The translations under genes were made by a program, and so were the position numbers. 64,000 bases of DNA, from NCBI GenBank assembly GCA_016874675.1, contig VGTL01000006.1, positions 9,009 to 73,008 on the forward strand, written 5' to 3'. Below the pieces are notes generated by a model. The model made no database searches. It was given only the letters and a program-made list of their open reading frames with translations, and was not told the origin of the DNA. Of the stretch, positions 1 to 64,000 are shown piece by piece (position 1 is the stretch's first letter; each line of letters starts with the position of its first letter). This stretch comes from Methanobacteriota archaeon. GTDB lineage: Archaea > Thermoplasmatota > DTKX01 > VGTL01.

Positions 1-2778
1 CTTGCGGCCATCGACGAGCCTTCCCTGGAGGGGCGCAAGGCGGCCCTCTCGGCGATGCTCAAGGACGTTTCGAGGATTCCCGACCTGGAGCGGGGGCTGG
101 AGGCCCTGCGGGCGGATTCGGCCCAGATGCGGGAGCAGGAGCGGACCCGCCGGGAGGAGGAGCGCACCCGGAGGGCCGCCCTGTCGGAGAAGCTCTTCTG
201 GTGGTCCTCCCACGGACTGGCGGTCGACCGCCTCGAGAGCGCCCTCGCCGGCGACATTTCGGCGGCGGAGCGGGAGTTCGGGCGGTTCGAGCCGGCGGCC
301 CAGCGCCTCGTCGCGATAGCGATGTCCCTCTCCTCCCTGGACGTGTCCGGGTTCCCCCGGGAGGCGGCCGCCTTGGAGGCGCTCCTGGGCGACGTCGGGA
401 ACCTCGAGGGCGCCGAGGCCGCCTTCGCGGAGCTCTCCGGGCTGGCCGCCCGGCACTCCCGCGAGGCGCAGGAGAGGAGGGCGCTCCGGGACCGTCTGGA
501 AGCGCTTCGCGCCAGGGGCTTTGCCGTCGGGGCGGTGGAGAAGGCCCTGGAAGGGGACCTCGGCGGGGCCCAGGCCGCGCTGACCGGCTTCGAGGAGGAG
601 GCGCGGGCGGCCGAGACGATGCTGTCCCAGCTGGGCTCGCTCGACTTGCGCGGGTTCGAGAAGGAGGCGGAGAGGCTGCGCCGGGCGCTCCTGGACCCGT
701 CCCGCAACCGGGAATCCCGCCAGGAGCTCGGCTCCCTCGTCGCCGGGGTGGAGCGCGCCCGCGCCGAGGAGCTGGAGAGGGAGGAGTACCGCCGCAGGAT
801 AGGCGAATGGAGGAAGGGCGGGCTCCAGACCGCGCAGCTCGAGGCGCTCCTCAACAAGGACATGGCCGCGCTGCGGAAGGCGGTGACGGCGTTCCAGTTC
901 GACGTCGACCTCCACGACGACCTCGTCGGCCTGCTCGAGCCCCTCGCCGGGACCAGATACGCCGACGAGGCGGGGCGGCTCCAGCGCGAGCTGCGCGACT
1001 TCTCCAGGATGCCCGCCCTCGAGGATGAGGTGGCGGCGCTGCGCGCCCGGGCGGAGTCGGAGGCGCTGGCGGCCGGCCAGGAGGCGGCCCGGGACCTTTC
1101 GACCGACCTGGGGCTCCTGAGGAAGGTCCAGGGATGGGTGGAGGGCGGGCTGGCCGTGAGGAGGCTCGAGGGCGCCCTGAGGCACGAGCGCGACGGCTGG
1201 CGTGCCGAGATGGACCGGCTGGAGAAGGACATCGAGGAGCTCTCCCGGGAGGGCTCGGCGCTGGAGGTCCTCGACACGAAGGGGCACGAGGCCGACAAGG
1301 AGCACATCCGCTCTCTCCTGGGCGACCCCGACAACCTCCCGCTGGTGCGGGCGTACCGGGATTCGCTTCGGGCCAAGATCGCCCGGCGGAAGAAGGAGGG
1401 CGAGAGGAAGGCCTCCCTGGCGGCGGTCGCGGCGGACTGGGAGAGGCGCGGGCACCGCATAAAGGAGCTGCGCGCCTTTCTCGAGAGCGACCTGGACCGG
1501 GCCTCCTCCGAGTTCGTGCTGTTCAGGACCCGCATGGCCGCCGCCGAGCACCTGCGCCGCCGGCTGGACGCCCTGGAGCTTTCCGGCGCCGACGGGGAGG
1601 TGGAGCGGCTCCGCCGCAGGCTCAACGAGACCGACGACCCGGCGGCCCTGGTCCCGGAGGTGGAGGCCCTCTGGAAGGCATCCGAGGAGAGGGGCCGCGA
1701 GCGGGGCCTGCGGAGAAAGGCAGCGCGGGAGCGCAAGCGGATTCTCCGCGAGAGGATCCTCGGGTGGCTGGAGAGGGGTTTCTCCGTGAGGAGGCTGGAG
1801 CGGGCGCTGGAGCTCCCCCCCGACGAGGCCGACAGGGAGATCGCCCGCTTCGAGGAGGACCTCCGGAGGCTCCAGGCGCTGGCGGACCGAGTGGCGACGT
1901 TCGATGCCCCGGGCTTCGAGCCGGAGCTCGAGGCGCTGCGCCGGATCCTTAACGACGTCGACCGGATTCCCGACGTCGACAGGAGGCTCGAGGAGCTGGC
2001 CGCCAGGGCCGAGAGCGCCCGCCTCGAGGATGAGGCCCGGAAGGAGGCCGAGAGGGCCCGGCGGGCCGAGGAGGAGCGGCGGCTCGCGCTCCGGCGCTCC
2101 CTCGAGGAAAGGCTCCGGGAGTGGGGCGGGCTCGGCCTCAACGTCGAGGGCCTCAGCGCCGCGCTGGCCGGGGACCTGGCGCTCGCCGAGAAGCGCTTCG
2201 CGGAGTTCGAGGGGGCGCTGCTCCGCTGCGAGGAGCTCCGGGGGGAGCTCCACGCGCTCTTCGGCCGCGTGCCCGAGGGCGTCCCGGGGGCCGAGACCGT
2301 GGAGCGGATGCTCCAGGACCCGCTCAAGCTCTCCCAGGCGGAGAGGGCCCTCGCCGAATACAGGAAGAGGGCGCAGGCCGCGATGGCGGCCCGCGACGCC
2401 GAGCTGGAGCGGTTCAGGGCGCGCATCAGGGAGCTCGGAGCGGCCGGCGAGGACGTCGGGCCGCTCGAGAGCGCGGCGGGGAAGGGGCTTTCGGAGGTCC
2501 GCCAGGCGTTCGCCGAGTTCGAGAGGGGCCGCAAGCGCCGCGCGCTCGAGGACACCTGGATGGCGGTCAAGAGCAAGGTTCTGAGCGGCCCCCCGCCCGG
2601 CCCGCGGCCGGGGGCGGAGGGGCCAGAACAGCCGACGGCGGCGGGCCCTGAGGGCGGTCGGGCCGGAGCCGGCGGCGCGGCCGCCGGGGCACTACATGCC
2701 CCGGCCGGCGCCCGGGAGGAGGAGGAGGCGGCGCCCGGCCGGGTGGCCAGAAGGAAGGTCAAGCGCATCAGGAAGTAG
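1..2778 (+). CDS. Giant Arg/Glu-rich coiled-coil tandem-repeat protein, paralog 1 (5'-truncated by window edge; at least 925 aa)
   Basis: The reading frame is open from nt 1 through ATG 55 to stop 2778. The protein has at least 7 tandem repeats of about 100-110 aa, each containing an anchor motif such as 'W-x3-G-[FLH]-x-V-x-x-L-E-x-A-L-x-G-D' (e.g. LFWWSSHGLAVDRLESALAGD, EWRKGGLQTAQLEALLNKD, GWVEGGLAVRRLEGALRHE, GWLERGFSVRRLERALELP) flanked by RE-rich predicted coiled coil. The C-terminus is Gly/Pro/Ala-rich and ends in a basic tail 'RRKVKRIRK'. No family was recognised from memory. Confidence 0.6.
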   Translation, partial: LAAIDEPSLEGRKAALSAMLKDVSRIPDLERGLEALRADSAQMREQERTRREEERTRRAALSEKLFWWSSHGLAVDRLESALAGDISAAEREFGRFEPAAQRLVAIAMSLSSLDVSGFPREAAALEALLGDVGNLEGAEAAFAELSGLAARHSREAQERRALRDRLEALRARGFAVGAVEKALEGDLGGAQAALTGFEEEARAAETMLSQLGSLDLRGFEKEAERLRRALLDPSRNRESRQELGSLVAGVERARAEELEREEYRRRIGEWRKGGLQTAQLEALLNKDMAALRKAVTAFQFDVDLHDDLVGLLEPLAGTRYADEAGRLQRELRDFSRMPALEDEVAALRARAESEALAAGQEAARDLSTDLGLLRKVQGWVEGGLAVRRLEGALRHERDGWRAEMDRLEKDIEELSREGSALEVLDTKGHEADKEHIRSLLGDPDNLPLVRAYRDSLRAKIARRKKEGERKASLAAVAADWERRGHRIKELRAFLESDLDRASSEFVLFRTRMAAAEHLRRRLDALELSGADGEVERLRRRLNETDDPAALVPEVEALWKASEERGRERGLRRKAARERKRILRERILGWLERGFSVRRLERALELPPDEADREIARFEEDLRRLQALADRVATFDAPGFEPELEALRRILNDVDRIPDVDRRLEELAARAESARLEDEARKEAERARRAEEERRLALRRSLEERLREWGGLGLNVEGLSAALAGDLALAEKRFAEFEGALLRCEELRGELHALFGRVPEGVPGAETVERMLQDPLKLSQAERALAEYRKRAQAAMAARDAELERFRARIRELGAAGEDVGPLESAAGKGLSEVRQAFAEFERGRKRRALEDTWMAVKSKVLSGPPPGPRPGAEGPEQPTAAGPEGGRAGAGGAAAGALHAPAGAREEEEAAPGRVARRKVKRIRK

Positions 2779-2787
2779 GCGAGCGAT

Positions 2788-5700
2788 ATGAATGAGAAGG
2801 CGTTGCTCGGGGAGAGCGAGAGGAAGGGGTACGAGAGAAAGCTCGAGGACTGGCGGTCGGAGGGGTTCGATGTCGGGCGGCTGGCGCTCATCCTCAGGGA
2901 CAGCCCGCAGGACGCCCCGGGCGCGTTCGAGTCGGCCGAGAAGGGCATCCACCGGAACCGGGAGCTTTTGGGCGAGTTCCGGTCCCTCCGGCCCGCCGGG
3001 CCCGAGGAGCAGGTGTCCCGGATGCAGACGCTCCTGCGGGACCCTTGGATGAGCCGCGAGGCCGAAAACCTCCTCCTGGAGCTCCAGGTCCGGGCCGAGC
3101 GGGTCCGCAAGGAGGAGCAGCGCAGAAAGCGCGAGTCCGAGCGGCGCGTCGGCCGCCTGAGGGAGAGGGTGGCGGCCTGGAAGGGGCAGGGCTTCTCCAC
3201 CGGACCCGTCGAGCGGGCGCTCGAGGGCGACATCGCGGCCGCCGAGCACGAAGTGGAGCGCTTCGGGGAGGCCGTGGGCCGCCTCCTCGCGTGCGAGGAG
3301 GAGCTCGGAGAGCTGGGGGGCCAGGAGTTCGCCGAGGAGCGGAAGGGCGTGCGCGGGATGCTCCGGGACCCGGCGAGGGCGCAGGAGGCCGAGGAGGCGC
3401 TCATAAAGCTGCGCGTCCTATTCGAGAAGCGGAGGAGCGAGGAGCGGCTGCGCGCCGGACAGGAGAAGCTCGCCCGGGCCGCCGTGCGGGAGAGGGTCGC
3501 CGCCTGGAAGGGGGCCGGCCTCAAGGTGCCCCTCGCCGACGACTTCATCGAGAACGCCGGCATGGACCTCCTCAACGAGCACATGGAGGAGCTCGAGGAG
3601 GCGGTGGCGCGGCTTGCGGAGCTGCGCGAGGAGGCCGGGCGCCTTTCGCGGGACGAGGACCCGGCCGGCCGGGAGGCGCTGTCGGCGCTCCTGCAGGACC
3701 CGACGCAGGTGCAGGCCGCCGAGGAGAGCCTCCTGCGGCTCCAGTTCGCCTCGCAGCGCGCAGCCCGCGAGCGGGAGCGGAAGGCCGAGGAGAGCCGCAG
3801 GTGGAGAACCGAGCTGCTCTCCCGGGTCAAGGAGCTCAAGGGCGCCGGCTACGACACCTCCCGGGTCGATTCGGCATTCGACGGCGACGACGAGCACCTC
3901 CGGACCGAGTGGGTGAGGTACCGCATCCAGCTCAAGCGGGTGCAGGAGCTCGAGGAGGAGCTGCGGACCCTTCACTCCGAGGGGTTCGAGAGGGAGGTCG
4001 GGGCGCTCGTCGCCGACCTCAGGAGGGTCGGCCTGGACACCACCGAGCGGGTGCTCGCCGGAAAGCGCGCCCTCGAGGAGAAGATGGCGGCGCGCCGGGA
4101 GGCGGAGCTTAGGGCGCGGGAGGCCGAGGAGCGCGAGAGGCTGGAGCTCACAAAGAGGCTCGGGGGCTGGATAGGCGAGGGCTACCGCGACGGCCGGCCG
4201 GGCGGGCTGGAGGCCCTCGGCTCCCTGCCGATGCCCGAGATGCGAGGCGAGCTCGGGGAGGTCGAAAGGAGGGTCCGCCTCGTCGAGCAGATGCGCCGCG
4301 AAGTGATGTCTTTGGACATCACCGGCTTCGAGACCGAGAGCGCCACGCTGCTCGACGAGCTCTACGACATCTCCCGGCTCGATGTCTCCGGACCGAGGGC
4401 GGAGGAGCTCCGGACGAGGATTCTCGCCAAGCGCGAGGAGGAGCGGCGCCGGGCGGAGGAGGAGCGCCGGCGGCGAGAGGAGCTGCGCTCCAAGATAGCG
4501 GGCTGGAAGAAGCTGGGCTTCGAGGTGTGGGCGCTGGAGGCCCTGCTCGACGGGGACCTGGAGTTCCTCCGCAGGGAGTACTCGCTGGCGCGCATGTCCA
4601 TCCAGAGGGCCCAGTCGCTCCTGGGCGAGCTTGCGGCGATACCGGCCGAGGAGGCCGGGCCCGAGCACGCCGAGGTGCGCCAGAAGATCTACACCCTGGA
4701 GCGGCTCGACGATTGCGCCGAGCAGATAGAGAGGCTCCGGCTTTCGGCCCAGGAGAGGGGCCTCCAGCGGAAGAAGCTCGAGGACCTGCGCGAAAAGATC
4801 CGGGAGTGGAAGGAGCAGGGCCACGACGTCTCCCGCCTGGAGCGCCTCGACGACGGCGACATAGAGGTGCTGACCAAGGAGTTCCTGATGTTCAAAATCC
4901 GGATCCAGAAGCTCCGGGAGCTCGAGGAGGAGCTCGAGGCCCTGGACACCGAGGGGTTCGAATCCGAGCGGGCCGCGATCGAGCGCAACCTGAAGAACGT
5001 CGAGGCGCTGGGCGAGACCCGGGACCTCCTCTCCGGGCTCGAGCTCAAGATAGGCAAGCGGATGGCCGAGGAGGTGCGGCTCAGGGAGGAGCGGCGCAGG
5101 CTTCAGGGCGAGTACATCGCCAAGATGTCGGCCTGGCTGGAGGAGGGCTTCCACGTCGACACGCTGGAGGGCGCGCTGGGCAAGAAGCCCTCCGAGATGG
5201 CGTCCGATTTCGCGCGCTTCGAGAGGTCCGTCGAGGAGATACGGCAGATACGCGAGCGGCTCGAGGAGTTCTCCGGATTGGGCTACGACGAGCTCATCGC
5301 ACGCATCCGGGAGAAGCTCCGGGAGGTCGGTCGCATAGAGGAGGCGAAGAAGGACGTCCACGAGCTTTGGGAGAGGGTGGAGCGGAGGAAGAAGGAGAGC
5401 GAGAGCCGCCGCAGGGAGGACGACGACCTGCGCTTCGGGATCGTCAGGCAGATAGAGGCCTGGGAGGCGGAGGGCTACGACGTCGGGGAGCTGCAGAAGC
5501 TCAGCGGCGGCAGGCTCGAGGACCTGCGCCGCGCCGTCATCACCCACCGGATGAGGATAGAGAGGATGCAGGGCCTGGAGGGAATCCTCGACGCGATGGA
5601 GACCCGGGAGTTCGGGACCGAAGCGGCGGCCATACGGGCCCAGCTCAAGGACCTCGACCGCGTCGAGCAGGTGGAGGGGGCCATCGCCGCCCTGAAGGAG

Positions 5701-6864
5701 GAAATCCGCGGCCGAAAGGAAGAGGAGCGAGCGGGCAGGGAGAGCCTCCACCGGCGGCGGGACGAGTGCACCGACCGGTTCCTCTCGCTGCTCTCCCAGG
5801 GCTACAATGTGGACACGCTGGAGGGGGCGCTGGAGCTTCCCTACGAGGCGCTGCACGCCGAGTGCGGGCGCCTCGAGGGCGTGGTCAACCGCCTCAAGGA
5901 GATCGGGGCGGAGCTCGAGCGCCGGGGGCTGCTCGCCGGCAACGCCGGTGCGAAAAAGAGGCTGTTCGACCTTCACGCGCTTGCGGAGCTCGAGGAGTAC
6001 CTGGCCACCGGGAAGGCCCCCTGGGAGCAGCGCCCGGCGCCCGACAGGATCCCGATAATCCGGTACGGGCACGGGAAACGGGCCGAAGAGGCGCCGGCGA
6101 GGGCGGCCGCGGTGGAGCTGCCGGAGCTCAAGCCGCCCGGCAAGCCGGTGACGCCGGCACCGGCCCGGTGGACCGCGCCTTCGCTTGCGGCGGCCGTGAC
6201 AGGCGCGCATCCGGGGACGGAGGCGCCGGCCCACCCGCCGGCCGCGCCTGCGCCGCCCGAGCGCGCTCCCATGGGCCGAACCTGCGAGGGCTGCGGAGAG
6301 CCGCTGGACCCGACTTGGAAGAAGTGCCCCTCCTGCCTGAGGCCGGTGGGGCCGACCGGGACCGCGGTGCCCCGGCCGGAGCCCCAGCGCCAGCCCCTCA
6401 TAGACAGGATTCCGGCCCGCCCGGAGAAGGAGATGGGCATCCGGGATCAGTCGGCGGGCCACCGGGAGACCTCCCGGAGGGAGACGCAGCTCGACCCCGA
6501 GAAGCTGGCCTCGCTGCGCAAGATGATCGACCAGTGGAAGTCCGACGGCGACGATGTCGGGGACCTCGAGGAATACCTGGATTCCGGCGTGGTCACGAAG
6601 GAGGGGATGAGGAGGAGGCTGGAGGCCATCAACGAGAAGAGGAAGCGGGCCGCGGAGGAGCGGGCCACCCGCCACGAGGGTCCGGCCGCCGGGGAGCGTG
6701 AGGCCCCCTCCACCGGCGAGAGGCCCGAACCCGGGGAGGGGCCGGACGGGCCGCCCGGGGAGCGACCGGCCGACGGTCCCGCCGAGGAGACGGCCGCCCC
6801 GGACGCACCGGCCCCCGGGGAGGGAACCCGGAAGATTAGGAAGGTCAAGAAGGTGGTCCGCTGA
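2788..6864 (+). CDS. Giant Arg/Glu-rich coiled-coil tandem-repeat protein, paralog 2 (1358 aa) with C-terminal zinc ribbon
   Basis: The protein has 10 tandem repeats with a period of about 109 aa (327 bp). Anchors lie at aa 22,131,240,349,461,573,674,783,892,1001 (AWKGQGFSTGPVERALEGD, AWKGAGLKVPLADDF, GWKKLGFEVWALEALLDGD, EWKEQGHDVSRLERLDDGD, AWLEEGFHVDTLEGALGKK, AWEAEGYDVGELQKLSGGR ...). A zinc ribbon 'CEGCGEPLDPTWKKCPSCL' falls at about nt 6274-6345, followed by one more anchor copy (QWKSDGDDVGDLEEYLDSG). The tail is acidic and Pro-rich and ends in 'RKIRKVKKVVR'. Confidence 0.65.
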   Translation: MNEKALLGESERKGYERKLEDWRSEGFDVGRLALILRDSPQDAPGAFESAEKGIHRNRELLGEFRSLRPAGPEEQVSRMQTLLRDPWMSREAENLLLELQVRAERVRKEEQRRKRESERRVGRLRERVAAWKGQGFSTGPVERALEGDIAAAEHEVERFGEAVGRLLACEEELGELGGQEFAEERKGVRGMLRDPARAQEAEEALIKLRVLFEKRRSEERLRAGQEKLARAAVRERVAAWKGAGLKVPLADDFIENAGMDLLNEHMEELEEAVARLAELREEAGRLSRDEDPAGREALSALLQDPTQVQAAEESLLRLQFASQRAARERERKAEESRRWRTELLSRVKELKGAGYDTSRVDSAFDGDDEHLRTEWVRYRIQLKRVQELEEELRTLHSEGFEREVGALVADLRRVGLDTTERVLAGKRALEEKMAARREAELRAREAEERERLELTKRLGGWIGEGYRDGRPGGLEALGSLPMPEMRGELGEVERRVRLVEQMRREVMSLDITGFETESATLLDELYDISRLDVSGPRAEELRTRILAKREEERRRAEEERRRREELRSKIAGWKKLGFEVWALEALLDGDLEFLRREYSLARMSIQRAQSLLGELAAIPAEEAGPEHAEVRQKIYTLERLDDCAEQIERLRLSAQERGLQRKKLEDLREKIREWKEQGHDVSRLERLDDGDIEVLTKEFLMFKIRIQKLRELEEELEALDTEGFESERAAIERNLKNVEALGETRDLLSGLELKIGKRMAEEVRLREERRRLQGEYIAKMSAWLEEGFHVDTLEGALGKKPSEMASDFARFERSVEEIRQIRERLEEFSGLGYDELIARIREKLREVGRIEEAKKDVHELWERVERRKKESESRRREDDDLRFGIVRQIEAWEAEGYDVGELQKLSGGRLEDLRRAVITHRMRIERMQGLEGILDAMETREFGTEAAAIRAQLKDLDRVEQVEGAIAALKEEIRGRKEEERAGRESLHRRRDECTDRFLSLLSQGYNVDTLEGALELPYEALHAECGRLEGVVNRLKEIGAELERRGLLAGNAGAKKRLFDLHALAELEEYLATGKAPWEQRPAPDRIPIIRYGHGKRAEEAPARAAAVELPELKPPGKPVTPAPARWTAPSLAAAVTGAHPGTEAPAHPPAAPAPPERAPMGRTCEGCGEPLDPTWKKCPSCLRPVGPTGTAVPRPEPQRQPLIDRIPARPEKEMGIRDQSAGHRETSRRETQLDPEKLASLRKMIDQWKSDGDDVGDLEEYLDSGVVTKEGMRRRLEAINEKRKRAAEERATRHEGPAAGEREAPSTGERPEPGEGPDGPPGERPADGPAEETAAPDAPAPGEGTRKIRKVKKVVR

Positions 6865-6878
6865 AGACCGTCGAGAGG

Positions 6879-7697
6879 GTGCCCACCGGGATCGACAGCC
6901 TCGACCTCCTGCTCAAGGGGGGCTTTCCCGCCCAGACGGTCAACCTGGTCTCCGGCCCTCCCGGCAGCGGGCGCAGCCTCACCTGCATGCAGTTCGTCTA
7001 CTACGGGGTCGAGAGGTTCGACGAGCCCGGCCTCTATATAACCCTCGACGAGGAGCGCCAAAGCATCCTGAGGGCGATGAAGTCCTTCGGCATGCGCCCG
7101 GAGATGTACGAGGAGGAGGGAGACCTCACGGTGGCGGACCTGGGCTGGTTCTCGAAGGTGCTAGGCCCGGAGGCCGAGGCGCCGGCGGGGCTGGCCGGGA
7201 TGGACCTTCTGCGCGAGCGCGCCCGCAAGGACAACCTCGACGTGGAGTGGCTGAGCGGCGAGCCGGACGCGCACGAGGAGCTCGAGGGCGGGTTCGTCGG
7301 GTTCCGTACGCTCCAGGCCGTGGTGGAGAGCCTTTTGAAGAAAAGGAAGATCCGCCGGCTCGCGGTCGACTCCGTGGCGTCCATCGGGCTCCTGAGCGGC
7401 CAGGAGGAGCTCTTCCGCAAGGAGCTCTTCTCGTTCGGGCGGTTCCTCCGGGACCGCAAGCTCACCTCCCTACTCGTGACCGAATCCTTTGGCCCCGCCG
7501 GGTCGGTCCGCTTCGGCGTGGAGAACTTCCTTGCGGACACCCACATCTGCCTGAGCCTTCGCAACATACGGGGGGAATCGATGCGCACGGTGACGGTGCA
7601 GAAGATGCGGTTCGGAACGCACGACACCGGCGTCCACCCTTTCACCATCACCTCGCGGGGGATGGAGATAAACGTTCGAGAATTCGTGAAGTTATGA
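6879..7697 (+). CDS. KaiC/RecA-superfamily ATPase, FlaH/ArlH-like archaellum component with degenerate Walker A
   Basis: The N-terminus 'IDSLDLLLKGGFPAQTVNLVSGPPGSGRSL' is KaiC/RadB-like. The gene lies immediately upstream of the archaellin gene. The Walker-A lysine is replaced by Arg (GSGRS rather than GxGKT). Confidence 0.55.
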   Translation: MPTGIDSLDLLLKGGFPAQTVNLVSGPPGSGRSLTCMQFVYYGVERFDEPGLYITLDEERQSILRAMKSFGMRPEMYEEEGDLTVADLGWFSKVLGPEAEAPAGLAGMDLLRERARKDNLDVEWLSGEPDAHEELEGGFVGFRTLQAVVESLLKKRKIRRLAVDSVASIGLLSGQEELFRKELFSFGRFLRDRKLTSLLVTESFGPAGSVRFGVENFLADTHICLSLRNIRGESMRTVTVQKMRFGTHDTGVHPFTITSRGMEINVREFVKL

Positions 7698-7725
7698 CGG
7701 TGAGCGATTATGGGTCAAAGAAGAA

Positions 7726-7746
7726 TTTTTATATACTTATATTAGG
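7726..7746 (+). promoter_or_regulatory. AT-rich TATA-box-like element upstream of archaellin gene
   Basis: The sequence 'tttttatatacttatattagg' sits in an otherwise 68% GC context, about 50-70 bp upstream of ATG 7796. A GGAGGT Shine-Dalgarno lies at 7783-7788. Confidence 0.5.
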
Positions 7747-7795
7747 ATATACTGGGCGTAGATATACGTTGTTGACGGAAGTTGGAGGTAGAGTG

Positions 7796-8482
7796 ATGGC
7801 AGCAACTCCCCGGAAATACGCCTGGAAGTCCAAAAGGAACGCCACCATCGGCATCGGCACGCTGATAGTGTTCATCGCTCTCGTCCTGACGGCCGCCATC
7901 GCCTCGGCGGTGATACTCAAGACGGCCTACTCGCTGAAGGACGCGGCGGAGGCGACCGGGAAGGCCACGGTCCAGGAGGTCAGCGGCGGCATCAAGGTGC
8001 TCGACATAGTCGGGGACCGCAACCTCAACAAGGGCGGCCTCCCCGTGAACATCCAGACCGGCATCCAGAGGGTAACCTTCCTGGTCACGGTCTGGGCGGG
8101 AAGCCAGGGCGTGAACATGCGGACGATGAGGGTGCACTGGATGGGCCCGACGCAGTCGGCCTACCTCACCATCAACCCGGCCTCGTACACGGTCGGCAGC
8201 CAGACGGACTTCGGCTGCGACAATGTCCCGGCCGCCGTCACCACGGACTGGAACCCGCCCGGCACGATGTGGCTCCACTGGGAGAACATGGCCTACGTCG
8301 AGCTCGAGCTGGGCAACGGCAACATCGGCGAGCAGACCGGAAGCCCGGCCTCGTGGGGCCTGGTGCCGGGCTCGCACGCCTCCGTCTACTTCGAGCCCGC
8401 GGCCGGGCTGGTGGTGGAGGAGAGCTTCACCACGCCGACGACCTACGGGACGATGCAGTTCATAGACCTCACGATGCAGTAG
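7796..8482 (+). CDS. Archaellin (archaeal flagellin FlaB/ArlB), class III signal peptide
   Basis: The N-terminus 'KRNATIGIGTLIVFIALVLTAAIASAVILKT' matches the conserved archaellin hydrophobic N-terminal helix (GIGTLIVFIA...). The ORF-track ORF 6698-8482 is an upstream extension; ATG 7796 is the first start after the promoter and SD. Confidence 0.8.
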   Translation: MAATPRKYAWKSKRNATIGIGTLIVFIALVLTAAIASAVILKTAYSLKDAAEATGKATVQEVSGGIKVLDIVGDRNLNKGGLPVNIQTGIQRVTFLVTVWAGSQGVNMRTMRVHWMGPTQSAYLTINPASYTVGSQTDFGCDNVPAAVTTDWNPPGTMWLHWENMAYVELELGNGNIGEQTGSPASWGLVPGSHASVYFEPAAGLVVEESFTTPTTYGTMQFIDLTMQ

Positions 8483-8504
8483 GCGCCCTCAGGGACACTG
8501 CACC

Positions 8505-9713
8505 GTGGACAAGGTGAGCGCAATGGCGATACCGGTCGGAAGCAATGCCGGAGCCCCACCGCCAGCCGCCCCGCAACCGGCGGCGGGCGGCGACTTCCAG
8601 GAGGTCAACGACTTCCAGGAGGTCCCGGCCGCCCCCAGGCCGATGGCGGAGGCGCCTCCGGTTCCAGCCCCGGTCCCCGCGGCCCAGACGGTCGGTCCGA
8701 GGCCGGGGGAGGCCTTCCAGGTCGTGACCTCCACGCCCGAGATCGCCAGCCAGAGCACGATGGAGCGGCTCGACGGCGTCGAGCGTACCCTCGAGGAGGC
8801 CATCCGCCGCATAGACACCATCGACAAGTTCACCGAGGCCGTCCGCAACGACATCAACCAGGTCAAGGAGAGCATCTCGCACATGGAGGCGAACATGCGC
8901 GAGCTCACCTCCCTCTACGACCTTATCTCGAGCCAGGTCAATCCCTTCATCGACATGGAGACCGCCGCCGCCAAGGCGGCCGGAGCGGGGGAGGAGGCGG
9001 CCAAGGAGGAGGTCCCCGAGTTCGACGCGCTCTTCGAGCCCACGCCCGAGATGGGCGGCGAGGGCGAGTTCATGCCCGTGGAGCCCGGCGCGCTGCCGCC
9101 GGCGCCCCTCGCCCAGGTGCCCGAAGGCCTCATGGCGCCCGAGCAGCTCCCCGTACAGGCCCTGCCCGGCATGCCCGTGGCGGGCGTCGTGCCGGTCCCG
9201 CCCAAGCCCCAGCGCATGGCCCGGCTGACGCAGATAGGCTCCGACTCGATGTGCCTCATCGCGCTCATGCGGTGGATAGAGTTCATGCTCGGCCGCGTCA
9301 AGCGGGAGCAGGTGCCCTCGCTCCTGGGGTTCTACGTCCGCATCGGCTGGATAAGCGACGGCATCAAGCAGCACGTGATGGACGTCATCCGGGGCATCCG
9401 CTTCGGGCCGGGCGCGCCCGTCGGCGGCGCGACCGGCCGGACCTACGGCTCGTACGAGGCGCCCAAGGACAAGGAGGGCGACGTCGTCATGGCCTACTCC
9501 AAGGAGGCCGTGACGGAGGTCGGGGCGCCCGAGCCGAAGAAGGCGGCGGTCCCGCCCGGCGACGACTGGAAGCTCGCGCCGGAGGACCACCTGAAGACTC
9601 TCATCTTCATCGAGAAGATCCGGGGCACCGAAGTGGACAAGAACAAGCTCGAGGAGCTCGAAAGGGACGTCCTGAACCTGCGCAAGGGCCTGGACGGGTT
9701 CTTCGGGCTCTGA
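8505..9713 (+). CDS. Archaellum accessory protein, FlaC/D/E-like fusion
   Basis: A coiled-coil segment 'ERLDGVERTLEEAIRRIDTIDKFTEAVRNDINQVKESISHMEANMRELTSLYDLISSQVNPF' resembles the FlaC coiled-coil domain ending in '...INPF'. The C-terminal 'LIALMRWIEFMLGRV...GFYVRIGWISD' region resembles the FlaD/E domain. The gene sits between archaellin and FlaF/G. Confidence 0.5.
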   Translation: MDKVSAMAIPVGSNAGAPPPAAPQPAAGGDFQEVNDFQEVPAAPRPMAEAPPVPAPVPAAQTVGPRPGEAFQVVTSTPEIASQSTMERLDGVERTLEEAIRRIDTIDKFTEAVRNDINQVKESISHMEANMRELTSLYDLISSQVNPFIDMETAAAKAAGAGEEAAKEEVPEFDALFEPTPEMGGEGEFMPVEPGALPPAPLAQVPEGLMAPEQLPVQALPGMPVAGVVPVPPKPQRMARLTQIGSDSMCLIALMRWIEFMLGRVKREQVPSLLGFYVRIGWISDGIKQHVMDVIRGIRFGPGAPVGGATGRTYGSYEAPKDKEGDVVMAYSKEAVTEVGAPEPKKAAVPPGDDWKLAPEDHLKTLIFIEKIRGTEVDKNKLEELERDVLNLRKGLDGFFGL

Positions 9714-9732
9714 GGCCGCGGAGGGTGGAGCT

Positions 9733-10164
9733 TTGGGGCTCAGCGTCTCCGCAAGCTTCGCCATCCTCGCCGTCGCGTTCTTCATCGGGGTCGCCCCCCT
9801 CATCGAGTCGGTGTTCTACGCCTCCAACAGGCTCATGGAGGGCGCCAACGATGTCGCCGACTGGAAGATGGCCTGGGCCCGGACCAACATCCAGGTCGAC
9901 AACGCCACCTACAACGGCACCCTGACGCTTCTGAACCTCACGAACATCGGGAGCACGGTGCTCACCGTGGACGGGGTCTCCGTGCTCCTGAACGGGACGT
10001 ACGTGCCGCACAACGCCACCAACGCCACGGTCGAGGGCAAGGCCACCGACATCTGGTCCCCCAACGAGAAGCTCCGGCTGGAGCTGAACGTGACCTCCGC
10101 GCTCGACGAGCGGGTGGTCGTGGTCACCGGCAACGGCGTGGCGAAGTACGGGGTGATCGCCTGA
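9733..10164 (+). CDS. FlaF/ArlF-like archaellum stator protein
   Basis: An N-terminal hydrophobic helix is followed by a beta-rich domain with many N-glycosylation sequons (NATY, NGT, NLT, NAT). Operon position follows FlaC/D/E. Start is a TTG codon. Confidence 0.5.
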   Translation: MGLSVSASFAILAVAFFIGVAPLIESVFYASNRLMEGANDVADWKMAWARTNIQVDNATYNGTLTLLNLTNIGSTVLTVDGVSVLLNGTYVPHNATNATVEGKATDIWSPNEKLRLELNVTSALDERVVVVTGNGVAKYGVIA

Positions 10165-10167
10165 ACG

Positions 10168-10275
10168 AGGGGTCAGGGTTCGGGGTCCAGGGTTCAGGGC
10201 GGGAGCCGCGCCTGCCCGTCCCGCCCGTCGTCGTCCCCCTGCACCCTGCACCCTGCACCCTGCACCCCCGTCCCG
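10168..10275. repeat. G-tract tandem array + core + C-tract inverted array (hairpin/G4-capable), between flaF and flaG
   Basis: The element reads '(GGGTYCA)n gggcgggagccgcg CCTGCCCGTCCC gcccgtcgtcgtc (CCCTGCA)4 ccc'. Its central core is shared with the 16424-16572 element. Confidence 0.7.
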
Positions 10276-10291
10276 GTGGGGAGGCGCCGTA

Positions 10292-10744
10292 ATGCCCGGG
10301 ACCTCCGCCTCCCACATGATCTTCTTCATCGCATCCATGATCGTGGCCACGGCCGTGGCGGGCATCTTCGTGACCACGGTCATCAACCTGGCCGGTGACA
10401 TCAGGGAAGCGGCGGACGACGAGGCGAAACAATTCAACACCCAGGTCACGATAATCAACGACCCCTCCGCGATGCCCTACAACGACACCTGCTCGACCCT
10501 CGTACTCTATGTCAAGAACATCGGTTCCAACATCCTGGGCAGCAACACGGTCACCATTCTCATCAACGGGACCTACTTCACCAGGGACAACATGACCTTC
10601 CGGCTCCTCGACGGGGCGACCGAGTGGGGGAAGGAGGTCGTCTTGGAGATCACCCTGACCAACATAACCCTGGCAACCGGCGACCACAGCCTCAAGCTGA
10701 TAGTGCAGGGAAAGGAGTCGGTCGTTTTCAAGTTCAAGATATGA
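10292..10744 (+). CDS. FlaG/ArlG-like archaellum protein
   Basis: Architecture is the same as FlaF (N-terminal TM 'MIFFIASMIVATAVAGIFVTTVINLAG' plus a beta domain with NxT sequons) and the gene is adjacent to FlaF. Confidence 0.5.
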   Translation: MPGTSASHMIFFIASMIVATAVAGIFVTTVINLAGDIREAADDEAKQFNTQVTIINDPSAMPYNDTCSTLVLYVKNIGSNILGSNTVTILINGTYFTRDNMTFRLLDGATEWGKEVVLEITLTNITLATGDHSLKLIVQGKESVVFKFKI

Positions 10745-10788
10745 CCCCCCGCCAACCTTTTTCTACCCGAAGGTGAATTGACCGCGCG

Positions 10789-12627
10789 ATGGAGTTTCTG
10801 GAGTGGGCCCGCCGGCAATGGAGGGAGTCCGACCGGCTCTCCGCGGTGCTCTGGGCGGTTGTCATCGGCGCCATCGCCATCCGCTCGGTGCCGGGCTGGA
10901 TATACCCGGCCTGGGGAAGCGACTTTGGCATCTATTTCGGCATAACCCAGGACTTCGTCGAGAACCCGCAGTTCTTCCGACCGTACAGCGGCTGGGGCAC
11001 GAGCTACAGCTACTTCCCCGTGCTCTACGCCACGACGGCCGCGGTGCACGGCCTCACCGGATTGGACCTGGCCTTCCTGATGCCCAAGGTGGCACCGGTG
11101 TTCGGCGGGCTGACCGTGCTGCTGCTCTATCTCTCGGTGAAGGGGCTCTTCGGGCGGCGCGAGGTCGCCCTGCTCGCGGCGGCATTCCTGGCGGCCAATC
11201 CGTTCCAGGTATACCAGACCAGCCACGCCGCGCCCATGACCATGGGGCACTTCTTCCTGTGCCTCTCCGTCCTGCTCTTCGTGCTGCACCGGAGGGACAG
11301 GTTCTGGACCGGGCCGCTCTACATCTCGACCGCCATGCTGGTCGGCTCGCACCACCTCGGGACCTACTTCTACATCCTCTTCGTGTTCGCGGCGATCGTC
11401 TGGCGCAACCTCCAGTCGCGCGAGTGGACCGAGAACCTCAAGGAGGAGCTCTTCTACTTCCTGGCGACCGTCACTCTCACCTTCTCCTACTGGATACTGG
11501 TGGCGACCCCGGTCTTCCGGGCGGACTTCGCCTCGGCCCTGCCCATCGGCTCGTGGTCCACGGTCGGGCTGTTCTACGTGCTGGTCGCCGGGGTGTTCGC
11601 CGCCATCATCTTCCTGCGCCGGTCGGAGCGCTTCCGGCGGTTCGTGGCGTGGAAGCTCTGGTGGCCCACGCCGCGCGAGGACGCGGTGAAGGTCGGGGCG
11701 ACCGTGGCGGCCTGCGCGGGATTGTCGGCGCTGTTCACGGTCGTCCCCATATACGGCTCGAACTTCACCTTCCTGCCCGCGGCGACCGCCTTCCTCCTGC
11801 CCCTTTTCTTCATCCTGGGGCTATCCGTGGCCGGCTACCGGTACCTCGACCGTTTCCCGGACCGGGCCTACGTCAAGGCGTGGCTCCTGTCCACCACCGC
11901 CTCCTTCCTGTTCGCCGTAATGACGCGCAACCAGGCCATATATTCCTTCCGTCACCTCGAGTACTTCGCCTACCCGCTCTCGATAATGGCGGGGGTCGCG
12001 GTGTGGGAGATTTGGGGGTATATGGGGAAGGCAGGAAGGCAACGAGGCAGCAAGGCAGCAGGGAAGGACCAAGGCACTTTGGGCGCAAAGGGGGAGGCGG
12101 GCGACCGGACGCCGGGGAGGAAGTGGTTCGCACTCGGCGTCGCGGCGCTGGTGGTGGCGAGCGCCGCCACCGCCTACTCGGTGCAGAGCACCACCTCGCG
12201 GTTCGAGGAGTCCATCTCGGCCGAGGTGTTCGAGGCGGCCGACTGGATGCAGGAGAACGTGCACACCAACCTGACCGTGGCGAGCGACCACCGCGTGAGC
12301 CAGATAATCTGGACAAGGGGGTTCAAGGTCACCTCCGACGAGGCCTACTGGATATTCTTCGCCGAGAACTGGACCGATGCCCTAGACGAGCTCAACGGCA
12401 CCCAAAGGACCTACGGGAGGGTGGGCTTCGTCGTCATCGACGACGTGATGCGAGAGAAGGGCGTGCAGTCCAACCTCAACGAGACCCCCCGGCCGATAAC
12501 CGACCTCCATTACGCCAAATTCTCGCAGGAGCCGTTCCGGCTCCTCTTCCGCGCCCGGAGCGCCGACGGTTCGAAATGGGCCGAGGTCTCCGCGGTGGAC
12601 TGGGGGTACATAGAGAAAAACGGTTGA
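10789..12627 (+). CDS. Polytopic membrane glycosyltransferase (GT-C fold, PMT/ArnT/AglB-like) with soluble C-terminal domain
   Basis: About 11 predicted TM helices lie in the N-terminal 400 aa and the C-terminal domain is soluble. The gene is adjacent to the archaellum genes. No WWDYG motif is present, so it is not a canonical AglB. It contains an in-frame repeat insertion at 12022-12080. Confidence 0.5.
   Translation: MEFLEWARRQWRESDRLSAVLWAVVIGAIAIRSVPGWIYPAWGSDFGIYFGITQDFVENPQFFRPYSGWGTSYSYFPVLYATTAAVHGLTGLDLAFLMPKVAPVFGGLTVLLLYLSVKGLFGRREVALLAAAFLAANPFQVYQTSHAAPMTMGHFFLCLSVLLFVLHRRDRFWTGPLYISTAMLVGSHHLGTYFYILFVFAAIVWRNLQSREWTENLKEELFYFLATVTLTFSYWILVATPVFRADFASALPIGSWSTVGLFYVLVAGVFAAIIFLRRSERFRRFVAWKLWWPTPREDAVKVGATVAACAGLSALFTVVPIYGSNFTFLPAATAFLLPLFFILGLSVAGYRYLDRFPDRAYVKAWLLSTTASFLFAVMTRNQAIYSFRHLEYFAYPLSIMAGVAVWEIWGYMGKAGRQRGSKAAGKDQGTLGAKGEAGDRTPGRKWFALGVAALVVASAATAYSVQSTTSRFEESISAEVFEAADWMQENVHTNLTVASDHRVSQIIWTRGFKVTSDEAYWIFFAENWTDALDELNGTQRTYGRVGFVVIDDVMREKGVQSNLNETPRPITDLHYAKFSQEPFRLLFRARSADGSKWAEVSAVDWGYIEKNG
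12022..12080. repeat. Single-arm GGCAGNAAG tandem array inserted in-frame in glycosyltransferase CDS
   Basis: The sequence 'gggaaggcaggaaggcaacgaggcagcaaggcagcagggaagg' encodes 'GKAGRQRGSKAAGKDQG' in a loop between predicted TM helices. Confidence 0.65.
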
Positions 12628-12745
12628 GGCAGGAAGGCAGCAAGGCAACACGGCAGAAAGGCAGAAAAGGGACGAGACCCCTTCTCGTCCGCTCCCCTTC
12701 TCCCTTGCTGCCTTTCTGCCTTCCCGCCTTCCTGCCTTTCCCCGA
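12628..12745. repeat. Inverted-repeat element (GGCAGNAAG)n ... (CTTNCTGCC)n between convergent genes
   Basis: The element reads 'ggcaggaaggcagcaaggcaacacggcagaaaggcagaaaag' / palindromic centre 'gacgagaccccttctcgtc' / 'cccttgctgcctttctgccttcccgccttcctgcc'. Confidence 0.8.
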
Positions 12746-12749
12746 CAGC

Positions 12750-14471
12750 CTAGTATTTCCTCTCCTGCGGCGGATACTTCGTTATGGCGACGGGCTTGTA
12801 GTCGAGGACTATGTCGTCCCCCTTCCTGCGGGCCAGGGTGTGCTTGAGCCAGTTTTGGTCGTCGCGCTTTGGGAAGTCGCGGCGGAAGTGCGAGCCGCGG
12901 CTCTCCGTCCGGTTGATGGCGCACAGGGCGATGACCTCGGCGACCTCGAGCAGGCTCTGGAGCTCCAGCGCCTCGATGAGCTCGGTGTTGAAGACCAAGG
13001 ACCCGCCGGACAGGTGGATGTCCTTGTACCGCTTCTTGAGCTCGCGCGCCTTGGCCAGCGCCTCCTTCATAGGCCCCTCCGTCCTGTAGATGCCGACCTT
13101 GTCGAACATGACGGTCTGGAGCTCTTCGCGTATCCTCGGTACGGACTCCGGCCCGCGCGCATCGAGCAGCGCCCCGATGCGCTTCTTCTCGGTCTCCAGC
13201 ACGCCGGCCGGGACCTCCGGCAGCGCCGTGCCCTTCACGAACGCCGCGGCGGCCATCCCGGCGCGCCGGCCGAAGACGACCGTCTCGAGCAACGAGTTCC
13301 CGCCCAGGCGGTTGGCGCCGTGCACGGAGATGCAGGAGCACTCGCCGGCGGCGAACAGGCCCTTCAGCGTCGACGCCCCGTTCACGTCCGTCGGGACGCC
13401 TCCCATCGAGTAGTGCGCGGTCGGCCGGATGGGCAGGGGCTGGGTGAGGCAGTCCACCGCGGCGAAGTTGATGCCCAGCTCGCGTATCTGCGGGAGCCTC
13501 TCCTGTATCTTGGCGCACCCGAGGTGCCGCAGGTCCAAATCGACGTACGGCCTGCCCTTGACGCCGCGGCCCTCCTCTATCTCGGTCTGTATGGCCCGGG
13601 CGACGACGTCGCGGGGAGCAAGCTCCATCTTCCCGGCGGCGTACCTCGACATGAAGCGCTCGCCCTTGCCGTTGACGATGTACGCGCCCTCGCCCCGGGC
13701 GCCCTCCGTGACCAGGATGCCGGTCGGGTACAGGCCAGTGGGGTGGAACTGGACGAACTCCATGTCCTCGAGGGGGACGCCCTCCCGGAACGCCATCGCC
13801 ATCCCGTCTCCGGTGACGTCCATCGCGTTGGAGGTGACGGAGAACACGCGCCCGTAGCCACCGGTCGCCAGGAGGACCGCCTTGGCCCGGAAGAGGTGGA
13901 GCTCCCCGGTCCTCTGGTCCAGGGCCACGACGCCGCCCACGACCCCGTCCTTCACGACGAGCCTCGTCGTGTAGTATTCCTCGTAGACCATGACGCCCTG
14001 CCTGAGCAGGTTCTCGTACATCGTGTGGAGGAGCGCCTGCCCGGTCCGGTCCTGTATGAAGCAGGTGCGCGGGAAGTTCTGGCCGCCGAAGGGCCTCTGG
14101 TCGATTGTGCCCAGGCGGCCCTCGAAGTGCCTCTGGGCCAGCGCCTCGCCCTCCCCGACCATCGAGAAGGCCGCGCCCATGTGCTCCAGCTCGTAGATGT
14201 TCATCGGCGCCTCGGCGATGAGCACCTCGATTCTGTCCTGGTCCCCGAGGTAGTCGGAGCCCTTGACGGTGTCGAACTCGTGGTCCTTGATGGTGTCTTC
14301 GGGGTTGATGACGGCGTTGATGCCGCCCTGCGCCGCCACCGAGTGGGAGCGCACCGGGTGGAGCTTGGAGACTATCGCGACATCGGCGCCCTGGCGCGAG
14401 GCCTCGATGGCCGCCCTCATCCCGGCGAGCCCGGCCCCGACTATGACCACGTCGTGGGTGAAAACGGTCAT
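12750..14471 (-). CDS. sdhA: Succinate dehydrogenase/fumarate reductase flavoprotein subunit
   Basis: The N-terminus has an FAD Rossmann fold '[17 protein letters not shown]' and '[12 protein letters not shown]', and the length is 573 aa. Confidence 0.9.
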
Positions 14472-14583
14472 CGCGACCCCCCAGCATTGAAATGCGAGGC
14501 CCCACGCTTCGCTGCGTGAGACAGACCCCGGATTGAAATCCGGGGCATCGACGCGCTAGCCCGGCTTGAACCAAGCAATCGGT

Positions 14584-15447
14584 TCAAGCTCCCACCTTCT
14601 TTAAGAGGTTCGTGGCCTTCACCTGGTTGATCTTGAACCCGAGCTCCTTCGGGTCTATTCCGAACGCCACCCCCAGGAGCTGCGGCAGGTACAGCACCGG
14701 GAGGTTGTACTCGCCTATCGTGTTTTGGTAGACATCGTACATTATCCCGCAGAACGGGCACTGGGTGACCATGCCCTCGGCGCCGGAGGCCCTGATGTTG
14801 TCGAGCTTGTACTTCGTCATGTTCACCGAGGTCTTCTCGTCGACCGCGAGCAACGCCGCGCCGCAGCAGGCCATCTTGTCTTTGAAGTCGACCGAGGAGG
14901 CGCCGGTCGCCTCGATGAGGTCGTCCAGGGTGTGGGGCCGCCGGTAGTCGTCGAAGCCGTCGAAGACGGCCGCCGGCTTCACGTAGTGGCAGCCGTAGTC
15001 GGCGGCGAGCTTCACGCCTTTGAACGGCCTGACGACCAGCGACCGTATCCTCTCGACGCCGACGTCCTCGTAGAGCATCCGGGTGAAGTGCCTTATCCTC
15101 GTCGTGCCCCTGTACTCCATCCCGATCTCCCCGAGGGCGTCCCCGAGCTTCCCGCGGTACTTCCGGTCCGTCCTGAAGAGGTGGTTCGCCTTGGAGAGCG
15201 TCGAGCCGCAAGTGGAGCACAGCGTCACGACCTCCAGTCCCGCCTCCTCGGCGACGGCCAGGTTCCGTATGCTGATCGTCTTCTGCTTGAAGGTGTCCTT
15301 GGCCTCGTAGGGGAACCCGCAGCAGGTGAAGCCCTCGGGGTAGACGAGCTCGATGCCCAGCTTCCCGGCCACCTTCAGGGCGGACACCTCGTAGTTCTGC
15401 ATCTGGGCCGGCACCGTGCAGCCGGTGAATAGCGCGTATCTCTTCAC
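14584..15447 (-). CDS. HdrB-like subunit with two CCG domains (SdhE/TfrB-type)
   Basis: There are two Cys-rich CCG motifs (CxnCCGFP...C / ...MACCGAALL). The gene overlaps the sdhB stop by 4 nt. Confidence 0.8.
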   Translation of the reverse strand: MKRYALFTGCTVPAQMQNYEVSALKVAGKLGIELVYPEGFTCCGFPYEAKDTFKQKTISIRNLAVAEEAGLEVVTLCSTCGSTLSKANHLFRTDRKYRGKLGDALGEIGMEYRGTTRIRHFTRMLYEDVGVERIRSLVVRPFKGVKLAADYGCHYVKPAAVFDGFDDYRRPHTLDDLIEATGASSVDFKDKMACCGAALLAVDEKTSVNMTKYKLDNIRASGAEGMVTQCPFCGIMYDVYQNTIGEYNLPVLYLPQLLGVAFGIDPKELGFKINQVKATNLLKKVGA

Positions 15448-16334
15448 TTGGCCACCCCCTTCTTCTTCAGGATTGGCTCCAGCTTGGGAGCATTGTTGGG
15501 GGTGAGCGGCGGAAGCCCCAGCTTCTCCCGCATGCGCAGGGCGAACTCGTCAAGCTCGTAGACGCGCCCCATCTTCTCGAGGTTCTCGGCGGTGGTCTTC
15601 AGCCCGTCGGGGGCCTTGTTCTCCGAAAACCAGCTGTTCTTGAAGGAGGCGATGCACTCGTTGGTCGGGATGAGCTTGGGGCACGATTCGCCGCAGTTGC
15701 CGCATATCGCGCACAGCCAGACGCCTATCCCCGTTCTGGCCTTGAGCTCGTCCAGACGCTTATTCCCGAGCCTGTCGCGCGGGTCGTGCATGAACCGGTA
15801 GGCCCGCACGATGGCCGCCGGCCCCACGAAGTCCCTGTTCGAGCGGAGCGCCTCGCAATCGGAGTGGCACGAGGCGCAGAATATGCAGCCCTCCGTCTTG
15901 CGGATCTCGGAAAGGTCGTCGGCGGTGACCTCCATGAGAGCCTTCCCGGTGTGGCGGAACTCGCCGCTCTCGTTCCAGGGGTGGACCTGCCTGATCTTGC
16001 CCCAGAAGGCGTCGAGGTTGACCACGAGGTCCTTTATGATGTCGAAGTTGGCCAGGGGCTCGACGAGCAACCTGCCCCCGACGATGTTGTCGTTTATCTG
16101 GGCGTTGCAGCAGGGCCGGGAGCTCCCGTTGATGCGCACCGCGCAGGAGCCGCAGATGCCCGACCGGCAGGAGCGGCGGAAGCTGAGGGTGGGGTCGGTC
16201 TCGGCCTTTATCTGGAGCAGCCCGTCGAGCACTGTCATTCCCGGCTCGTTGCGGACCCTGTACTCCTTGAAGCGCGGCTCTCTGTCCGTCTTCGGGTCGA
16301 AGCGCTGGACCCGGAACGTCACCTCGCTTGCCAT
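15444..16334 (-). CDS. sdhB: Succinate dehydrogenase/fumarate reductase iron-sulfur subunit
   Basis: It carries a 2Fe-2S motif 'CRSGICGSCAVRING', a 4Fe-4S motif 'CIFCASCHSDC' and a 3Fe-4S motif 'CAICGNCGESCP'. The ORF-track start at 16490 extends into a repeat; 'MASEV' at 16334 is preferred. Confidence 0.85.
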   Translation of the reverse strand: MASEVTFRVQRFDPKTDREPRFKEYRVRNEPGMTVLDGLLQIKAETDPTLSFRRSCRSGICGSCAVRINGSSRPCCNAQINDNIVGGRLLVEPLANFDIIKDLVVNLDAFWGKIRQVHPWNESGEFRHTGKALMEVTADDLSEIRKTEGCIFCASCHSDCEALRSNRDFVGPAAIVRAYRFMHDPRDRLGNKRLDELKARTGIGVWLCAICGNCGESCPKLIPTNECIASFKNSWFSENKAPDGLKTTAENLEKMGRVYELDEFALRMREKLGLPPLTPNNAPKLEPILKKKGVAK

Positions 16335-16403
16335 CCCGATACCGTCCTCTCCCCGAGCCCGGAACCCCCCGATTCTCGGGACAGTCCGTGCATAGGGCCG
16401 GCT

Positions 16404-16415
16404 GTATATATATCC
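16404..16415 (-). promoter_or_regulatory. TATA-like element for sdhB operon
   Basis: The sequence 'gtatatatatcc' lies about 70 bp upstream of the sdhB ATG on the minus strand. Confidence 0.35.
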
Positions 16416-16423
16416 ATCTTGAG

Positions 16424-16572
16424 ACAAGGGGCAAGGGGCAATGGGCAATGGGCAATGGGCAAGGGGCAAGGGGCAAGGGGCAAGGGGCAAGGGGCAAGGG
16501 GCGGACGGAGCCTGCCCGTCCCTTGACCCGTGCCCCGTGCCCCGTGCCCCTCGCCCTTGTTTCTTGCCCCTC
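16424..16572. repeat. (GGGGCAA/GGGCAAT)n array + core + (CCCCGTG)n inverted array; canonical G-quadruplex motifs on both strands
   Basis: About 12 heptamer units are followed by 'ggcggacggaGCCTGCCCGTCCCttgacc' and then 'cgtgccccgtgccccgtgcccctcgccc'. It lies in the sdhB / sod divergent region. Confidence 0.8.
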
Positions 16573-16604
16573 CATTATGAGAGATTCGTGCCAGATTCTG
16601 CAAT

Positions 16605-16616
16605 AGCTATAAAAAC
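16605..16616 (+). promoter_or_regulatory. TATA-like element for sod
   Basis: The sequence 'agctataaaaac' lies about 40 bp upstream of ATG 16655. A GGAGCGGAG Shine-Dalgarno lies at 16643-16651. Confidence 0.4.
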
Positions 16617-16654
16617 GGCAAGCCCGTTGAGGCGCACCAACAGGAGCGGAGAAA

Positions 16655-17269
16655 ATGGAACAGCCCAGGTTCTACCAGTTGCCCGAGTTGGAGTACGACT
16701 ACAAGGACCTCGCGCCGGCGATGAGCGAGGAGCAGCTCCGGCTGCACCACACCAAGCACCACCAGGCGTATATCAACGGCGCCAACGCGATACTCGAGAA
16801 GCTCGACAAGGCCCGCAAGGAGAGCGCCGAGGTCGACCAGAAGGCCGTCTTAAAGGAGCTCTCCTTCCACGAGGGCGGGTTCGTCCTGCACAACCTCTTT
16901 TGGGAGAACCTGGGGCCCCACGGAAAGGCCGGCGGGAAGCCCTCGGGCGTCCTCCTGGAAGAGATCAACCGGGAGTTCGGCTCGTTCGAGCGCTTCAAGG
17001 CCGAGTTCTCCAAGGCCGCGAACTCCGTCGAGGGCTCGGGCTGGGCGGCGCTGACCCGCTGCCGCGGCACCGGCCGGCTCCTGCTCATGCAGATAGAGAA
17101 GCACAACGTCAACGTCTTTCCGCACTACCGCCTGCTCATGGTGCTCGACGTCTGGGAGCACGCCTACTACCTGGACTACAAAAACGACCGCGCCAAGTAC
17201 GTCGAGGGCTTCTGGAGCATCGTGAACTGGGACGTCGTGAACAAGCGGCTGGAAGCGCTGCTCAAGTAG
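16655..17269 (+). CDS. sod: Fe/Mn superoxide dismutase
   Basis: Sequences '[15 protein letters not shown]', '[11 protein letters not shown]' and the 204-aa length fit the family. Confidence 0.9.
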
Positions 17270-17278
17270 ATTGTTGAA

Positions 17279-17466
17279 AGGGAGCAAGGGAGCAAGGCAG
17301 CAAGGGAAGGCAGGAAGGCAGAAAGGCAGCAAGGCAGCAAGGGAAGGCAGCGAGGGGGGAACGAAGGGAGGAGGGCAGAAGGCGGAGAGGGAGAAGGGGA
17401 GGGCGAGAATAGGTACCGTTCCCTTCCTGCCTTCCCTTGCTCCCTTGCTGCCCTCGTCCCTTCGTC
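17279..17466. repeat. Inverted-repeat element (GGCAGCAAG/GGGAGCAAG)n ... (CTTGCTSCC)n between convergent sod and BNR genes
   Basis: A purine-rich arm (17279-17408) is followed by the centre 'aataggtaccgtt' and a pyrimidine arm 'cccttcctgccttcccttgctcccttgctgccctcgtcccttcgtc'. Confidence 0.8.
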
Positions 17467-18913
17467 AGCCGGCTCGTGTAGAGTTCGTGTTGCCGGCTGA
17501 GGGCAGCGTCCCCCGCACGAAGTACAGCATGGACGCGCCGTTGGTCGGGCCGACGTAGTGCTGGTAGGCCACGTTGAGGTAGCCGTCGGGGCCGACGGCT
17601 ATCTCGAAGAAGTCGTGGAGGGCGTGCAGGTCGTTTCCGGTGTAGACGGGCCCCTCCTCGGCCTTGGTGAAGTTGAAAAAGAGCGTGCCGTCGAGGGCCG
17701 TGAGGTCGGCCTTGTCGGAGGCGCGGGCCGATTCGGCCTTCCTCTGGGCCTGCATCGCCATCGAGGTGTTTTCGAAGTCCCTGTTCCACGGGTGGAAGGG
17801 GCTTTCGGGCCGGAGCATCGCGGCGTAGATGTACCACTTGGTCTCGGCGGTCACCGGGAGCGAATCCACGGCGTAGAACGAGACGCCGATGGAGCCGTCG
17901 TCGCCGACGCCTATCGTGGTGTACTCGAAGAGGCTCTTCCAGGGCGTGATCTCGGAGGAGTTCCAGGTGCGCCCGAAGTCCCGGCTCCAGCCCAGGAAGA
18001 TGCGGCTGCCGTCGTTTATGGCGTCCGTGGCGTCGGTCCACATGCACCACACCATGCCCTGCGGGCCGGCCATCACCCACACCGGGAAGCCGTCGCCGAG
18101 GCCGGGGCCCTCGCGCGCGCCGACCACCACGGGGTTGGAGAAGTCCCAGGTGGCCCCGCTGTCGTCGCTGGGGTAGATGAGGATGTCGGCCGGCGCGCCG
18201 ACGTCGCTTTCGGAGATTATGTAGGCGTGGGTGCCTTTCCGCTCCGCGTCGATGTGGCCCCAGCCGTTGCCCGGGACCGGGGTGGCGAGCGTCCACACGC
18301 GCCCGCCGGTCGTGGAGCGGTAGTACCAGTAGCGGCCGCCGTTGGCCTCGGCGCCGTTGTTGCCCAGATAGTGGCAGATGCCATCGCCCTGGGCCGAGAT
18401 CCACGGCCGGTCGTCCAGGCCGGTGGTCTTCTGGACGCGCACGGAGTACCGCCACACGCCCGGGCTGTCGAAGACGTGCAGGTGGTTGTCGATGAGGTAG
18501 GTGTCCACATAATAGACCCTGTCGTTGCCGTCGACCGCCAGATCGCCCTCGACGCCCAGGTAGGTCTTCCAGAGATTGCCCCGCGGGAAGGGCTCCGAGG
18601 GGGCGACCCAGGTCTTCCCGTCCGGGGAGCCGACGAAGAACCAGGAGGCGAGGTAGTCCCAGGTGCCCTTGTCGTCGAGGTTCTTGTGGGCGGTGTAGTA
18701 CATGTAGCCCTTGGAATCCACCATTAGGCTGGGCTCGTAGCCCGACTTGCCGAACTCGTATATCGGGTCCCACCCGATGCCGGGGGGCATCGCGATGGAG
18801 GCGGCCGTTGTCCCGGGAGGCGGGGGCTCCTGCCTGCCGAGCAGCAGGTATCCGGCCCCGGCCAGGATGACGGCGAGGACCACCAGGATCGCAAAAAGCT
18901 TCTTCCTTTCCAT
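17465..18913 (-). CDS. Secreted BNR/Asp-box repeat protein (sialidase-fold)
   Basis: A signal/TM segment 'MERKKLFAILVVLAVILAGAGYLLL' is present. Asp-box motifs are SDDSGATW, SRDFGRTW and STTGGRVW. The ORF-track upstream extension was not used. Confidence 0.6.
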   Translation of the reverse strand: MERKKLFAILVVLAVILAGAGYLLLGRQEPPPPGTTAASIAMPPGIGWDPIYEFGKSGYEPSLMVDSKGYMYYTAHKNLDDKGTWDYLASWFFVGSPDGKTWVAPSEPFPRGNLWKTYLGVEGDLAVDGNDRVYYVDTYLIDNHLHVFDSPGVWRYSVRVQKTTGLDDRPWISAQGDGICHYLGNNGAEANGGRYWYYRSTTGGRVWTLATPVPGNGWGHIDAERKGTHAYIISESDVGAPADILIYPSDDSGATWDFSNPVVVGAREGPGLGDGFPVWVMAGPQGMVWCMWTDATDAINDGSRIFLGWSRDFGRTWNSSEITPWKSLFEYTTIGVGDDGSIGVSFYAVDSLPVTAETKWYIYAAMLRPESPFHPWNRDFENTSMAMQAQRKAESARASDKADLTALDGTLFFNFTKAEEGPVYTGNDLHALHDFFEIAVGPDGYLNVAYQHYVGPTNGASMLYFVRGTLPSAGNTNSTRAG

Positions 18914-18964
18914 GAACTCCCTCCGGGCGTTCGGAACGGCCCTGCGGTCGGACATGGTTATCAA

Positions 18965-20074
18965 TTGAGCCAATATACAGTTTTTGGTGACCCGCGGCCG
19001 GCCCCAATCAAAACGCTTATATCGATATGTCCGTTTAGGCATATCGAGCCCATGCTGCGGGACCCGTGCGGACGGCCGGTCACCAACCTGCGAGTCTCCG
19101 TCATCCGGGAGTGCAACCAGCGCTGCCTCTACTGCCACCGCGAGGGCGAGCCGGCCAGGACGGAGCGGGAGAGGCTCTCCCGGGAGGAGCTCGGCCGCGT
19201 CGCCCGCGTGGCCGCCTCTCTTGGCATCGGGAAGCTCAAGCTCACCGGCGGGGAGCCCCTCCTGCGCCGGGATTTGCCCGGGATCATCGGCGATCTTGCG
19301 CCCCTGTTCGGGGACGTGTCCCTCACGACGAACGGCATCCTGCTTCCCCCCCTGGCGGCCCGGCTGAAGGAGGCCGGCCTCGGGAGGGTCAATATCAGCC
19401 TCGACTCGGTGGACCCGGCGACCTACGCCCGAATGACCGGTTCGGACCGGCTCGCCGAGGCCGTCGAGGGCGTCCGGGCGGCCCGGAGGGCGGGGCTTTC
19501 ACCGGTCAAGCTCAACATGGTCGTTATCCGCGGCGAAAACGGCTCCCAGATACCGCAGATGATGCGCTTTTCCGCCTCGGAGGGCGCGGTGCTCCAGCTC
19601 ATCGAGCTCGAGGCGCCCAAGGGCCGACTGTCGGGAGAGTGGTACTCGGAGCACCACACCGACCTTTCGGATGTCGAGCGGGAGCTGGCAAGGCGGGCGG
19701 TCCGGACGACCACCCGGAGGATGCACCACCGGCGGAAGTATGTGGTGCCCCTTCGGCCCGGGAGCCCTCCCGGTCCCGGCCGCGGGGGGAAGGAGGGGGC
19801 CGGAACGGTCGAAATCGAGATCGTGCGGCCCGTGCACAACTCGGAGTTCTGCCAAAACTGCAACCGGCTGCGGCTGAGCTCGGACGGGCGGCTGGTCCCC
19901 TGCCTCTTCCGGGGCGACCGGGGCGTCGACATCGCCGGGCCCCTGCGCCGGGGCGCGACCGACGGCGAGCTCGCCGGGCTCTTCGCCTGCGCGGTCTCGC
20001 GCCGGGAGCCCTACTGGACCGGCGCGCCGGCGAGGGTCCCCGGCAGGGGCCGGGGGCTGGGGGCCTGCCCGTGA
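18965..20074 (+). CDS. moaA: GTP 3',8-cyclase (Moco biosynthesis, radical SAM)
   Basis: The CxxxCxxC radical-SAM motif 'CNQRCLYCH' is present, along with a C-terminal Cys cluster 'CQNCNRLRLSSDGRLVPCL'. Confidence 0.85.
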   Translation: MSQYTVFGDPRPAPIKTLISICPFRHIEPMLRDPCGRPVTNLRVSVIRECNQRCLYCHREGEPARTERERLSREELGRVARVAASLGIGKLKLTGGEPLLRRDLPGIIGDLAPLFGDVSLTTNGILLPPLAARLKEAGLGRVNISLDSVDPATYARMTGSDRLAEAVEGVRAARRAGLSPVKLNMVVIRGENGSQIPQMMRFSASEGAVLQLIELEAPKGRLSGEWYSEHHTDLSDVERELARRAVRTTTRRMHHRRKYVVPLRPGSPPGPGRGGKEGAGTVEIEIVRPVHNSEFCQNCNRLRLSSDGRLVPCLFRGDRGVDIAGPLRRGATDGELAGLFACAVSRREPYWTGAPARVPGRGRGLGACP

Positions 20075-20523
20075 GGAAAGGCCGCATCGGGATCCAGAAG
20101 GGGGACTTCTCCGTCGACTCCGAGCTCGACGCGCTGCTCGGCGGGGACGTCGGGGGGACCGTGATCTTCGTCGGGTCGGTGCGGGGAAGCTCACCTTCCG
20201 GCCGGGTCCCGCACCTCGAGTTCGAGACGTTCGGGGAGATGGCACGAAAGGAGCTCGGGCGCATAAAGGCCGAGGCGCTGGACAGGTTCGACGTGAAGGG
20301 AGTGTCGGTCGTCCACCGCACCGGCCGGATACGGGCCGGCGGGCGCATCGTCCTCATCATCGTCACGGCGGCCCACCGCGACGCGGCCTTCGGGGCGTGC
20401 CGGTACATCCTCGAGGAGCTCAAGAAGAGGGCGCCCATCTGGAAGAGGGAGCGGGGCGATTGGAGCTCTGGCGACCTGCCGGCCGGGCCCGTCCGGCCTT
20501 CCCGTGGGAGGCGGCCCGCGTGA
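20071..20523 (+). CDS. moaE: Molybdopterin synthase catalytic subunit
   Basis: The gene is about 150 aa. Its GTG start overlaps the moaA stop (GTGA). 'VIFVGSVRG...HLEFETFGEMA...IWKRE' is typical of MoaE. Confidence 0.7.
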   Translation: MRKGRIGIQKGDFSVDSELDALLGGDVGGTVIFVGSVRGSSPSGRVPHLEFETFGEMARKELGRIKAEALDRFDVKGVSVVHRTGRIRAGGRIVLIIVTAAHRDAAFGACRYILEELKKRAPIWKRERGDWSSGDLPAGPVRPSRGRRPA

Positions 20524-21734
20524 ACATCAGGCCCTTCAGGAAGCTCGTTTCATTTCCCGAGGCGATGGAGCTCGTGCTCCGCCACTCGGCGGCGACCGGG
20601 CGGACCGAGGAGGTGCCCCTCGGAAGGGCGGCCGGCCGCGTCCTGGCCGGTGAGGTGGTATCCCGCATCGATGTCCCCCAGTTCGACCGGTCTGCGATGG
20701 ACGGCTACGCGGTCCGCTCGGAGGACGTGGTCGGGGCCGGGGAGCTCAGCCCGGTGAGCCTCGGTGTCTCGGGGGAGCTCTTCGCCGGCGACGTGCCGAC
20801 CGTGGCGGTCCGCAACGGGACCGCCTGCCGCGTCGCCACCGGCGCGGTGCTGCCGGAGGGCGCCGACGCGGTCGTCATGGCCGAGTTCGCCTCCGAGGAG
20901 GGCGGGTCGGTCACGCTCAGGCGCGCCGAGCCCAGGTGGGGCAACGTCTCCCGGCGGGGCTCGGACATCCGGAAGGGGACGGCGGTGCTAGGGGCGGGCG
21001 CCGTTCTGGACCCGGCCAAGGTCGGCGTGCTGGCCTCCCTGGGCCTCGCCCCGGTCGAGGTTCTCGTCCGCCCGGGCATCGCCGTCATCTCCAGCGGCAA
21101 CGAGATAGCCGAGCCGGGCGGATCGCTTGGCCCGGCCCAGGTGTACAACTCCAACAGCTACGCCCTCGCGTCCGTGATCGACCAAAACGGCGGGCAGGCC
21201 CGGCTGTTCCCCCACATAGAGGACACGCGTGATGCGATAAGGGACGCCCTGCGGGGGGCCCTCTCCGGGGGCCTGGAGGCGGTGGCGATATCCGGCGGGA
21301 GCTCCGTCGGCGAGAGGGACCTGCTCGCCGGCGTGCTGGCCGACGAGGGCGAGATCCTCTTCCACGGCGTCCAGATAAAGCCGGGCAAGCCGTTCCTCCT
21401 GGGCCGGACCGGCCGGCTGCTCGTGTTCGGCATCCCCGGGTATCCGGCGGCGGCCCTGATGGTCGGGCAGGTCTTCCTGGCGCCCGCGGTGAGGAGGATG
21501 GCCGGCCTCCCGCCCGAGAGGAGGACCGTCCGGGCGAGGCTCGCCCGGCGCCTGGCCTCCCGCCTGGGCCGGGTCCAGTTCCTGACGGTCAGGCTGGCCG
21601 GAGGCGAGGCCGAGCCCGTGTTCAAGGGGTCGGGGGCCATCACAAGCCTGGCCGCCGCCGACGGCTACATCGTCGTCCCCGACAATGTGGAGCTGCTCGA
21701 GAGGGGGGAAGAGGTCGAGGTGGTGCTGTTCTGA
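20520..21734 (+). CDS. moeA: Molybdopterin molybdenumtransferase
   Basis: The 'SAMDGYAV' motif is present, the length is about 404 aa, and the GTG start overlaps the moaE stop. Confidence 0.8.
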   Translation: MNIRPFRKLVSFPEAMELVLRHSAATGRTEEVPLGRAAGRVLAGEVVSRIDVPQFDRSAMDGYAVRSEDVVGAGELSPVSLGVSGELFAGDVPTVAVRNGTACRVATGAVLPEGADAVVMAEFASEEGGSVTLRRAEPRWGNVSRRGSDIRKGTAVLGAGAVLDPAKVGVLASLGLAPVEVLVRPGIAVISSGNEIAEPGGSLGPAQVYNSNSYALASVIDQNGGQARLFPHIEDTRDAIRDALRGALSGGLEAVAISGGSSVGERDLLAGVLADEGEILFHGVQIKPGKPFLLGRTGRLLVFGIPGYPAAALMVGQVFLAPAVRRMAGLPPERRTVRARLARRLASRLGRVQFLTVRLAGGEAEPVFKGSGAITSLAAADGYIVVPDNVELLERGEEVEVVLF

Positions 21735-21745
21735 ATAATCATTTG

Positions 21746-21903
21746 AAAGGCGCAAGGCGCAGGGCGCAAGGCGCAAGGGACGAAAGCGCAAGGTACAGGG
21801 CGCGAGGCGGAAGGGATTTGCGTGAGATCCCCCCTTGTTCCTCGCGCCTTGACCCTTGCGCCTCAAGCCTTGCGCCTTGCGCCTCGTGCCTTGCCCCTTC
21901 GCG
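21746..21903. repeat. Inverted-repeat element (GGCGCAA)n ... (TTGCGCC)n between moeA and mobB
   Basis: The element reads 'aaggcgcaaggcgcagggcgcaaggcgcaagggacgaaagcgcaaggtacagggcgcgaggcggaaggg' ... 'ccttgacccttgcgcctcaagccttgcgccttgcgcctcgtgccttgcccctt'. A short partial copy lies at 22703-22730. Confidence 0.8.
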
Positions 21904-21918
21904 TGGAAGTGAGATGAC

Positions 21919-22701
21919 ATGATGCTTCTGGGCTTCTTCGGGCACTCGAACTCGGGCAAGACGACCCTCATCGACAGGCTGGTGGGAAGGTACAGGAGGC
22001 GCGGGCTCTCCGTGGCGGTGCTCAAGCACACCGCCCACCGCGGGTTCGAGCTGGACTCGGAGGGCACGGACTCCTGGCGCCACGGGAAGGCGGGCGCCGC
22101 GGCGGTCGGGCTTCTCGCGGAGGGCCGGGCGGCGCTGCTTCTGCACCGGCTCCCGCGGCAGAGGCGCCCCCGGCCGGGCGCCACCGGGGCCGTCCCGGAC
22201 GACGCCGCATCGCTCGTCAGGCTGGTGGGGGAGGCCGTCTCGCCCGACATCCTCTTCCTCGAGGGGTTCAAGCACGCCGCTCTCGAGAAGGTGGCGGTGG
22301 GCGACATCGGGAGCCTCCCGGGCACGGTGCTGCGCGTGGACCCGGCGAGCCGCCGGAGCGTCGCGGCGATGGAGCGGTTCATCGACCGGAGGCTTCTGGT
22401 GCAGCGGGTGGCGGACCGCCTGCCCGGAATCGACTGCGGCCGATGCGGGCTGGACTGCGCCCGCTTCGCGGCCGCGGTGGCCGACCGCCGCCGCAGGCCC
22501 GAGCAGTGCGTCAACCTGTCCGACATCCGCCTCTCCGTCCGGGTGGACGGCGAGGAGCTCCGGCTGGGACGCTTCCCGAGGGAGGTGGTGGCGAGCGCCC
22601 TGCTGGGGCTCGTGTCGCCGCTCAAGCTGCCCCGCGCCGCCGGCGGCCGCGCCCGGGCGTCGCGGCGCATCCGGCGCGTGGAGATAAGGCTGGAGCGTTG
22701 A
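21919..22701 (+). CDS. mobB: Molybdopterin-guanine dinucleotide biosynthesis protein MobB with Cys-containing C-terminal extension
   Basis: A P-loop 'GFFGHSNSGKTTLIDRL' is present. An extra about 90 aa beyond the usual roughly 170-aa MobB contains 'DCGRCGLDC'. Confidence 0.7.
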   Translation: MMLLGFFGHSNSGKTTLIDRLVGRYRRRGLSVAVLKHTAHRGFELDSEGTDSWRHGKAGAAAVGLLAEGRAALLLHRLPRQRRPRPGATGAVPDDAASLVRLVGEAVSPDILFLEGFKHAALEKVAVGDIGSLPGTVLRVDPASRRSVAAMERFIDRRLLVQRVADRLPGIDCGRCGLDCARFAAAVADRRRRPEQCVNLSDIRLSVRVDGEELRLGRFPREVVASALLGLVSPLKLPRAAGGRARASRRIRRVEIRLER

Positions 22702-22743
22702 AAAAAGGCGCAAGGCGCAGGGCAGCGCGGCGAAAACGCTATA

Positions 22744-25419
22744 TTGCCACAGGGGGGTGAGACCCCCGTGACCGCGGAGGCGGGCGTGCCCGGGCTCACG
22801 TTCGGGGAGTGGATACTGGTGCACCTTCTGCGCTTCGCCCGCTTCGCCGGGGAGTTCGAGGTCCCCTGGGGGATGACGCAGTACGGGATCGCGGAGGCCG
22901 TGGGCACCGGCCAGGACCACGTCTCCCGGGCGGTGCGGCGGCTGGTGAACAAGGGGCTCCTCACCGAATCCAAAAACCGGGTCGAGGGCGTCTCGGAGAG
23001 GCGCAAGGTCTACTTCCTCACCGGGGAGGGCCGCGCCGCCGCCGAGGAGCTGGCGCGGAGGGTGGAGGAGTCACGGGTGCGCCTCCCCGGGGCGGGCGAC
23101 GGGGGTGCGGTCACCCTGAGGGAGGCGATGCGGCTTCTGGGTCCCCAGCACCCCCTCGTGGAGGTCGCCCGGGCGGTCCGGCCGGGAGGGGAGCTGGACC
23201 GGGAGGCCCTGGGCGCCTCCAGGCGCGCCGGCGGGCCCGAGCCCCAGCAGGCGGTCCCCGTGCCCGCCGGCTTCGTCGGCCGCGCCCGGGAGCTAGACAC
23301 CCTCGGCAAGTGGCTGCTCGACCGCCGGCTCATGGTCATCTCTGGCATCGCCGGCATCGGCAAGACCGCCCTGGCGGCCCGGCTGGTGTCCCGGGCTCGG
23401 GGCGGCCGACCAGTGTTCTGGTACCGGTTCCACGAGTGGGACACGCCGCGCAACCTCCTGGGGCCCCTGGGGGACTTCCTGGCCCACCTGGGCAGGCGCA
23501 AGCTCCGGACCTACCTCTCCTCCAAGCCCAACCTCGACCTGAACGAGGTCCGGTACGTTCTGCAGGAGAGCTGCCGCAACCTTTCGGCCGTCTTGGTGCT
23601 CGACGACTTCCACAAGGCCTCCGACGAGTTCCTGCACCTTCTCTCCCTGCTGCTCGAGGTGCTCGAGCGCGACGACGGCGTCCGGGCGATCATCACGGCC
23701 CGCAGCCTGCGCCGGTTCTACGACCGCGCTGACGTGCTGGTGAAGGGGCTCGTCGCCGAGATGGACCTCGGCGGGCTTGACGAGGAGAGCAGCCGGGCGC
23801 TCCTGCGCGCCCGCCGGATAGAGGACTCGCAGCACCGCCGGGCCTTCGAGCTCACCGGGGGGCACCCGCTGGCGCTCGAGCTCTTCACGCCGGGCTCCGG
23901 GGAGGCCGAGCAGAGGGGCAACATCAGCCGCTACATCGAAGAGGAGATCTCCGCCCGCCTCACCGTTCCCGAGCGGAAGCTTTTGCGAATGGCCTCGGTT
24001 TTCCGCTACCCGGTCCCGGCGGACGCCCTCTTCTTCGACCCGGAGCCGGACCACGACACGCTCCAGGCGCTGCTCGCCCGCTCGCTGCTGCGGGAGGTGT
24101 ACGCCGGGGTGTACGACATCCACGACTTCGTCCGGGAGTTCTTCTACACGCGGCTTACGCCCCACGAGCGCGCCGCGCTCCACCGGCAGGCCGCCGCGTT
24201 CTACTCGAAGGCCTCCCAGCCCCGGGACGTGCTGGAGCTCGTCCACCACCTTCTCGGCGCCGGCGACCACGCCGGGGCCGCGGAGGCGATGCTTGGGCGC
24301 GGGGAGGCGCTCCTTGCCGCCGGCTTCGCCGGGGAGCTCCGGGCGGACCTGGGGGCCCTGGACCTGGGCGCGCTGCCGGCCACCGGGCGCGCCGAGGCGC
24401 TCTGCCTCAAGGGGCGCTCCGACGACATCCTGGGGGACTGGGACCGGGCGCTGGAGGAATACCGCGAGGCCCTCCCGGCGCTCCCGGAGGGACGGCGCGC
24501 CGAGGTGCACTACCACATAGGGTGGATCTTGCAGAAACGCAACGAGTGGGAGGGCGCGGCTGGAAGCTTCCGCGACTGCCTGGAGGTGGCCCGGGCCGCC
24601 GGCGACGGCCGGGGCGTCGCCCGCGCCTACCACGGGCTGGGCCGCGTGCTCTGGCGCCAGGGACGGCTCGCCGAGGCGGCCCGGTTCTGCCAGCGCAGCA
24701 TCGCCTCCGCCCGGGCGGCCGGCGGCCTGGCGCAGGAGGCGTCCGCGGGCATCGAGCTTGGCCGGGTCCAGGCCGCCATGGGCGACTTCGCGAGGGCCGA
24801 GCGGAGCATCCGCAGGAGCCTGGAGCTCCTCGACAGCATCGGCGACCGCTCCGAGTCGGCGCGCGCCTGGAACACCCTGGGCTGGGAGGCCCTCAAGCCC
24901 CAGGGCCGGCTCGACGAGGCCCTGGAGGCCATCCACCGGGGCGAGGAGCTGGCCCTCTCGCAGGGCAACCTCCGGGAGCTCGGGCCCATCTACCACAGCC
25001 TGGGGGAGGTCTGGGCGCGCAAGGGGCTCACGGAGAAGGCGGAGGAGTACTTCCGCAGGTCGCTGGACCTTTTCACCGGTCAGGCGGACGAGCACGGGAT
25101 GGCCTACGGCCACCTGGGGCTCGCGATAGTCCACCGCACCCGCCGCCAGTGGGACCGCTCCCGGGAGGAGTTCGAGGGGGCCCTCTCGCTCTTCGAGAAG
25201 GTGAGCACGCCCGGCGACCTGTCCTACGCCCTGCGGGAGTTCTCGGAGATGTGGCGTCAGAAGGGCAGCGCGGGCCGGGCGCGAGCCTGCCTGGAGAGGG
25301 CCAAGCGGATCGGGCTGCGTCTCCAGGTGAGGGAGAGCGCGCGGGGCGCGGGCAGCGATCGCCCCGGCCGGCCCCGCCGGTCCCGCCGTTCCAGCCGCTC
25401 CCGCCGGGCCGCCCGCTGA
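22744..25419 (+). CDS. wHTH + AAA_16/STAND-type P-loop NTPase + TPR repeats (AfsR/MalT-like architecture)
   Basis: The N-terminal roughly 110 aa form a winged-HTH-like domain. The NTPase region reads 'FVGRARELDTLGKWLL...ISGIAGIGKTALA' with Walker B 'VLVLDDFH'. A long TPR array follows. The true start may be GTG 22768, which would be leaderless from a TATA-like 'cgctatattg' at about 22736-22745. Confidence 0.6.
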   Translation: MPQGGETPVTAEAGVPGLTFGEWILVHLLRFARFAGEFEVPWGMTQYGIAEAVGTGQDHVSRAVRRLVNKGLLTESKNRVEGVSERRKVYFLTGEGRAAAEELARRVEESRVRLPGAGDGGAVTLREAMRLLGPQHPLVEVARAVRPGGELDREALGASRRAGGPEPQQAVPVPAGFVGRARELDTLGKWLLDRRLMVISGIAGIGKTALAARLVSRARGGRPVFWYRFHEWDTPRNLLGPLGDFLAHLGRRKLRTYLSSKPNLDLNEVRYVLQESCRNLSAVLVLDDFHKASDEFLHLLSLLLEVLERDDGVRAIITARSLRRFYDRADVLVKGLVAEMDLGGLDEESSRALLRARRIEDSQHRRAFELTGGHPLALELFTPGSGEAEQRGNISRYIEEEISARLTVPERKLLRMASVFRYPVPADALFFDPEPDHDTLQALLARSLLREVYAGVYDIHDFVREFFYTRLTPHERAALHRQAAAFYSKASQPRDVLELVHHLLGAGDHAGAAEAMLGRGEALLAAGFAGELRADLGALDLGALPATGRAEALCLKGRSDDILGDWDRALEEYREALPALPEGRRAEVHYHIGWILQKRNEWEGAAGSFRDCLEVARAAGDGRGVARAYHGLGRVLWRQGRLAEAARFCQRSIASARAAGGLAQEASAGIELGRVQAAMGDFARAERSIRRSLELLDSIGDRSESARAWNTLGWEALKPQGRLDEALEAIHRGEELALSQGNLRELGPIYHSLGEVWARKGLTEKAEEYFRRSLDLFTGQADEHGMAYGHLGLAIVHRTRRQWDRSREEFEGALSLFEKVSTPGDLSYALREFSEMWRQKGSAGRARACLERAKRIGLRLQVRESARGAGSDRPGRPRRSRRSSRSRRAAR

Positions 25420-25500
25420 CCATGACCGGCCGGCCACCCCGGCCGCGCGGCGGCGCGGTCCCCTTCCTGGAATAGTTATTTATCATCGCCGGGCAATCGC

Positions 25501-27990
25501 TTGGGCGAGATGCCCCAAAGGAAGCTCGTCGGCCGCGAGGCGGAGGTGGGCCGGCTCAAGAACCTCCTCGACGACGCCCTCGCGGGCCGGGGCCACATCG
25601 TGTTCATCAGCGGGGAGGCGGGGATAGGGAAGACCCGCCTGGTCGACGAGCTGGTCTCGTACGCTCGGGAGATGGGGGTGCTCACCGTGCAGGGGAAATG
25701 CCTCTATCGGGAGGGCACCGACCCCTACCTCCCGTTCACGGACGCCCTGCGCGAGGCCTCGGCGAAGCTCGCGGCCCCCGAGTCCGACGGGGAGGCGATG
25801 CCGCTCACCTTCTCCACCGGCATGGGCGCCGCCAAGGACCTGGGGCCCATGGGGGTGGCCGCGCTGGCGGAGGGCTCCGGCGAGCGGGGGGCGCCCGACA
25901 CGACCGTGCTCGACCTTGCCGGGGAGCTCAGGCGCATAGACATCGGCCGCGAGCGCGACCGGATGTACGAGACCGTCTCCTCGATGATGCTGGAGATAGC
26001 CCGCCGGCGGCCGCTCCTGCTCTTCTTCGACGACCTGCACTGGGCCGACAACGCCACATTGCAGCTTCTGGGCTACGTCGTGCGAAGCATACGCGGCGCC
26101 CGGGTGCTCCTCGTCGCCGCCTACCGGCCGGAGGAGGTCTCGCCCTACCGGGGCCAGCCCCACCCGCTCACGGAGGCCATGGTGCGTATAAACCGCGAGG
26201 GCATCTCCGCCACGATCTCGCTGCGCCGGCTTGACCCGCGCGAGACCCGGCACCTCCTTTCCATAATCCTCAACCGGAGCGACTTCCCCGAGGGGTTCGT
26301 CGAGAAGGTCTTCCGCCAGACCGAGGGGAATCCCTATTTCCTGGAGGAGGTGGTGAAGAGCCTGGTGGACCGGGGCATCATCAACCCCCGGGACTCGCTT
26401 TGGCACCAGAAGGTGGACATGACCTCGCTCGCCATCCCCTCGTCGGTTCGCGCCGCCATCACCCAGCGGATCGGCCGGCTCGGGCCGGCGGCCGCCCGGA
26501 CGCTCCAGAACTCCTCCGTCCTGGGTCAGGAGTTCGATTTCTGGGTGCTCGCCGCCATATCGGACCTGTCCGAGGACGACCTCGTGGAGGCGCTGGAGAG
26601 GCTCATCCACGCCGGACTGCTGCTCGAGGACACCGCCGGAGAGCAGGAGAGGTACCGGTTCTCCTACACGATGATACGGGAGGTCGCCTACGAGAACCTC
26701 AGCCGCACCAAGCGGCGGCTGCTCCACCGCAAGGCGGCCGAGGCCGTGGAGCGGCTCCACCGGGACCGGCGCGACGAGGTCATCTTCTCCCTGGCCTACC
26801 ACTTCTCGATGGCGGGGGACCTCCCCAAGAGCGCCGAGTACTTCGCCATCGCCGGCCGGAAGGCGCTGCAGTCCTTCGCGCCCGACGAGGCCGCCCGCTA
26901 CTTCCGAAAATCCCTGGAGGCCCTCGAGAAGCTCGAGGCCAGCCCGAGGAACCTCAAGCTCGAGGTGGAGGTGCTGGTCTCGCTGGGCAACGTGCTCTAC
27001 ACCACCGGCGAGTGGGACGAGGCGCTGGACTGCTTCTCCGAGGTCATCACGCTAGGCGAGGAGACCGGCGACGAGGGATTGCGGGCGCTCAGCCACCTCA
27101 GGCTGGGCGAGATCCAGGAGAAGCGCAGCGAGTGGGCCCAGGCCGCCGAGAGCCTCGGCAGGGCCCTGGAGCTCTACGACCGGTTGAAGGACGTGAGCGG
27201 CCAGGCGAACGTCCACCGCGCCCGGATGACGATGTTCTGGCGCCAGGGCGAGTACGAGAAGGCGCTGGAGGAGGGGACCAAGGGCCTGCTCCTCCTCGAC
27301 AAGACGGGGGACAAGTACATCACCGGCATGACCCTCATAACCCTGGGAGCGGTGTACTACGACACGGGCGACTTCGGCAAGTCCCGGCAGTACTACGAGG
27401 AGGGGCTGGCCCTGGCCCGCGAGATCGGCGACCCGCTGGAGACCGCCCGCGCGCTGGGGAGCCTGGGCAACCTCGAGATGCGCGACGGCCGGCTGGACGC
27501 CGCGCTGGGGCTCTTCGAGAGGAGCATTTCGGCCGCGAAGTCGTCGGGGAACGCGCGCCAGGTCGGCTACGCCCTGGCCAGCGCCGGGGAGTGCCTCGCC
27601 CGCATGGGCGACCTCGAGAAGGCGATGGAGTACCTGGACCGGTCGATAACCATCTTCGAGAAGCTCGACGAGAGGGTGATGATAGGCTCCATAATGATGC
27701 TTAGGGGCATCATCTACCGCAACAACGAGGAGTGGGAGATGGCCCGAAAATGCTTCACCGAGAGCACCCGCATCGTCGAGGAGCTGGAGATGCCCTACGT
27801 CCTGGGCGAGCACCTCCTGGAGTTCGGGATAACCGCTAGCATGCAGGGCGACCGCAAGGAGGCGCGGCGCCTCCTCACCCGCGCGCTGCGCACCTTCGAG
27901 GCCATAGGCGCCAAGAAGTACGTCGAAAAGGCCCGCTCCGAGCTCCGCCGCCTCGACGAATCCGACTGGGAGGAGGAGAAGGCGGAGTGA
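25501..27990 (+). CDS. AAA_16/STAND-type P-loop NTPase + TPR repeats, paralog without HTH
   Basis: 'LVGREAEVGRLKNLLDDALAGRGHIVFISGEAGIGKTRL' and 'LLLFFDDLHWAD' are hallmark AAA_16 motifs. A TPR array follows. Confidence 0.6.
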   Translation: MGEMPQRKLVGREAEVGRLKNLLDDALAGRGHIVFISGEAGIGKTRLVDELVSYAREMGVLTVQGKCLYREGTDPYLPFTDALREASAKLAAPESDGEAMPLTFSTGMGAAKDLGPMGVAALAEGSGERGAPDTTVLDLAGELRRIDIGRERDRMYETVSSMMLEIARRRPLLLFFDDLHWADNATLQLLGYVVRSIRGARVLLVAAYRPEEVSPYRGQPHPLTEAMVRINREGISATISLRRLDPRETRHLLSIILNRSDFPEGFVEKVFRQTEGNPYFLEEVVKSLVDRGIINPRDSLWHQKVDMTSLAIPSSVRAAITQRIGRLGPAAARTLQNSSVLGQEFDFWVLAAISDLSEDDLVEALERLIHAGLLLEDTAGEQERYRFSYTMIREVAYENLSRTKRRLLHRKAAEAVERLHRDRRDEVIFSLAYHFSMAGDLPKSAEYFAIAGRKALQSFAPDEAARYFRKSLEALEKLEASPRNLKLEVEVLVSLGNVLYTTGEWDEALDCFSEVITLGEETGDEGLRALSHLRLGEIQEKRSEWAQAAESLGRALELYDRLKDVSGQANVHRARMTMFWRQGEYEKALEEGTKGLLLLDKTGDKYITGMTLITLGAVYYDTGDFGKSRQYYEEGLALAREIGDPLETARALGSLGNLEMRDGRLDAALGLFERSISAAKSSGNARQVGYALASAGECLARMGDLEKAMEYLDRSITIFEKLDERVMIGSIMMLRGIIYRNNEEWEMARKCFTESTRIVEELEMPYVLGEHLLEFGITASMQGDRKEARRLLTRALRTFEAIGAKKYVEKARSELRRLDESDWEEEKAE

Positions 27991-27992
27991 AC

Positions 27993-28014
27993 CCGGGTGC
28001 CGGCACCCGGTTTC
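27993..28014. terminator. Palindrome plus T-tract between convergent genes (bidirectional terminator candidate)
   Basis: A perfect 18-nt palindrome 'ccgggtgccggcacccgg' is followed by 'tttc'. It lies between the 3' ends of the STAND gene and the L10e gene. Confidence 0.45.
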
Positions 28015-28533
28015 TTACGCGACCAGTTCCGCGCCCTTCTCGATGACCATGCGGGTGGGTGTGGGAAGCTTCACCGAGCCGCGCTTGAGCGCGATCTTTG
28101 CGGCGTCGAGGTGCTCCTTGTTCACCCGGACGGTTATTATCCTCTGGCCGCGGTCCACGCGCGCCACGGTCCCGATGGCCTTCCCGAAAGCGGCGCGCAT
28201 TCCCTGCGAGACGCGGTCGGCGCCGGCGCCCGTGGCCTGCTTGTTCTCCCGGATGACCACGTGCGGGTATAGGCGCACCTTCATGTGGTAGCCCTCGTTG
28301 CCGGTGCGGTTCTGGAGCTCCCGGTTGACCGCAACGCGCAAAGCCTCCAGGGCGATGTGGCGTATCTGGCACCTCTCCTCGGCGAGCAGGGTGAGCGTGA
28401 GGTCGAACGGCTTGGAGGTCTTTCCCATGTTGAACTGGGTGATCCGGGGCGCAGGCACGCCGCCCATGTACTTGCGCTGGCAGTAGGCCTGGCTCTTTAT
28501 CTCGCGGTACATCCTTCCGGGCTTTCGCGTCAT
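28015..28533 (-). CDS. rpl10e: 50S ribosomal protein L10e (uL16)
   Basis: Sequences 'QRKYMGGVPAPRITQFNMG' and 'HVVIRENKQATGAGADRVSQGM' match the archaeal/eukaryotic L10e family. Confidence 0.85.
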   Translation of the reverse strand: MTRKPGRMYREIKSQAYCQRKYMGGVPAPRITQFNMGKTSKPFDLTLTLLAEERCQIRHIALEALRVAVNRELQNRTGNEGYHMKVRLYPHVVIRENKQATGAGADRVSQGMRAAFGKAIGTVARVDRGQRIITVRVNKEHLDAAKIALKRGSVKLPTPTRMVIEKGAELVA

Positions 28534-28605
28534 CTGGTCCCCCTCGGAGCGTCAGGCGGGGCCAAAAGGGTGGGTGCTTAAATAAGTTGCGACGGCCGGC
28601 TCTCC

Positions 28606-28621
28606 CAATTTATATATATCG
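28606..28621 (+). promoter_or_regulatory. TATA-like element
   Basis: The sequence 'caatttatatatatcg' lies about 25 bp upstream of 28642. Confidence 0.4.
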
Positions 28622-28641
28622 ACACGGCCTAGTCCGGAAAG

Positions 28642-29460
28642 ATGCGGGGTCATTGCCATATTTCCGGGCCCGGGCGGGTCCGGTTCGCCGTGGCGGCCTT
28701 CGGCGTCCTTTCAACCCTCATCATCCTGGCGGCCGGCCCCGCCTGCGCCGGAGGGCCGCTCCCGCCCCGCATCGTCTCCGCCCCGCCCGTCTCGGCCCAG
28801 GTCGGCCACGAATACAGCTACGGCGTCGAGGCCGTGGACGACGACGGCGATACCCTGTCCTATTCGCTTGAGCAGTATCCGCCGGGCATGGTAGTGGATT
28901 TCCGGTCAGGGTTGCTGAGGTGGACCCCGGAGCCGGGACAGGCGGGCGAATTCCCGGTGGCGGTCTCCGTATCGGACGGGACCTTCCGGGTGTCCCAGTC
29001 ATTCTCGGTGACGGTCACGAACGGCACGCCCCCGCCCCCGGTCGTGCGGTTCGTCTACCCGGCGGACGGCGCCCCGGCCAACCGCAGCCTCCACCTCATG
29101 GGCATGGTCAGGTCCGCCCCGGGCGCCCCGGCCGTGGAGAGGGTGGAGGTCAGAATCGACTCTGGGCCCTGGCTCAACGCGGAGCTCTCGGGCGACGGGT
29201 GGAGCTACCTTCTGGACACCTCCAGGTCGAAGAACGGCCCCCACCGGGCGTACGTCCGGGCCGCTGACGCCCGGGGCTACTCGGAGACCGCCCAGATCAA
29301 CCTCACCTACGACAACCCGCGCTACATCCTCCTGGATTACCCCCTGACGGTCGGTCCCCCGGCCCTGCCCTTCCTGCTGGCCGCGCTGGCGGCGATGGCG
29401 GCAGGGCCCGTGGTGATCTACCTACGAATCCTTTGGAAGGAGCGCTCATCGCGCCGGTGA
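28642..29460 (+). CDS. Secreted Ig-like/cadherin-like domain surface protein with C-terminal TM anchor
   Basis: A signal peptide is present. 'DGDTLSYSLEQYPPGMVVDFRSGLLRWTPEPGQAGEFPVAVSVSDG' matches the putative-Ig (dystroglycan-type cadherin-like) domain. A C-terminal hydrophobic anchor is followed by basic residues. Confidence 0.5.
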   Translation: MRGHCHISGPGRVRFAVAAFGVLSTLIILAAGPACAGGPLPPRIVSAPPVSAQVGHEYSYGVEAVDDDGDTLSYSLEQYPPGMVVDFRSGLLRWTPEPGQAGEFPVAVSVSDGTFRVSQSFSVTVTNGTPPPPVVRFVYPADGAPANRSLHLMGMVRSAPGAPAVERVEVRIDSGPWLNAELSGDGWSYLLDTSRSKNGPHRAYVRAADARGYSETAQINLTYDNPRYILLDYPLTVGPPALPFLLAALAAMAAGPVVIYLRILWKERSSRR

Positions 29461-29485
29461 GGCCGGGTCCCCCTGCCGCCCCGGC

Positions 29486-30622
29486 TCACCGCACCATGTC
29501 GAGGCCGCCCGGCTGGGGCTTCCCGGCGCCGTACTGCAGGGCGGTCCGGTCGCTGCGGCCGGCCATCTGCTTGGAGGTGACCCCGGTGACGACGAGCATC
29601 ACCTTGACCGTGCCCTTCATCTCCGGCTCCACCGCCGCGCCCCAGATCATGCGGGTGTTGGGGTTGACCTTGGACTGGATTATCTCGGCGACCTTCTCGG
29701 CCTCGGCCAGCGTCATGTCCGGGCCGCCGGTTATCTTGACCAGGGCGCCGGTGGCGTTGCGCACGTCGTACTCGAGGAGCGGGCAGTTGAGGACGGCCGA
29801 GACGGCGTCGTCGACCCTCTCGCCGCCGGGCGCGTCGGACTCGCCCAGGCCCATCACGGAGACTCCGCCTCCCTCGATTATCGTCTTGAGGTCGTTGTAG
29901 TCGAGGTTGACCAGCCCCGGCTTGGTTATGAGCTCGATTATCGACTTCATCGAGTCCATGAGCAGCTCGTCGAGCACGAGGAAGGCCTGGTTGAGCGGGA
30001 GCTTGGGGGCCATCTCGAGCAGGCGGTCGTTGGAGATCGTGACGACCGTGTCGGCCACGGCGCTGAGCCTGGCCAGGCCCATGTCGGCCTCCTCCATCCG
30101 CCGCTTGCCCTCGCCCCTGAACGGCTTGGTGACGAAGGCGATGACCATCGCGCCGGCCTGCTTGGCGAGCTGGGCCACGACGGGCGCCGTTCCGGTCCCG
30201 GTCCCGCCGCCCATGCCGGCGGCGACGAACACTATATGCGCTCCCTGGAGGGCCTTCTTGAAGTCCTCCTCGCTCTCGCGCGCCGACTGCTCGCCGACAT
30301 TGGGCTCGCCGCCGGCCCCGAGGCCGCGGGTGAGCCTCTTACCGACGAGGATCTTCTTGTGGGCGTGGGTGTTGAGCAGGTGGCGCGCGTCGGTGTTGCA
30401 GGCGATGAGCTCGGCGCCGACGACGCCCTCGTTCATCAGGCGGGTGACCGTGTTGGAGCCGCCGCCGCCGCATCCGAATACCTTTATCGAGAGCTTCAAT
30501 CCCTCGATGAGCTCCATGAGCTCCTTGTCGTCGGGTGTCTCCGGCGTCGCCGGCTGCGCCTGTTCTGGGAGGCCTGTTCTTGCGAGGGCGTTGTCGACCA
30601 TTGACTTCATCGCGACCACCAT
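29486..30622 (-). CDS. ftsZ: Cell division GTPase FtsZ
   Basis: The tubulin signature 'GGGTGTG' and 'VFGCGGGGSNTV' are present. The ORF-track start at 31120 extends through a repeat. The start is taken as ATG 30622 (alternatively 30610), which is leaderless from the TATA at 30648-30659. Confidence 0.9.
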   Translation of the reverse strand: MVVAMKSMVDNALARTGLPEQAQPATPETPDDKELMELIEGLKLSIKVFGCGGGGSNTVTRLMNEGVVGAELIACNTDARHLLNTHAHKKILVGKRLTRGLGAGGEPNVGEQSARESEEDFKKALQGAHIVFVAAGMGGGTGTGTAPVVAQLAKQAGAMVIAFVTKPFRGEGKRRMEEADMGLARLSAVADTVVTISNDRLLEMAPKLPLNQAFLVLDELLMDSMKSIIELITKPGLVNLDYNDLKTIIEGGGVSVMGLGESDAPGGERVDDAVSAVLNCPLLEYDVRNATGALVKITGGPDMTLAEAEKVAEIIQSKVNPNTRMIWGAAVEPEMKGTVKVMLVVTGVTSKQMAGRSDRTALQYGAGKPQPGGLDMVR

Positions 30623-30647
30623 TCTGGCTGTGACCTTAATGTTATTA

Positions 30648-30659
30648 GAATGATATAAG
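30648..30659 (-). promoter_or_regulatory. TATA box for ftsZ (leaderless)
   Basis: The minus-strand sequence 'cttatatcattc' lies about 26-37 bp upstream of start 30622. Confidence 0.5.
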
Positions 30660-30685
30660 GGTTTATGTCGACACGCTAGCCGGAC

Positions 30686-30912
30686 GAAGGGGGCGGGGAG
30701 CGGGCGGGAAGGGAGGAAGGCAGCAAGGGAAGGCAGGAAGGCAGCAAGGCAGCAAGGGAAGGCAGGAAGGCAGCAAGGCAGCAAGGGAAGGGAGGAAGGG
30801 AGAAATGGGAGGACCGTCGTCCCTTGCTGCCTTCCTGCCTTCCCTTGCTGCCTTGCTGCCTTGCTGCCTTCCTGCCTTCCCTTGCTGCCTTGCTGCCTTG
30901 CTGCCCTCCTGC
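30686..30912. repeat. Largest inverted-repeat element (GGCAGCAAG/GGCAGGAAG)n ... (CTTGCTGCC)n in ftsZ / folD divergent region
   Basis: A roughly 120-nt purine arm is followed by the centre 'gggaggaccgtcgtccc' and a roughly 90-nt pyrimidine arm 'ttgctgccttcctgccttcccttgctgccttgctgccttgctgcc...'. Confidence 0.85.
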
Positions 30913-30921
30913 CAATCGCTC

Positions 30922-30944
30922 GATATATAAAAATAGTTATATAT
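30922..30944 (+). promoter_or_regulatory. TATA box for folD
   Basis: The sequence 'gatatataaaaatagttatatat' lies about 30 bp upstream of ATG 30975. A GGAGGGGG Shine-Dalgarno is present. Confidence 0.5.
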
Positions 30945-30974
30945 CGCAGAGGAGTTAAAGGGCTCCGGAGGGGG

Positions 30975-31868
30975 ATGGATTTGACGGCGAAACTGATATT
31001 GGGGAAGGACATCGGGAACCAGATCCGGGAAGAGCTCAAAACCGAGGTGGAGGGGCTCAAGAAGAAGGGCGTCCACCCCGGATTGGCGGTGGTGCTCGTC
31101 GGAGAGGACCCGGCCTCCACGGTCTATGTCACCAACAAGGGGCAGGCCTGCCGCGACCTCGGGATACACGAGGAGACGTTCGGGCTCCCGGCCTCTACGA
31201 GCGAGGCCGAGCTGCTGGCCCTGGTCGACAGGCTCAACGCCGACCCGAAGTTCCACGGCATCCTGGTCCAGCTCCCTCTGCCCAAGCACATCGACTCCAA
31301 CAAGGTGCTTCTCCGGATGAACCCGGACAAGGACGTCGACGGCTTCCACCCGATGAACGTCGGGCGGCTGATGGTGGGCGAGCCGATCTTTTTGCCCTGC
31401 ACCCCCGCCGGCGTCCAGCAGATGCTGGTGCGCTCCGGCAACGACCCGGCCGGGAAGCACGTGGTCATCTGCGGCCGGTCCAACATCGTTGGAAAGCCCA
31501 TGGCCAACATACTCATCCAGAAGGCCAAGGGGGCCAACGCCACGGTCACATTGTGCCACACCGGGACCAAGGACATGGCCTCCATCACCCGCCAGGCCGA
31601 CATATTGATCGCCGCGATGGGAGTTCCCAAGGCGATAACGGCCGACATGGTCCGCGAAGGGGCGGTGGTCATCGACGTCGGGGTGAACCGGATACCGGAC
31701 CCGTCGGCGCCCAAGGGCACCCGGCTCGTGGGCGACACGGACTTCGAGGCCATCAAGGAGAAGGCCTCGGCCATAACCCCCGTGCCGGGGGGCGTCGGCC
31801 CCATGACCATCACCATGCTGATGGTGAACACCGTCCGGGCGGCCAAGGCCGCCCACGGGTTGAAGTAG
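30975..31868 (+). CDS. folD: Bifunctional methylene-THF dehydrogenase / methenyl-THF cyclohydrolase
   Basis: 'GLAVVLVGEDPASTVYVTNK' and 'ILVQLPLPKHID' match FolD. Confidence 0.9.
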   Translation: MDLTAKLILGKDIGNQIREELKTEVEGLKKKGVHPGLAVVLVGEDPASTVYVTNKGQACRDLGIHEETFGLPASTSEAELLALVDRLNADPKFHGILVQLPLPKHIDSNKVLLRMNPDKDVDGFHPMNVGRLMVGEPIFLPCTPAGVQQMLVRSGNDPAGKHVVICGRSNIVGKPMANILIQKAKGANATVTLCHTGTKDMASITRQADILIAAMGVPKAITADMVREGAVVIDVGVNRIPDPSAPKGTRLVGDTDFEAIKEKASAITPVPGGVGPMTITMLMVNTVRAAKAAHGLK

Positions 31869-31887
31869 GGCGAACGCGGGGTCTTCG

Positions 31888-33777
31888 ATGGTCGCCAAGG
31901 CGAAGGTCACGTTCCTCCCCTCCGGCCGGACCATCGAGGTCGCCCCCGGGACGACGCTCTACAAGGCCGCCGTGGAGGCGGGGGTGGAGCTCAACTCGAT
32001 CTGCGGCGGCAAGGGCAAGTGCGGCAAGTGCCGCGCGCAGGTCCACGGCAAATACGAGCTCGACCACCTCCATCCCCTTTCCCGGGAGGAGCTGGAATCG
32101 GGTAGCTTCCTGGCCTGCAGCACGCGCGTCAGGGGCGACGTCCGGGTGTTCATTCCGGACACGAGCACGGCCGGCAAGGGACAGATACTGACCTCCTGCG
32201 CGGCCACCTGCCGCCGCCCCGACCCGCCGGTGCAGAAGGCGGTCCTGGAGCTGCCCCGCCCCACGCTCAACGACAATCTGGCCGACCTGGAGAGGATGCT
32301 CCGGGGCCTCCGGGTGAAGCGGCTGGGCGAGCCCCACCTGGACATGGCGGTGCTGCAGGAGCTCCCGGTGACCGTCCGCAAGAAGGACTGGCGGGTCACC
32401 GCCTCCTTCATCAGGTGCGGCGGGTGCTCGCGCATGGTGAGGGTCGAGCCGGGGGACACCACGGAGATGAACCACGGGCTGGCGGTGGACATCGGCACCA
32501 CCACGGTGGTGGTCCAGCTCCTCAATCTCCTGGACGGCCGGACTATCCGCACCGCGGCGGCCTACAACCGCCAGATCTCCTGCGGGGAGGACGTCATATC
32601 CCGCATCGACTATGCCGCCGAGAACGGGCCGGGGACCCTCAGGAGACTGGTTCTCGAGACCATCAACATGCTGATAGCGGACGTCTGCGTCGAGGTCCCG
32701 CCCCGCGAGGTGACGAGCGCCTGCGTCGCCGGCAACACGACTATGGTCCACCTCTTCCTGGGGCTGGACCCGACCAACATCAAGCTCGACCCGTACATCC
32801 CCGTCACGAACTCGCCACCGCCGCTGACCGCCCGGGCGACGGGGCTCGGCCTCCACCCCGAATCACCGGTCATCATCGTGCCGGGCCGGAGCGGCTACGT
32901 GGGCGGCGACATCACCGCCGACGTGATAGCCTCGGGGATGCACCGGCGCAGGGAGCTCGCCCTGCTCATAGACGTCGGAACGAACGGCGAGGTCGTCCTC
33001 GGCAACGACCAGTGGCTCGTGGGCTGCTCGTGCTCGGCCGGGCCCGCCTTCGAGGGGGGCGAGGTGCGCTTCGGCATGAGGGCCGCGGAGGGCGCGATAG
33101 AGCGGGTCAACGTCGGCAAGAGATTCTGGCTCAACTTCTGCACGATAGGCGGGACGAAGGCGCGGGGCATCTGCGGCTCCGGGCTGATCGACCTCATCTC
33201 CGGCCTCTTCACGAGGGGGGCGCTGGACAAGGCCGGCCGGTTCCGCGACGCACTGCCGGGGCGCATCCGGCCCGGGACCGAGGGCAGGGAGTTCGTGGTG
33301 GCCTCCGGGAGCGAGACGGCCTCGGGCTCGCCAATCGTGCTCACCGAGGCGGACATAAAGAACATAATCCGGACCAAATCCTCGCTCTACGCCGCCGCCT
33401 CGGTCCTGGTCAACTCGCTGGGCCAGAGGATGGAGGACGTCCAGAAGGTCTACATCTGCGGCGGGTTCGGGAACTACCTCAACATAGACAAGGCGGTCTC
33501 CATCGGCCTTCTGCCCGACCTCCCGCGCAAGAGGTTCAGGTTCATGGGCAACGGGGCTCTGGCCGGGGCGGCGCTCTGCGTGCTCTCCAGGCGCTCGGCG
33601 GCCGAGGCGGCCAAGGTGGCGGCCAAGATGACCTACATGGAGCTCTCGGTGAACGCCTCTTTCATGGGCGAGTTCACCTCGGCGCTCTTCCTGCCCCACA
33701 CGGACGAGCGGCTTTTCCCGTCGGTGGGCCGCCACCCCCCGGGGTACGATGAGACCAAGCACGACCGGTCGGAGTGA
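31888..33777 (+). CDS. Reductive activator of corrinoid Fe-S protein (RACo; 2Fe-2S ferredoxin + ASKHA ATPase)
   Basis: An N-terminal plant-type 2Fe-2S motif 'CGGKGKCGKC' is followed by a roughly 500-aa ASKHA/DUF4445 domain. The 629-aa length fits RACo, and the gene lies next to Wood-Ljungdahl genes. Confidence 0.75.
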   Translation: MVAKAKVTFLPSGRTIEVAPGTTLYKAAVEAGVELNSICGGKGKCGKCRAQVHGKYELDHLHPLSREELESGSFLACSTRVRGDVRVFIPDTSTAGKGQILTSCAATCRRPDPPVQKAVLELPRPTLNDNLADLERMLRGLRVKRLGEPHLDMAVLQELPVTVRKKDWRVTASFIRCGGCSRMVRVEPGDTTEMNHGLAVDIGTTTVVVQLLNLLDGRTIRTAAAYNRQISCGEDVISRIDYAAENGPGTLRRLVLETINMLIADVCVEVPPREVTSACVAGNTTMVHLFLGLDPTNIKLDPYIPVTNSPPPLTARATGLGLHPESPVIIVPGRSGYVGGDITADVIASGMHRRRELALLIDVGTNGEVVLGNDQWLVGCSCSAGPAFEGGEVRFGMRAAEGAIERVNVGKRFWLNFCTIGGTKARGICGSGLIDLISGLFTRGALDKAGRFRDALPGRIRPGTEGREFVVASGSETASGSPIVLTEADIKNIIRTKSSLYAAASVLVNSLGQRMEDVQKVYICGGFGNYLNIDKAVSIGLLPDLPRKRFRFMGNGALAGAALCVLSRRSAAEAAKVAAKMTYMELSVNASFMGEFTSALFLPHTDERLFPSVGRHPPGYDETKHDRSE

Positions 33778-33825
33778 GGGGGAACGGGGAACCAAGGCGC
33801 ATGGCGTAGGGTAGGAAGCTAGAAA

Positions 33826-33915
33826 CCTCGGACTTCAGTCCGAGGTCGTTTCACCATAGGAGGCGTCGATGCCCCGGACTTCAGTCCGGGGTGCAAGGTG
33901 CAAGGACATGGTGCA
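33826..33915. repeat. Twin perfect stem-loops CCYCGGAC-TTCA-GTCCGRGG 46 nt apart, followed by (GTGCAAGG)2, between convergent RACo and metF
   Basis: Hairpin 1 'cctcggacttcagtccgagg' lies at 33826-33845 and hairpin 2 'ccccggacttcagtccgggg' at 33872-33891. Each is an 8-bp stem with a 4-nt loop. Confidence 0.7.
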
Positions 33916-34833
33916 TCAGACGACCGGTCGCGGCAGCAGCCCGGCGCCCTCGACGATCTCGGGGACCTTCTCCTCCCAGGCGATGGCCATCACGTGGACG
34001 CCGTGGACGCCCTTCATCTCCCGGAGCTGCTTCACGGTCTCGATGCAGATCCTGATGCCCTCGGCCTTGGGGTCGGAGGCCTTCTCCATTCGGGAGATGA
34101 CGGAATCGGGCATTATGATGCCGGCCACCTTGTTCTTCATGTACTTGGCGACCTTTGCGGACTTGAGCGGGGTGACCCCCCCCAGGATGTGCACCTTCCC
34201 GTCCAGGTGGCGGGACCGGACGTCCTCCATGAACCTCTCGAACCGGTCGATGTCGTAGATGACCTGCGACTGGATGAAGTCGGCCCCGGCCTTGATCTTC
34301 TTGGCCAGCCGGTGGACGCGGAACTCGTGCGGCGTGCCGAAGGGATTTTCGGCCGCGCCCAGAAAGAGCTGGGGCGCCTTGGTCAGCGCGTCGGCGCCCA
34401 GTATCTTGCCCTCGTCGCGCATGGTCTTGAAGAGGAGGAGCTCCTGTATCGAATCGACGTCGAAGACGTTCTTCGCCCCGGGGAGGTTGCCCAGCGTCTG
34501 GTGGTCGCCGGTGAGGCAAAGCAGGTTCTTGATGCCCAGGGCGGAGGCCCCGAGGACGTCGCTCTGCATGGCGATGCGGTTGCGGTCCCGGCACACCATC
34601 TGCATGACGGGCTCGACGCCCTCCTGGAGAAGGATGATGCTCCCGGCCATGCTGGAAAGGCGGACCACGGCCGTCTGGTTGTCCGTGACATTGAAAGCGT
34701 CGGCCTTGCCCTTGAGCTCCCGGGCCCAGTGGCGCATGTGCTCCCCGTCCGCGCCCTTGGGCGGGCCGATCTCGGCCGTGACGGCGAAACCGCCGGAGGA
34801 GAGGACCTTCTCGAGGTTGCTGCCCGCTTTCAT
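33916..34833 (-). CDS. metF: Methylene-THF reductase, small acetogen type
   Basis: The protein is a roughly 300-aa TIM-barrel MTHFR-like sequence. Its start overlaps the metV stop by 4 nt. Confidence 0.75.
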   Translation of the reverse strand: MKAGSNLEKVLSSGGFAVTAEIGPPKGADGEHMRHWARELKGKADAFNVTDNQTAVVRLSSMAGSIILLQEGVEPVMQMVCRDRNRIAMQSDVLGASALGIKNLLCLTGDHQTLGNLPGAKNVFDVDSIQELLLFKTMRDEGKILGADALTKAPQLFLGAAENPFGTPHEFRVHRLAKKIKAGADFIQSQVIYDIDRFERFMEDVRSRHLDGKVHILGGVTPLKSAKVAKYMKNKVAGIIMPDSVISRMEKASDPKAEGIRICIETVKQLREMKGVHGVHVMAIAWEEKVPEIVEGAGLLPRPVV

Positions 34834-35525
34834 CTCTTCACCTCCTTCCTGGCCGGCTCGTTCCAGTCCTCATCCTTCTTCTGGTACCTCACCCCGCCGT
34901 CCCGCGATGACCTCCAGTCCCTGGGGGGCACTATCCCGTCGATCCACTCGTTCCGGTCGAGCTGCCTGAGGCGGTCGTGGATGAGCTGCCAGGCGCAGGG
35001 GATGTCGTCGCGCACCTCGCACTTCCCGTCGTGGGAGCCGCCGCAGGGCCCGTTCAGGAGGCTCTTGCTGCACCGGGCGACGGGGCAGATCCCGCCGGTC
35101 TCCCCGAGCACGCAGTCGCCGCAGGCCTGGCAGGCCTCACGGAGCCAGCCCTCGTCGCGGTGCTCGTATCCCAGGAACACGGTGTTCTGCCCGGGGAAGA
35201 CCGGCACCTCCGGGTACTGCAGGGAGAGAAGCTGCACGCCCAGCGCGCAGCTCAGCGAGAGCACCGCGTCCCGGCCCTTCACGAGCTCGGGATAGTTCTG
35301 GGCGAGCAGGGCGGTGTCGCACTGCTTGCTCACCGTCCCGGCGACGCAGTCGACCTCGCCCCCCTTTCTCCCGAGCGCCATCTCGAGGAGTGTCCGGTAG
35401 GTCTGGGCCTCCCGGAGGCCCCTGGGCGGCTGGGTGCAGCCGTCGCAGCCCAGTACCAGTATCCTGCGCCGGCCCTGGAGCATCCTCATCATCTCCTCGA
35501 GCGGTTTCTCCTTCGTCACTATCAT
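34830..35525 (-). CDS. metV: MetV (MTHFR-associated zinc-finger/C-terminal-domain protein)
   Basis: The protein is about 230 aa and Cys-rich (CDGC, CQACGDC, CPVARC). It is located between the Fe-S subunit and metF, as in acetogen metVF clusters. Confidence 0.65.
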   Translation of the reverse strand: MIVTKEKPLEEMMRMLQGRRRILVLGCDGCTQPPRGLREAQTYRTLLEMALGRKGGEVDCVAGTVSKQCDTALLAQNYPELVKGRDAVLSLSCALGVQLLSLQYPEVPVFPGQNTVFLGYEHRDEGWLREACQACGDCVLGETGGICPVARCSKSLLNGPCGGSHDGKCEVRDDIPCAWQLIHDRLRQLDRNEWIDGIVPPRDWRSSRDGGVRYQKKDEDWNEPARKEVKR

Positions 35526-36697
35526 TTCCCACCACCCCCGGGCGGGGCCGCGCCCAGCTCCCTGATGAACGCCTCCACCTCGGATTCGAACTGGCCCAGG
35601 TACTTGGGCGTGACCGCGGAGACCCGCATCCGCCCGTCAATGCCCAGCTGCCGCAGGAGGCCACGGGCGCGGGCGGCGTGGGCCTGGGCCCTCTTGTCGC
35701 CCCGGTTCTCCTGCTTGCACATCTCGTCCACGCAGGTGGCCAGGAGCACCCCGTCGACGCCGTTCCTGAAGGCCTCCAGGATGTGCAACACATCGCCCCT
35801 CCCGGAGCAGGGCATCGGCAGCACCCGGAGCGCCCCGCCCTCCACCGGCCTGTCGAAGTGGAGGTACTCGGCCCAGCGGCACACCATCGCGAGCACCTTC
35901 GGCTTCCCGGGGGCGGCCGCGAGCTCCTTCACTGCCTTCATGAGCTCCTCGTGCTCCGAGCCCTTCATCCGGATGGCCAGGGCCGGGCACTCCGCCACGC
36001 AGATGCCGCAGCCCTTGCACAGGTTGGCGTCGACGGCGGCGGTCCCCGTGACGAGCCTGGGGGCATGATAGGGGCAGACCCAGACGCAGTTGCCGCAGGC
36101 GATGCACCGGTTGGAGTCCAGCTCCGCCCTGACGACCCCCTTCTTCAGGTCCAGCATCGAGGAATCGTAGCCCAGGTCCTCGAGCATCAGCCGGGCCGCC
36201 TCGAGCTTCTGCTGGGCCACCGGGCTGCCCTTCTTCATGCGGCAGTACTCGTCCTCGCAGACCAGGATGTGGACCTTCTGGAGGCCCACCTCCGCGCACC
36301 GGATGTAGAACTGGAGGGGGACCCGGCCGATGCACGGGAGGGACAGGAAGGCGAGCTCCTTCTCCTCCCAGAGCCCCTCGACGTCCCTCCTCTCGGGAGC
36401 GCTGCCGCGGCAGCTCAGCACCAGCGTCGACGGGTTGCCGGCCACTGCGGCGTCCAGCATCGAGTTGAGGACATCGATGTTGTAGTGGGCAGTGGTGATC
36501 TGGCCCGACGGGCAGGCCGAGTAGCAGATGCCGCAGGCCACGCACTTCTTCGGGTCCACCTTCACCTTCTTCGTCTCCGGGTCCTGGCTGATCGCCTCGA
36601 ACGGGCAGGCGGAGAGGCAGTAGACGCAGTTCCCGCAATTCTCGACATGAATCTCCATGAAGAACTTCGGCTCGGCTTCCATGTTTTCTCCCCCCAC
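35522..36697 (-). CDS. Polyferredoxin (4 x [4Fe-4S]) fused to MvhD/FlpD-like domain
   Basis: Two 2x(CxxCxxCxxxCP) pairs are present (CGNCVYCLSACP/CVACGICYSACP and CIACGNCVWVCP/CKGCGICVAECP). The C-terminal 'VLAMVCRWAEYLHFD...PCSGRGDVLHILEAFRNGVDGVLLATCVDEMC' resembles MvhD. Confidence 0.7.
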   Translation of the reverse strand: MGGENMEAEPKFFMEIHVENCGNCVYCLSACPFEAISQDPETKKVKVDPKKCVACGICYSACPSGQITTAHYNIDVLNSMLDAAVAGNPSTLVLSCRGSAPERRDVEGLWEEKELAFLSLPCIGRVPLQFYIRCAEVGLQKVHILVCEDEYCRMKKGSPVAQQKLEAARLMLEDLGYDSSMLDLKKGVVRAELDSNRCIACGNCVWVCPYHAPRLVTGTAAVDANLCKGCGICVAECPALAIRMKGSEHEELMKAVKELAAAPGKPKVLAMVCRWAEYLHFDRPVEGGALRVLPMPCSGRGDVLHILEAFRNGVDGVLLATCVDEMCKQENRGDKRAQAHAARARGLLRQLGIDGRMRVSAVTPKYLGQFESEVEAFIRELGAAPPGGGGK

Positions 36698-36807
36698 CCG
36701 GAACCCCGGCGGTGCTTATCTAGTTTTTGCAGCCGGGCCGCCGGCGTGGGGGGCGCGGGCGGGGGCGCGCCGCCAAGGCCGTTCCGGCCGGGTCCTTGCC
36801 CCATGCA

Positions 36808-37590
36808 TCAGACCGCGAAAATGTCGTTGCCGGAATAGACATTGAACCGCCTGCCCCTGAGGAAGCCCACCATGCCCAGGTCGTACCTTCGCGCCAGCCT
36901 GACGGCCTGGTAGAGCGGGGCGCTTCGCGACACCACGAGGGGGATGCGGCACCGGACGCACTTCATCGCGATGTCCATGCCTATCCGGCCGGTGACGAAC
37001 AGGACGCGGTCGTCGAGGGGGCGGCCGGCGAGGAGCTCCCGCCCGATGACCTTGTCGACGGCGTTGTGACGGGAGATGTCGGGCGCCCGGCAAATGACAT
37101 CGGCGTCGCGGTCCAGGAGGAAGGCGTAGTGGTAGCCGCCGGTGCGCTCGAACTCGGTAAACAGCGGGGCGGTCGATTTCTGGATGTCAAGCACGGTTTC
37201 TGGCTCGAGGCGGAAGCCCTTCGCCCTTCTCTCGAGCCGCTCCCCGACGCGCCTGTACTCGGGCGTCCTGCGCCCGCAGTCGGCCCATATGACGCCAAAG
37301 TTCCGCTTGAGGAACGGGAGGCGGCCTTCGAGCCCCTTGATGCGCACCCGGACACCGGCCATCCCCCCCCGCCGCTCCTGCCGGTAGAACGTGATGTCGG
37401 CCGCGGACGCTATCAGCCCCTCGGAGCGCAGGTTGCCGTACACGAACTCGCGCAGCATCCCAGGCGATATTACGGTGTCGAACCCGACCCCCTCGCCCAG
37501 GTCGACGTGCAGCACGAGCTCTTCGGCCAGATGGTCCCGCAGAAGGGTCTCCCGGCCGCGTTCATAACGTCGTATCTGAAGACGCTTCAT
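36808..37590 (-). CDS. fdhD: Formate dehydrogenase accessory sulfurtransferase
   Basis: The protein is 260 aa. 'TGGYHYAFL' and 'ISRHNAVDKVIG' match the FdhD family. Confidence 0.8.
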   Translation of the reverse strand: MKRLQIRRYERGRETLLRDHLAEELVLHVDLGEGVGFDTVISPGMLREFVYGNLRSEGLIASAADITFYRQERRGGMAGVRVRIKGLEGRLPFLKRNFGVIWADCGRRTPEYRRVGERLERRAKGFRLEPETVLDIQKSTAPLFTEFERTGGYHYAFLLDRDADVICRAPDISRHNAVDKVIGRELLAGRPLDDRVLFVTGRIGMDIAMKCVRCRIPLVVSRSAPLYQAVRLARRYDLGMVGFLRGRRFNVYSGNDIFAV

Positions 37591-37617
37591 ACCACCACGT
37601 ATCCGATGTAACCAATA

Positions 37618-37633
37618 GGTATTAATATCTTTG
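37618..37633 (+). promoter_or_regulatory. TATA-like element for cooF-acs operon (divergent from fdhD)
   Basis: The sequence 'ggtattaatatctttg' lies about 75 bp upstream of cooF ATG 37708. Confidence 0.4.
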
Positions 37634-37707
37634 AAAGATTACGTCCCCACAATGGGGAAGGGGCGGCGGCTTGTGCCGCCGTGCTTGGTGGGTAATGGGG
37701 GGATAAT

Positions 37708-38157
37708 GTGAGGAAGGTCAGCTTCGCTCCTGAGATATGCGTCACCTGCGGGACCTGCTCGATCGCCTGCGCGGTCGTCCACTCGATGTCGGGGGACCCC
37801 ACCGGCGCGGCGCTGGAGGTGCCCGTTCCGCGGGCGCGGGTGCACATCGCGGAGAAGGGGGGCAAGCTCAAGCTCGTCCGCTGCCGCAACTGCCGGAAGG
37901 CCAAGTGCATTGCGGCCTGCCCCGAGAAGGCCATAAAGAAGAACGCCCAGGACTACGTGCTCATCGACGAGAGGCTATGCAACGGGTGCTGGAAGTGCAT
38001 CGAGGCCTGCCCGTTCCAGGCGATCGTCAAGTCGGATGACGAGAAGGTGGCACAGAAGTGCGACTCCTGCCTGGACCGGCCGGTGCCGGCCTGCGTGGAG
38101 TCGTGCAACGTGAAGGCGCTCAAGGTCGAGGAAGTGGAGATGGAAGAGGAGGGATGA
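37708..38157 (+). CDS. cooF: CooF-type 4Fe-4S ferredoxin (CODH electron-transfer subunit)
   Basis: Multiple CxxCxxCxxxCP motifs are present, the length is 149 aa, and the gene lies immediately upstream of CODH. Confidence 0.75.
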   Translation: MRKVSFAPEICVTCGTCSIACAVVHSMSGDPTGAALEVPVPRARVHIAEKGGKLKLVRCRNCRKAKCIAACPEKAIKKNAQDYVLIDERLCNGCWKCIEACPFQAIVKSDDEKVAQKCDSCLDRPVPACVESCNVKALKVEEVEMEEEG

Positions 38158-38161
38158 GGAG

Positions 38162-41100
38162 ATGGGTGTGAATTCCAAATGTTCGGTTGACCCGGCGATA
38201 AACAAGATGGCGACCGTGGCGGCGGCCTGCGGCTGCGACACCACGTTCGACAGGACGGAAGCGATGAAGCCCCAGTGCGGCTACGGCGAGCTGGGCCTGT
38301 GCTGCCGCATCTGCATGCAGGGGCCCTGCCGCATCAACCCGTACGGCGCCGAGCCCAGCGTGGGCATATGCGGCGCCAGGGACTACACGATGGTCGCCCG
38401 CAACATCATCCGCATGGCCGCGGCCGGCGCGGCCGCGCACTCCGACCACGGGCGGCACATCGTCCACACCCTGCACTCGGTGGCGGAGGCGAAGGCCCCC
38501 GCCTACCAGATAAAGGACAAAAGGAAGCTCCGCAAGGTGGCCGCCAGGCTGGGACTGCAGGTGGAGGGAAAGAAGGATGACGAGCTGGCGCTCAGGGTGG
38601 CCGAGATCGCCCTCAACGACTATTCCAGCCAGGGGGAGGAGGTCACCGCCTTCGTCAAGGCCTATGTGCCGGAGAAGCGGCTCAAGCTCTGGGACTCGCA
38701 CGACGTCCTCCCGACCAACATCGACCGGGGCATATGCGAGGTCATGCACCGCAGCACGATGGGCTGCGACGCCGACCCTGTCCCGCTGATATTCGGCGGC
38801 ATCAAGGCGGCGCTGGGCGACCTCACCGGCGAGTTCATCAGCACCAACATCTCGGACATACTCTTCGGCACGCCCAGGATAATCAAGGCCGAGGCGAACA
38901 TGAACGTCTTCGACGTCGACGCCGTCAACATCGTCGTCCACGGCCACAACCCGATAATGAGCGAGGTGATGGTGGACGTGGCGGGCGAGCTCGAGGGCGA
39001 GGCCAAGGCCGCCGGGGCGAGGCACGGCGTGGCCATATCTGGCATCTGCTGCACGGCCAACGAGCTCCTGATGAGGCACGGCATCCCCATCGCCACGAAC
39101 TTTTTGGGCCAGGACCTGGCCATCGTGACCGGAGTGGTGGACGCCATGGTCGTGGACTACCAGTGCATCATGCCCGCGCTGGCACCCACCGCCCAGTGCT
39201 TCCACACCAAGCTCATCTCCACGATGCCGATAACCCGCGTCCCGGGCGACATACACATCGAGTTCAACGAGAGGACGGCCAAGGAGGGCGCCCGCCAGAT
39301 AGTCCGGCTGGCCATCGAGGCCTTCAAGCACCGCGACCCGACCAAGATCCAGATACCGGAGATGAAAGCATCCGTCGTTGCGGGCTTCAGCTGCGAGGCG
39401 CTCGAGGACCTGCTGGCCAAGCTCAGCCCCGCCGACCCGTGGGGCTGGCTCGTCGAGCGCATCCGGGACGGCCGCATCCAGGGCGTGGCCCTCATCGCCG
39501 GATGCAACAACCAAAAGAACCTGCACGACGAGTGCCACAACACCGTGGCCATGGAGCTTGCCAAGAACAACGTCCTCGTGCTCGCCACCGGCTGCGCCGC
39601 CCAGGCGTACGCCAAGCACGGCCTGCTGTCGCAGGAGTTCGCCGAGAAGTACGCCGGCGACACCCTCAAGAAGGTCCTCGGGGAGATGGGGCAGGCCGCC
39701 GGGCTCAAGTCGCTGCCGCTCGTGCTGCACATGGGCTCCTGCGTGGACAATTCCCGGGCCCAGGAGCTGGTCGCCACGCTTGCCTCGAAGTTCAACGTGG
39801 ACATCAGCCAGCTCCCCATCGTGGCGAGCGCCCCCGAGGCGATGAGCGAGAAGGCCGTCGCCATCGGCACCTGGGCCATCACGATGGGCTGGCCCACCCA
39901 CGTCGGCGTGTACCCGTACATCAAGGGCTCGAAGCTCGTGAACGAGGTAGCCGAGAAGACCGCCCGCGACGTGTACGGCGGGTTCTTCATCTTCGAGCCC
40001 GACGCCGCCGTCGCCTCGAGGAAGCTCGTCAACATCGTCAAGCACCGCCGCTGGAGGATGGGCATCGGCCCGGAGCCCGTCGGCATCGACGGCTACGGCC
40101 AGGTCGCCGGCACCGAGAAGAGGACCACCCAGCGCCAACTCTACAAGATGGCCATCGATGGCGCCATAATCGCCACGGGCTACGCCGAGATACTGCTCAA
40201 CCGGGCCATCCACAAGCACGGCGCTGGTCACGAGGTCTCCTACCCTGGCACCGCCTACGGCCTGCCCTGCATCGACGCCTGGACCGGGGTCGAGGTCAAG
40301 AAGCTTGCGGACCTGCCGCCCCTCCTGGGCGCCGTCCGCGGACGCATCAAGGAGGAGTACACCTACGAGAACGCCTTCGCCGCCGGCGAGGCCGTCCTCT
40401 ACTCGGCGGAGATAGTCGAGGCGCTCAAGTACCTCGACGGGACGGACCCCTACGAGGACAAACGCCCGTACACCGGATTCGTGGGCGACCCCATCCTGCG
40501 CAAGCTGGGCATCGCATTCGTGGACGACACGATACCGGCCGCGGCAGTCTTCGTCGGCAAGGCCAAGGACCCCAAGGCGCTGGTCAGGCTCGTCCGCGAG
40601 TGCCAGGAGAAGGGCATGCTGATAATCGCCACCTTCGACATCATCCAGCAGCTCCAGGACAACGGCTACCGGTTCGACGAGGGCAACCACTACGGCCTGG
40701 ACGTCATGCTCTACCCCGTCGGCGAGTTCACGCAGGCCATCCACGGCGCCTCGTTCGCCACCCGGGCGGCCCTGGCCTTCGCCGGAATAAAGCGCGGCGA
40801 CCGCAAGGCGCTCTACGAGTACCTGCACAAGCGCCCCCGCGTCTTCGTGGTCCAGCTCGGGCCCCTCGACGACATCAAGGTGGCCGCGGAGTTCGGCGTG
40901 CTCTTCATGGGCAGCCCGACCATCACGGACCAGGACATCGAGGAGATCCCCGACAGGTACGTGATGGAGAAGGACTACACGAAGATACTGCAGCGCGCGA
41001 CCGAGCTTAGGGACATCAAGTACAAGCTGACCAAGGTGCCCATACCGGTGCTCTACGGGCCCTCGTTCGAGGGCGAGTCCATCCGCAAGCAGGACATGTA

Positions 41101-42271
41101 CCTCGAGGCCGGGGGGACGCGCACGCCGGCCCTCGAGTACGTCCGCATGGCCCCGGCCGAGGAGGTCGAGGACGGGAAGACAACCTTCATCGGCAAGGAC
41201 GTGGACGAGCTCCCCGAGGGCAAGGCGATACCTCTGGGCATATTCGTGGACGTCTACGGCCGCAAGATGCAGAAGGACTTCGAGAGCGTGCTCGAACGGC
41301 GGATACACCAGTTCACGAACTTCATAGAGGGCGGGTGGCACACCGGCCAGCGCAACCTCATCTGGATCCGGCTGAGCAAGAACTCGGTCAAGCAGGGCCT
41401 CAAGCTCAAGCACCTGGGCACGGTCCTGCACGCCAAGTTCCACGCCGACTTCAGCGGCATCGTCGACCGCGTGCAGGTGACCGTGGTCACCGACGAATCG
41501 GAGCTCAAGAAGCGGGCCCCGGCTGCCATGAAGGCCTACGACGAGCGCGACGCCCGCATACGCGGCCTGACCGACGAGGCGGTGGACACCTTCTACTCCT
41601 GCACGCTGTGCCAGTCTTTTGCGCCCAACCACCTGTGCGTCATCTCGCCCGAGAGGCTGGGGCTCTGCGGCGCCATCAACTGGCTGGACGCCAAGGCCTC
41701 GTTCGAGATAGCGCCCTCCGGGCCCAACCGGCCCTGGAAGAAGGGCGCCACCGTCGACGAGGTCAAGGGCCAGTGGGAGGGCGTCAACGCCGGCGTGAAG
41801 GAGCTCTCGCGGGGCAAGATAGAGCGCTTCAACTCCTACAGCATCATGGAGGACCCGATGACCTCGTGCGGCTGTTTCGAGTGCATCCTGGCGATGGTGC
41901 CCGAGGCCAACGGGATACTCATCATAAACCGCGAGTACCCGGGCGAGACGCCCATCGGGATGAAGTTCTCCACGCTCGCCGGCCAGGTGGGCGGGGGCAA
42001 CCAGGTGCCCGGGTTCCTGGGCGTCGGAAGGCAGTACATCACCAGCAAGAAGTTCATCTCGGCGGACGGCGGGTTCCAGCGGGTGGTGTGGATGCCCAAG
42101 ATGCTCAAGGACGCCCTGCGCGACCGGCTGGTCGAGCGCGGCAAGGAGGTGGGCGATCCCGACTTCGTCCAAAAGATCGCCGACGAGACGGTCGCCACCA
42201 CCACAGACCAGCTCATGGAGTTCCTGCAGAAGGTGAACCACCCGGCGCTGGGAATGAACCCGATGATGTAG
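38162..42271 (+). CDS. Fused carbon monoxide dehydrogenase (CooS/AcsA) - acetyl-CoA synthase (AcsB) single polypeptide, 1369 aa
   Basis: The N-terminal roughly 635 aa carry the CooS signature 'CGYGELGLCCRICMQGPCRI'. From about nt 40060-40140 the sequence aligns with the bacterial AcsB N-terminus (GAIIATGYAEILLNRAIHKHG...YPGTAYGLPCI...VEVKKLADLPPLL) and continues to the A-cluster motifs 'SCTLCQSFAPNHLCVISPERLGLCGAINWLDAKA' and 'SCGCFECI'. The ORF is uninterrupted. Confidence 0.85.
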   Translation: MGVNSKCSVDPAINKMATVAAACGCDTTFDRTEAMKPQCGYGELGLCCRICMQGPCRINPYGAEPSVGICGARDYTMVARNIIRMAAAGAAAHSDHGRHIVHTLHSVAEAKAPAYQIKDKRKLRKVAARLGLQVEGKKDDELALRVAEIALNDYSSQGEEVTAFVKAYVPEKRLKLWDSHDVLPTNIDRGICEVMHRSTMGCDADPVPLIFGGIKAALGDLTGEFISTNISDILFGTPRIIKAEANMNVFDVDAVNIVVHGHNPIMSEVMVDVAGELEGEAKAAGARHGVAISGICCTANELLMRHGIPIATNFLGQDLAIVTGVVDAMVVDYQCIMPALAPTAQCFHTKLISTMPITRVPGDIHIEFNERTAKEGARQIVRLAIEAFKHRDPTKIQIPEMKASVVAGFSCEALEDLLAKLSPADPWGWLVERIRDGRIQGVALIAGCNNQKNLHDECHNTVAMELAKNNVLVLATGCAAQAYAKHGLLSQEFAEKYAGDTLKKVLGEMGQAAGLKSLPLVLHMGSCVDNSRAQELVATLASKFNVDISQLPIVASAPEAMSEKAVAIGTWAITMGWPTHVGVYPYIKGSKLVNEVAEKTARDVYGGFFIFEPDAAVASRKLVNIVKHRRWRMGIGPEPVGIDGYGQVAGTEKRTTQRQLYKMAIDGAIIATGYAEILLNRAIHKHGAGHEVSYPGTAYGLPCIDAWTGVEVKKLADLPPLLGAVRGRIKEEYTYENAFAAGEAVLYSAEIVEALKYLDGTDPYEDKRPYTGFVGDPILRKLGIAFVDDTIPAAAVFVGKAKDPKALVRLVRECQEKGMLIIATFDIIQQLQDNGYRFDEGNHYGLDVMLYPVGEFTQAIHGASFATRAALAFAGIKRGDRKALYEYLHKRPRVFVVQLGPLDDIKVAAEFGVLFMGSPTITDQDIEEIPDRYVMEKDYTKILQRATELRDIKYKLTKVPIPVLYGPSFEGESIRKQDMYLEAGGTRTPALEYVRMAPAEEVEDGKTTFIGKDVDELPEGKAIPLGIFVDVYGRKMQKDFESVLERRIHQFTNFIEGGWHTGQRNLIWIRLSKNSVKQGLKLKHLGTVLHAKFHADFSGIVDRVQVTVVTDESELKKRAPAAMKAYDERDARIRGLTDEAVDTFYSCTLCQSFAPNHLCVISPERLGLCGAINWLDAKASFEIAPSGPNRPWKKGATVDEVKGQWEGVNAGVKELSRGKIERFNSYSIMEDPMTSCGCFECILAMVPEANGILIINREYPGETPIGMKFSTLAGQVGGGNQVPGFLGVGRQYITSKKFISADGGFQRVVWMPKMLKDALRDRLVERGKEVGDPDFVQKIADETVATTTDQLMEFLQKVNHPALGMNPMM

Positions 42272-42293
42272 GCGATACAAGGGGGAAGCAGGG

Positions 42294-43250
42294 ATGCCGA
42301 TCCAGTTTCCGGCGGAGAAGTACACTGGAAGGATTGCCGAAATAACCCTGGGCGCGACCAAGGAGGAGGGCGGCACCCGCGCGCGCAAGGTGACCGTGGG
42401 GGGCCAGGCGGCCCTGAACTTCCACGGCGCGGACGGGGCCTACCCGAACCCTCCCGCGGTGGCCATGGAGATCTACGACGTCGCTCCGGAGCTCCCCGAG
42501 GAGGTCGTCCGGGCCCTCGGGCCCGTCCTGGACAGGCCGGCCGCCTGGGCCAGAAAGTGCGTCGAGGACTGGCACGCCGACCTCGTCTGCCTGAAGCTCA
42601 AGGGCACCAACCCCGAGGCGGAGAACCGGAGCCCCGAGGACGCGGCCAGGACGGTGGAGGAGGTTCTCAAGGCGGTCGGGGTGCCGCTCGTCGTCTACGG
42701 CTCGGGGGCCGAGGAGAAGGACACCCGGGTGATGCAGGTCGTGGGCGAACTCCTCAAGAAGGAGAACTGCGCCATAGGCCAGGCCGAGAACGAGAAATAC
42801 AAGTCGATCTCGGTGGCGTCCATGGGCTTCGGCCAGAGCCTGGTGGCGTTCTCCAACCTGGACATCAACCTGGCCAAGCAGCTCAACATCCTGCTCACCG
42901 ACTTCGGCGTGAAGCGGGAGCGCATCCTCATGGACCCGCTGCTCGGCGGCCTGGGCTACGGCCTCGACTACTCCTACTCGGTCATCGAGCGCATCCGGCT
43001 TGCGGCGCTCGCCGGGGACACGATGCTCCAGAACCCGATACTCGTGGACACATCGATCGCCTGGAACGCCCGCGAGGCCACGATAGGCGAGCTCGCCGCG
43101 GGCGGCGACGCCGCCCGGCGCGGCCCGGCCTGGGAGGCCACCACCGGCATTGCATCGATGGTCGCCGGCGCCGACCTCCTCGTCATGCGCCACCCGGAGG
43201 CGGTCAAGATGGTGAAGGGCGCGATAGCCGAGCTCAAGGGAGGTGCCTGA
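42294..43250 (+). CDS. acsD: Corrinoid iron-sulfur protein small subunit
   Basis: The protein is 318 aa and TIM-barrel-like. Its operon position lies between the ACS gene and acsC, which it overlaps by 8 nt. Confidence 0.7.
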   Translation: MPIQFPAEKYTGRIAEITLGATKEEGGTRARKVTVGGQAALNFHGADGAYPNPPAVAMEIYDVAPELPEEVVRALGPVLDRPAAWARKCVEDWHADLVCLKLKGTNPEAENRSPEDAARTVEEVLKAVGVPLVVYGSGAEEKDTRVMQVVGELLKKENCAIGQAENEKYKSISVASMGFGQSLVAFSNLDINLAKQLNILLTDFGVKRERILMDPLLGGLGYGLDYSYSVIERIRLAALAGDTMLQNPILVDTSIAWNAREATIGELAAGGDAARRGPAWEATTGIASMVAGADLLVMRHPEAVKMVKGAIAELKGGA

Positions 43251-44580
43251 GATGGGACTGACGGCCCTCGAGATATACAAGCACCTGCCCAAGAAGAACT
43301 GCACCGAGTGCGGGGTGCCCACCTGCCTGGCGTTCGCCATGCAGCTCGCCTCGCTGAAGGTCAAGCTCGAGGCGTGCCCGTACGTGACGGAGCAGGCCAA
43401 GGCGGCGCTGGCCGCCTCCTCGGCCCCGCCCATCCGGCTGGTGAAGATCGGCACGGGGCCCAACGAGGTGGGCATCGGGGACGAGGTGGTGCTCTTCCGC
43501 CACGACAAGACCTTCTTCCACCCGACGGCGCTCGCCGGGATGGTGCTGGACACCTCTCCCGAGGCGGACATCGCCGCCGGGGCCGCAGGGCTCAACTCGC
43601 TCCGGACGGAGCGCGTGGGGCTCATGATGAAGCTGGACATGATAGCCGTGAGGGCGGCGGCCGGCGACCCGGCGCGGTTCGCCCACGCCGTGTCAGTGGT
43701 CAGGTCGAAGTCGGACCTGCCGCTCGTGCTCGTTTCCGACAGCGCCGCCGCCATGGAGGCGGGACTGAAGGTGGCCGGCAAGGACCGGCCGCTGATACAC
43801 GCGGCGACCGCGGCCAACTGGGAGGCGATGACGAAGCTCGCCAAGGACAACAAGTGCCCGCTGGCGATAACGGCCCCCGGCCTGGACGCCCTCTCGGACC
43901 TGGCGGCCAAGGTGAAGGGCGCCGGCGTCGAGGACATCGTGCTCGACATCGGCGAGATGCCCATGGGCAAGGCGCTCGAGACGCTCACGGCCCTGCGGCG
44001 GCTCACCATCAAGAAGAGCAACCGCGCGGTGGGCTACCCGGTGCTCATGCTGGTCAAGGACGACGAGCTCGCGCCCATGCGGGCCGCGCTGGGCGTGATG
44101 AAGTACGCCTCCGCGGTCATCCTGGAGAGGGTGGACCCGGCGACGCTGTACCCCCTCATGACGCTGCGCCAGAACATCTACACCGACCCGCAGAAGCCGA
44201 TACAAGTCAAGGCCGGCATCTACGAGATCGGCAAGCCGACCGACGGCTCGCCGCTGATGTTCACGACCAACTTCTCGCTGACCTTCTTCACCGTGCAGGG
44301 CGACATCGAGAAGAGCAAGAGCCCGGCGTACCTCATGGTGCTGGACACCGAGGGGCTCTCGGTGATGACGGCGTTCGCCGCCGGCAAGCTCACGCCCGAG
44401 ATGGTGGAGAAGATGCTCAACGAGAGCGGGATCAAGGCCAGGCTCGGGCACAGGAAGCTCATCATCCCCGGCATCGTGGCGCGCATGAGCGGGAAGCTTT
44501 GCGAGCTCACGAGCTGGGAAGTGGTCGTGGGCCCGCGGGACTCGTCGGGGATACCGTCGTTCATGAAGACCTGGAAGTGA
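43243..44580 (+). CDS. acsC: Corrinoid iron-sulfur protein large subunit
   Basis: An N-terminal [4Fe-4S] motif 'KKNCTECGVPTCLAFAMQLAS...CPY' is present and the length is 445 aa. Confidence 0.8.
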   Translation: MPEMGLTALEIYKHLPKKNCTECGVPTCLAFAMQLASLKVKLEACPYVTEQAKAALAASSAPPIRLVKIGTGPNEVGIGDEVVLFRHDKTFFHPTALAGMVLDTSPEADIAAGAAGLNSLRTERVGLMMKLDMIAVRAAAGDPARFAHAVSVVRSKSDLPLVLVSDSAAAMEAGLKVAGKDRPLIHAATAANWEAMTKLAKDNKCPLAITAPGLDALSDLAAKVKGAGVEDIVLDIGEMPMGKALETLTALRRLTIKKSNRAVGYPVLMLVKDDELAPMRAALGVMKYASAVILERVDPATLYPLMTLRQNIYTDPQKPIQVKAGIYEIGKPTDGSPLMFTTNFSLTFFTVQGDIEKSKSPAYLMVLDTEGLSVMTAFAAGKLTPEMVEKMLNESGIKARLGHRKLIIPGIVARMSGKLCELTSWEVVVGPRDSSGIPSFMKTWK

Positions 44581-44599
44581 GGGGAAGGGAGGAAGGAAC

Positions 44600-45379
44600 A
44601 TGATAGTGATAAGCGAGAGGGTGAACGGCCTGTTCAAGTCCGTGGGCAAGGCCATAGACGACCGCGACAAGAAATTCCTCCAGGACCTTGCGCTGGACCA
44701 GGTCAAGGCCGGGGCCAACATGCTGGACGTGAACACCGGGCCCGGAGTGGACAGGCCCGAGCAGATAATGAAGTGGATGGTGCAGACCATACAGGAGGTC
44801 ACTGACGTCCAGCTCTCGATAGACGCGCCGGTGCCGTCCGTGATAGAGGCCGGGCTCGAGGTCTGCAAGGGGCGGGCGCTCATCAACTCGACCACGGCCG
44901 AGCAGAAGAAGATGGCATCCCTCTTCCCGCTCGCCAAGATGTACAACGCCGAGATAATCTGCCTCACCCTGGACGAGAAGGGCATCCCCAACGACGCCAA
45001 CAGCCGGTGCGAGCTGGCCCTGACCATGATAACCAACGCGATGGAGTACGAGATAACGCCCGACCGCATCTTCCTGGACCCGCTGGCGCTTCCGGTCGGG
45101 GCGGCACAGGACCAGGGCATGAAGGTGCTCGAATCGCTCAAGCAGTTCAAGACGCTCTGCGACCCGGCGCCGAAGACCACCGTAGGCCTGAGCAACGTGT
45201 CCAACGGGACCAAGGAGAGGCCGCTCATCAACCGGACCTTCCTGACCATGCTCATGGCCTACGGTCTGGACTCGGCCATACTGAACCCGTCCGACACGGA
45301 CCTCATGAACGCCCTGCGCACCTCGGAGATACTGCTCAACCAGAAGCTCTACTGCGACAGCTATCTGCGCGCTTGCTGA
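44600..45379 (+). CDS. acsE: Methyl-THF:corrinoid iron-sulfur protein methyltransferase (pterin-binding)
   Basis: The protein is 259 aa. 'LINERVNG'-like 'VISERVNG', 'MLDVNTG' and 'INSTTAE' match the pterin-binding MeTr family. Confidence 0.8.
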   Translation: MIVISERVNGLFKSVGKAIDDRDKKFLQDLALDQVKAGANMLDVNTGPGVDRPEQIMKWMVQTIQEVTDVQLSIDAPVPSVIEAGLEVCKGRALINSTTAEQKKMASLFPLAKMYNAEIICLTLDEKGIPNDANSRCELALTMITNAMEYEITPDRIFLDPLALPVGAAQDQGMKVLESLKQFKTLCDPAPKTTVGLSNVSNGTKERPLINRTFLTMLMAYGLDSAILNPSDTDLMNALRTSEILLNQKLYCDSYLRAC

Positions 45380-45387
45380 ACGTCGTG

Positions 45388-45480
45388 CAGTCGGTCAAGG
45401 GGACGTGCTGTCGCAATTGGTTAAGGGGACGGGTTGTTGCTATCGGTTGGGGGGATGGGGACGAGGAGGGGGGCGGGGAT
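45388..45480. repeat. Three tandem copies of about 26-bp 'CGCAATTGGTTAAGGGGACG'-like motif downstream of acsE / cooC (convergent)
   Basis: Unit 1 'cagtcggtcaaggggacgtg', unit 2 'ctgtcgcaattggttaaggggacggg' and unit 3 'ttgttgctatcggttggggggatggggacgagg'. G-tracts follow. Confidence 0.65.
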
Positions 45481-46226
45481 CAGGTGTAGGAGGAGACCAT
45501 CCGCTCGACGGCCTTCCTGAACGGAGACGACGGCGGGAGGTCGGCCACGGAAAGGCCCTTCTCCGATATCTGGCATAGGGCCTCGTCCTCGGGTATCGGC
45601 TCCAGGGAGGCGAAGCCGCCCCCGGATGCAAGCTCCCCCAGGCTCCCGGGCAGCCCGCCGGAGCGGTTGACCACCAGGACGAACTTGCCCACGCCCAGCT
45701 TCATCTCCTCGGCCAGCTTCTTTATCCGGACCGCTGTCATGATCCCGGTGCGCGTCGGGTCCGAGAGGATGAACATGACATCCACGTTGCGCGTCGTTCT
45801 GCGCGAGAGGTGCTCCATACCGGCCTCGTTGTCGATGACGACGAAGGCGTACTTCCGGGCGATGTTGTCCAGTATCGTGCGCAGCAGGTTGTTCACGTAG
45901 CAGTAGCAGCCGGGGCCCTCCTGGCGGCCCATCACCAGGAGGTCGAACCCGTCGCCCTCGGTGATGGCCTGCTGGATTCTGAGCGTGATGAACTCCGGCT
46001 TCGATATGCCGGCCGGGAGGCTGTCCATGGTCTTTGACAGGTCCTCGCGTATCGCGCCGACGCTGGTGTCCGCCTTCACCCCGAGCTTCTCGTCCAGGTT
46101 CGTGTTCGGGTCGGCGTCCACCGCGAGGAGGAGCTTCTTTTTGGAGGAGAGCAGATGCACGAGGAGCGCCGCAAGCGTGCTCTTGCCCACTCCGCCCTTG
46201 CCGGCCACGGCCAGCGTCGTCGTCAT
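45480..46226 (-). CDS. cooC: CODH nickel-insertion ATPase CooC/AcsF
   Basis: A deviant Walker A 'VAGKGGVGKST' and a 'CYCY' motif are present. The length is 248 aa. Confidence 0.85.
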   Translation of the reverse strand: MTTTLAVAGKGGVGKSTLAALLVHLLSSKKKLLLAVDADPNTNLDEKLGVKADTSVGAIREDLSKTMDSLPAGISKPEFITLRIQQAITEGDGFDLLVMGRQEGPGCYCYVNNLLRTILDNIARKYAFVVIDNEAGMEHLSRRTTRNVDVMFILSDPTRTGIMTAVRIKKLAEEMKLGVGKFVLVVNRSGGLPGSLGELASGGGFASLEPIPEDEALCQISEKGLSVADLPPSSPFRKAVERMVSSYT

Positions 46227-46243
46227 CGGTCCTGCCCAAAAGA

Positions 46244-46256
46244 CTTAAGATATAAG
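46244..46256. promoter_or_regulatory. TATA-like element in cooC / nuoE divergent region
   Basis: The sequence 'cttaagatataag' is the only AT-rich stretch in this intergenic region. Confidence 0.35.
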
Positions 46257-46266
46257 AACCATTCGG

Positions 46267-46815
46267 TTGAACAACCCTCGTGTCCATCGGTGGAAAGGGG
46301 CGCGATGGTATAGGGCGGATGGGGGAATATTTCTGGAGGAGGCGCAGGCCATCGACCGGGGCGTGGAAGAGGTCCTCGGACGCTTCAAGGGGAGCAGGGG
46401 AGAGCTCATCGGGATTCTCCAGGCGGTGCAGGAGAGGCTGGGCTATCTCCCGGAGCGGGCCATGCTGCGCATCGCCCGGTTCACGAAGGTCCCCGAGAGC
46501 CAGGTGTTCGGCGTCTCGTCGTTCTACGCCCAGTTCCGGTTCAAGCCGGTGGGCCGCCGGCGGGTCATGGTGTGCCAGGGGACCGCCTGCCACGTCCGCG
46601 GCGGGGCCAAGATACTCGACGAGATAGAGAAGAGGCTGAAGATAAGGCCCGGGGGCACGACGCCCGACCTCGAGTACTCGCTGGACACGGTCGCCTGCAT
46701 CGGGGCCTGCGCCCTCGCCCCCACCATAATGATCAACAAGGACACATTCGGCCGGCTCACGCAGAAGAAGGTGGGCGATATCTTCGGCGGTACCCCTGAG
46801 AAGGGGGGCGAATGA
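46267..46815 (+). CDS. NuoE/HndA-like [2Fe-2S] thioredoxin-like subunit of NAD-dependent formate dehydrogenase
   Basis: Cys motifs 'CQGTAC...C...CIGAC' are present. The true start is possibly a downstream GTG near 46360 ('VEEVLGRF...'). Confidence 0.75.
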   Translation: MNNPRVHRWKGARWYRADGGIFLEEAQAIDRGVEEVLGRFKGSRGELIGILQAVQERLGYLPERAMLRIARFTKVPESQVFGVSSFYAQFRFKPVGRRRVMVCQGTACHVRGGAKILDEIEKRLKIRPGGTTPDLEYSLDTVACIGACALAPTIMINKDTFGRLTQKKVGDIFGGTPEKGGE

Positions 46816-46816
46816 G

Positions 46817-48649
46817 ATGACCGGCCCGGGGAAGCTTGCGCTCCACGTCTGCCAGGGGACGGGCTGCGTCTCGTCGAAGTCGCCCGAGATACAGGCGGCG
46901 CTGGAGCGCGAGATTGCGGCCCGGGGCATTTCAGGCCGCGCCGGCGTCAAGCTCACGGGCTGCCACGGGTTCTGCCAGCGCGGGCCCATCGTCATAGTCG
47001 AGCCCGAGGGCATTTTCTACTCCGAGGTCAAGCCCGAGGACGCGCCCGAGATAGTCCGCTCCCACATCGTCGAGGGGAAGCCGGTGGAGAGGCTCTTCTA
47101 CAAGGACCCGGCGAGCGGCAACGCCGTGCCCTTCTACCGGGACATCACCTTCTACGCGAAGCAGCAGCGCGTCGTTCTGCGCAACTGCGGCCACATCAAC
47201 CCCGAAATCATCGACGACTACATCGCCGCCGGCGGATACCGGGCCGAACGCAAGGCGCTGCTCGAGATGGAACCGGAGCAGGTCATCGCCGAGGTCAAGA
47301 GGTCCGGCCTGCGCGGCCGGGGGGGCGCCGGCTTCCCGACCGGACAGAAGTGGGAGTTCTGCCGCCAGGCGCCCGGGAGGCAGAAGTACCTCATCTGCAA
47401 CGCCGACGAGGGCGACCCGGGGGCGTTCATGGACCGCTCCGTGCTCGAGGCCGACCCGCACTCCGTCATCGAGGGCATGGTCATCGCCTCGTACGCCATC
47501 GGCGCCACCGAGGGCTACGTCTACGTGAGGGCCGAGTACCCGCTGGCGGTCCAGAGGGTGGGCATCGCCCTCCGGCAGGCCACCGAGCGCGGATTTGTGG
47601 GAAAGAACATACTGGGCTCCGGCCACGGCCTGGAGCTTCATGTCAAGGAGGGCGCCGGCGCCTTCGTCTGCGGCGAGGAGACCGCGCTCATGATGTCCAT
47701 CGAGGGGCGCCGGGGGATGCCCCGCCCGAGGCCGCCCTTCCCGGCCCAGTCGGGCCTCTGGGGCAAGCCCACCATAATCAACAACGTGAAGTCGCTCGCC
47801 ACCGTCCCGGTCATAATCGACCGGGGAGCGGACTGGTTCGCCTCGACAGGCACCGAGAAGAGCAAGGGCACGGTCGTGTTCGCGCTGACCGGCCTCATGG
47901 CCAACTGCGGGCTGGTGGAGGTCCCGCTGGGCATGACGCTGCGCGAGACCATATTCACCATAGGCGGGGGCCTCCTGGGGGGCCGGAAGTTCAAGGCCGT
48001 CCAGACCGGCGGGCCGTCGGGCGGATGCATCCCGGCAAGCCTCCTGGACCTCCCCGTGGACTACGACTCGCTCAACGCCGCCGGCACCATCATGGGCTCG
48101 GGCGGGATGGTCGTCATGGACGACCGGACCTGCATGGTCGACATCGCGCGGTACTTCATCAACTTCACGGCGCAGGAGTCTTGCGGGAAATGCGTGCCCT
48201 GCAGGCAGGGGACCCGACAGATGCTGGACATCCTGGTGGACCTCACGCAGGGCCGCGGCCGGCCGGGCGACATCGAGCTCCTCCAGGAGATCGGCGAGAG
48301 CGTCAAGGCGGGCTCGCTGTGCGGCCTGGGCCAGACGGCGCCCAACCCGGTGCTGTCCACGATACGCTATTTCCGCGACGAGTACGAAGCGCACATAAAC
48401 GAGAAGCGCTGCCCGGCGCTGGCCTGCAGGCCGCTCCTGAGCTACCGGATAGACCCGGAGAAGTGCGCCGCCTGCGGCCTGTGCAAGCGGGCCTGCCCGT
48501 CCGAGGCCATCGCGGGCCAGAAGAAGAAGCCCCACGTCATCGACCCTGCAAAATGCATCAAGTGCGGCTCGTGCTTCGACGCCTGTCCAAAGAAGTTCGG
48601 GGCGGTGGTCGTTTCATCCGGCGAGACCGGCGCGCAGGGGGTGGCCTGA
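46817..48649 (+). CDS. NuoF/HndC/HylB-like NAD(P)H-binding FMN Fe-S subunit
   Basis: 'GRGGAGFPTGQKWEF' is present. The N-terminus is thioredoxin-like with 2Fe-2S Cys residues (CQGTGC...C). Two C-terminal 4Fe-4S motifs 'CAACGLCKRACP' and 'CIKCGSCFDACP' are present. Confidence 0.85.
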   Translation: MTGPGKLALHVCQGTGCVSSKSPEIQAALEREIAARGISGRAGVKLTGCHGFCQRGPIVIVEPEGIFYSEVKPEDAPEIVRSHIVEGKPVERLFYKDPASGNAVPFYRDITFYAKQQRVVLRNCGHINPEIIDDYIAAGGYRAERKALLEMEPEQVIAEVKRSGLRGRGGAGFPTGQKWEFCRQAPGRQKYLICNADEGDPGAFMDRSVLEADPHSVIEGMVIASYAIGATEGYVYVRAEYPLAVQRVGIALRQATERGFVGKNILGSGHGLELHVKEGAGAFVCGEETALMMSIEGRRGMPRPRPPFPAQSGLWGKPTIINNVKSLATVPVIIDRGADWFASTGTEKSKGTVVFALTGLMANCGLVEVPLGMTLRETIFTIGGGLLGGRKFKAVQTGGPSGGCIPASLLDLPVDYDSLNAAGTIMGSGGMVVMDDRTCMVDIARYFINFTAQESCGKCVPCRQGTRQMLDILVDLTQGRGRPGDIELLQEIGESVKAGSLCGLGQTAPNPVLSTIRYFRDEYEAHINEKRCPALACRPLLSYRIDPEKCAACGLCKRACPSEAIAGQKKKPHVIDPAKCIKCGSCFDACPKKFGAVVVSSGETGAQGVA

Positions 48650-51315
48650 TGGAGACCGTGACATTGACCATCGATGGGATGGAGGTCAGAACCCAAAAGG
48701 GGGCCTCCATACTCGAGGCGGCGCTCGCCCGCGGCATCTACATCCCGCACCTCTGCCACCACCCGGACCTCGGGCCGTTCGGCGCGTGCCGCCTCTGCCT
48801 CGTCGACGTCAACGGGCGGATGCTCCTGGCCTGCTACACGCCCGTCGCCGAGGGGATGAAGGTCTCGACCGAGACGGGGGCGCTGGCCTCCATCCGGAAG
48901 ATGACGATGATGCTCCTTCTCAACGACCACCCCTCGGACTGCACCGTCTGCTCCAAGGACTCGAAATGCGACCTCCAGAAGGTCTCGGCCCACCTGGGAA
49001 TAACGAAGGCGGACCTTGCGATACTGAGGCCGGCCCGGCGGGAGAATCCCGTCGACACCTCCAACCCGTTCTTCGACCGCGACCTCGCCAAGTGCATCCT
49101 GTGCGGGATATGCGTCCGTACCTGCGACGAGATACAGGGGGCCGGCGCGATAGACTTCGGTTTCCGCGGGTCAAAGACCACCATCGCGACGCTCTGGGAC
49201 CGGCCTCTTGCGGAGTCGAACTGCGAATCCTGCGGAGAATGCCTCGTTCGCTGTCCCGTCGGGGCGCTGGTGCCCAAGGGCGCGAAGGAGCCGTCGAGGG
49301 AAGTGCGGACCACATGCCCGTACTGCGGCGTCGGGTGCCAGTTCTTCCTGGGCATGCGCGGCAACGAGGTGGTTTCCTCGCGCGGCTACCGCGGGAGCCC
49401 GGTCAACCACGGGGAGCTCTGCGCCAAGGGCCGTTTCGGCCACTCGTTCGTCAACCACAAATCCAGGATCACAAAGCCCTTGATAAGGAAGGACGGGAAG
49501 CTGGTTAAGACCTCCTGGGAGGAGGCGCTGACGCACGTCGCGACCAGGCTCGCCGGTTACAAGGGCGACGCCTTCGCCGCCTTGTGCTCCGCCAAGTGCA
49601 CCAACGAGGACAACTACGTCATCCAGAAGCTCGCCCGCGCCGTGATGGGCACGAACAACATCGACCACTGCGCCCGGCTCTGCCACGCCCCGAGCGTCGC
49701 GGGGCTCGCCCAGAGCTTCGGCTCGGGCGCGATGACGAACTCCATCGAGGACCTTCTCGAAACGAAGTGCTTCCTGGCCATCGGGACCAACACCACCTCG
49801 GCGCACCCGGTGATAGGGCTCCGCATCCGCAAGGCCGTGCGCAACGGGGCGAAGCTCATCGTCGCCAACCCGCGGGAGATAGAGCTTTGCAGGATATCCG
49901 ACATGTTCCTGCGCCAGCGCCCCGGGACCGACGTCGCATTGCTCTCGGGGCTCGCGCGCATCATCCTGGACGAGGGATTGGAGGACAGGGAGTTCATCGC
50001 CCAGAGGACCGAGAACTTCGACGAGTTCAGAAAATCGCTGGAGGCTTTCGACACCGCCACCGTGGAGCGAATTACCGGCGTGCCCGCCGAAGAACTGAGA
50101 CACGCCGCCCGGATGTACGCCACCGTCAAGCCCGCCGCCCTGCTCTACTCGATGGGCATCACCCAGCACTCCCACGGAACGGACAACGTGCTCGCCTGCG
50201 GGAATCTCGCGATGCTCACCGGGAACCTCGGGAAGCCGGGCGCCGGCGTGAACCCGCTCCGGGGCCAGAACAACGTGCAGGGCTCCTGCGACATGGGCGG
50301 GCTGCCCAACGTCTTCCCCGGCTACCAGCGCGTGGACAGCGCCGAGGCCCGATTGAAGTTCGAGAAGGCCTGGGGCGTCGCCTTGCCCTCGAAGCCGGGC
50401 CTGACACTGACGGAGATATTCGACGGGGCCATCAACAAGGCCATAAAGGCGGTCTACCTTGTCGGCGAGAACCCGGTCTTAAGCGACCCGGACGCCCACC
50501 ACGTGGAGAAGGGCATAAAGAGCCTCGAGTTCCTCGTGGTGCAGGACCTTTTCCTGACTGAGACGGCCGAAATGGCCGACGTCGTGCTCCCGGCGACCTC
50601 GTTTGCCGAGAAGGACGGGACGTTCACGAACACCGAGCGCCGCGTCCAGAGGGTCCGGCGGGCCATCGAGCCCCTCGGTCGGCCGGACTGGCTCGTCACA
50701 TGCCAGATCGCAAAGGCCATGGGCGCGAAGGGGTTCGATTTCCAAGACCCCGCCGGCATAATGGCCGAGGTGGCCTCGCTCGCGCCGCAGTACGGCGGCG
50801 TGACCTACGACCGGCTGGAAGGCCCGGCGGGCCTCCAGTGGCCCTGCCCGTCGAAGGACCACCCGGGGACGCCGATATTGCACACGGCGAAGTTCAACAC
50901 GCCTTCCGGCAAGGGGAAGTTCGTCCCGCTCGGATACATCCCGCCGAAGGAGCTTCCGGACGATGAATATCCGTTCCTCCTGACGACCGGGAGGAGCCTC
51001 TACCACTTCCACACGGGGACGATGACGCGCAAGTCGGACGGCCTCAACGTCCTGCACCCGAGGGAATTTTTGGAAATCGGCCCCGAGGACGCCGGAAGGC
51101 TCGGCATCTCCGACGGCGAGCGCATTGTCGTGAGCTCCCGGCGCGGGAAGGTGGAGGCCACGGCGAAGGTGACCGCGGCCTCGCCGCCGGGCGTGGTGTT
51201 CATGACGTTCCACTTCGCCGAGTCGCGGACGAACCTGCTCACGAGCCCGCACCTGGACCCGGTGGCCAAGATACCCGAGGCGAAGGTGTGCGCCGTCAAA
51301 GTCGAGAAAGCCTGA
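48649..51315 (+). CDS. fdhA: Molybdopterin formate dehydrogenase catalytic subunit (FdhA/FdhF2 type, Cys-ligand)
   Basis: An N-terminal 2Fe-2S/NuoG-like region 'CHHPDLGPFGACRLCLV' is present. The MGD region contains 'TCPYCGVGCQF' and the active-site motif 'CARLCHAPSV' with Cys and no in-frame TGA. The start overlaps the nuoF stop (ATGA). Confidence 0.9.
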   Translation: METVTLTIDGMEVRTQKGASILEAALARGIYIPHLCHHPDLGPFGACRLCLVDVNGRMLLACYTPVAEGMKVSTETGALASIRKMTMMLLLNDHPSDCTVCSKDSKCDLQKVSAHLGITKADLAILRPARRENPVDTSNPFFDRDLAKCILCGICVRTCDEIQGAGAIDFGFRGSKTTIATLWDRPLAESNCESCGECLVRCPVGALVPKGAKEPSREVRTTCPYCGVGCQFFLGMRGNEVVSSRGYRGSPVNHGELCAKGRFGHSFVNHKSRITKPLIRKDGKLVKTSWEEALTHVATRLAGYKGDAFAALCSAKCTNEDNYVIQKLARAVMGTNNIDHCARLCHAPSVAGLAQSFGSGAMTNSIEDLLETKCFLAIGTNTTSAHPVIGLRIRKAVRNGAKLIVANPREIELCRISDMFLRQRPGTDVALLSGLARIILDEGLEDREFIAQRTENFDEFRKSLEAFDTATVERITGVPAEELRHAARMYATVKPAALLYSMGITQHSHGTDNVLACGNLAMLTGNLGKPGAGVNPLRGQNNVQGSCDMGGLPNVFPGYQRVDSAEARLKFEKAWGVALPSKPGLTLTEIFDGAINKAIKAVYLVGENPVLSDPDAHHVEKGIKSLEFLVVQDLFLTETAEMADVVLPATSFAEKDGTFTNTERRVQRVRRAIEPLGRPDWLVTCQIAKAMGAKGFDFQDPAGIMAEVASLAPQYGGVTYDRLEGPAGLQWPCPSKDHPGTPILHTAKFNTPSGKGKFVPLGYIPPKELPDDEYPFLLTTGRSLYHFHTGTMTRKSDGLNVLHPREFLEIGPEDAGRLGISDGERIVVSSRRGKVEATAKVTAASPPGVVFMTFHFAESRTNLLTSPHLDPVAKIPEAKVCAVKVEKA

Positions 51316-51323
51316 CGGACGAG

Positions 51324-51450
51324 CGGGCAGCGGACGGAGGATGGAAGAACGGGGGCAGCAAGGCAGCAAGGCAGCAAGGCAGCAAGGGTACGATACCGCG
51401 TCCCTTTCTGCCTTGCTGCCTTGCTGCCTTGCTGCCTTCCGCTTTCTGCG
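51324..51450. repeat. Inverted-repeat element (GGCAGCAAG)n ... (CTTGCTGCC)n between convergent fdhA and DUF3786 gene
   Basis: The element reads 'gggggcagcaaggcagcaaggcagcaaggcagcaagggtacg' / 'ataccgcgtcc' / 'ctttctgccttgctgccttgctgccttgctgccttcc'. Confidence 0.85.
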
Positions 51451-51457
51451 CGCCCGT

Positions 51458-52093
51458 TCAGACAGCTTTTCGAAGCCTCGACGCCACCAGGCTCGCCGCC
51501 ACCGCTACGTCTTCGGTGTGCATCTGCTGGCGGATGGTCGAATCGTAGAGGATGTTCGCGGACGAGGGGACCTCGTCGTCTCCGGCCCAGACAACGACAA
51601 ACACCGGTATGCGCGGGAAGAATGGAATCTCCAGCGAGGCGTGGCCCAGCCGGAAGGGCTTCGCGTGGACGGATTCGCCCGCCTTGAGAAGCAGGGGCGG
51701 GTCGGCGCCGAATCTCTCGCGCAACGGGCGGATGGCCCTTCCCTCGTATGCGGCGTAATAGAGTTCCCCCCCTTCCAGTTCACGAAACGAGATGAGCTCG
51801 CCGGCAAGGGGCAGCGGGGAGGTCGCCGCAAGATAATGCAAGGCGAGGATGGGGAGCGGAGGGGCCGCCTCCTTGCCGTCCGGGCCGAGAACCTTCCGCC
51901 CTTCGAGGTCGACAAGGTGCCCCTTTCCCAGCACCTCAAGCGTGTACTGCCGGGCGCTCCCGTCATGGGAAGCCAGCGAGCCCTCGCACACCCCGACCGG
52001 GTCCTTCTCGAGCAGCCTCTTCCAGGCGAGCTCCAGCGCCATGCCGTCGCTGGACCCGGTCCTCTCCGAAAAAAGCGTCGGTTCCATGTCCAT
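51458..52093 (-). CDS. DUF3786-like protein
   Basis: Weak family recall. The ORF-track start is TTG 52114. ATG 52093 is preferred because it would be leaderless from the shared TATA element at 52115-52131. Confidence 0.45.
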   Translation of the reverse strand: MDMEPTLFSERTGSSDGMALELAWKRLLEKDPVGVCEGSLASHDGSARQYTLEVLGKGHLVDLEGRKVLGPDGKEAAPPLPILALHYLAATSPLPLAGELISFRELEGGELYYAAYEGRAIRPLRERFGADPPLLLKAGESVHAKPFRLGHASLEIPFFPRIPVFVVVWAGDDEVPSSANILYDSTIRQQMHTEDVAVAASLVASRLRKAV

Positions 52094-52114
52094 CCTGCAG
52101 GAGAATAGTGCCAA

Positions 52115-52131
52115 CCTATTTATACCATTTT
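52115..52131. promoter_or_regulatory. Bidirectional TATA element for two divergent leaderless genes
   Basis: The sequence 'cctatttataccatttt' reads as a TATA box on both strands. ATG 52150 (+) and ATG 52093 (-) each lie about 25 bp from it. Confidence 0.4.
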
Positions 52132-52149
52132 CACGGAAAACGGGCCTGC

Positions 52150-52533
52150 ATGTTCGGCGTCGGCTGCCCCGGCTCGTCAGCCCTGAAGACCCCCGAGCTC
52201 AAGATAAGGAGATGCCCCGAGTGCGGCTCGGAGGTGGAGGTCTTCTCCACGGACATAAAGGTCAGGTGCCTCAAGTGCGGCTTCACCGTGTACAACGACC
52301 TGCAGTCCTGCATCGACTGGTGCAACTACGCCGAGAAATGCGTCGGGCCCGAGCTGGTGAAGAGGCTCAGAAGCGGGAAGGCCGGGCAGGCCGGCGGGAG
52401 CGGGGGGCCTGGGGTCCCACCCGCCGGGCCGAGGGGCGGCGGACAAAAGGAGGCAGGGAAGGGTGGAGCGGCGGAGGGGGACGACGGGAAGGGCGCCGGG
52501 GCAGGCAGGCGGACCAAAAAGTCCGCAAGGTGA
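52150..52533 (+). CDS. Small zinc-ribbon protein with Gly-rich C-terminal tail
   Basis: The zinc ribbon 'RCPECGSEVEVFSTDIKVRCLKCGF' is present. The ORF-track start GTG 52108 would place the TATA box inside the coding sequence, so ATG 52150 is preferred. Confidence 0.4.
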   Translation: MFGVGCPGSSALKTPELKIRRCPECGSEVEVFSTDIKVRCLKCGFTVYNDLQSCIDWCNYAEKCVGPELVKRLRSGKAGQAGGSGGPGVPPAGPRGGGQKEAGKGGAAEGDDGKGAGAGRRTKKSAR

Positions 52534-52615
52534 GGGCCGGGGGGGAGGTTCGCCGAACGGTTTTCGACGTCCCGGGTCGCCTGGGGGCCGCCCTCGAGGA
52601 CGCCGACCAAGAAAT

Positions 52616-52640
52616 GCTTAAATATACCAACTTTATTCGG
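52616..52640 (+). promoter_or_regulatory. TATA-like element for fhs
   Basis: The sequence 'gcttaaatataccaactttattcgg' lies about 55-80 bp upstream of ATG 52696. Confidence 0.45.
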
Positions 52641-52695
52641 TAGTATACCTGTCGGGGGGTTCTTCCGGCGGGCCAGAAGAGGAGTGGTGTGGGGG

Positions 52696-54369
52696 ATGAA
52701 GAAGGACATCGAGATAGCCCAGGAAGCGAAGGTCAAGCCGATAACCGAGATCGCCAAGGCCGCGGGTATACCGGACGAGTACCTGGAGCCCTACGGCAAG
52801 CACATCGCCAAGATCAACCTGGCGTACTGGGAGAGGCTCAAGGACAGGCCCAACGGGAAGCTGATCTGGACCACCGCCATAACCGCCACGGCCGCCGGCG
52901 AGGGAAAGACCGTGACCTCGGTGGGCCTCATCCAGGCCTTCGGCAAGATAGGCAAGAAGGTCATGGGCGCCCTCCGCGAGCCCTCGCTCGGGCCCGTCTT
53001 CGGCATCAAGGGCGGCGCCACGGGAGGCGGCTACTCCCAGCTCTACCCGATGTGGGACATCGACCTCCACTTCACGGGTGACATCCACGCGGTGGGGGCG
53101 GCGCACAACCTGCTGAGCGCGATGGTGGAGAACCACATCACCAAGAAGAACGAGCTCCAGATAGACCCCACGCGCATCGTGTGGCGCAAGGTCATGGACA
53201 TGAACGCCCGGGAGCTTCGCAAGATAATCGTCGGCCTGGGCGGCCGTGCCAGCGGCGGGGTGCCCCACGAGAGCGGCTTCGACATCACCGTCGCCTCGGA
53301 GATATCGGCCATACTGGCGCTCTCGGAGAACCTCAAGGACCTCAAGCAGAGGCTCTCCAGGATGGTGGTCGGCTACACCTACGACGGAAAGCCGGTCACC
53401 GCGGGCCAGCTCGGGTGCGTGGGCGCCATGTCGCTCCTGCTCAAGGACGCCATCAAGCCCAACCTGGTCCAGACCTTCGAGGGCCAGCCGACCCTCATCC
53501 ACGGCTTCCCGTTCGCCAACATCGCCCACGGGAACAACAGCATAATCGCCACCCGCATGGCATTGAAGATGGCCGACTACGTCGTCACCGAGGCCGGGTT
53601 CGCCGCGGATTTGGGCATGGAGAAGGCGTTCGACATCGTCTGCCGGCAGTCCGGGCTCAAGCCCGACTGCGTGGTGCTGGTCGCCACCATCCGCGCCCTC
53701 AAGATGCACGGCGGGCTCTCGAAGGACCTCATCGAGAAGCCCAACAGGGAGGCGCTCGAGAAGGGCTTCGTGAACCTGGACAAGCACATCGAGAACATGC
53801 TCAAGTTCGGGGTGCCGGTGGTCGTGGCCATCAACCGCTTCCCGTCCGACACGGACGAGGAGATGAAGCAGGTCAAGGCCCACTGCGACAAGGTGGGCGC
53901 CATGGCCGCCTTCTCGTCGGTGTTCATGGACGGCGGCAAGGGCGGCGTGGAACTGGCCGAGGCGGTCATAGAGACCATCAAGAAGAAGCCCCAAAAGTTC
54001 AAGGTGCTATACGACGAGAAGCTGCCCATCAAGGAGAAGATAAGGACCATCGCCACCGAGATCTACGGGGCCAAGGACGTCGCGTACGTGGGCACCGCCG
54101 AGGCCGATATCAAGGCCATCGAGGCCGCCGGGAACGACAAGCTGCCCATCTGCATGGCCAAGACCCAGCTGTCGATAACCGACGTGCCGGACCTCAAGGG
54201 CGCCCCCAAGGGCTGGACGCTCACCGTGCGCGAGGTGCGGCTTTCGGCCGGGGCCGGGTTCATCGTCCCGCTCACCGGCGAGATGATGACCATCCCGGGG
54301 CTCCCGACCAGCCCGGCGGCGCTGAAGATCGACATCGACGACAAGGGCTACATCACGGGGCTCAACTGA
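52696..54369 (+). CDS. fhs: Formate--tetrahydrofolate ligase
   Basis: 'TPAGEGKTVTSVGL'-like 'TAAGEGKTVTSVGLIQAF' and 'EPSLGPVFGIKGGA' match the FTHFS family. The length is 557 aa. Confidence 0.9.
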   Translation: MKKDIEIAQEAKVKPITEIAKAAGIPDEYLEPYGKHIAKINLAYWERLKDRPNGKLIWTTAITATAAGEGKTVTSVGLIQAFGKIGKKVMGALREPSLGPVFGIKGGATGGGYSQLYPMWDIDLHFTGDIHAVGAAHNLLSAMVENHITKKNELQIDPTRIVWRKVMDMNARELRKIIVGLGGRASGGVPHESGFDITVASEISAILALSENLKDLKQRLSRMVVGYTYDGKPVTAGQLGCVGAMSLLLKDAIKPNLVQTFEGQPTLIHGFPFANIAHGNNSIIATRMALKMADYVVTEAGFAADLGMEKAFDIVCRQSGLKPDCVVLVATIRALKMHGGLSKDLIEKPNREALEKGFVNLDKHIENMLKFGVPVVVAINRFPSDTDEEMKQVKAHCDKVGAMAAFSSVFMDGGKGGVELAEAVIETIKKKPQKFKVLYDEKLPIKEKIRTIATEIYGAKDVAYVGTAEADIKAIEAAGNDKLPICMAKTQLSITDVPDLKGAPKGWTLTVREVRLSAGAGFIVPLTGEMMTIPGLPTSPAALKIDIDDKGYITGLN

Positions 54370-54862
54370 GGCCGCGCCCGCGCGAACCTTGCGCCCCCCG
54401 CCCCTTGCGGGTCTTCCTGGTCAGGAGAAACACCGTGACGCCGGCCGCCACCGTCACCAGGACGATTCTGATGTAGAGGTTGGTATGGAACAGCCACGCT
54501 GTGGCGATGATGGTGAGCCAGAGCAGGGCGATGGACAGCGCCTTGTCGCGAAGAGGGATTCCCAGGCCATCGCGGTAGTTGCGGATGTATCCGCCCAGGT
54601 AGCGGCTGCCCAGCAGCCAGTCGTGGAACCTCCGCGAGCTGCGGGCGTAGCAGGCCGCCGCAAGCAGAAGGAACGGCGTGGTGGGCAGGATGGGGAGCAC
54701 GATCCCGACGACGCCGAGGGCCAGGAACACCGTGCCAGCGCCCACGAGCGCTGCCCGGAGCATCCGGCCGGGGAGGGGTCCCTCCTTCGCCGGTCCCTCC
54801 CCTGCCGCGTTTTGGGCCCTCTCTTCCATCCCCAGCTCCCGGGGCGGTGCTCTGCCCCGCAA
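54362..54862 (-). CDS. DUF454/YbaN-family inner membrane protein
   Basis: 'ILPILPTTPFLLLAAACYARSS' is typical of the YbaN family. Confidence 0.55.
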   Translation of the reverse strand: MRGRAPPRELGMEERAQNAAGEGPAKEGPLPGRMLRAALVGAGTVFLALGVVGIVLPILPTTPFLLLAAACYARSSRRFHDWLLGSRYLGGYIRNYRDGLGIPLRDKALSIALLWLTIIATAWLFHTNLYIRIVLVTVAAGVTVFLLTRKTRKGRGAQGSRGRGLS

Positions 54863-54914
54863 CGCTCCGATGCGGACGGTGGGATTAAAAGATTCCCCCC
54901 CGCAGGGGTGCGCT

Positions 54915-54927
54915 GGTTTATAATACC
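54915..54927 (+). promoter_or_regulatory. TATA-like element for cooT-cooC2, flanked by 10-12-bp inverted repeat
   Basis: The TATA-like 'ggtttataatacc' is flanked by 'cccccgcagggg' (54897-54908) and 'ccccctgcgg' (54947-54956), which are inverted repeats. Confidence 0.45.
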
Positions 54928-54993
54928 GGAGCCGGATTCCCGAAGGCCCCCTGCGGAGCAGAGCCGGCGGGGCATGGGCAGACCGGTGATACC

Positions 54994-55188
54994 ATGTGCG
55001 AATCCACCGCCTACCTGGTCAAGGGCAAGAGGAAGGAGGAGTTCATGAAGGACGTCGCCCGCATCGAGGTCCGGAAGGGCTCCTTCCTGTTGCGCGACAT
55101 CCTGGGCGATACAAAGGAGCTGAAGAAGGCCGTCCTGAAGGAGATCAACCTGATGGGCCACGAGATTGTTTTCGAGGCGGTCGGATAG
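54994..55188 (+). CDS. cooT: CooT-family small nickel-binding CODH accessory protein
   Basis: The protein is 64 aa and begins 'MC', with the conserved Cys2 Ni ligand. Its overall pattern is similar to CooT as recalled (from memory), including a DILG motif. It lies immediately upstream of a cooC gene. Confidence 0.55.
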   Translation: MCESTAYLVKGKRKEEFMKDVARIEVRKGSFLLRDILGDTKELKKAVLKEINLMGHEIVFEAVG

Positions 55189-55189
55189 A

Positions 55190-55978
55190 TTGAAGATAGC
55201 GATATCCGGAAAGGGCGGCGTGGGAAAGACCACCGTCGCCGCGGTCCTGGCCCGCCTCTTCGGAAGGGAGGGCCGCGACGTCCTGCTCGTCGACGCCGAC
55301 CCGGCGCCCAACACGGCCTCGGCGCTGGGGCTGCCGCGGGAGCGGGCGGAGAAGATAACCCCGCTGTGCGAGATGGCCGACCTCATCGAGGAGAGGACCG
55401 GCGTCCGGCCGGGAACGAGCTACGGCCAGATGTTCCGCCTCAACCCGCGCGTCGAGGACATCGCCGAGAAGTTCGGGGTGAAGGGGCAAGACGGCGTCCA
55501 CCTCCTGGTGCTGGGCACCATCAAGTCGGCGGGGCAGGGGTGCTTCTGCCCGGAGTCCGCCCTGCTCAAGGCCCTCGTCAAGCACCTCGTTCTCAGGAAG
55601 GAGCAGGTGGTCATACTCGACATGGAGGCCGGCCTGGAGCACCTGGGCCGCGGCACCGCCCAGGGCATGGACCTCCTCATCATGGTCGTCGAGCCCGGGC
55701 TGCGCTCCACGGGGGTCGCCCGCCAGATATCGAGGATGTCCCGGGACCTGGGCATAACGCGCGTGGGCGTGGTCATCAACAAGGTGGGGGACCCGGCCCA
55801 GGCGGAGCTCGTCGAGCGGGAGCTCGAGGGGATCGCGGTGCTGGGCACCATACCACGCGACGAGGGGCTGGTGGAGGCCGACCTTGGGGGCCTCTCCCCG
55901 CTCGACCACCCGGGGGCCGCCCGTTCGGTCGAGGCCATCGACGAGCTGAGGAAGCGCATCGTCAAGTTGCTCTCATAG
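55190..55978 (+). CDS. cooC: Second CooC-type nickel-insertion ATPase
   Basis: 'LKIAISGKGGVGKTTVAAVLA' is present, along with a 'CFCPESALL' Cys motif. The start is TTG 55190, 2 nt after the cooT stop. Confidence 0.8.
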   Translation: MKIAISGKGGVGKTTVAAVLARLFGREGRDVLLVDADPAPNTASALGLPRERAEKITPLCEMADLIEERTGVRPGTSYGQMFRLNPRVEDIAEKFGVKGQDGVHLLVLGTIKSAGQGCFCPESALLKALVKHLVLRKEQVVILDMEAGLEHLGRGTAQGMDLLIMVVEPGLRSTGVARQISRMSRDLGITRVGVVINKVGDPAQAELVERELEGIAVLGTIPRDEGLVEADLGGLSPLDHPGAARSVEAIDELRKRIVKLLS

Positions 55979-56581
55979 GTCCGTCAGGGCGGCCTCGGCC
56001 CGGCGGAGGGCCTCTCTCGTGCCCAGGTTCCAAAAAGACCTCCGGAGCGGGTCCGCCCCGAGCAGCTTGCGGGTGCCCACCCTCCGGACATCCAAAAGAC
56101 GGAGGGCGTCGCGCACGCTCCCCCCTCCACCGGATATGACGCGCTCCAGCGCCGCCAGCGTCGGCCGTTTCCTGAAAACGGAGTGGAGCGGTTCCGGGTA
56201 GCCGTCGAGGAAGGGCACCGCCGCGTCATGGCCCGCCGCCTCGGCCAGGAGGAGGCCGTAGAGCCCCGGCTCCACGAGCGGGGAATCGCAGGGCGCCACC
56301 GCCACCCAGGGATTGCGCGCCGCCCTGAGACCGGCCTCGAGCCCGCCCACCGGGCCGAGCCCCGGGCGGGAGTCCTCGACCACCCGGACCGCGCGGGGCA
56401 GCGCGGCGCCTATCCTGCGGGCCCAGCCCGTCGCGGCCGCCACCAACACGTCGCCGGAGGCCGCCCCCATCGCACCGGCGGTCCAGGCCACCAGCGGCCG
56501 GCCCCGGAAGGGCTGGAGGGCCTTGCAGGCGCGCATGCGCCGGCTCAGGCCCCCTGCGAGGACCACGGCCGATATCGCCAT
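55973..56581 (-). CDS. mobA: Molybdenum cofactor guanylyltransferase
   Basis: 'AVVLAGGLSRRM' and the 202-aa length fit MobA. Confidence 0.8.
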   Translation of the reverse strand: MAISAVVLAGGLSRRMRACKALQPFRGRPLVAWTAGAMGAASGDVLVAAATGWARRIGAALPRAVRVVEDSRPGLGPVGGLEAGLRAARNPWVAVAPCDSPLVEPGLYGLLLAEAAGHDAAVPFLDGYPEPLHSVFRKRPTLAALERVISGGGGSVRDALRLLDVRRVGTRKLLGADPLRRSFWNLGTREALRRAEAALTDL

Positions 56582-56672
56582 CGCCCGCGCAACGCCCGAC
56601 TGGTAGATAACCGTTGCCCGCCCCGCCTCATATCTTTATTAACACCGACGCCCCTTTTCCGTCCGTGAGGCG

Positions 56673-57317
56673 ATGAAGGGGAAAAGGACCGCGACCGCCG
56701 CCAGGGGAAGGGCCGGGCGCGCCCGCCGGGCGGACCGACGGACCGGCGAGGCGGCCGTGCGGACGCTGGACGAGCGCCTGGCGACGCTCGCGACCGAGGA
56801 GGTCCGGGGCGCCCGCGAGCGGCTGGACGAGAGGACCCACGCCCACATCGCCCGTGAGCTCCTGGACGTGTTCTTCAACATATGGATACGGTTCGCCGTC
56901 GACCTGGGCCGGGAGCTCCGCATGAGCCCCTGGCAGTGGGACTTCGTGATATACGGCGGCGGGAAGAGCTACCGCTTCCGCGAGGGGTTCAACTTCGCCC
57001 GGCTCAACGAGGTGACGCTGGAGGAGTCGGCGCCCCCCTTCCGGCACACCCTGAAGGGGGAGCTCTCCACGCTCGCCGGCCGGCCCTTCGTCCGCGTGAG
57101 CTTCGTGCTCGAGGAGGGCCGGACCTTCGGAAGCTCCGAGGCGGTGACCGCCCGCTCGAGCTACCTCATCTACAACGAGCCGGCCGCCCGGTTCGGGGTC
57201 CACCGGCTCAAGGAGTCCCTCTCCGAGCCTCTCCGGGCCTGGATCCGCTCCGAGGTGCGCGGCGACCCGGCCCTGCTTTGGGACCTCTGCCACGAGAAGC
57301 TCAGAAGGGGGCGTTGA
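56673..57317 (+). CDS. Hypothetical protein
   Basis: The ORF is 214 aa with no recognised motifs. Confidence 0.4.
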   Translation: MKGKRTATAARGRAGRARRADRRTGEAAVRTLDERLATLATEEVRGARERLDERTHAHIARELLDVFFNIWIRFAVDLGRELRMSPWQWDFVIYGGGKSYRFREGFNFARLNEVTLEESAPPFRHTLKGELSTLAGRPFVRVSFVLEEGRTFGSSEAVTARSSYLIYNEPAARFGVHRLKESLSEPLRAWIRSEVRGDPALLWDLCHEKLRRGR

Positions 57318-57365
57318 AAATCGAGGGAGCGGGGAGCGGGCATTATCGCAAGGAGCCGTCCTGAC

Positions 57366-59402
57366 ATGGTCAGCTTCGAGATGACCGGCCGCGACGGCCT
57401 GGCGAGGCTGGGCCGCCTGTACACCCCCCACGGGAGCGCGACCACGCCGGCGCTGCTCCCGGTGGTCCACCCGGGAATCCAGACCATCCCGCCCTCCGAG
57501 ATGAGGCGGCTGTTCGGGGCCGAGATCGTGATAACCAACTCCTACATCATCCGCGGCCGCGTGGAGTTCCGCGAGAGGGCCCTCCGCGAAGGCCTCGGAG
57601 GCCTCATCGGCTGGGACGGCCCGGTCATGACGGACTCGGGCACCTTCCAGAGCTACATGTACGGGGAGGTGGAGGTCTCCCAGCCGGAGATACTGGACTT
57701 CCAAAGGCGCATCGGCTCCGACCTTTGCACCATGCTGGACATATTCTCCCCGCCCGAGACGCCCGAACCCGAGGCGGCCTCGCGGCTTTCCGAGAACTCC
57801 CGGCGCGCCGGGCAGGCCTCGGAGCTGTTCCATGGGGGAGGGGGCACATCGCAGGGGGCAAGGGGCAAGGGACAAATGGCGGGGGGCGAAGAACAGGGAT
57901 TGGTGCTCGCCGTGCAGGGAGGTATCTTCCCCAACCTGCGGGAGCGCTCCGCCGCCGACATCGCGGGACTGGGGTGCGCCGTCCAGGCCATCGGCGGTGT
58001 CGTGCCCCTGATGGAGAGCTACCGCTTCGCGGAGCTCGTGGACGTCGTGATGGCCGCAAAGAGGGCGCTCCACCCGGCCCGGCCGGTCCACCTCTTCGGC
58101 GCCGGCCACCCCATGATGTTCTCGCTCGCCGCGCTCATGGGCTGCGACCTTCTCGACTCCTCCTCCTACGCCAAGTACGCCAAGGACGGCCGGATGATGT
58201 TCAGCTGGGGCACGCGCCACCTCGACGAGCTCTCCCACCTTCCGTGCGGATGCCCCGTCTGCGCGTCGCATGACCCGGAGGGGCTGCGCTCCCTGCCGGA
58301 CCCAGAGCGCGTCCGGAAGCTCGCGGAGCACAACCTCCACGCCTCGTTCTCGGAGCTCCGGGCGGTGCGCCAGGCCATAGCGGAGAGCCGGCTGTGGGAG
58401 CTCGTCGAGGAGCGGTGCCGGGGCCATCCCGCCCTCCTCGACGCCCTCCACGCCCTGGGCGGCCACGCCGCGCAGCTGGAGCGCTTCGCCCCCGCCTCCC
58501 GGACGGGCGCGTTCTTCTACAAGGGGCCGGAGTCGTCGTTTCGGCCGGAGGTGCTGCGCTGGGAGCGGCTGGTCCGGGAGCGGTACACGATGCCCGATTC
58601 GGAGGTCATGGTCTGCCTGGAGGAGGCCCCCAAGCCCTACTCCCGGCACTATGCCTCCCTCGTGCGGCGGATACAGGAGCGCTGGGACGCCCGATTCGTC
58701 GTGACCTCGTTCTTCGGCCCGGTCCCGCTGGAGCTGGACGGCATGTATCCCGTGGCGCAGTCGCTCGTTCCCTCCAGGCTGGACCCCGAGTCGGCGGCGA
58801 GGGTCTCCAGGGCGATGAAGCGCTTCTCCCACGACCTCCGGTCGCAATTCTCGCTGGTGTGGGAGGGGGAGCGGTCCTTCGAGGCGCTGGGGGCGGTGGT
58901 GCCGGAGGGCCGGGGCGTTGTCTCGGACTGGGAGATGCTCCGTGTCCGCGCCACCGCCGAGCTGCAGTTCGGCCGGGACGCCGCCGCCGCGCTCCTCGAA
59001 GGAAAGCTCGAGCTCGTGCTCTCGCCCAACACGGGCCGGGTCCGCAACGTGCTGGCCGGTGGCGAGCACGTGCTCTCGCTGCGGGCCCGGGACGGGTTGT
59101 TCACCCTCAGGATGCCGGGCGCCCGGCGATTGGTCGCCGCGGTCGGACCGCCGCGGCTGCGCGTGGTGGTGGACGACGACGCGGCCGGTTTCGCCGCGGC
59201 CGGCAAGAACGTCTTTTCCCGGTTCGTCAAAGAGTGCGACCCGGAGATAAGGCCCATGGAGGAGGTGGTCGTGGTGGACGGCTCGGACCGGCCGGTGGCC
59301 TGCGGCCGGGCCCTGATGGTCCGCTCCGAGATGCTCGCCTTCACCAGGGGGATGGCGGTGCGGGTGCGCGAGGGCTCAGGGGGGCCTCCCGGGGAGGGGT
59401 GA
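57366..59402 (+). CDS. tgt: Archaeosine tRNA-guanine transglycosylase (ArcTGT) with C-terminal PUA-type domains
   Basis: 'PVMTDSGTFQ' and the zinc site 'CGCPVCASH' are present. The length is 678 aa. It contains an about 22-aa Gly-rich in-frame insertion encoded by a GGGGCAA repeat at about 57833-57900. Confidence 0.85.
   Translation: MVSFEMTGRDGLARLGRLYTPHGSATTPALLPVVHPGIQTIPPSEMRRLFGAEIVITNSYIIRGRVEFRERALREGLGGLIGWDGPVMTDSGTFQSYMYGEVEVSQPEILDFQRRIGSDLCTMLDIFSPPETPEPEAASRLSENSRRAGQASELFHGGGGTSQGARGKGQMAGGEEQGLVLAVQGGIFPNLRERSAADIAGLGCAVQAIGGVVPLMESYRFAELVDVVMAAKRALHPARPVHLFGAGHPMMFSLAALMGCDLLDSSSYAKYAKDGRMMFSWGTRHLDELSHLPCGCPVCASHDPEGLRSLPDPERVRKLAEHNLHASFSELRAVRQAIAESRLWELVEERCRGHPALLDALHALGGHAAQLERFAPASRTGAFFYKGPESSFRPEVLRWERLVRERYTMPDSEVMVCLEEAPKPYSRHYASLVRRIQERWDARFVVTSFFGPVPLELDGMYPVAQSLVPSRLDPESAARVSRAMKRFSHDLRSQFSLVWEGERSFEALGAVVPEGRGVVSDWEMLRVRATAELQFGRDAAAALLEGKLELVLSPNTGRVRNVLAGGEHVLSLRARDGLFTLRMPGARRLVAAVGPPRLRVVVDDDAAGFAAAGKNVFSRFVKECDPEIRPMEEVVVVDGSDRPVACGRALMVRSEMLAFTRGMAVRVREGSGGPPGEG
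57833..57900. repeat. Single-arm GGGGCAA-type array inserted in-frame in arcTGT CDS
   Basis: The sequence 'gggggagggggcacatcgcagggggcaaggggcaagggacaaatggcggggggcgaag' encodes 'GGGGTSQGARGKGQMAGGEEQG' immediately N-terminal to the conserved '...LVLAVQGG' segment. Confidence 0.65.
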
Positions 59403-59416
59403 TTCCTAGGATTTGA

Positions 59417-59434
59417 GAATAAAGATATATTTAC
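59417..59434 (+). promoter_or_regulatory. TATA-like element
   Basis: The sequence 'gaataaagatatatttac' lies about 35 bp upstream of ATG 59469. Confidence 0.4.
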
Positions 59435-59468
59435 TAGGATAATTTATTAGACGGGCGGTGGTAAAAGG

Positions 59469-62400
59469 ATGCGCAACGCCGTGACGACCGCCCTGGTTCT
59501 AGCCGCCCTCCTGTCCTGCGCCTTTCTCCCGGCCGCGGGCGCCCCGCAGCGGGCCGCCAACGAGCTCGGGGACGATTGGGCGCGTGTCAGCAACCCGGTA
59601 TTCTCCGTTTCCCCGCTTCACGTCGGGGACCAGAGCGTCACCCTGGGAATGACACTGCAAAACCTCCGACCGGGAGACCTGGACGCAGCCAACGGCGACG
59701 AGCGCATGTACTGCGTGACGGTGGAGGTCCACGGTGTCCTCGATGCCGGCGGGCGGCTACTCCCGCCCTCCGCCTCGCCGGTCGCCTGGACCGTTTCCCG
59801 GCTCGACAACAGCGGCAACGGATTCACGCTCGGCCGCCTGTACGAGCCCAGCAGCGTCCTTGCGGTCTCGGGGCTCAGGCTCGATGTGAAGGGCACCGCC
59901 CTCCCGGGAAGGTACAACGTGTCGGTGAACTTCGGCTACAGCATGATGAACTCCCAAGACCCCCTCGACCTCACCTCGTTCAACGAGCAGGAGGACAGCA
60001 TCCAGTTCGAGATCCTCTCGAACGTGGTCGTCGGCACGCCGGTGCCCCTGGACAACCAGCTGAGGACCGTGCCACTGCTCTCCGGCGCCAGTTTCCAGCT
60101 GATAGGAATATCGTTGAGGACCGTCTCGGGCCCGCTGGGCCAGGTGGTCGCCACGCTCACCGTGCCGCCCTCGGGCGCCCTGCAGCTTGCGGCCCCCGCC
60201 GGCACCACCCTCAGCACCTCCCTGCCCCGCCTGACGGGGACCGCCACACTCCATTTCCGGGTGGATGTCCCCCGGGCCGACCAGGGCATCTACAACGAGA
60301 CCAACGCCAACATCACCCTGACCCTGCAGTACATCCGGGAGCGCAACTGGAACGGCAGCGCCATGTCGATTGCCTCGGGAGAGTCGGGGCTGCCCCTCGT
60401 CTTCACCGTGGACTACACCCCCCTGGTCAACGCCACCGATGTCTCGCCCTCCACATTCCGGCGGGGCACGGCGGTCAGGGACCTCACCGTCACCCTCGGC
60501 AACGAGGGCAACGCCGACCTGATGCGCCTGAAGGTCTCGTTGGACGTGTCCAACTACTTCACCGGAGGGGCGTACTACTACGACGGCGACGGGAACCGGG
60601 TGCCGGTGCCGCTCGAGGTGGAGGTGAGCTCGCTTAGGCGCGGCGGCTCCTACAATGCCGTCTACCCGATGGCCGTGTTCGCCTCGCTCCCCGCCGGGAC
60701 CCACCGCCTTCCGGTGAGGTACTCCGGCTACTTCGAGAGGGCCGGCGACGGCTCCACCTCCTCCGGGCTGTACCCGATGTCGGACGCCCTTTTCGTGCAG
60801 CTGCGCGGGGAGCTGCCCGCAATCGAGATCTCCGTGACGGACACGGCGACGAATCTTGCGGTCACCCCGGTCGCCCCCTCCCGGGCCGTGCTGAACCCGG
60901 ACGGGGAATCCGAAGGGGTTTGCATCCGGCTGGAAGTCTCCAACAGCGAGAGCGTGGCGTTCCGGGACGCCTCCTTCACCCTGCTTGCGGGCAGCGGTAC
61001 CATCCTCCGGGACCGGTTCTCGGCGGGGGCGGCCGCGCTCCAGCCCTACCGCGCCGGCCGGCTGGACCCGGGCGAGACCCTCGAGCTCGCGTTCTTCGCC
61101 AACCTCGACCGGGCGGCCGCGCCCGGCGTCCACCAGCTCACGCTCCGGTTCAACGCCACGGGTGCCGACAGCAACGCGCCGGTGTCGTACGAGACCCGGT
61201 TCCCGGTGCTTGTCGGCCCGTTCGGTCCGGCGCTGGCGTTCTCCTCGGACCCGTCGATCGCTCTCGGGGGACAGGTCCGGAACCTGGCCGTCCCGGTCGA
61301 AATAATAAACTCCGGGGGGGCGACGCTTTCCGGCTTGTCCGCCAGGCTGAAGTGCGGCTCCCCGACGCCCCTGGTCAATCCATCGGACGCGTCGGCGGCC
61401 TGGCTGGACGCCCGGCCGGTCGGGATCGTCGGCGCCCTGGAGACCGTCAGGGTGGTGTTCCCGGCCGATCTCAACCCCAACGCGACGGCCCGAAGCTACG
61501 ATGTCGAGATCTCCCTGGACGGGGCATACCAGGCCACCGGCGAGAGATTCATCCAGGGGGGGACGTTCGCCCTCAGGCTGCTCCCGGCCCCCGCCCGGCT
61601 GGCGGTGCAGGGCCAGAACATCTCGCCCGACCCGCCCCGCCCTGGCCAGAGCTTCACGCTCACCGTGCGCGTCCAGAACGTCGGCGGGGACACCGCACGT
61701 GGCGTCTGGGTGGCCCTGGGCGCCCCGTCAGCCCGGCTGCCGGGCGGCTCGCCCCCGGACCTTCCGGGCTCGCCGTTCTCGGCGGAGGTGGCGGTCAAGT
61801 ACATCGGCGAGCTGGGGCCCGGGGTCGAGGTGCCCGTGGCGTTCAATGTCCTCTCGGACCCGGCCGCCGCGGGGCGCCGGCTCTACAGCGAGCCGGTCGT
61901 CTTGGGATTCGACGGCCCGGCAGGAACCACCCAGTATGTCACGGTGCCGGTCGCCATCAAGCTCAAGGCCGCGCAGGCCTCCTCCGGGGACACGGGGCCC
62001 GACTGGACGATCGTCCTGCTCACGCTCGGGTTCGTGGCGCTCCTGGTGATGCTGCTCGCGGTGCTCGTGTGGCCCCCCGGGGGCCGCGCCCGGGCCCTGC
62101 GGGCTGAGCCCGGAGCAGACGGTGCTGAACCACAGAAGGAGCCCATGGACATAGTGGTCGCAAAACCCGTCCCGCCCCCGGACCGGATGCCGGAGCTCCC
62201 GGACCTGCCGTCCCCGCCGCCCATGCAACCCACCGCGGGCGGAAGACCCGGCATGGCGGAGGACGCCAGGAGACCCGTCCAGCCGGGAGAGCTCCCGCCG
62301 CCGCCCCCTCCGACGCCTCCGTCGTCGTCGGCCCCGCCCGTCGCGCCGCCGGTGGCCGATGGAGGAAAGCTGCCTCCCGGCGCAAGGCCCCGCCCCGGGC

Positions 62401-62582
62401 CCCTGGAGGGCTACACCACCCCCGGAGCCGAGCAGGAGCCGCGCTACTCCCCGCCGGAGAAGCCCAAGGTCTACACCGGCCGGGAGGTCCCGATGCGCAA
62501 TTGCCCCTCCTGCGGAAACGAGGTGAAGATGCGCTTCGTCAAGTGCCCCATCTGCGGGGCGGACCTGCCGCCGGCGCTGTGA
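59469..62582 (+). CDS. Large cell-surface protein (signal peptide, about 850-aa beta-rich ectodomain, TM anchor, cytoplasmic Pro-rich tail, C-terminal zinc ribbon)
   Basis: An N-terminal signal 'ALVLAALLSCAFLPAAGA' is present. The TM segment is 'WTIVLLTLGFVALLVMLLAVLVW'. The tail contains 'PPPPPTPPSSSAPPVAPPVA' and ends in 'CPSCGNEVKMRFVKCPICG'. Confidence 0.6.
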   Translation: MRNAVTTALVLAALLSCAFLPAAGAPQRAANELGDDWARVSNPVFSVSPLHVGDQSVTLGMTLQNLRPGDLDAANGDERMYCVTVEVHGVLDAGGRLLPPSASPVAWTVSRLDNSGNGFTLGRLYEPSSVLAVSGLRLDVKGTALPGRYNVSVNFGYSMMNSQDPLDLTSFNEQEDSIQFEILSNVVVGTPVPLDNQLRTVPLLSGASFQLIGISLRTVSGPLGQVVATLTVPPSGALQLAAPAGTTLSTSLPRLTGTATLHFRVDVPRADQGIYNETNANITLTLQYIRERNWNGSAMSIASGESGLPLVFTVDYTPLVNATDVSPSTFRRGTAVRDLTVTLGNEGNADLMRLKVSLDVSNYFTGGAYYYDGDGNRVPVPLEVEVSSLRRGGSYNAVYPMAVFASLPAGTHRLPVRYSGYFERAGDGSTSSGLYPMSDALFVQLRGELPAIEISVTDTATNLAVTPVAPSRAVLNPDGESEGVCIRLEVSNSESVAFRDASFTLLAGSGTILRDRFSAGAAALQPYRAGRLDPGETLELAFFANLDRAAAPGVHQLTLRFNATGADSNAPVSYETRFPVLVGPFGPALAFSSDPSIALGGQVRNLAVPVEIINSGGATLSGLSARLKCGSPTPLVNPSDASAAWLDARPVGIVGALETVRVVFPADLNPNATARSYDVEISLDGAYQATGERFIQGGTFALRLLPAPARLAVQGQNISPDPPRPGQSFTLTVRVQNVGGDTARGVWVALGAPSARLPGGSPPDLPGSPFSAEVAVKYIGELGPGVEVPVAFNVLSDPAAAGRRLYSEPVVLGFDGPAGTTQYVTVPVAIKLKAAQASSGDTGPDWTIVLLTLGFVALLVMLLAVLVWPPGGRARALRAEPGADGAEPQKEPMDIVVAKPVPPPDRMPELPDLPSPPPMQPTAGGRPGMAEDARRPVQPGELPPPPPPTPPSSSAPPVAPPVADGGKLPPGARPRPGPLEGYTTPGAEQEPRYSPPEKPKVYTGREVPMRNCPSCGNEVKMRFVKCPICGADLPPAL

Positions 62583-62586
62583 CGCT

Positions 62587-62670
62587 CTGCTATTGGATAG
62601 GGGGACGTATCTTCGCAATTGGTTCGGGGGACGTGTTTGTCCAATTGGGTAGGGGGAACGACGGTGGGAA
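62587..62670. repeat. Three tandem copies of the same about 26-bp 'CAATTGG-N3-GGGGGACG' motif, downstream of the surface-protein gene
   Basis: Unit 1 'ctgctattggatagggggacgtat', unit 2 'cttcgcaattggttcgggggacgtgt' and unit 3 'ttgtccaattgggtagggggaacgacgg'. Unit 2 matches the 45408-45433 unit at about 21 of 26 positions. Confidence 0.65.
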
Positions 62671-62671
62671 G

Positions 62672-62692
62672 CGGGAGCCCGTTTTCTTACGC
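62672..62692 (+). terminator. Short stem + TTTTCTTACGC (terminator candidate), motif shared with 28011-28020
   Basis: The sequence 'cgggagcccgttttcttacgc' ends in the same 'tttcttacgc' decamer that follows the palindrome at 27993-28010. Confidence 0.35.
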
Positions 62693-62748
62693 CCCCCGAA
62701 CCAATCGCGTGGCGAAATCCTAAATAGGGGCAATCCGTTGGCACGGCA

Positions 62749-63054
62749 ATGTTCTGCCCGAGGTGCGGGGCGCTCCAGCGCCCGAAGGACGGCCGGCTCT
62801 GCTGCACGCGCTGCGGCTGCGAGTCGGAGATTGGAAAGCAGGACAAGAAGACCGTCACTACCAGGGCCACCCGCAAGGAGGTGGTGGTACTGGACGGCGA
62901 CGTGAACGTCCTTCCCACCACGAGGGAGTGCGAGTGCCCCAAGTGCCAGAACCGGGAGGCCTACTGGATAATCCGCCAGACGCGGGCCGCCGACGAGCCC
63001 GAGACCCGGATCTACGAGTGCACCAAGTGCCACACCCGGTGGAGGGAGTACTGA
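62749..63054 (+). CDS. tfs: Transcription factor S / RNA polymerase subunit M (TFIIS-type zinc ribbon)
   Basis: The N-terminal 'CPRCG...CTRCGC' and the C-terminal 'CPKCQNREAYWIIRQTRAADEPETRIYECTKCHTRW' give the TFIIS C-terminal zinc-ribbon signature. Confidence 0.85.
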   Translation: MFCPRCGALQRPKDGRLCCTRCGCESEIGKQDKKTVTTRATRKEVVVLDGDVNVLPTTRECECPKCQNREAYWIIRQTRAADEPETRIYECTKCHTRWREY

Positions 63055-63057
63055 GGC

Positions 63058-63975
63058 TCAACCGCGGGACGTTCGGCCCGCCCTTCTTCGCCAGACGGCC
63101 CAGGCCACGGTGACAGCCGAGAGGGCGGCGACCAGCGCGGCCGCCTGCGCGCCCGAGAGTGGCGGTGCCCCTCCCGGACCGGAGAGCACCAGGTCCACGG
63201 AGCTGGGGCCGTCGATTTCGACCAGGGCGGCCGCCCCCGAGCCTCCGCTGCGGGCCGTGAAGAGGTAGCGACCGTTCGGGAAGTACGGGACGAAGCCCCG
63301 CCCGTCGGTGATGTTTATCTCCGCGCGGGTGCCGTCGCAGGCGTCCTGCGCCCAGACCCGGGCCGTCGCGGCCCGGGCGCCGTTTCGGTCCACCACGGTG
63401 AGCTGGAGCGGGTTGAACGCCCCGAAGGTCGCCCACGGCCCCGCTATCATGTCCTCGAGGTCGGGCATCGCCATGTCCGGATGGGCGGCCAGATGGTCGG
63501 CGACGATGTAGGGCTCCCCGCAGGAGTGGCCGAAGCGCGCCCAGACCTGCATGCGGGCCGCCATGCTCCGGTTGGTGACCTTGGCGTCCTGGGAGCCGTG
63601 GGGGTAGCCGCGCGTGGTGTTCTCGCCGTGGCCGCACAGGCTCCGGCCGCTGCGGTTTTCGCCGGCGGAGGCGGAGTCGTAATGGTCCCCCAGGAGCCTC
63701 TTTCCGAACTCGACCGTGATGTTGCCCTTCTCCCGCTCGCACAGTTCCTGTATCCGGGTCCACCTGGGCCAGCAGCCGTGGGCGGCGCCCTGGGGCTCGC
63801 CCATCTCGTCGGCCACGGCCGGGTCCCACGGGTAGTTGCAGGAGGGCAGGTAGCCGTCGGAGGTCCGGGCCAGCGCCCAGGTGCGGCCCCCGAGTTCGAG
63901 CACCGCAACCTCGTTGCTCTTTACGTCGCCCAGGAGGTAGTCGGAGCAGTAGGCGCCGTTTGTATCGCGGAGCAT
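63058..63975 (-). CDS. Hypothetical membrane-anchored protein (N-terminus may extend beyond window)
   Basis: A C-terminal TM anchor is followed by an RRRAGR tail. The protein is Cys/Trp-rich and likely extracellular. The window ends 25 nt past the first in-frame start. Confidence 0.4.
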   Translation of the reverse strand: MLRDTNGAYCSDYLLGDVKSNEVAVLELGGRTWALARTSDGYLPSCNYPWDPAVADEMGEPQGAAHGCWPRWTRIQELCEREKGNITVEFGKRLLGDHYDSASAGENRSGRSLCGHGENTTRGYPHGSQDAKVTNRSMAARMQVWARFGHSCGEPYIVADHLAAHPDMAMPDLEDMIAGPWATFGAFNPLQLTVVDRNGARAATARVWAQDACDGTRAEINITDGRGFVPYFPNGRYLFTARSGGSGAAALVEIDGPSSVDLVLSGPGGAPPLSGAQAAALVAALSAVTVAWAVWRRRAGRTSRG

Positions 63976-64000
63976 CTGGTCCTTGAACTCGTCGATCGTC

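Follow-up and report, generated by a model that had tools for sequence, protein, structure and literature searches.

Foldback-like palindromic minisatellite hairpins dispersed in a clade of Thermoplasmatota archaea

Several gaps between genes of an uncultured freshwater archaeon (Thermoplasmata/Thermoplasmatota, 68% GC, with genes including Wood-Ljungdahl and archaellum sets) are filled by arrays of short, purine-rich repeats that are followed by their own reverse complement. These arrays raise the question of what kind of element they are, how they came to occupy unrelated sites of one genome, and whether the hairpins that they can form serve a purpose. The original prediction, made on the whole 64-kb stretch of DNA analysed here (the window), described them as a genome-specific, miniature palindromic repeat family possibly generated by slippage. 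The present analysis considers the window together with metagenome loci and syntenic relatives, for a total of about 220 kb of clade DNA.

A search of both strands for GGCAGSAAG returned 37 matches in the window, compared with 1.87 +/- 1.47 expected from dinucleotide shuffles, and none of 100 shuffles reached 37. The matches are concentrated at the loci named in the original prediction, where the plus-strand matches come first and the minus-strand matches second in each cluster, and an inverted-repeat search found paired complementary arms at all four loci to which the hairpin architecture had been ascribed. The unit, which had been read as 9 nt long, has a true period of 8 (AAGGCAGC), as the matches are spaced 8 nt apart and Tandem Repeats Finder (TRF) reports a period of 8. 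The apparent nonamer arose because the octamer was read together with the first G of the following unit, such that neighbouring 9-mers overlap by a common G. TRF additionally reports higher-order periods of 21, 29, and 37 in the AAGGCAGC arrays, which result from interspersed AAGGG units. The family is also larger than the five or more copies originally listed, as three additional elements in the window follow the same plan with different units, and a further variant is built on a 26-nt unit. The features identified in the window are as follows.

Element H, 10168–10267, no strand: (CAGGGTT)x4.6, a GC-rich centre, then (CCCTGCA)x4.4.
Single-arm AAGGCAGC array (x4.1), 12028–12060, plus strand: in frame in the 612-aa membrane-protein ORF 10789–12627.
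Element B, 12627–12740, no strand: left arm 12627–12666 of AAGGCAGC-type octamers, right array 12698–12740.
Apex mini-hairpin of element B, 12667–12697: GGACGAGA-cccc-TTCTCGTCC.
Element G, 16425–16575, no strand: (CAAGGGG)x11, apex GGACGG-agcctgc-CCGTCC, then (CCCCGTG)n.
Element C, 17278–17465, no strand: left array 17278–17350, degenerate purine tract to about 17409, right array 17419–17465.
Element F, 21747–21899, no strand: 7-nt unit AAGGCGC, left 21747–21814, right 21831–21899.
Element D, 30686–30913, no strand: left array 30703–30813 (higher-order period 29), right array 30820–30913 (period 37).
Element E, 51324–51450, no strand: perfect (GGCAGCAA)x4.2 at 51354–51387, 15-nt centre, (CCTTGCTG)x4.5 at 51403–51438.
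Variant with a 26-nt unit, 62592–62710, no strand: unit about CAATTGGTTAGGGGGACGTGTTTGTC, present three times, with an apex and a single partial unit in inverted orientation.

Elements were paired using centre-clustered seeds and TRF array pairing, giving seven elements for the 64-kb window and about 22 others for the metagenome loci (89 kb). They are 60–340 nt in size with arms of 30–190 nt and 3–24 units, the unit counts of the longest arrays being those of short-read assemblies. The elements are non-coding and need no ORF; they consist of tandem 7–8-nt units around centres of 5–130 nt that have no ORF inside. Arm complementarity ranges from 78 to 100% across elements. For the four hairpins first noticed, the inverted-repeat search gave 40-nt arms with 83% complementarity in B (12627–12666 and 12698–12737), 41-nt arms with 88% in C (17278–17318 and 17422–17462), 87-nt arms with 87% in D (30702–30788 and 30820–30906), and 35-nt arms with 97% in E (51354–51388 and 51402–51436), whose outer units are degenerate. 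The majority of units are built on a GCAAGG/GCAGGG core that recurs across unit types. The outer ends (T)GAAAGG / CCTTTC and GGACGA / TCGTCC are recurrent, and the apex or core between the purine/G-rich array and the complementary pyrimidine array is often GGGACG...CGTCCC. The shorter motif GGACG...CGTCC occurs 11 times in the window compared with 8.8 expected, which is no enrichment, and it was rejected as a marker of a general intergenic hairpin class. The variant with the 26-nt unit has a full two-armed form at positions 3540–3760 of metagenome locus L064 and a one-armed copy at 45387–45459 of the window.

Most elements begin 0–25 nt after a stop codon. Element B fills the 122-nt gap between the convergent genes for the 612-aa membrane protein and sdhA (stop at 12750), and its array abuts the stop codon of the former (12625–12627) with a one-base overlap. 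Element C lies between the convergent SOD gene (stop 17269) and a 482-aa gene (stop 17465), and element E lies between a convergent formate-dehydrogenase-like gene and a DUF3786 gene. Element D is flanked by the TATA-like boxes of the divergent ftsZ and folD genes. The gene contexts proposed for these four elements are therefore those found. Among the additional elements, G is located between the TATA boxes of the divergent sdhB and SOD genes, F occupies the gap from moeA to mobB on one strand, and H is found between two archaellin-type genes that share a strand.

It could be argued that the inverted arrays were created by the assembler as chimeric inverted joins of a simple repeat. The data are all short-read metagenome assemblies, contig L004 stops inside element C, and an assembly gap lies within an inverted pair of an unrelated bacterial MAG. 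However, exact-protein look-ups in other samples of the same JGI project and in Logan assemblies recovered contigs from four to five other samples that have 99.9% identity to the window and run gapless across B, C, D, F, and G. Furthermore, elements E and B are shorter than a read and are reproduced, and the architecture recurs in syntenic relatives from other projects. As the inverted arrangement recurs in independent sample assemblies, it is not an artefact of one assembly; this explanation is effectively refuted and retains almost no probability.

These contigs also indicate how the arrays change. Contig L075, which is 99.9% identical to the window, carries element E with two extra octamers (16 nt) in the right (C-rich) arm only, along with a SNP in the loop, and this is the sole length difference in 24 kb. 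The polymorphism is direct evidence of unit-wise slippage, as had been suspected, and shows that the two arms change independently. Higher-order repeats inside one arm are 94–98% identical, compared with 87% complementarity between arms, and element L064a contains five perfect 24-nt repeats in one arm only. The arms can be markedly unequal, with 9.5 and 15.8 units in L066c and 24.5 and 14.2 units in L064a. In elements G and H the arms mismatch at one position per unit, indicating that each arm has been homogenised separately. Arrays thus gain and lose whole units in each arm independently, by replication slippage or unequal exchange.

The distribution of the elements has been probed in metagenomes, viral contigs, and genome contigs. 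A strict hairpin pattern was found at nine further loci in 241 million metagenome records, as expected for a dispersed palindromic repeat family; eight of the nine come from the same lake project, each holds one to four elements, and none overlaps the window. Viral contigs gave no match to the hairpin form and two unrelated single arrays. Genome contigs contain at least 56 loci with AAGGCAGCAAGGCAGCAAGG, and the matches listed are all tandem arrays on one strand from bacteria, for the most part coding repeats with a period of 24, without a hairpin arrangement among them. Four syntenic relatives were then identified through MoeA homologues, and all have the same architecture with other units.

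Relative L079: units GTAAACAA/TAACAAGT.
Relative L080: unit CGGGCAAT.
Relative L081: units AAGGCGC and CCGTGAG; FtsZ 95% identical to that of the window.
Relative L082: 7-nt unit AGGCAGC at at least five loci; FtsZ 91% identical to that of the window.

Contrary to the original proposal, the family is not genome-specific, since the relatives share its architecture with units such as AGGCAGC, AAGGCGC, CCGTGAG, CGGGCAAT, and GTAAACAA. Two further relatives, L070 and L072, whose FtsZ is 87% identical, contain no such arrays in 24 kb. With arrays present at FtsZ identities of 95% and 91% and none at 87%, the trait looks confined to a narrow clade. In all 29 TRF array pairs from the window, the metagenome loci, and the relatives, which are not phylogenetically independent of one another, the purine-rich arm is the 5' arm. 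Because an inverted repeat reads alike on both strands, this polarity is a real, strand-independent property, and it is as expected if all of the unit families inherit a terminal inverted repeat. No Rfam 15 family matches anywhere in the window at gathering score, and no description of an archaeal element of this kind was found in the literature, in line with the original remark that it was not recognised as a described element; nor was an archaeal or prokaryotic "foldback" description found there. The window contains no tRNA or tmRNA, and these classes were rejected along with Rfam families. CRISPR was rejected as the direct repeats have no unique spacers between them.

Some copies lie inside coding sequence. 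The single-arm copy at 12028–12060 had been counted as intergenic but is in frame within the membrane-protein gene, where its translation forms part of a basic loop (GKAGRQRGSKAAGK...) in the 612-aa protein. The array in this loop consists of AAGGCAGC units in the window; L081 has GTGAACAA there, and L082 has GGCAGAC. Additionally, a complete CCGGGTG foldback is translated in frame within an HdrA-like protein, in which the affected loop measures 41 aa, compared with 6–8 aa in distant homologues. The elements occupy permissive sites of every kind: they fill gaps behind stop codons, separate divergent promoters, and enter protein surface loops in frame.

Comparison of orthologous gaps revealed both filled and empty sites for G, C, and F. 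Neither L081 nor L082 has an element at the G site. At the C site, L081 has an empty gap of 24 nt and L082 an AGGCAGC element, while the F site is a 13-nt empty gap in L080 and holds a degenerate element in L079. The D site contains no arrays in L081 or L082. Whole elements, including their idiosyncratic cores, are present at unrelated loci of one genome. The 22-nt apex is identical in the metagenome copies L064c and L068, which also have the same outer units but lie within unrelated flanks; three copies in L082 share a non-palindromic core of ~65 nt, with one of the three inverted; and two L082 copies have an odd unit (AAACGATTGG / CCAATCGTTT) mirrored in both arms. Other arrays look locally seeded. 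An L081 array of CTCACGG abuts the ftsZ stop codon at a place where the window has a single CCCGGCTCA, and one-unit hairpins occupy two short convergent gaps of the window (27991–28014 and 29461–29485) at which the L081 arrays are expanded.

These one-unit "seed" hairpins bear on a serious rival explanation that requires no mobility. Short GC-rich intergenic hairpins would be hot spots of slippage, for example owing to a replication or repair property specific to the clade; arms would expand in place, and ectopic gene conversion would homogenise the loci. The separate homogenisation of the arms fits this explanation, as does the dominant unit, which differs from genome to genome even at common positions such as the membrane-protein loop. 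Units of 7–8 nt belong to a size class that is over-represented among prokaryotic tandem repeats (PMC4692102). However, identical cores of 22 nt and ~65 nt at unrelated loci, one of them inverted, mean that some copying step is needed. An independent origin of one octamer at more than 20 loci is unlikely, and, had the arrays arisen independently, a further mechanistic bias would have to account for the purine-first polarity of 29 of 29 pairs. Slippage in place combined with gene conversion is consequently held to be improbable, while still deserving to be taken seriously.

The absence of any visible mobiliser is a further point in favour of in-place expansion. Across 37 elements there is no excess of target-site duplications, as the longest flanking direct repeat has a mean length of 3.0 nt compared with 3.15 nt in permuted controls, although the fuzzy element boundaries could mask a short duplication in this test. 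Suggestive flanking repeats were seen in two cases only, TGAGA at site G and GATGG at L064c. At the former, TGAGA is present on both flanks of the element and once in the empty L082 site; given the lack of an overall excess, this could be chance. The 48 ORFs of L061–L069 that adjoin elements gave no transposase Pfam match, JGI annotations of the other loci list no transposase or recombinase, and no RAYT gene (HUH tyrosine transposase) was seen in the about 220 kb of clade DNA. The suggestion that the elements are MITE- or REP-like does not find support as formal membership of either class, as they show no systematic target-site duplication, no unpaired GTAG/CGTC tag, and no transposase in that DNA.

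The hairpins have also been probed by RNA folding, which predicts structures on both strands that are far more stable than shuffled sequences, though weakly so for C. Element D, the largest of the window, has its apex at about 30806–30822 and folds with about 90 pairs, matching the stem of roughly 90 bp that had been predicted; its folding energy is -185 kcal/mol (z -14 against shuffles). Values for the other elements are -86 kcal/mol for E (z -13), -69 and -83 kcal/mol for the two strands of B (z about -7.5), and -84.5 kcal/mol for C (z only -2.4), whose weak score is explained by a left arm that greatly exceeds the right arm in length. At genes transcribed one way, no consistent bias was found between the stability of the sense and antisense RNA. 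No T-run of the type found in bacterial intrinsic terminators follows the hairpins of B, C, D, E, or F, and none of the arrays contains a T-tract, as first noted. Copy L061a from the metagenome happens to be followed by T-rich DNA.

Such structures invite the explanation that the elements are selected RNA elements, in which bidirectional hairpins act at transcript 3' ends as terminators or exonuclease blocks in a T-tract-poor archaeon of 68% GC, and the repeats are evolutionary noise. Precedent is provided by the GC-rich Haloferax volcanii, in which 503 termination sites are preceded by hairpins and a hairpin tested in vivo caused 59% of transcripts to terminate (PMC7237163). The extreme stability of the folds on both strands, the usual start just past a stop codon, and the filling of convergent gaps by B, C, and E are all in line with such a role. 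Furthermore, most comparisons of orthologous convergent gaps between the window, L081, and L082 show some hairpin despite different units, the exception being the L081 gap at the C site, which suggests that the structure itself may be selected. Because elements are usually found right beside a stop codon and can fold whichever strand is transcribed, many mRNA 3' ends must carry very stable hairpins, and a terminator or stabiliser role is plausible. Several findings weigh against selection as the origin of the elements. D and G are located upstream of the promoters on both sides and should escape transcription, F and H lie within probable operons, and other copies are in-frame parts of coding loops. 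A number of orthologous gaps contain no element or measure just 13–25 nt. The sense RNA is not consistently more stable than the antisense RNA, the stems have no following T-tract, and stems of 90–130 bp go far beyond what a terminator needs. Since copies are found between divergent TATA boxes, in operons, and in coding loops, termination cannot be the whole story, and selected RNA elements are regarded as an unlikely primary explanation.

The elements might instead act at the level of DNA, either as G-quadruplex, i-motif, or cruciform structures or as arrays of GCAAGG-core binding sites for a chromatin or regulatory protein. The recurrence of the GCAAGG/GCAGGG core across unit types would fit a binding site, the position between divergent promoters would fit an insulator or regulator site, and a Xanthomonas analogue forms G4 in vitro (PMC4692102). 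G and H contain canonical G3+ quadruplex motifs, as do parts of C and D. However, the main AAGGCAGC family has GG runs only, and B, E, and F contain no G4 motif. Additionally, the relatives carry units of unrelated sequence, such as GTAAACAA and CCGTGAG, arguing against a single conserved binding site, and the copy number per arm is hypervariable. A DNA-level function is accordingly considered very unlikely. An intramolecular triplex (PMC4666352) was set aside because the arms are 75–89% purine rather than homopurine and form inverted rather than mirror repeats.

The reading preferred here, to which a probability of about 0.5 is assigned, is that the elements form a clade-specific, non-autonomous family of foldback-type palindromic minisatellites that is copied between sites and resized by slippage, with RNA hairpins as a likely side effect or co-opted role. 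We infer the copying between sites, which may have occurred by either of two routes. A trans-acting enzyme could recognise the structure or the subrepeats and leave no target duplication, with single-strand HUH-type transposition as a candidate; alternatively, ectopic recombination and gene conversion could use the arrays as homology. The dominant unit of each genome would have been homogenised after copying. Transcription from either side would place a very stable hairpin beside the stop codon, which probably blocks 3' exonucleases or aids the end of transcription. Any such effect on mRNA 3' ends would be a side effect or a secondary co-option, and not the reason for which the family exists.

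A more specific proposal is that a mobilisation system confined to this Thermoplasmatota clade actively spreads foldback elements by way of the hairpin or the 7–8-bp subrepeats without target duplication. This is rather doubtful at present. If true, the purine-first polarity would make each copy a ready-made bidirectional transcription stop that was co-opted at convergent genes, as G-rich RNA emerging first would favour an R-loop or a pause before the hairpin closes. To our knowledge, foldback transposons have no prokaryotic counterpart, and such a system may be the first.

The architecture of the family has precedents in Xanthomonas repeats and in eukaryotic foldback transposons; what is new is an archaeal, clade-restricted case. 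The nearest described elements are the GGGAATC heptamer repeats of Xanthomonas, which together with GGGGAYT of Nostoc form dispersed, G-rich 7-nt tandem arrays (Rehm et al. 2015, PMC4692102). About 90% of the Xanthomonas and Nostoc repeats are intergenic and near the stop codon of the upstream gene, their copy number varies greatly among close relatives, and GGGAATC forms 70–75 "convergent" inverted pairs per Xanthomonas genome with no known function (PMC4692102). The archaeal elements are similar in their dispersed, G-rich units of 7–8 nt, their location near stop codons, and their variable copy number, and they resemble the convergent pairs in that a G-rich array is followed by its complement, purine-first in all 29 pairs. 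In contrast to the bacterial repeats, they have an archaeal host and other unit sequences. Xanthomonas sites are mostly single arrays that prefer four units, which are G4-competent, whereas the paired form dominates here; the GGGNATC unit has G3 tracts, whereas the main archaeal unit AAGGCAGC has GG only and occurs in 3–24 units with arms to 130–190 nt. Furthermore, the archaeal family differs from that of Xanthomonas in having coexisting unit families, a change of unit between sister lineages, shared unique cores indicative of whole-element copying, and in-frame copies in genes.

In architecture, the closest elements are those of the eukaryotic Foldback/Galileo group, a likeness for which no homology is claimed. 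Drosophila FB, Galileo, and Tetris have long inverted arms of tandem subrepeats (PMC3573991, PMC4079207). Both groups share arms of tandem subrepeats, unequal and fast-changing arm lengths, a short or variable centre, and mostly non-coding copies. Foldback elements are, however, eukaryotic and of kilobase scale with longer subrepeats, and their autonomous copies encode a transposase between the arms (of the P-superfamily for Galileo). Neither such an enzyme nor the target-site duplications that accompany foldback elements were found for the archaeal elements.

Less close are the REP and MITE classes. REPs are defined as palindromes of 20–40 bp with a 5–13-bp stem and an unpaired GTAG or CGTC at one end (PMC3733652). 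Membership was rejected because the archaeal stems are 30–130 bp of tandem units and carry GACG/CGTC paired at the apex or the outer ends, with no unpaired tag. Like REP/REPIN and Rickettsia RPEs (PMC3733652, PMC3116915), the archaeal elements are short, dispersed, mostly extragenic palindromes without target duplication. Some REP-type families have no known transposase, and none was seen in the clade DNA analysed here; REP-type palindromes have also been proposed to be mRNA stabilisers or transcription terminators. Some, among them the Rickettsia RPEs, are additionally known from in-frame insertions within protein genes, a situation matched here by the HdrA-like and membrane-protein loops. 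With MITEs (PMC3184786) the archaeal elements share a small size of under about 500 bp, a non-coding nature, multiple copies, terminal inverted repeats, an intergenic location, and hairpins on transcription. MITEs derive from IS with which they have common terminal repeats, and they have target-site duplications (PMC3184786); neither a parent IS nor a systematic duplication was found for the archaeal elements, whose inverted repeats, unlike those of MITEs, are themselves microsatellite arrays.

The elements have practical consequences, as they interrupt short-read assemblies and can lead to excess ORF calls in MAGs of this kind, and they would serve as strain-typing (VNTR-like) markers. More broadly, the family adds an archaeal, clade-restricted case to the few prokaryotic repeats with microsatellite inverted arms. 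The comparative material is unusually clear, comprising filled and empty orthologous sites, turnover of units, strain polymorphism, and in-frame invasion of protein loops. It could help to address how such palindromes spread when no transposase is apparent, how archaea tolerate near-perfect palindromes of 90–130 bp, and whether hairpins aid transcript 3'-end formation in GC-rich archaea.

The foldback design, wherein a tandem array of short units is followed by a short apex and the complementary inverted array, is also found in a second repeat type. The repeating unit of this type is 26 nt long (about CAATTGGTTAGGGGGACGTGTTTGTC) and contains the GGGGACG motif that is present in many element apexes.

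Occurrences of the 26-nt-unit repeat
Window 45387-45459: three direct units
Window 62592-62710: three direct units
L064 (metagenome locus) 3540-3760: three units facing four inverted units

Two very short convergent gaps in the window, 24-25 nt in length, each contain one single-unit hairpin.

Hairpins in very short convergent gaps
Window 27991-28014: single-unit hairpin CCGGGTGCC/GGCACCCGG
Window 29461-29485: single-unit hairpin GCCGGG...CCCGGC

The orthologues of both gaps in the syntenic relative L081 contain expanded CCGTGAG arrays, and the single-unit hairpins may represent 'seed' states. A further intergenic hairpin of 20 nt, CC(T/C)CGGACTTCAGTCCG(A/G)GG, is present at window 33820-33900 as two direct copies followed by GGTGCAAGGTGCAAGG; the RACo-like and MTHFR genes converge on this site and are 138 nt apart. 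In the metagenome locus L069, a (GGCGCAG)n/(CTGCGCC)n palindrome that lacks a loop is adjoined at 10290-10360 by a TATA box and by a distinct AT-rich inverted repeat, CATGTAACC...GGTTACATG, which resembles the binding site of a regulator.

Arrays are also found within genes. In an orthologous membrane protein of 600-670 residues, one cytoplasmic loop bears an in-frame array in each lineage, and the unit differs each time.

In-frame tandem arrays in the membrane-protein loop
Window 12028-12060: unit AAGGCAGC
L081 1743-1776: unit GTGAACAA
L082 (another syntenic relative) 156-210: unit GGCAGAC

An entire foldback of CCGGGTG units is translated in frame within the HdrA-like protein P0241 (metagenome locus L066, 7231-7344); the HdrA-like loop spans 15-41 residues within the clade, compared with 6-8 residues in distant homologues. 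The archaeosine tRNA-guanine transglycosylase gene (window 57366-59402) contains a GCAAGGG array of 3.6 units at 57851-57875.

In the Chitinophagales MAG CAZXGO01 (GC about 0.47; loci L007, L021, L027, L045, and L046), (CCTTGCTG)n arrays are dispersed, and a conserved head sequence of about 70 nt precedes each of them; one copy (L027) has inverted arms with an assembly gap between them. The octamer of the window's elements apparently became a dispersed repeat independently in this unrelated bacterium.

The genes at window 28000-52000 encode CODH/ACS (a fused CdhA-CdhC-like protein of 1369 residues), CdhD/E, MTHFR, FolD, and RACo, as well as an FDH-like molybdopterin enzyme and HdrA/MvhD-like proteins, and an archaellum cluster is located at 6.8-10.7 kb. 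This gene content is that of a motile, Wood-Ljungdahl-capable Thermoplasmatota archaeon (68% GC) from a freshwater lake.

Follow-up and report, generated by a model that had tools for sequence, protein, structure and literature searches.

G-rich heptamer elements at the sdhB–sod and arlF–arlG junctions of an uncultured archaeon are related to each other and probably represent a family of dispersed intergenic palindromes

Some bacteria carry G-rich heptamer repeats and REP-like palindromes in large numbers, and there is as yet no agreed function for them. The quadruplex-forming heptamers described by Rehm et al. (2015; PMC4692102), GGGAATC in Xanthomonas and GGGGA(C/T)T, the classical STRR heptamer, in Nostoc/Anabaena, show a strong bias to positions less than 50 bp from, or overlapping, a stop codon and are under-represented in divergent spacers. 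Related species carry them in matching intergenic positions, where length and sequence vary extensively, and they show no association with IS elements and have no known function; each Xanthomonas genome contains 70–75 repeat pairs in a 'convergent' inverted orientation that is capable of forming a stem-loop (PMC4692102). REPs, including CGTC-tagged REPs, and the related BIMEs and REPINs (Di Nocera et al., 2013; PMC3733652; for REPs and REPINs also Bertels and Rainey, 2011; PMC3116915) have been hypothesized to act in mRNA stabilization, termination and supercoiling (PMC3733652). Taken together, the G-rich heptamer repeats and REP-like elements are the closest known kind to the elements reported here, and our literature search found no description of such elements in archaea. 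To our knowledge, REPs have not been described in the present archaeal lineage.

We analysed a 64-kb stretch of DNA (the window) from an uncultured, 68% GC, Thermoplasmatota-like archaeon of Lake Tanganyika. One element, at 16425–16573, lies between the divergent genes for the SdhB Fe-S subunit and an Fe/Mn superoxide dismutase (sod), both of which were identified. Its left, G-rich arm (16425–16502, + strand) consists of 11 CAAGGGG heptamers, three of which read CAATGGG (TRF: period 7, 11.1 copies, 97% matches, unit CAAGGGG), and contains 12 G3-4 tracts. The centre (16503–16526, + strand) is a small hairpin, GGACGG (16503–16508), loop AGCCTGC and CCGTCC (16516–16521), which forms the apex of the predicted fold and includes the 13-mer GCCTGCCCGTCCC at 16510–16522. 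The right, C-rich arm (16527–16573, + strand) opens with (CCCGTGC)x3.4 at 16527–16550 (TRF) and continues, by direct reading, in four degenerate units, CCCTCGC CCTTGTT TCTTGCC CCTCC. Per unit, about 6/7 of its positions pair with the left arm (arm identity 0.88), a complementarity between the downstream and upstream arrays that is absent from the original prediction. The element is predicted to close into a single long hairpin in which every unit has a 1-nt mismatch (DNA, −57.1 kcal/mol, z −6.4; RNA, −105 kcal/mol, z −6.6). Three independent assemblies spanning the spacer (L001, L003 and L004) are identical in sequence, and the element is therefore no assembly artefact. The left arm is polymorphic, a further sample reading CAAGGGG at the window's CAATGGG, and two of five assemblies have a contig end in, or just downstream of, the element.

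The element starts 5 nt past a putative sdhB TATA/BRE (16405–16419, − strand), a TATA-like run with an adjacent CCATCT block that is kept in three species. On the opposite side, an AGATTC-N5-AGATTC block together with TATAAAAA (16584–16615, + strand) is conserved in the three-species comparison and forms a putative sod operator and TATA. The short direct repeat TGAGA, read directly, flanks the element at 16420–16424 and again at 16578–16582, possibly as a target duplication or as a substrate for precise element deletion.

A second G-rich element lies in the archaellum arlF–arlG spacer. ArlG (FlaG) was identified with 127.5 bits (cut-off 110), and ArlF (FlaF) was the best match at 97.6 bits, which is under the cut-off. 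The left arm, (AGGGTTC)x4.6 by TRF (10168–10199), begins 3 nt past the arlF stop codon (10162–10164); the centre (10200–10236) contains the 13-mer at 10210–10222, followed by the family-typical CCCGTCGTCGTCC; and the right arm (10237–10275) is (CCCTGCA)x4.4, with a TRF span of 10237–10267, all on the + strand. Only 24 nt, GGAGG included, separate the right arm from the arlG ATG (10292), and transcription of arlG must therefore cross the element. As at sdhB–sod, the arms are about 6/7 complementary and make an imperfect long hairpin, not only G4 tracts. RNA folding of this spacer was not significant for the window copy (z −1.7, 11/200 shuffles folding as well), and the other three species gave z −4.9, −4.6 and −2.7 (0/200 shuffles each); the units in the four orthologous spacers are GGGTYCA, GTGAACC, GGGTGCA/GGGTGCC and CAGCGTT. 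Direct reading and TRF thus agree with the original prediction on the heptamer arrays and 13-mer centres of both elements, as does protein identification on their gene setting, the sdhB/sod divergent region and the flaF (arlF)–flaG (arlG) spacer.

Within the window, exact GCCTGCCCGTCCC occurs only at 10210–10222 and 16510–16522, and there are four matches with at most one mismatch against 0.76 expected. No further exact copy was found in ~569 kb of related GC-rich contigs, a set that takes in repeated copies of the window's own region, outside re-assemblies of the two known loci. A single 12/13 near-copy was located, as part of the centre of a different G-tract heptamer element; for the remaining one-mismatch matches, flanking arrays were not found within ~45 nt on either side. 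Eight of the 13 bases (CCCGTCCC) make up the right half, common to the whole family, of the central palindrome GGGACG..CGTCCC, which occurs with many unit types. With this, and with a single 12/13 near-copy in ~569 kb, the idea of the 13-mer as the conserved core of a recurrent G4 subtype was not sustained.

The claim that the two elements are related, and not independent microsatellites, is upheld by comparison of whole centres. The two G-rich centres align with a local score of 30, which was reached by 0/2000 shuffles, versus 12–18 against the other centres in the window; they are each other's closest relatives. Centre sharing extends across the family, with at least 13 nt in common in 26/1225 site pairs and in none from 20 shuffled sets. 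An identical 16-nt centre, GACGACGGGTCGTTCC, is present at five sites with unrelated flanks and different arms, subsets of which agree over 20–30 nt. Since centres are common exactly to up to five unrelated sites, these are dispersed copies.

Seven members of the family are present in the window, and the catalogue comprises 52 array pairs at 50 distinct sites in the window and 56 GC-rich related Lake Tanganyika contigs, which were fetched via one canonical 20-mer, so that census frequencies are biased toward carriers of the canonical repeat. The architecture is a purine-rich 7–8-mer array, a short GC palindrome, typically GGGACG..CGTCCC, and a complementary array, with the purine-rich arm first in 52/52 pairs and the opposite order in none. 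Lengths range from 85 to 420 nt (median 190 nt), and unequal arms are the rule (median short/long 0.65). The arms vary strongly in unit sequence, number and symmetry, yet are ~80–100% complementary; mean complementarity is 0.84 for 7-mers and 0.88 for 8-mers, a difference too small to treat the 7-mer G-tract variants as a structurally distinct, worse-pairing class. The 8-mer AAGGCAGC dominates, with GGGGCAA-type arrays in the minority, and many other units coexist, the unrelated AAGGCAGC, AAGGCGC, GGGGCAA and GGGTYCA being found within the window itself. Elements are found in spacers of every orientation, usually beginning within ~10 nt of a stop codon and leaving promoter/SD blocks intact. 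By distances read by eye, a stop codon lies no more than ~30 nt away at ~36/50 sites, with a median of ~11 nt for co-directional cases. Occupancy was 16% for divergent, 19% for tandem and 29% for convergent spacers. Depletion between divergent genes, considered as a sign of 3'-end function, was tested and was not significant, and a 3'-end RNA role therefore cannot explain everything.

The remaining window members lie at 12627–12738, between the converging 612-aa gene and sdhA (AAGGCAGS / CCTTCCTG arms, centre GGACGAGA..TCTCGTCC, fold z −7.1); at 17278–17462, between converging sod and a 482-aa gene; at 21747–21899, between moeA and mobB, 19 nt ahead of the mobB start (AAGGCGC / CCTTGCG); at 30703–30913, ~23 nt upstream of the ftsZ start, the largest in the window with 87-nt arms that are 87% complementary; and at 51354–51438, between converging fdh-like and DUF3786 genes, a near-perfect (GGCAGCAA)x4 / (CCTTGCTG)x4.5 with fold z −12.7. 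As arlG, mobB and ftsZ start 19–24 nt past an element, transcription must pass through these elements. Inside a protein, too, the species' own unit is arrayed, as the repeat-encoded linker of the 612-aa glycosyltransferase-like protein. A search of the whole window against Rfam gave no match at the gathering threshold, sub-threshold matches at E<1 being limited to eukaryotic miRNA-precursor hairpin models (23–35 bits vs thresholds of 47–137), and a tRNA search found none. No run of five or more T follows the right arms of the elements read, as an intrinsic oligo-T terminator would have, and the units are 7–8 nt long, head-to-tail and without spacers, unlike a CRISPR array. Neither a terminal inverted repeat nor a consistent target duplication was found, and no transposase domain was present among the window ORFs screened.

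In both G-rich elements, the left arm has canonical G4 motifs, defined as four G3+ runs with loops of 1–7, on the + strand and the right arm has them on the − strand, so the G4-competent runs on opposite strands are real. Among the seven window elements, these two alone have motifs on both arms; 4 of the 50 sites do, these two included. No G4 motif at all is present at 32/50 sites, and most family members, with units such as AAGGCAGC and AAGGCGC, have no G3 tracts; G4 competence therefore varies with the unit. The defining structure is the hairpin- or cruciform-capable inverted array; G4 competence follows the unit and is not the common denominator.

Compared with the Xanthomonas/Nostoc repeats (PMC4692102), the elements are alike in being tandem heptamers with a G3-4 tract, mostly intergenic, in a GC-rich prokaryote. 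Both G-rich elements have at least four G3-4 units (11 CAAGGGG and 4.6 AGGGTTC) and a G4 motif on both strands, and the G-arm-first polarity of the Xanthomonas convergent pairs is found in both and in all 52 catalogue pairs. Like the bacterial repeats, the elements recur at matching sites in related species with varying length and sequence, and show no association with IS elements. On closeness to stop codons and rarity between divergent genes the picture is mixed: the arlF–arlG element starts 3 nt past a stop codon and ~36/50 sites have one no more than 30 nt away; the sdhB–sod element has divergent genes on its two sides, and occupancy of divergent spacers is not significantly reduced. The host is an archaeon, and in place of one dominant G-rich unit a single genome has many 7- and 8-nt units, most without G3 tracts, the commonest being the 8-mer. 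The arms are long and usually unequal, with no evident four-unit preference, and a conserved central seed palindrome is common to dispersed copies.

The elements resemble REPs (PMC3733652) as high-copy extragenic palindromes of species-specific sequence, inverted pairs of which fold into larger hairpins, and as elements that mostly follow closely on coding regions, between genes that are co-directional or converge, and are frequently part of operon transcripts. There are many dispersed extragenic copies, seven in 64 kb, with identical 16–30-nt centres at up to five unrelated sites, and the centres are rich in GACG/CGTC. REPs, however, are single palindromes of 20–40 bp with a terminal GTAG/CGTC tag, whereas the present elements measure 85–420 nt, have tandem-array arms and carry CGTC centrally. 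Direct arrays that evolve rapidly, between and inside genes, where they encode disordered segments, are reported for the Borg extrachromosomal elements of Methanoperedens (PMC9879509); those arrays are also archaeal and intragenic, comparable to the linker of the 612-aa protein, but the present ones are chromosomal inverted pairs around a seed hairpin. Intrastrand-triplex repeats, described as a G/C-rich motif (PMC4666352), were judged irrelevant, as the arms here are not homopurine.

The elements share with foldback elements and MITEs a dispersed, non-coding nature, a variable arm length and, at sdhB–sod, a possible 5-nt flanking repeat, TGAGA. With eukaryotic foldback elements they also share inverted arms that consist of short tandem repeats. 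The present elements are far smaller than foldback elements and, unlike foldback elements and MITEs, have no consistent target-site duplication, defined termini or partner transposase.

Comparison of orthologous sites gave both clean and replaced junctions. In species B the sdhB–sod junction reads ..ATATATATATCCATCT|AGATTTGCGCC..TATAAAAA, with the sdhB and sod blocks abutting directly and no element between them. The window and species C, which are ~13% diverged in sdhA DNA, have elements at exactly this point, with units GGGGCAA and AAGGGTGG, respectively; the species C element has GGG every 8 nt, and its arm asymmetry is reversed relative to the window. At the sod–482aa site, species B and C have only a 24-nt spacer, which has been replaced rather than cleanly inserted into; there is no target duplication and no equivalent of TGAGA. 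A TGAGA-type duplication is thus seen at the sdhB–sod element only, and it was rejected as evidence of transposition because the sod–482aa site contradicts it. The moeA–mobB spacer of species C measures 31 nt and includes a GGGTGCA array of 2.7 units. Like units recur at several sites per genome, while orthologous sites differ in unit between species. SOD genes are widely exchanged between lineages, and a contig search with the SOD protein yielded no orthologous locus, the best match among those listed, with 82% identity, lying on a contig of lower GC and without synteny (L005). The palindrome TTGCCCA..TGGGCAA, present there 600 nt ahead of sod, belongs to an unrelated organism and context.

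The explanation that we favour, as probable though well short of certain, is that both elements are related copies of lineage-specific dispersed intergenic palindromes, in which the hairpin and not the G4 matters, and that the sdhB–sod copy is tolerated. Each element is built on a short GC-rich seed hairpin, typically GGGACG..loop..CGTCCC, with a purine/G-rich 7- or 8-nt array 5' of it and an approximately complementary array 3'. Seeds are copied between unrelated sites, as seen from the centre comparison; the arms may then grow and turn over through slippage or conversion. If the elements act at all, they would do so via the hairpin, either in RNA where they are transcribed (3' UTRs and intercistronic regions), with a REP/BIME-like effect on mRNA ends, or alternatively as a cruciform-capable palindrome in DNA. 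There is a precedent in GC-rich Haloferax, where 503 transcript 3' ends are preceded by hairpins and a hairpin put to the test gave 59% termination (PMC7237163). Retention of the hairpin is supported by arms that stay complementary while the unit sequence turns over between species. The sdhB–sod copy would belong to neither transcription unit, at the precise boundary of the conserved sdhB BRE/TATA and sod upstream blocks; most likely it is an insertion, or a spacer, that is tolerated there and does no more than separate or insulate the divergent promoters. That it can form a G4 would follow from the unit GGGGCAA and not be a selected feature; this potential looks like a by-product of the repeat and not a special regulatory device. 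Against the explanation stand the lack of a transposase domain among the ORFs screened and of a terminal inverted repeat or consistent target duplication, and the sod–482aa spacer, which was replaced and not cleanly inserted into. The presence of an element at the identical sdhB–sod junction in two ~13% diverged species could mean that the position is functional rather than merely permissive, and arms that stay complementary although their units are entirely replaced suggest that structure is under selection, which agrees poorly with strict neutrality.

A further-reaching possibility, which we regard as doubtful, is an undescribed archaeal repeat system in which the seed hairpin is copied and an active process then writes the genome's current 7–8-nt units symmetrically. 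Candidates for such a process would be hairpin-directed conversion, templated repeat addition or a dedicated enzyme. If true, unit writing would homogenize dispersed sites, even a protein linker, while replacing units between species, and the sdhB–sod copy would be a product of this machinery parked at the sole permissive junction between two promoters.

It is rather unlikely that the elements are instead bidirectional barriers or insulators, with hairpins that stop or attenuate RNA polymerases from either side, defining or stabilizing 3' ends at genes and, at sdhB–sod, blocking upstream antisense transcripts from reaching the opposite promoter. With purine-first order in 52:0 pairs, the last-made RNA would be pyrimidine-rich in either direction, giving a weak rY:dR hybrid, as is established from hybrid thermodynamics, at hairpin closure; the same polarity, however, follows trivially from common descent, as a purine-first palindrome reads purine-first on both strands. 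Elements adjoin stop codons, and a single one serves converging gene pairs, but no T/U tracts follow the hairpins, and arlG, mobB and ftsZ have no room for a promoter of their own after the element and hence depend on read-through. Hairpins can terminate transcription in a GC-rich archaeon, as in Haloferax (PMC7237163), and in Xanthomonas the starts and stops of transcripts fall in G4-type repeats more frequently than in control ones (PMC4692102); against this, species B has no element at sdhB–sod.

A G4 promoter switch is improbable. The tracts, on the top strand beside the sdhB TATA and on the bottom strand toward the sod TATA, would fold when divergent transcription or oxidative damage opens the duplex and would tune sod and/or succinate dehydrogenase. 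The motifs on both strands are textbook ones, similar G-rich heptamer oligos from bacteria form stable G4 in vitro (PMC4692102), and the species C element at the same junction likewise has its regular GGG tracts. The left arm moreover has ~4–5 G-tract units beyond what the right arm can pair, but this asymmetry is reversed in species C. The site lies between divergent promoters, where negative supercoiling, established in the twin-domain model, would build up; the element is, however, upstream of both TATA boxes and not in a transcribed or core-promoter position. The complementary arm provides a competing predicted hairpin of −57 (DNA) to −105 (RNA) kcal/mol, and the family units mostly have no G3 tracts, with no G4 motif at 32/50 sites. 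Nothing found here points to G4-based promoter regulation, and in a sister species, B, the two conserved promoter blocks are present with no element to separate them.

It is quite improbable that the arrays serve as sites for a DNA- or RNA-binding protein specific for the species' 7–8-nt unit, such as a nucleoid or partition-like factor or an RNA chaperone, with unit changes reflecting co-evolution: units recur within a genome, differ between species at orthologous sites and are arrayed even inside the protein linker, but several unrelated units coexist in one genome, a 7–8 bp period does not fit the helical repeat, and no candidate protein was found. Two independent simple-sequence expansions sharing the 13-mer by coincidence of GC-rich composition are very improbable and were already disfavoured, for although C-/G-rich low-complexity sequence raises chance matches and 8/13 bases are a motif frequent among elements, neither the rest of the window nor ~569 kb of related sequence has another exact 13-mer, 0/2000 shuffles reach the centre score of 30, architecture and polarity match the 50-site catalogue, and the YR order, equally likely by random expansion, is never seen.

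This lineage appears to fill ~1/6 of its intergenic spacers with inverted tandem-array hairpins, with seeds shared across sites and arms rewritten from species to species. Orthologous sites, some full, some empty and some with other units, offer a natural comparative system. Such comparison could help to decide whether selfish behaviour, structure (mRNA ends, supercoiling) or regulation accounts for the elements, and how the arms stay complementary while units turn over. For annotation, most of the conspicuous G4 motifs in these genomes should be read as a side-effect of a single repeat family; for assembly, contigs tend to break inside these elements. GGGGCAA x3 on nine phage contigs was set apart from the family, as these solitary G-rich arrays without a complementary arm are unrelated microsatellites. 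A GGGGCAA-like run at 57851–57875 was likewise rejected as an element, as it is part of an archaeosine TGT domain, in which it apparently codes for a run rich in glycine.

Direct reading and TRF analysis of the element between the divergent sdhB and sod promoters (sdhB-sod element, 16425-16573) showed a left arm (16425-16502) of 11 head-to-tail CAAGGGG heptamers, three of them CAATGGG, followed directly by the centre GGCGGACGGAGCCTGCCCGTCCCTTGA and then, up to 16573, by a right arm of (CCCGTGC)x3.4 and four degenerate heptamers. The element in the archaellum operon (arlF-arlG element, 10168-10275) reads (AGGGTTC)x4.6, a 37-nt centre and (CCCTGCA)x4.4. G-rich heptamers thus precede a C-rich arm at both loci, as originally predicted; what had been missed is that the arms pair, GGGGCAA being complementary to CCCCGTG, and GGGTTCA to CCCTGCA, at 6 of 7 positions. 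The sdhB-sod element is predicted to fold into one long hairpin (DNA, -57.1 kcal/mol, z = -6.4; RNA, -105.2 kcal/mol, z = -6.6), in which each unit has one bulged or mismatched nucleotide and a small hairpin, GGACGG/AGCCTGC/CCGTCC, forms the apex. The arlF-arlG element shares this architecture with a weak folding z-score (-1.3 to -2.1), since shuffled G-/C-rich sequence of this kind also folds well. The sdhB-sod element is real and slightly polymorphic, since its spacer was base-for-base the same in three independent spanning assemblies from different samples, and another sample carried CAAGGGG at the window's three CAATGGG units. Two assemblies break nearby: L199 begins within the left arm (its positions 1-70 correspond to 16438-16507) and has CAAGGGG where the window has CAATGGG, and L002 starts ~46 nt downstream of the right arm. 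These breaks and the L199 units indicate population heterogeneity or assembly collapse in the array.

Five further elements of the same plan, with AAGGCAGC or AAGGCGC units, were found in the window (12627-12738, 17278-17462, 21747-21899, 30703-30913 and 51354-51438). One scan of metagenomes with the canonical 20-mer yielded 105 contig stretches. Of these, 56 are GC-rich, most having come from Lake Tanganyika, the source of the window. The window and these 56 contigs, a sample biased by choice for the canonical repeat, were taken for a census in which arrays within 130 nt were paired using TRF and a simple rule. Purine-rich arrays preceded pyrimidine-rich arrays in 52 pairs at 50 distinct sites, and the reverse order was never seen in this set (0 versus 52). 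Units include the dominant AAGGCAGC as well as AAGGCGC, AGGGGCA, GGGCAGC, GGGTGAA, TGCAGGG, CCGGGTG, GGGTGCC and GGGAGCA, and nearly all centres are variants of GGGACG..loop..CGTCCC. Elements have a median length of 190 nt; their arms are mostly unequal (median short/long ratio 0.65), with a mean complementarity of 0.84 for 7-mer and 0.88 for 8-mer elements. The asymmetry of the sdhB-sod arms (78 versus 47 nt) and their periodic mismatch are therefore ordinary, unequal and imperfect arms being the family norm. Two triplets of a 26-nt-period repeat (45387-45459 and 62592-62657; consensus about CAATTGGnTAnGGGGGACG plus 7 nt), each just 3' of a gene end, carry GGGGACG, one half of the family centre; they lack an inverted partner, and no copy was present in the other loci examined.

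The sdhB-sod and arlF-arlG elements had been proposed to be copies of one element, on the strength of a shared 13-nt core, GCCTGCCCGTCCC. The core is exact at both loci and occurs in the window only there (10210 and 16510; allowing one mismatch gives 4 occurrences where 0.76 are expected), but eight of its bases (CCCGTCCC) form the right half of the centre family-wide, and only the remaining five, GCCTG, distinguish these two elements. The original prediction had considered that the 13-mer might be frequent by chance, or that further copies with arrays might be lacking. A search of ~569 kb from related GC-rich contigs, in which the window's own region is represented repeatedly, gave exact matches to the 13-mer solely in re-assemblies of its two loci. 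One 12/13 copy, GCCTTCCCGTCCCGC, a 15/16 match to the arlF-arlG version and the sole further near-copy in this sequence, is carried by the centre of a small element of GGGCAGC type on the reverse strand of contig L173 (2000-2100, about + 11350-11450); other 1-mismatch matches had no flanking arrays within ~45 nt on each side. In this sequence the 13-mer is therefore not frequent by chance, and further copies flanked by arrays are all but absent.

The centres of the two elements align with a local score of 30, reached by none of 2000 shuffles, and score 12-18 against the other five window centres. Across the census, 26 of 1225 site pairs share at least 13 nt of centre, and 20 shuffled sets gave no such pair. 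An identical asymmetric centre, GACGACGGGTCGTTCC, occurs in either orientation at five sites with unrelated flanking genes (L098 3535-3791, L114 9140-9394, L124 5940-6161, L121 3155-3409 and L144 1-175), subsets of which have 20-30 nt in common, up to the 30-nt AAGGGGACGACGGGTCGTTCCGTTTCCCTT. Their arms vary in length and in the order of units; L098 and L114, the closest pair, remain identical into the inner arms and lose this identity further out. These five sites are the clearest evidence for seed copying between sites, and the family consists of seed hairpins that have been copied to dispersed positions and bear hypervariable arms. Sharing of centres is general in the family, and on that ground the inference that the sdhB-sod and arlF-arlG elements share descent stands.

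The claim of G-quadruplex (G4) motifs on the + strand upstream and the - strand downstream of the core was likewise upheld, both elements carrying canonical motifs. Such motifs were found on either strand at only 18 of the 50 sites, and on both strands at 4, including these two; G4 competence varies with the unit carried and is not a family constant. Surplus unpaired G-tract units beside the putative sdhB TATA box leave room for a G4 at the sdhB-sod element. It would, however, compete with a very stable predicted hairpin, and the sequence and comparative data examined gave no sign of G4-specific selection or regulation. A G4 function there has a low probability.

To compare species, fully syntenic loci were located through a lineage-specific 612-aa glycosyltransferase-like protein (GT) in species B (L200/L201), C (L202/L203) and D (L206); a more distant species, E, was represented by a non-syntenic contig (L204). 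DNA identity of sdhA is highest between B and C (0.900; window-B 0.865, window-C 0.870), which places the window species as the outgroup of B and C. The arlF-arlG spacer carries GGGTYCA/CCCTGCA in the window, GTGAACC/GGYTCAC in B, GGGTGCA and GGGTGCC/GCACCCC in C, and CAGCGTT/ACGCTGC in D (RNA-fold z-scores -1.7, -4.9, -4.6 and -2.7, respectively). The GT-sdhA spacer has AAGGCAGS in the window, AAGGCGC in B, AAGGGTGG in C and a GGGTTCA-containing 14-mer in D. Between sod and the converging 482-aa gene, a stretch covered in the window, B and C, the window has an element, and B and C have a 24-nt spacer with none. The moeA-mobB spacer has an element in the window only; in C it is 31 nt with a 2.7-unit GGGTGCA array. 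Species E (57% GC) has a small CAAGGCCA/GTGGCCTT pair directly after a stop codon, and 21.7 kb inspected from a 42% GC Thermoplasmata genome contained no element. Within a genome, different sites use common units; from species to species the units are exchanged for others and the hairpin plan is retained.

The same units occur in the GT gene (10789-12627), where a tandem array encodes a hypervariable linker of the conserved membrane protein: AAGGCAGS in the window (12028-12060), GGGTGCA in C (L202 11242-11304) and GTGAACAA in B (L200 11250-11283), in each case that species' own unit. GC3 falls across the array, and the linker is missing from a more distant homologue (P0019, 59% identical). Intergenic units have colonised this coding region, giving a disordered linker.

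Two blocks are common to three species at the sdhB-sod junction, with promoter and BRE assignments resting on conservation and consensus: ATATATATAT(C/G)CATCT, the putative TATA/BRE of sdhB on the minus strand, and AGATT..TGCAATA..TATAAAAA, a putative operator and TATA of sod. The sod block in the window and C contains AGATTC-N5-AGATTC (16584-16615), just upstream of the putative sod TATA and recognisable in B, a direct repeat that looks like a transcription-factor operator. In B the blocks abut directly (..CCATCT|AGATTT..) with no element; in the window and C an element lies exactly at their junction. As far as sequence can tell, this placement puts the sdhB-sod element upstream of both putative TATA boxes and outside both transcription units, and the element is dispensable for the presence of both putative promoters. 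The two junction elements differ in unit (GGGGCAA in the window versus AAGGGTGG in C) and centre and have opposite arm asymmetry; the window copy has TGAGA on both flanks. Either an ancestral element was cleanly lost in B, or two insertions entered the only permissive point. Within the sdh operon, a 112-nt spacer between sdhA and the CCG-domain subunit gene (14472-14583), ~90% identical in B, holds two hairpins (GCATTGAAATGC and CCCCGGATTGAAATCCGGGG) with the same ATTGAAAT loop; it is absent in C, where the two genes overlap, and may be a small conserved RNA or regulatory element.

With gene calls outside the window based on GC3, about 36 of the 50 sites have an arm within ~30 nt of a stop codon (median ~11 nt where the genes are co-directional), and single elements sit between converging stop codons, 2-20 nt from each. 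Elements occupy 19% of tandem, 29% of convergent and 16% of divergent spacers in this biased sample, not significantly different by orientation. In the window, arlG, mobB and ftsZ start 19-24 nt after an element, leaving space for a Shine-Dalgarno sequence and not a promoter; the elements ahead must therefore be transcribed and read through and, judged from this spacing, cannot be strong terminators. No T-tract follows these three elements. Mapped 3' ends preceded by a hairpin number 503 in GC-rich Haloferax, where one such hairpin was tested and gave 59% termination (PMC7237163).

The best-supported reading of the family is a REP/BIME-like dispersed palindrome, which would survive wherever promoter or coding sequence stays unbroken. 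Transcribed, it would form a long RNA hairpin that may affect the stability of mRNA 3' ends or attenuate transcription in part; in DNA it would be a cruciform-capable palindrome. The purine-first polarity could reflect function, the last-transcribed arm being pyrimidine-rich in either direction and giving, from established hybrid thermodynamics, a weak RNA:DNA hybrid. Descent also accounts for it trivially, since a palindrome that starts with purines does so on either strand. The closest described kind are the intergenic heptamer repeats GGGAATC of Xanthomonas and GGGGA(C/T)T of Nostoc (STRR), which form G4s in vitro, are found at the same positions across related species but vary there in length and sequence, and have no IS-element link; Xanthomonas genomes each have 70-75 'convergent' inverted pairs near or overlapping stop codons (PMC4692102). 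REP/REPIN sequences are alike in their extragenic, post-gene and intra-operon distribution and hairpin logic but differ in anatomy (PMC3733652). Literature searches found no archaeal description of such elements, and Rfam no matching family.

The host is an uncultured archaeal MAG from Lake Tanganyika (~68% GC), whose closest named relatives are Thermoplasmata/Thermoplasmatota MAGs, and it encodes an archaellum, Sdh, SOD, a Wood-Ljungdahl gene set and FtsZ. A single 1369-aa ORF (38162-42271) joins a Prismane/CODH domain to ACS beta-subunit domains (CdhC, ACS_CODH_B_C) and neighbours pterin-binding, RACo, FTHFS and formate-dehydrogenase-like genes; together they give this archaeon a Wood-Ljungdahl cluster of bacterial type. 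Two very large ORFs (55-6864; 907 and 1358 aa) that immediately precede the KaiC/ArlH-like and archaellin genes gave no Pfam or NCBIfam match; their counterparts in species B, of 1610 and 1423 aa, occupy the same place.

Follow-up and report, generated by a model that had tools for sequence, protein, structure and literature searches.

A fused cooS-acsB gene predicted to encode a single-chain CODH/ACS in an archaeal Wood-Ljungdahl cluster

The fused gene and its neighbourhood

The window (the whole stretch of DNA analysed, 64,000 nucleotides of contig VGTL01000006.1) contains one open reading frame which starts with ATG, has no internal stop codon and joins a CO dehydrogenase (CooS) to an acetyl-CoA synthase (AcsB), as established from the ORF listing and its translation (Table 1). 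This agrees with the sequence-only reading, which had proposed a single uninterrupted CODH-AcsB frame of 1369 amino acids. A 1422-aa antisense ORF, 38120..42388(-), was rejected as a gene, being a high-GC shadow ORF.

The fusion gene sits in a complete bacterial-type tetrahydrofolate Wood-Ljungdahl cluster. The gene of a CooF-like ferredoxin, likely the electron partner of the fused enzyme, ends 4 nt 5' of it and likewise precedes the fusion in the loci L085-L087 and L090. Directly 3' lies acsD, as also in L081, L082, L089 and L090, where the synteny of acsC is kept as well. Altogether, the partner genes AcsC, AcsD, AcsE, RACo, CooC and CooF are syntenic in five sampled relatives. No second CODH or ACS gene and no CdhB was found within the window by Pfam and neighbour annotation. 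The host was correctly taken to be archaeal: the window carries the archaellum genes FlaH and FlaD/E/FlaC together with the gene of an archaeosine tRNA-guanine transglycosylase, and the database entries of its proteins read 'MAG: Euryarchaeota archaeon' FJ149_*.

Table 1 Features of the fused gene and of the surrounding cluster (nucleotide positions are those of the window; residues are those of the 1369-aa protein).
Feature	Position	Strand	Evidence or remark
RACo, reductive activator of corrinoid protein	31888..33777	+	Pfam Fer2, RACo_linker, Raco_middle, RACo_C_ter
metF (methylene-THF reductase module, 33916..36697)	33916-34833	-	Pfam MTHFR
metV (same module)	34830-35525	-	Pfam DUF5981
MvhD/FlpD-polyferredoxin (same module)	35522-36697	-	Pfam FlpD + Fer4
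fdhD, formate dehydrogenase maturation protein	36808..37590	-	Pfam FdhD-NarQ
CooF-like 2x[4Fe-4S] ferredoxin	37708..38157	+	Pfam Fer4_11, Fer4_7
Fused cooS-acsB	38162..42271	+	1369 aa plus stop codon; single ORF, Pfam/NCBIfam domains, GC3 0.94
Ni-CODH (CooS, clade-F-like) module, residues 1-635	38162..40066	+	CODH-II alignment, TIGR01702, AF2 model
D-cluster ligands	C39, C47		CODH module
B-cluster ligands	C48, C51, C56, C70		CODH module
C-cluster ligands	H262, C296, C335, C448, C478, C527		CODH module
Catalytic residues	H93, K564		CODH module
Inter-module linker, residues 636-655 (GPEPVGIDGYGQVAGTEKRT)	40067..40126	+	between invariant RRW629-631 and conserved first AcsB helix
Example linker-spanning peptide of the fused protein			MGIGPEPVGIDGYGQVAGTEK
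ACS domain A1, residues 656-953	40127..41020	+	aligns to A1-only construct 9fu4_B residues 16-311; Pfam CODH_A_N 677-758
ACS domain A2, residues 954-1234	41021..41863	+	A2-A3 construct 3git_A aligns from 954
A-cluster [4Fe-4S] ligands in A2	C1147, C1150, C1159, C1169		invariant in fused family
ACS domain A3, residues 1235-1369	41864..42268	+	A3 constructs 3s2x_A, 5gol_A align at 1235-1369
Ni-binding residues in A3	C1236-G1237-C1238		SCGCFE same as C. hydrogenoformans ACS, invariant in family
acsD, corrinoid Fe-S protein small subunit	42294..43250	+	Pfam CdhD, 318 aa
acsC, corrinoid Fe-S protein large subunit	43243..44580	+	Pfam FeS + CdhD, 445 aa
acsE, methyl-tetrahydrofolate:corrinoid methyltransferase	44600..45379	+	Pfam Pterin_bind
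cooC/acsF-type Ni-insertion ATPase	45480..46226	-	Pfam CbiA, AAA_31; position kept in L081, L082, L089
NuoE-like (formate dehydrogenase complex, 46267..51315)	46267-46815	+	Pfam 2Fe-2S_thioredx
NuoF-like (same complex)	46817-48649	+	Pfam Complex1_51K + NADH_4Fe-4S
FdhA with NuoG-like N-terminus (same complex)	about 48652-51315 (start approximate)	+	Pfam Fer2_4, Molybdop_Fe4S4, Molybdopterin, Molydop_binding
fhs, formate-tetrahydrofolate ligase	52684..54369	+	Pfam FTHFS, E=3e-259
Second cooC-type ATPase	55166..55978	+	Pfam CbiA and related families

Two complete modules and a short linker

Pfam assigns Prismane (residues 46-615, E=1e-161) and CODH_A_N to the protein, followed in the C-terminal half by CdhC (961-1114) and ACS_CODH_B_C (1126-1369). 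NCBIfam TIGR01702 (CooS) matches residues 8-635 with 700 bits against a cutoff of 478, and NF040764 (AcsB) matches residues 665-1369 over its entire profile (1-705 of 705) with 978 bits against a cutoff of 800. Chance is of no concern for the assignment at domain E-values this small, and neither module is truncated or falls below its curated equivalog cutoff. Together with the structure alignments, these results bear out the proposal of a CooS/AcsA-type CODH and AcsB within one polypeptide, and all of the motifs quoted for it are present: CGYGELGLCCRICMQGPCRI, GAIIATGYAEILLNRAIHKHG, CTLCQSFAPNHLC...LGLCG and SCGCFEC.

In the CODH module, residues 7-634 of the 636 of CODH-II align with all ligand columns matched, and the AF2 model superposes on CODH-II with a TM of 0.97 and an rmsd of 1.6 Å. 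The ligands of this module are invariant or nearly so among 89 fused homologues. An additional N-terminal Cys3 motif (C7, C23, C25) is variable within the family.

Residues 656-1369 constitute a complete three-domain AcsB. This part aligns to residues 19-732 of the 732 of Carboxydothermus hydrogenoformans ACS, including the A2 motif YSCTLCQSFAPNHLCVISPERLGLCG, and (query 660-1369) to residues 21-729 of the 729 of Moorella thermoacetica AcsB, and is of the long bacterial type rather than CdhC, as had been claimed. In characterised enzymes, A1 docks on the CODH and holds the CO tunnel. The C-, B-, D- and A-cluster ligands are all intact in the fused protein.

The switch from CODH to AcsB, placed by the sequence-only reading at nt 40060-40140, is narrowed by structure alignments to residues 636-655, which match no solved CODH or ACS chain. 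No part of the fused protein is less conserved than this linker, whose length is clade-dependent, with 27-38 residues between the equivalents of W631 and G667, always in frame. We count in-frame linkers of clade-specific length after an invariant RRW as an indication of selection on the linker. Bacterial AcsA tails extend about 19-20 aa past the CODH core and the N-terminal tail of AcsB about 15-20 residues ahead of its first aligned helix, so that the linker, with 8-19 unaligned residues, is shorter than both free tails summed. Structure prediction of the linker, which had been suggested as a check, gives a pLDDT of 88-92 and no helix. The AF2 model of residues 1-960 (pLDDT 88.8, pTM 0.91) implies a confident predicted packing of CODH on A1 of the same chain.

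On this basis, the ORF very probably encodes a genuine, predicted-functional single-chain CODH/ACS. It is unlikely that the gene is fused while the mature enzyme is a conventional alpha2beta2 complex, either by cleavage of the linker or by additional production of AcsB from an internal start at Met633. The NCBI annotation of the contig would fit such a start, as it shows no more than a 737-aa AcsB, which begins at Met633 and equals residues 633-1369 of the fused frame, and a GGAGG-like string (TGG AGG) lies directly 5' of this ATG; the poor conservation of the linker points the same way. However, ribosomes that initiate at 38162 meet no stop codon in the CooS part and must continue into AcsB. 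Moreover, Met633 is not conserved (Leu in most family members), the GGAGG abuts the ATG with zero spacing and derives from conserved W-R codons, the linker is ordered in the AF2 model rather than an exposed loop, and no conserved cleavage motif is visible in the family alignment. The 737-aa protein is an annotation choice which hides the fusion, the sequence being no different.

A degenerate or repurposed paralogue, which keeps only one activity or has no role in acetyl-CoA synthesis or cleavage, is very improbable. Ligands are known to be lost in some CODH clades (Inoue 2019, PMC6344411), and the variable N-terminal Cys motif could be read in this direction, but all cluster ligands and catalytic residues are conserved across the fused family, the full set of partner genes is syntenic in relatives, and the window holds no other CODH or ACS gene.

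Occurrence and origin of the fusion

Eight contigs, assembled independently with two pipelines from at least 4 samples (JGI samples 3300020083 and 3300020084; Logan runs SRR7989281 and SRR7979709), carry the same ORF, with 0-1 nt differences in the fused ORF among the four whose DNA was compared. Full-length fused homologues of about 1370 aa, forming more than 110 clusters at 90% identity, were recovered from JGI, ENA, NCBI and Logan; these clusters are 53-95% identical and in every case joined in frame; the closed 1.97-Mb genome CP070732.1 encodes one as well. The fusion is therefore standard across a group of related archaea. Among 1.84 billion representatives, the junction, whose comparison with other sequences had been advised as a measure of how common the fusion is, was spanned by this family alone, through P0005 and the fragment P0142.

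That a lost stop or a frameshift has merged adjacent cooS and acsB, making the single ORF an artefact of assembly or sequencing, has a minimal probability and is effectively refuted: one error could indeed merge the often adjacent, co-oriented and closely spaced bacterial genes, NCBI lists only the shorter AcsB on the contig, and a few truncated family members (P0114-P0117) have aberrant ends and look frameshifted, but the independent contigs, the divergent in-frame clusters with differing linker lengths and the closed genome all carry the fusion, the 737-aa protein is part of the same ORF, and the junction has homopolymers of at most 3 nt and GC3-rich, coding-type codons that run on across it.

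In line with the separate subunits of characterised systems named in the sequence-only reading, none of the 62 bacterial loci that hold both genes has them fused. cooS lies immediately 5' of acsB in 23 of 58 bacterial loci, with 46-321 nt from the cooS stop to the first AcsB residue aligning to the fusion, and the nearest unfused relatives have a 25-98 bp gap between the called genes. The identities of the N- and C-terminal halves of the fused proteins co-vary (r=0.855; Mantel test, 0 of 999 permutations), and the family is monophyletic in neighbour-joining trees of each half, with limited sampling of unfused archaea. Monophyly in both halves points to one fusion event between neighbouring cooS and acsB genes. 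Judging from these comparisons, the stop codon of cooS was probably lost in a single event, in a bacterial-type acs cluster where cooS and acsB stood next to each other in the same orientation, and the resulting fusion has probably since been inherited within a clade of Thermoplasmatota-like archaea.

Predicted function and relation to known systems

Ni-CODHs all dimerise, and the CooS module of the proposed single-chain enzyme would most likely do so too, giving a (CooS-AcsB)2 homodimer that corresponds to the alpha2beta2 complex of bacteria. By analogy with characterised enzymes, the adjacent CooF-like ferredoxin would supply electrons for the reduction of CO2 to CO at the C-cluster, and CO would move via an internal tunnel, through the covalently attached A1, to the Ni-Ni-[4Fe-4S] A-cluster. 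At this cluster, CO, CoA and a methyl group would be joined; the methyl group would be brought by the corrinoid Fe-S protein AcsCD, itself presumably loaded by AcsE from methyl-tetrahydrofolate. The flux may also run in reverse, as acetyl-CoA cleavage. The short ordered linker would tie the C-terminus of the CODH to the N-terminus of A1. Since A1 is rigidly docked on the CODH in known structures and the linker is attached to A1, the mobile A2 and A3 would still be free to open and close. The likely benefit would be that the two modules necessarily occur 1:1 and that the tunnel interface forms during translation; fixed stoichiometry and a permanent CO tunnel are plausible consequences of the fusion.

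The novelty implied by the sequence-only reading is its weak point. The CooS-AcsB fusion is already catalogued: Supplementary Table 1 of Inoue et al. 2019 (PMC6344411; Front Microbiol 9:3353) lists two related "Euryarchaeota archaeon RBG" proteins "fused with ACDS beta subunit", and we found no discussion of it in the literature beyond these rows. That reading had named prior recognition of the fusion as a lineage norm as evidence against it; the more than 110 clusters and the listing go part of the way there. The fusion is biochemically uncharacterised, and the 1369-aa protein is a genuine further member. According to their table entries, 'Euryarchaeota archaeon RBG_16_62_10' OGS41472.1 (1275 aa) and 'RBG_13_57_23' OGS44063.1 (partial) are likewise fused clade-F Ni-CODHs from uncultured euryarchaeal MAGs; those rows are classed 'others' and unanalysed, whereas the protein described here is full length and lies in a complete gene cluster.

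Compared with bacterial CODH/ACS, the fused protein has the same metal-cluster ligands and three-domain (A1-A3) ACS, and its locus the same AcsC, AcsD, AcsE, RACo and CooC partners and tetrahydrofolate methyl branch. AcsA of Moorella thermoacetica (PDB 1MJG, 1OAO; residues 26-661) corresponds to query 6-638 as a full-length homologue. While the Moorella AcsA/AcsB and C. hydrogenoformans CODH-III/ACS (7ZKJ) enzymes are alpha2beta2 complexes of two subunits, here a join of ~20 residues makes one polypeptide, the C-terminal tail of AcsA (about 20 aa) and the N-terminal tail of AcsB being replaced by the shorter linker. The archaeal host and the N-terminal Cys3 motif are further differences.

The methanogen ACDS (CdhABCDE) shares the overall chemistry and a homologous A2/A3 core of the ACS, with TIGR00316 (cdhC) matching residues 960-1363 and 9c0s_E residues 962-1363. 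However, methanogen CdhC lacks the A1 domain present here, the CODH of the fused protein is not of CdhA type (cdhA model 57 bits against a cutoff of 781), and the methyl carrier is of the tetrahydrofolate type (Fhs, MetF, AcsE) instead of the tetrahydromethanopterin type. CdhC binds the CODH transiently in ACDS (PMC13370988), as opposed to the covalent connection in the fused protein. AcsB-type ACS in Thermoplasmatota and Methanomassiliicoccales has been published (PMC13370988).

Judging from database sequences, gene fusion repeatedly joins subunits of the CODH/ACS complex: AcsD-CooS (for instance Desulfomonile tiedjei WP_014808137.1, and P0244), AcsB-AcsD (P0166), flavoprotein-AcsB (P0202) and DUF166-CooS (P0120). 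None of these links the pair of catalytic subunits between which the CO tunnel runs, unlike the CooS-AcsB fusion.

Architecture and metal ligands of the fused gene

ORF listing and translation of 38162-42271(+) give one ORF with an ATG start, 1369 codons and zero internal stops. The sequence-only reading had described this ORF as single and uninterrupted, and all motifs that it quoted are found in the translated 1369-aa product. At the window GC of ~66% long spurious ORFs are common, and the plus-strand frame of the fusion has a GC3 of 0.94. An antisense ORF of 1422 aa covering the entire gene (38120-42388(-)) was considered and rejected as a high-GC shadow ORF.

The profile for the anaerobic CODH catalytic subunit CooS (TIGR01702) matches residues 8-635 over its full length (positions 1-621 of 621; 700 bits, cutoff 478). 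With this full-length equivalog match over the curated cutoff, the CooS half is a Ni,Fe-CODH of the CooS type (clade F sensu Techtmann/Inoue). The bacterial-type ACS profile NF040764 follows at residues 665-1369, also complete (1-705 of 705; 978 bits, cutoff 800). Alignments to PDB sequences agree on both halves: residues 7-635 align with 7-634 of the 636 residues of Carboxydothermus hydrogenoformans CODH-II and residues 6-638 with Moorella thermoacetica AcsA 26-661, residues 655-1369 with C. hydrogenoformans ACS 19-732 and residues 660-1369 with M. thermoacetica AcsB 21-729. The AcsB half has the three-domain A1-A2-A3 architecture of bacterial-type AcsB. The assignment to the long bacterial type therefore stands, based on the full coverage of NF040764 and on the CODH-docking A1, a domain absent from archaeal CdhC.

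Features of the window and of the fused CooS-AcsB protein (nt, window positions; residues, numbering of the fused protein)
Feature	Location	Content or basis
Archaellum FlaH (KaiC-type)	nt 6879-7697	
Archaellum FlaD/E and FlaC	nt 8505-9713	
Archaeosine tRNA-guanine transglycosylase	in window	domain TGT-C2-PUA
Genes upstream of the fusion		RACo, MetF, MetV, MvhD-polyferredoxin, FdhD
CooF-like ferredoxin	stop 4 nt ahead of fusion gene	
Genes directly downstream of the fusion		AcsD, AcsC, AcsE, CooC
Further neighbours		NuoE-like, NuoF-like, FdhA with NuoG-like N-terminus
Further neighbours		DUF3786, Fhs, second CooC
Pfam Prismane	residues 46-615	E=1e-161
Pfam CODH_A_N	residues 677-758	
Pfam CdhC	residues 961-1114	
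Pfam ACS_CODH_B_C	residues 1126-1369	
ACS domain A1	residues 656-953	aligned to PDB domain construct 9fu4_B
ACS domain A2	residues 954-1234	PDB domain constructs
ACS domain A3	residues 1235-1369	PDB domain constructs
D-cluster ligands	C39, C47	alignment to CODH-II
B-cluster ligands	C48, C51, C56, C70	alignment to CODH-II
C-cluster ligands	H262, C296, C335, C448, C478, C527	residue-level alignment to CODH-II (5fle_X)
Catalytic acid-base residues of the CODH half	H93, K564	alignment to 5fle_X
A-cluster ligands	C1147-x2-C1150-x8-C1159-x9-C1169	aligned to C. hydrogenoformans ACS
A-cluster Cys-Gly-Cys	C1236-G-C1238	aligned to C. hydrogenoformans ACS

Residue roles and ligand numbering are those established in the literature on CODH-II and ACS. 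Every column of the B-/D-cluster stretch KPQCGYGELGLCCRICMQGPCRINP...GICGA matches CODH-II. The CODH-II counterparts of the C-cluster ligands are His261, Cys295, Cys333, Cys446, Cys476 and Cys526, and those of the acid-base pair are His93 and Lys563; all of these positions are invariant or nearly so among 89 homologues, and the A-cluster cysteines of the ACS half are invariant in the fused family.

Upstream of the D-cluster motif the window protein carries three extra cysteines, C7, C23 and C25 (residues 1-36, nt 38162-38270), which correspond to the 'Cys3 motif' of Inoue 2019. The motif is variable in the family alignment: at least one extra cysteine is present in 59 of the 89 members, one clade shows C-x-C-W-D-x2-C, and the motif is therefore not strictly family-defining. 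These cysteines could form an additional metal site.

The junction and the rival readings of the single chain

The connector that remains unaligned to solved chains comprises residues 636-655 (nt 40067-40126) and lies inside the stretch where the junction had been placed from the sequence, ~40060-40140. In the 89-sequence alignment the junction consists of an invariant RRW (629-631), a clade-specific variable linker and the conserved first AcsB helix, and the equivalents of W631 and G667 are 27-38 residues apart, with the linker in frame throughout. An example of a linker-spanning peptide is MGIGPEPVGIDGYGQVAGTEK.

A structure prediction of the linker had been proposed by the same reading as a check. 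We ran AlphaFold2 with 71 family sequences on the portion that spans CODH, linker and A1 (residues 1-960), obtaining a mean pLDDT of 88.8 and a pTM of 0.91; the linker blocks score 88-92 in pLDDT and contain no helix. In a single-chain comparison with PDB structures by Foldseek, the CODH module of the model superposes on CODH-II with a TM-score of 0.97. A pTM of 0.91 for a two-module chain implies that A1 is confidently predicted to dock on the CODH of its own chain, and the model implies that the connector is an ordered strap, not a floppy tether. Bacterial AcsA extends ~19-20 residues past the CODH core, and AcsB has ~15-20 residues ahead of its first aligned helix; together these tails exceed the fused connector, which has 8-19 unaligned residues. 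This short connector fits a complex in which the CODH and ACS termini would already be near each other. Both the fusion and the structural interpretation first given to it are correct.

Public records present the gene differently. On this contig NCBI holds only a 737-aa 'CODH/ACS subunit beta', MBM4248199.1, which corresponds exactly to residues 633-1369 of the fusion ORF (window 40058-42271). Its start at the internal Met633 hides the CODH half and the fusion from public annotation. The homologues appear in IMG/NCBI under differing names ('acetyl-CoA synthase', 'CODH catalytic subunit', 'subunit alpha/beta'), and because of this inconsistent annotation, surveys that count cooS and acsB markers separately can misreport these archaea.

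Four other readings of the chain were weighed. It is conceivable, though unlikely, that the linker is cleaved by proteolytic processing, which would return two polypeptides from one gene. That the fused protein has lost its function is unlikely, as its ligands are invariant and its partner genes conserved. Translation of AcsB from internal initiation at Met633, the start chosen by NCBI, finds an apparent signal in a GGAGG-like string abutting the ATG; this string, however, comes from the conserved Trp-Arg codons, and the Met633 position is Leu in most homologues, so that we reject internal initiation as a conserved feature. Finally, an assembly artefact, such as a collapsed stop or frameshift, is essentially excluded by the recovery of the protein on 8 contigs (JGI 3300020083 and 3300020084; Logan assemblies SRR7989281 and SRR7979709), with 0-1 nt differences over the 4110-nt gene among the four contigs whose DNA was compared, by junction DNA with homopolymers of at most 3 nt and a preserved coding-type GC3 bias, by more than 110 clusters (90% identity) of full-length fused homologues of 1350-1380 aa with 53-95% identity to the query, by a fused homologue on the closed 1.97-Mb chromosome CP070732.1, and by a reading frame kept across the 89-sequence alignment even as linker length varies between clades. 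A set of homologous proteins of 830-1100 aa (P0114-P0117) was considered as a 'CooS-A1 only' architecture and set aside, since their tails look out of frame, as in frameshifted calls.

Host, distribution and origin of the fusion

At first the archaeal host was open to doubt, the fusion gene lying in a Wood-Ljungdahl cluster of textbook bacterial type. The genes for AcsC/AcsD (the corrinoid Fe-S protein), the methyltransferase AcsE and RACo all lie within 7 kb of the fusion gene, the genomic association typical of bacterial-type AcsB. The genome is nevertheless archaeal, as first stated: the window holds archaellum genes and an archaeosine tRNA-guanine transglycosylase, and NCBI labels the record 'MAG: Euryarchaeota archaeon' (window proteins FJ149_01780 to FJ149_02015). 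Scanning the window for tRNAs and Rfam families gave nothing informative on taxonomy. The order fusion-AcsD-AcsC is kept in four sampled relatives, beside which archaeal markers are also found (RpoK and S2; tRNA-intron endonuclease and A-type ATPase; HTH_10; LSM). All 13 fused homologues named in NCBI come from archaeal MAGs, labelled Methanomassiliicoccales, Thermoplasmata/Thermoplasmatota, 'Methanobacteriota', one Halobacteriota and one Bathyarchaeia.

Several other genes of the window deserve mention in their own right. Directly upstream of the archaellum genes, 55-6864(+) encodes proteins of 907 and 1358 aa with no Pfam match, and 59469-62582(+) encodes a very large protein of 1037 aa; the 1358-aa and 1037-aa proteins are singleton clusters at 90% identity. 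An FtsZ homologue at 29486-31120(-) is called at 544 aa with its tubulin domain only from residue 211, reflecting either a long N-terminal extension or a start over-extended by the first in-frame GTG. A STAND-like pair of 891 and 829 aa, with AAA_16/AAA_22 ATPase and TPR repeats (22744-25419(+) and 25501-27990(+)), sits in the highest-GC part of the window (~73%). At 12750-16490(-) a 573-aa flavoprotein resembling that of fumarate reductase/succinate dehydrogenase precedes an HdrB-like protein with a CCG domain and a subunit of the 2Fe-2S/4Fe-4S kind, an arrangement similar to a module of the thiol:fumarate reductase type.

The homologue clusters come from a search of 5.8 billion proteins. The window protein is 53-95% identical over at least 98% of its length to more than 100 fused proteins, and the four domains are present in all of the more than 110 clusters. 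With one ORF, CooS at the N-terminus and an archaeal host, it belongs to the archaeal single-chain CooS-AcsB family. We also ran a junction-spanning query (residues 400-1000) in an exhaustive HMMER search of 1.84 billion representatives of 50% identity clusters: only P0005, the representative of the fused family, and the fragment P0142 match across the junction, and the other top matches cover one side only.

A genome-contig search with the fused protein returned bacterial acsA-acsB loci only, at no more than 48% identity, and no close archaeal relative; these loci served as the unfused comparison set. A fused ORF occurs in none of the 62 loci holding both genes (80 bacterial loci retrieved). 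In 23 of 58 bacterial loci cooS immediately precedes a co-oriented acsB; counted from the cooS stop, the first AcsB residue alignable to the fusion follows after 46-321 nt (median 94).

Within the fused family the pairwise identities of the N- and C-terminal halves co-vary (r=0.855; Mantel, 0 of 999 permutations). NJ trees of each half, which also included bacterial sequences and representative unfused ones, give a fused clade with no unfused member inside, and the nearest unfused relatives have cooS next to acsB, the called genes being 25 and 98 bp apart. From these rough trees, the simplest history would be one loss of the cooS stop codon in an adjacent pair, probably followed by inheritance within the Thermoplasmatota-like radiation. 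A stronger version, in which the link is a single ancient archaea-specific innovation, arose at or soon after the entry of the bacterial-type acs cluster into a Thermoplasmatota ancestor and is functionally required, is a speculative proposal that we regard as less likely than not. If true, the link might ensure that the enzyme assembles, and that its CO tunnel does not leak, in the absence of bacterial assembly factors. The Cys motif that varies at the N-terminus might add a metal site or a point of electron entry, and the family would represent a naturally single-chain CODH/ACS whose kinetics or gating are altered, as well as a scaffold ready for heterologous expression.

One nearest unfused relative, the locus L083 (GCA_041695355.1, JBGFRB010000015.1; 1-18697), carries both CODH/ACS types side by side on one contig. 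Its archaeal-type cdh cluster (CdhA, 767 aa; CdhB; CdhC, 395 aa; CdhD/E) directly precedes a bacterial-type cluster (a DUF166-CooS fusion of 898 aa; 25 bp further on, an AcsB of 738 aa; AcsC, RACo, AcsD and AcsE). Among the cluster representatives searched, the CODH/ACS system holds further fusions besides DUF166-CooS: AcsB-AcsD (P0166, 1209 aa), AcsD-CooS (P0244, 1122 aa) and a pyridine-nucleotide-disulfide oxidoreductase (flavoprotein)-AcsB (P0202, 1024 aa). An intein of ~520-540 aa with a LAGLIDADG homing endonuclease is present in the homologues P0072 and P0108 (~1895 aa) and in the unfused AcsB P0172. By BLAST, it sits in P0072 and P0108 at the equivalent of Cys1150 (~nt 41609), an A-cluster ligand and the latter cysteine of the C-x2-C motif; by Pfam, it lies in P0172 close to the start of the ACS C-terminal domain.

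Proposed mechanism and relation to known systems

In the Wood-Ljungdahl pathway CODH/ACS holds the central place, and it is a textbook example of how a substrate is channelled from one subunit to another. We propose that the fused protein forms a (CooS-AcsB)2 homodimer, the counterpart of the bacterial alpha2beta2 enzyme; the D-cluster cysteines are present. Electrons from a CooF-type ferredoxin would serve the reduction of CO2 to CO at the C-cluster, and the CO would pass through a tunnel via A1 to the A-cluster. Methyl groups would arrive from methyl-THF through AcsE and AcsCD, and acetyl-CoA would be released, or the entire reaction reversed. In this proposal A2 and A3 stay mobile because the link sits at A1, and the likely gain would be a fixed stoichiometry and a pre-assembled tunnel interface.

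As a natural and conserved protein in which a classic pair of tunnel-coupled enzymes is covalently joined, the fusion is of moderate interest. It offers a ready-made way to ask if the enzyme is limited by its stoichiometry and by the integrity of its tunnel, and a clean genetic marker with which to follow inter-domain transfer of the bacterial-type pathway. Since both Ni centres come from one gene, it is also a simpler choice for structural studies and for heterologous expression.

Novelty is where the sequence-only reading is weakest: its own refuting condition, literature showing the fusion to be already the norm in the lineage, applies in part. With more than 110 clusters the fusion is the norm in this lineage, and it already stands in Supplementary Table 1 of Inoue et al. 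2019 (PMC6344411), where OGS41472.1 (1275 aa, from Euryarchaeota archaeon RBG_16_62_10) and the partial OGS44063.1 (from RBG_13_57_23) are both listed as 'fused with ACDS beta subunit'. AcsB-type ACS has been published for Bathyarchaeota, Methanomassiliicoccales and Thermoplasmatota (PMC13370988), and tetrahydrofolate-type Wood-Ljungdahl genes for relatives of Methanomassiliicoccales and for Thermoplasmatota orders. On the other hand, we found no discussion of the CooS-AcsB fusion, its distribution or its consequences in the searchable full-text literature; it is unmentioned in papers on the Wood-Ljungdahl pathways of Thermoplasmatota and Methanomassiliicoccales and in a 2026 preprint on CODH genomic context.

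The window protein genuinely belongs to a single-chain CODH/ACS family that is widespread, monophyletic and so far known from archaea only. This family is catalogued yet uncharacterised and is not a new kind of system. The protein differs from the archaeal ACDS (CdhABCDE): it scores 57 bits against the cutoff of 781 for TIGR00314 (cdhA), and neither the CdhA-type CODH with its E/F clusters, nor the CdhB epsilon subunit, nor the two-domain CdhC describes it. No CO_dh (CdhB) domain occurs among the window proteins scanned. The ACS of the fusion carries A1, in contrast to archaeal CdhC, which is without it. At the level of sequence the fused enzyme matches both a CooS-type Ni-CODH and a bacterial-type AcsB, and would be expected to work like both.
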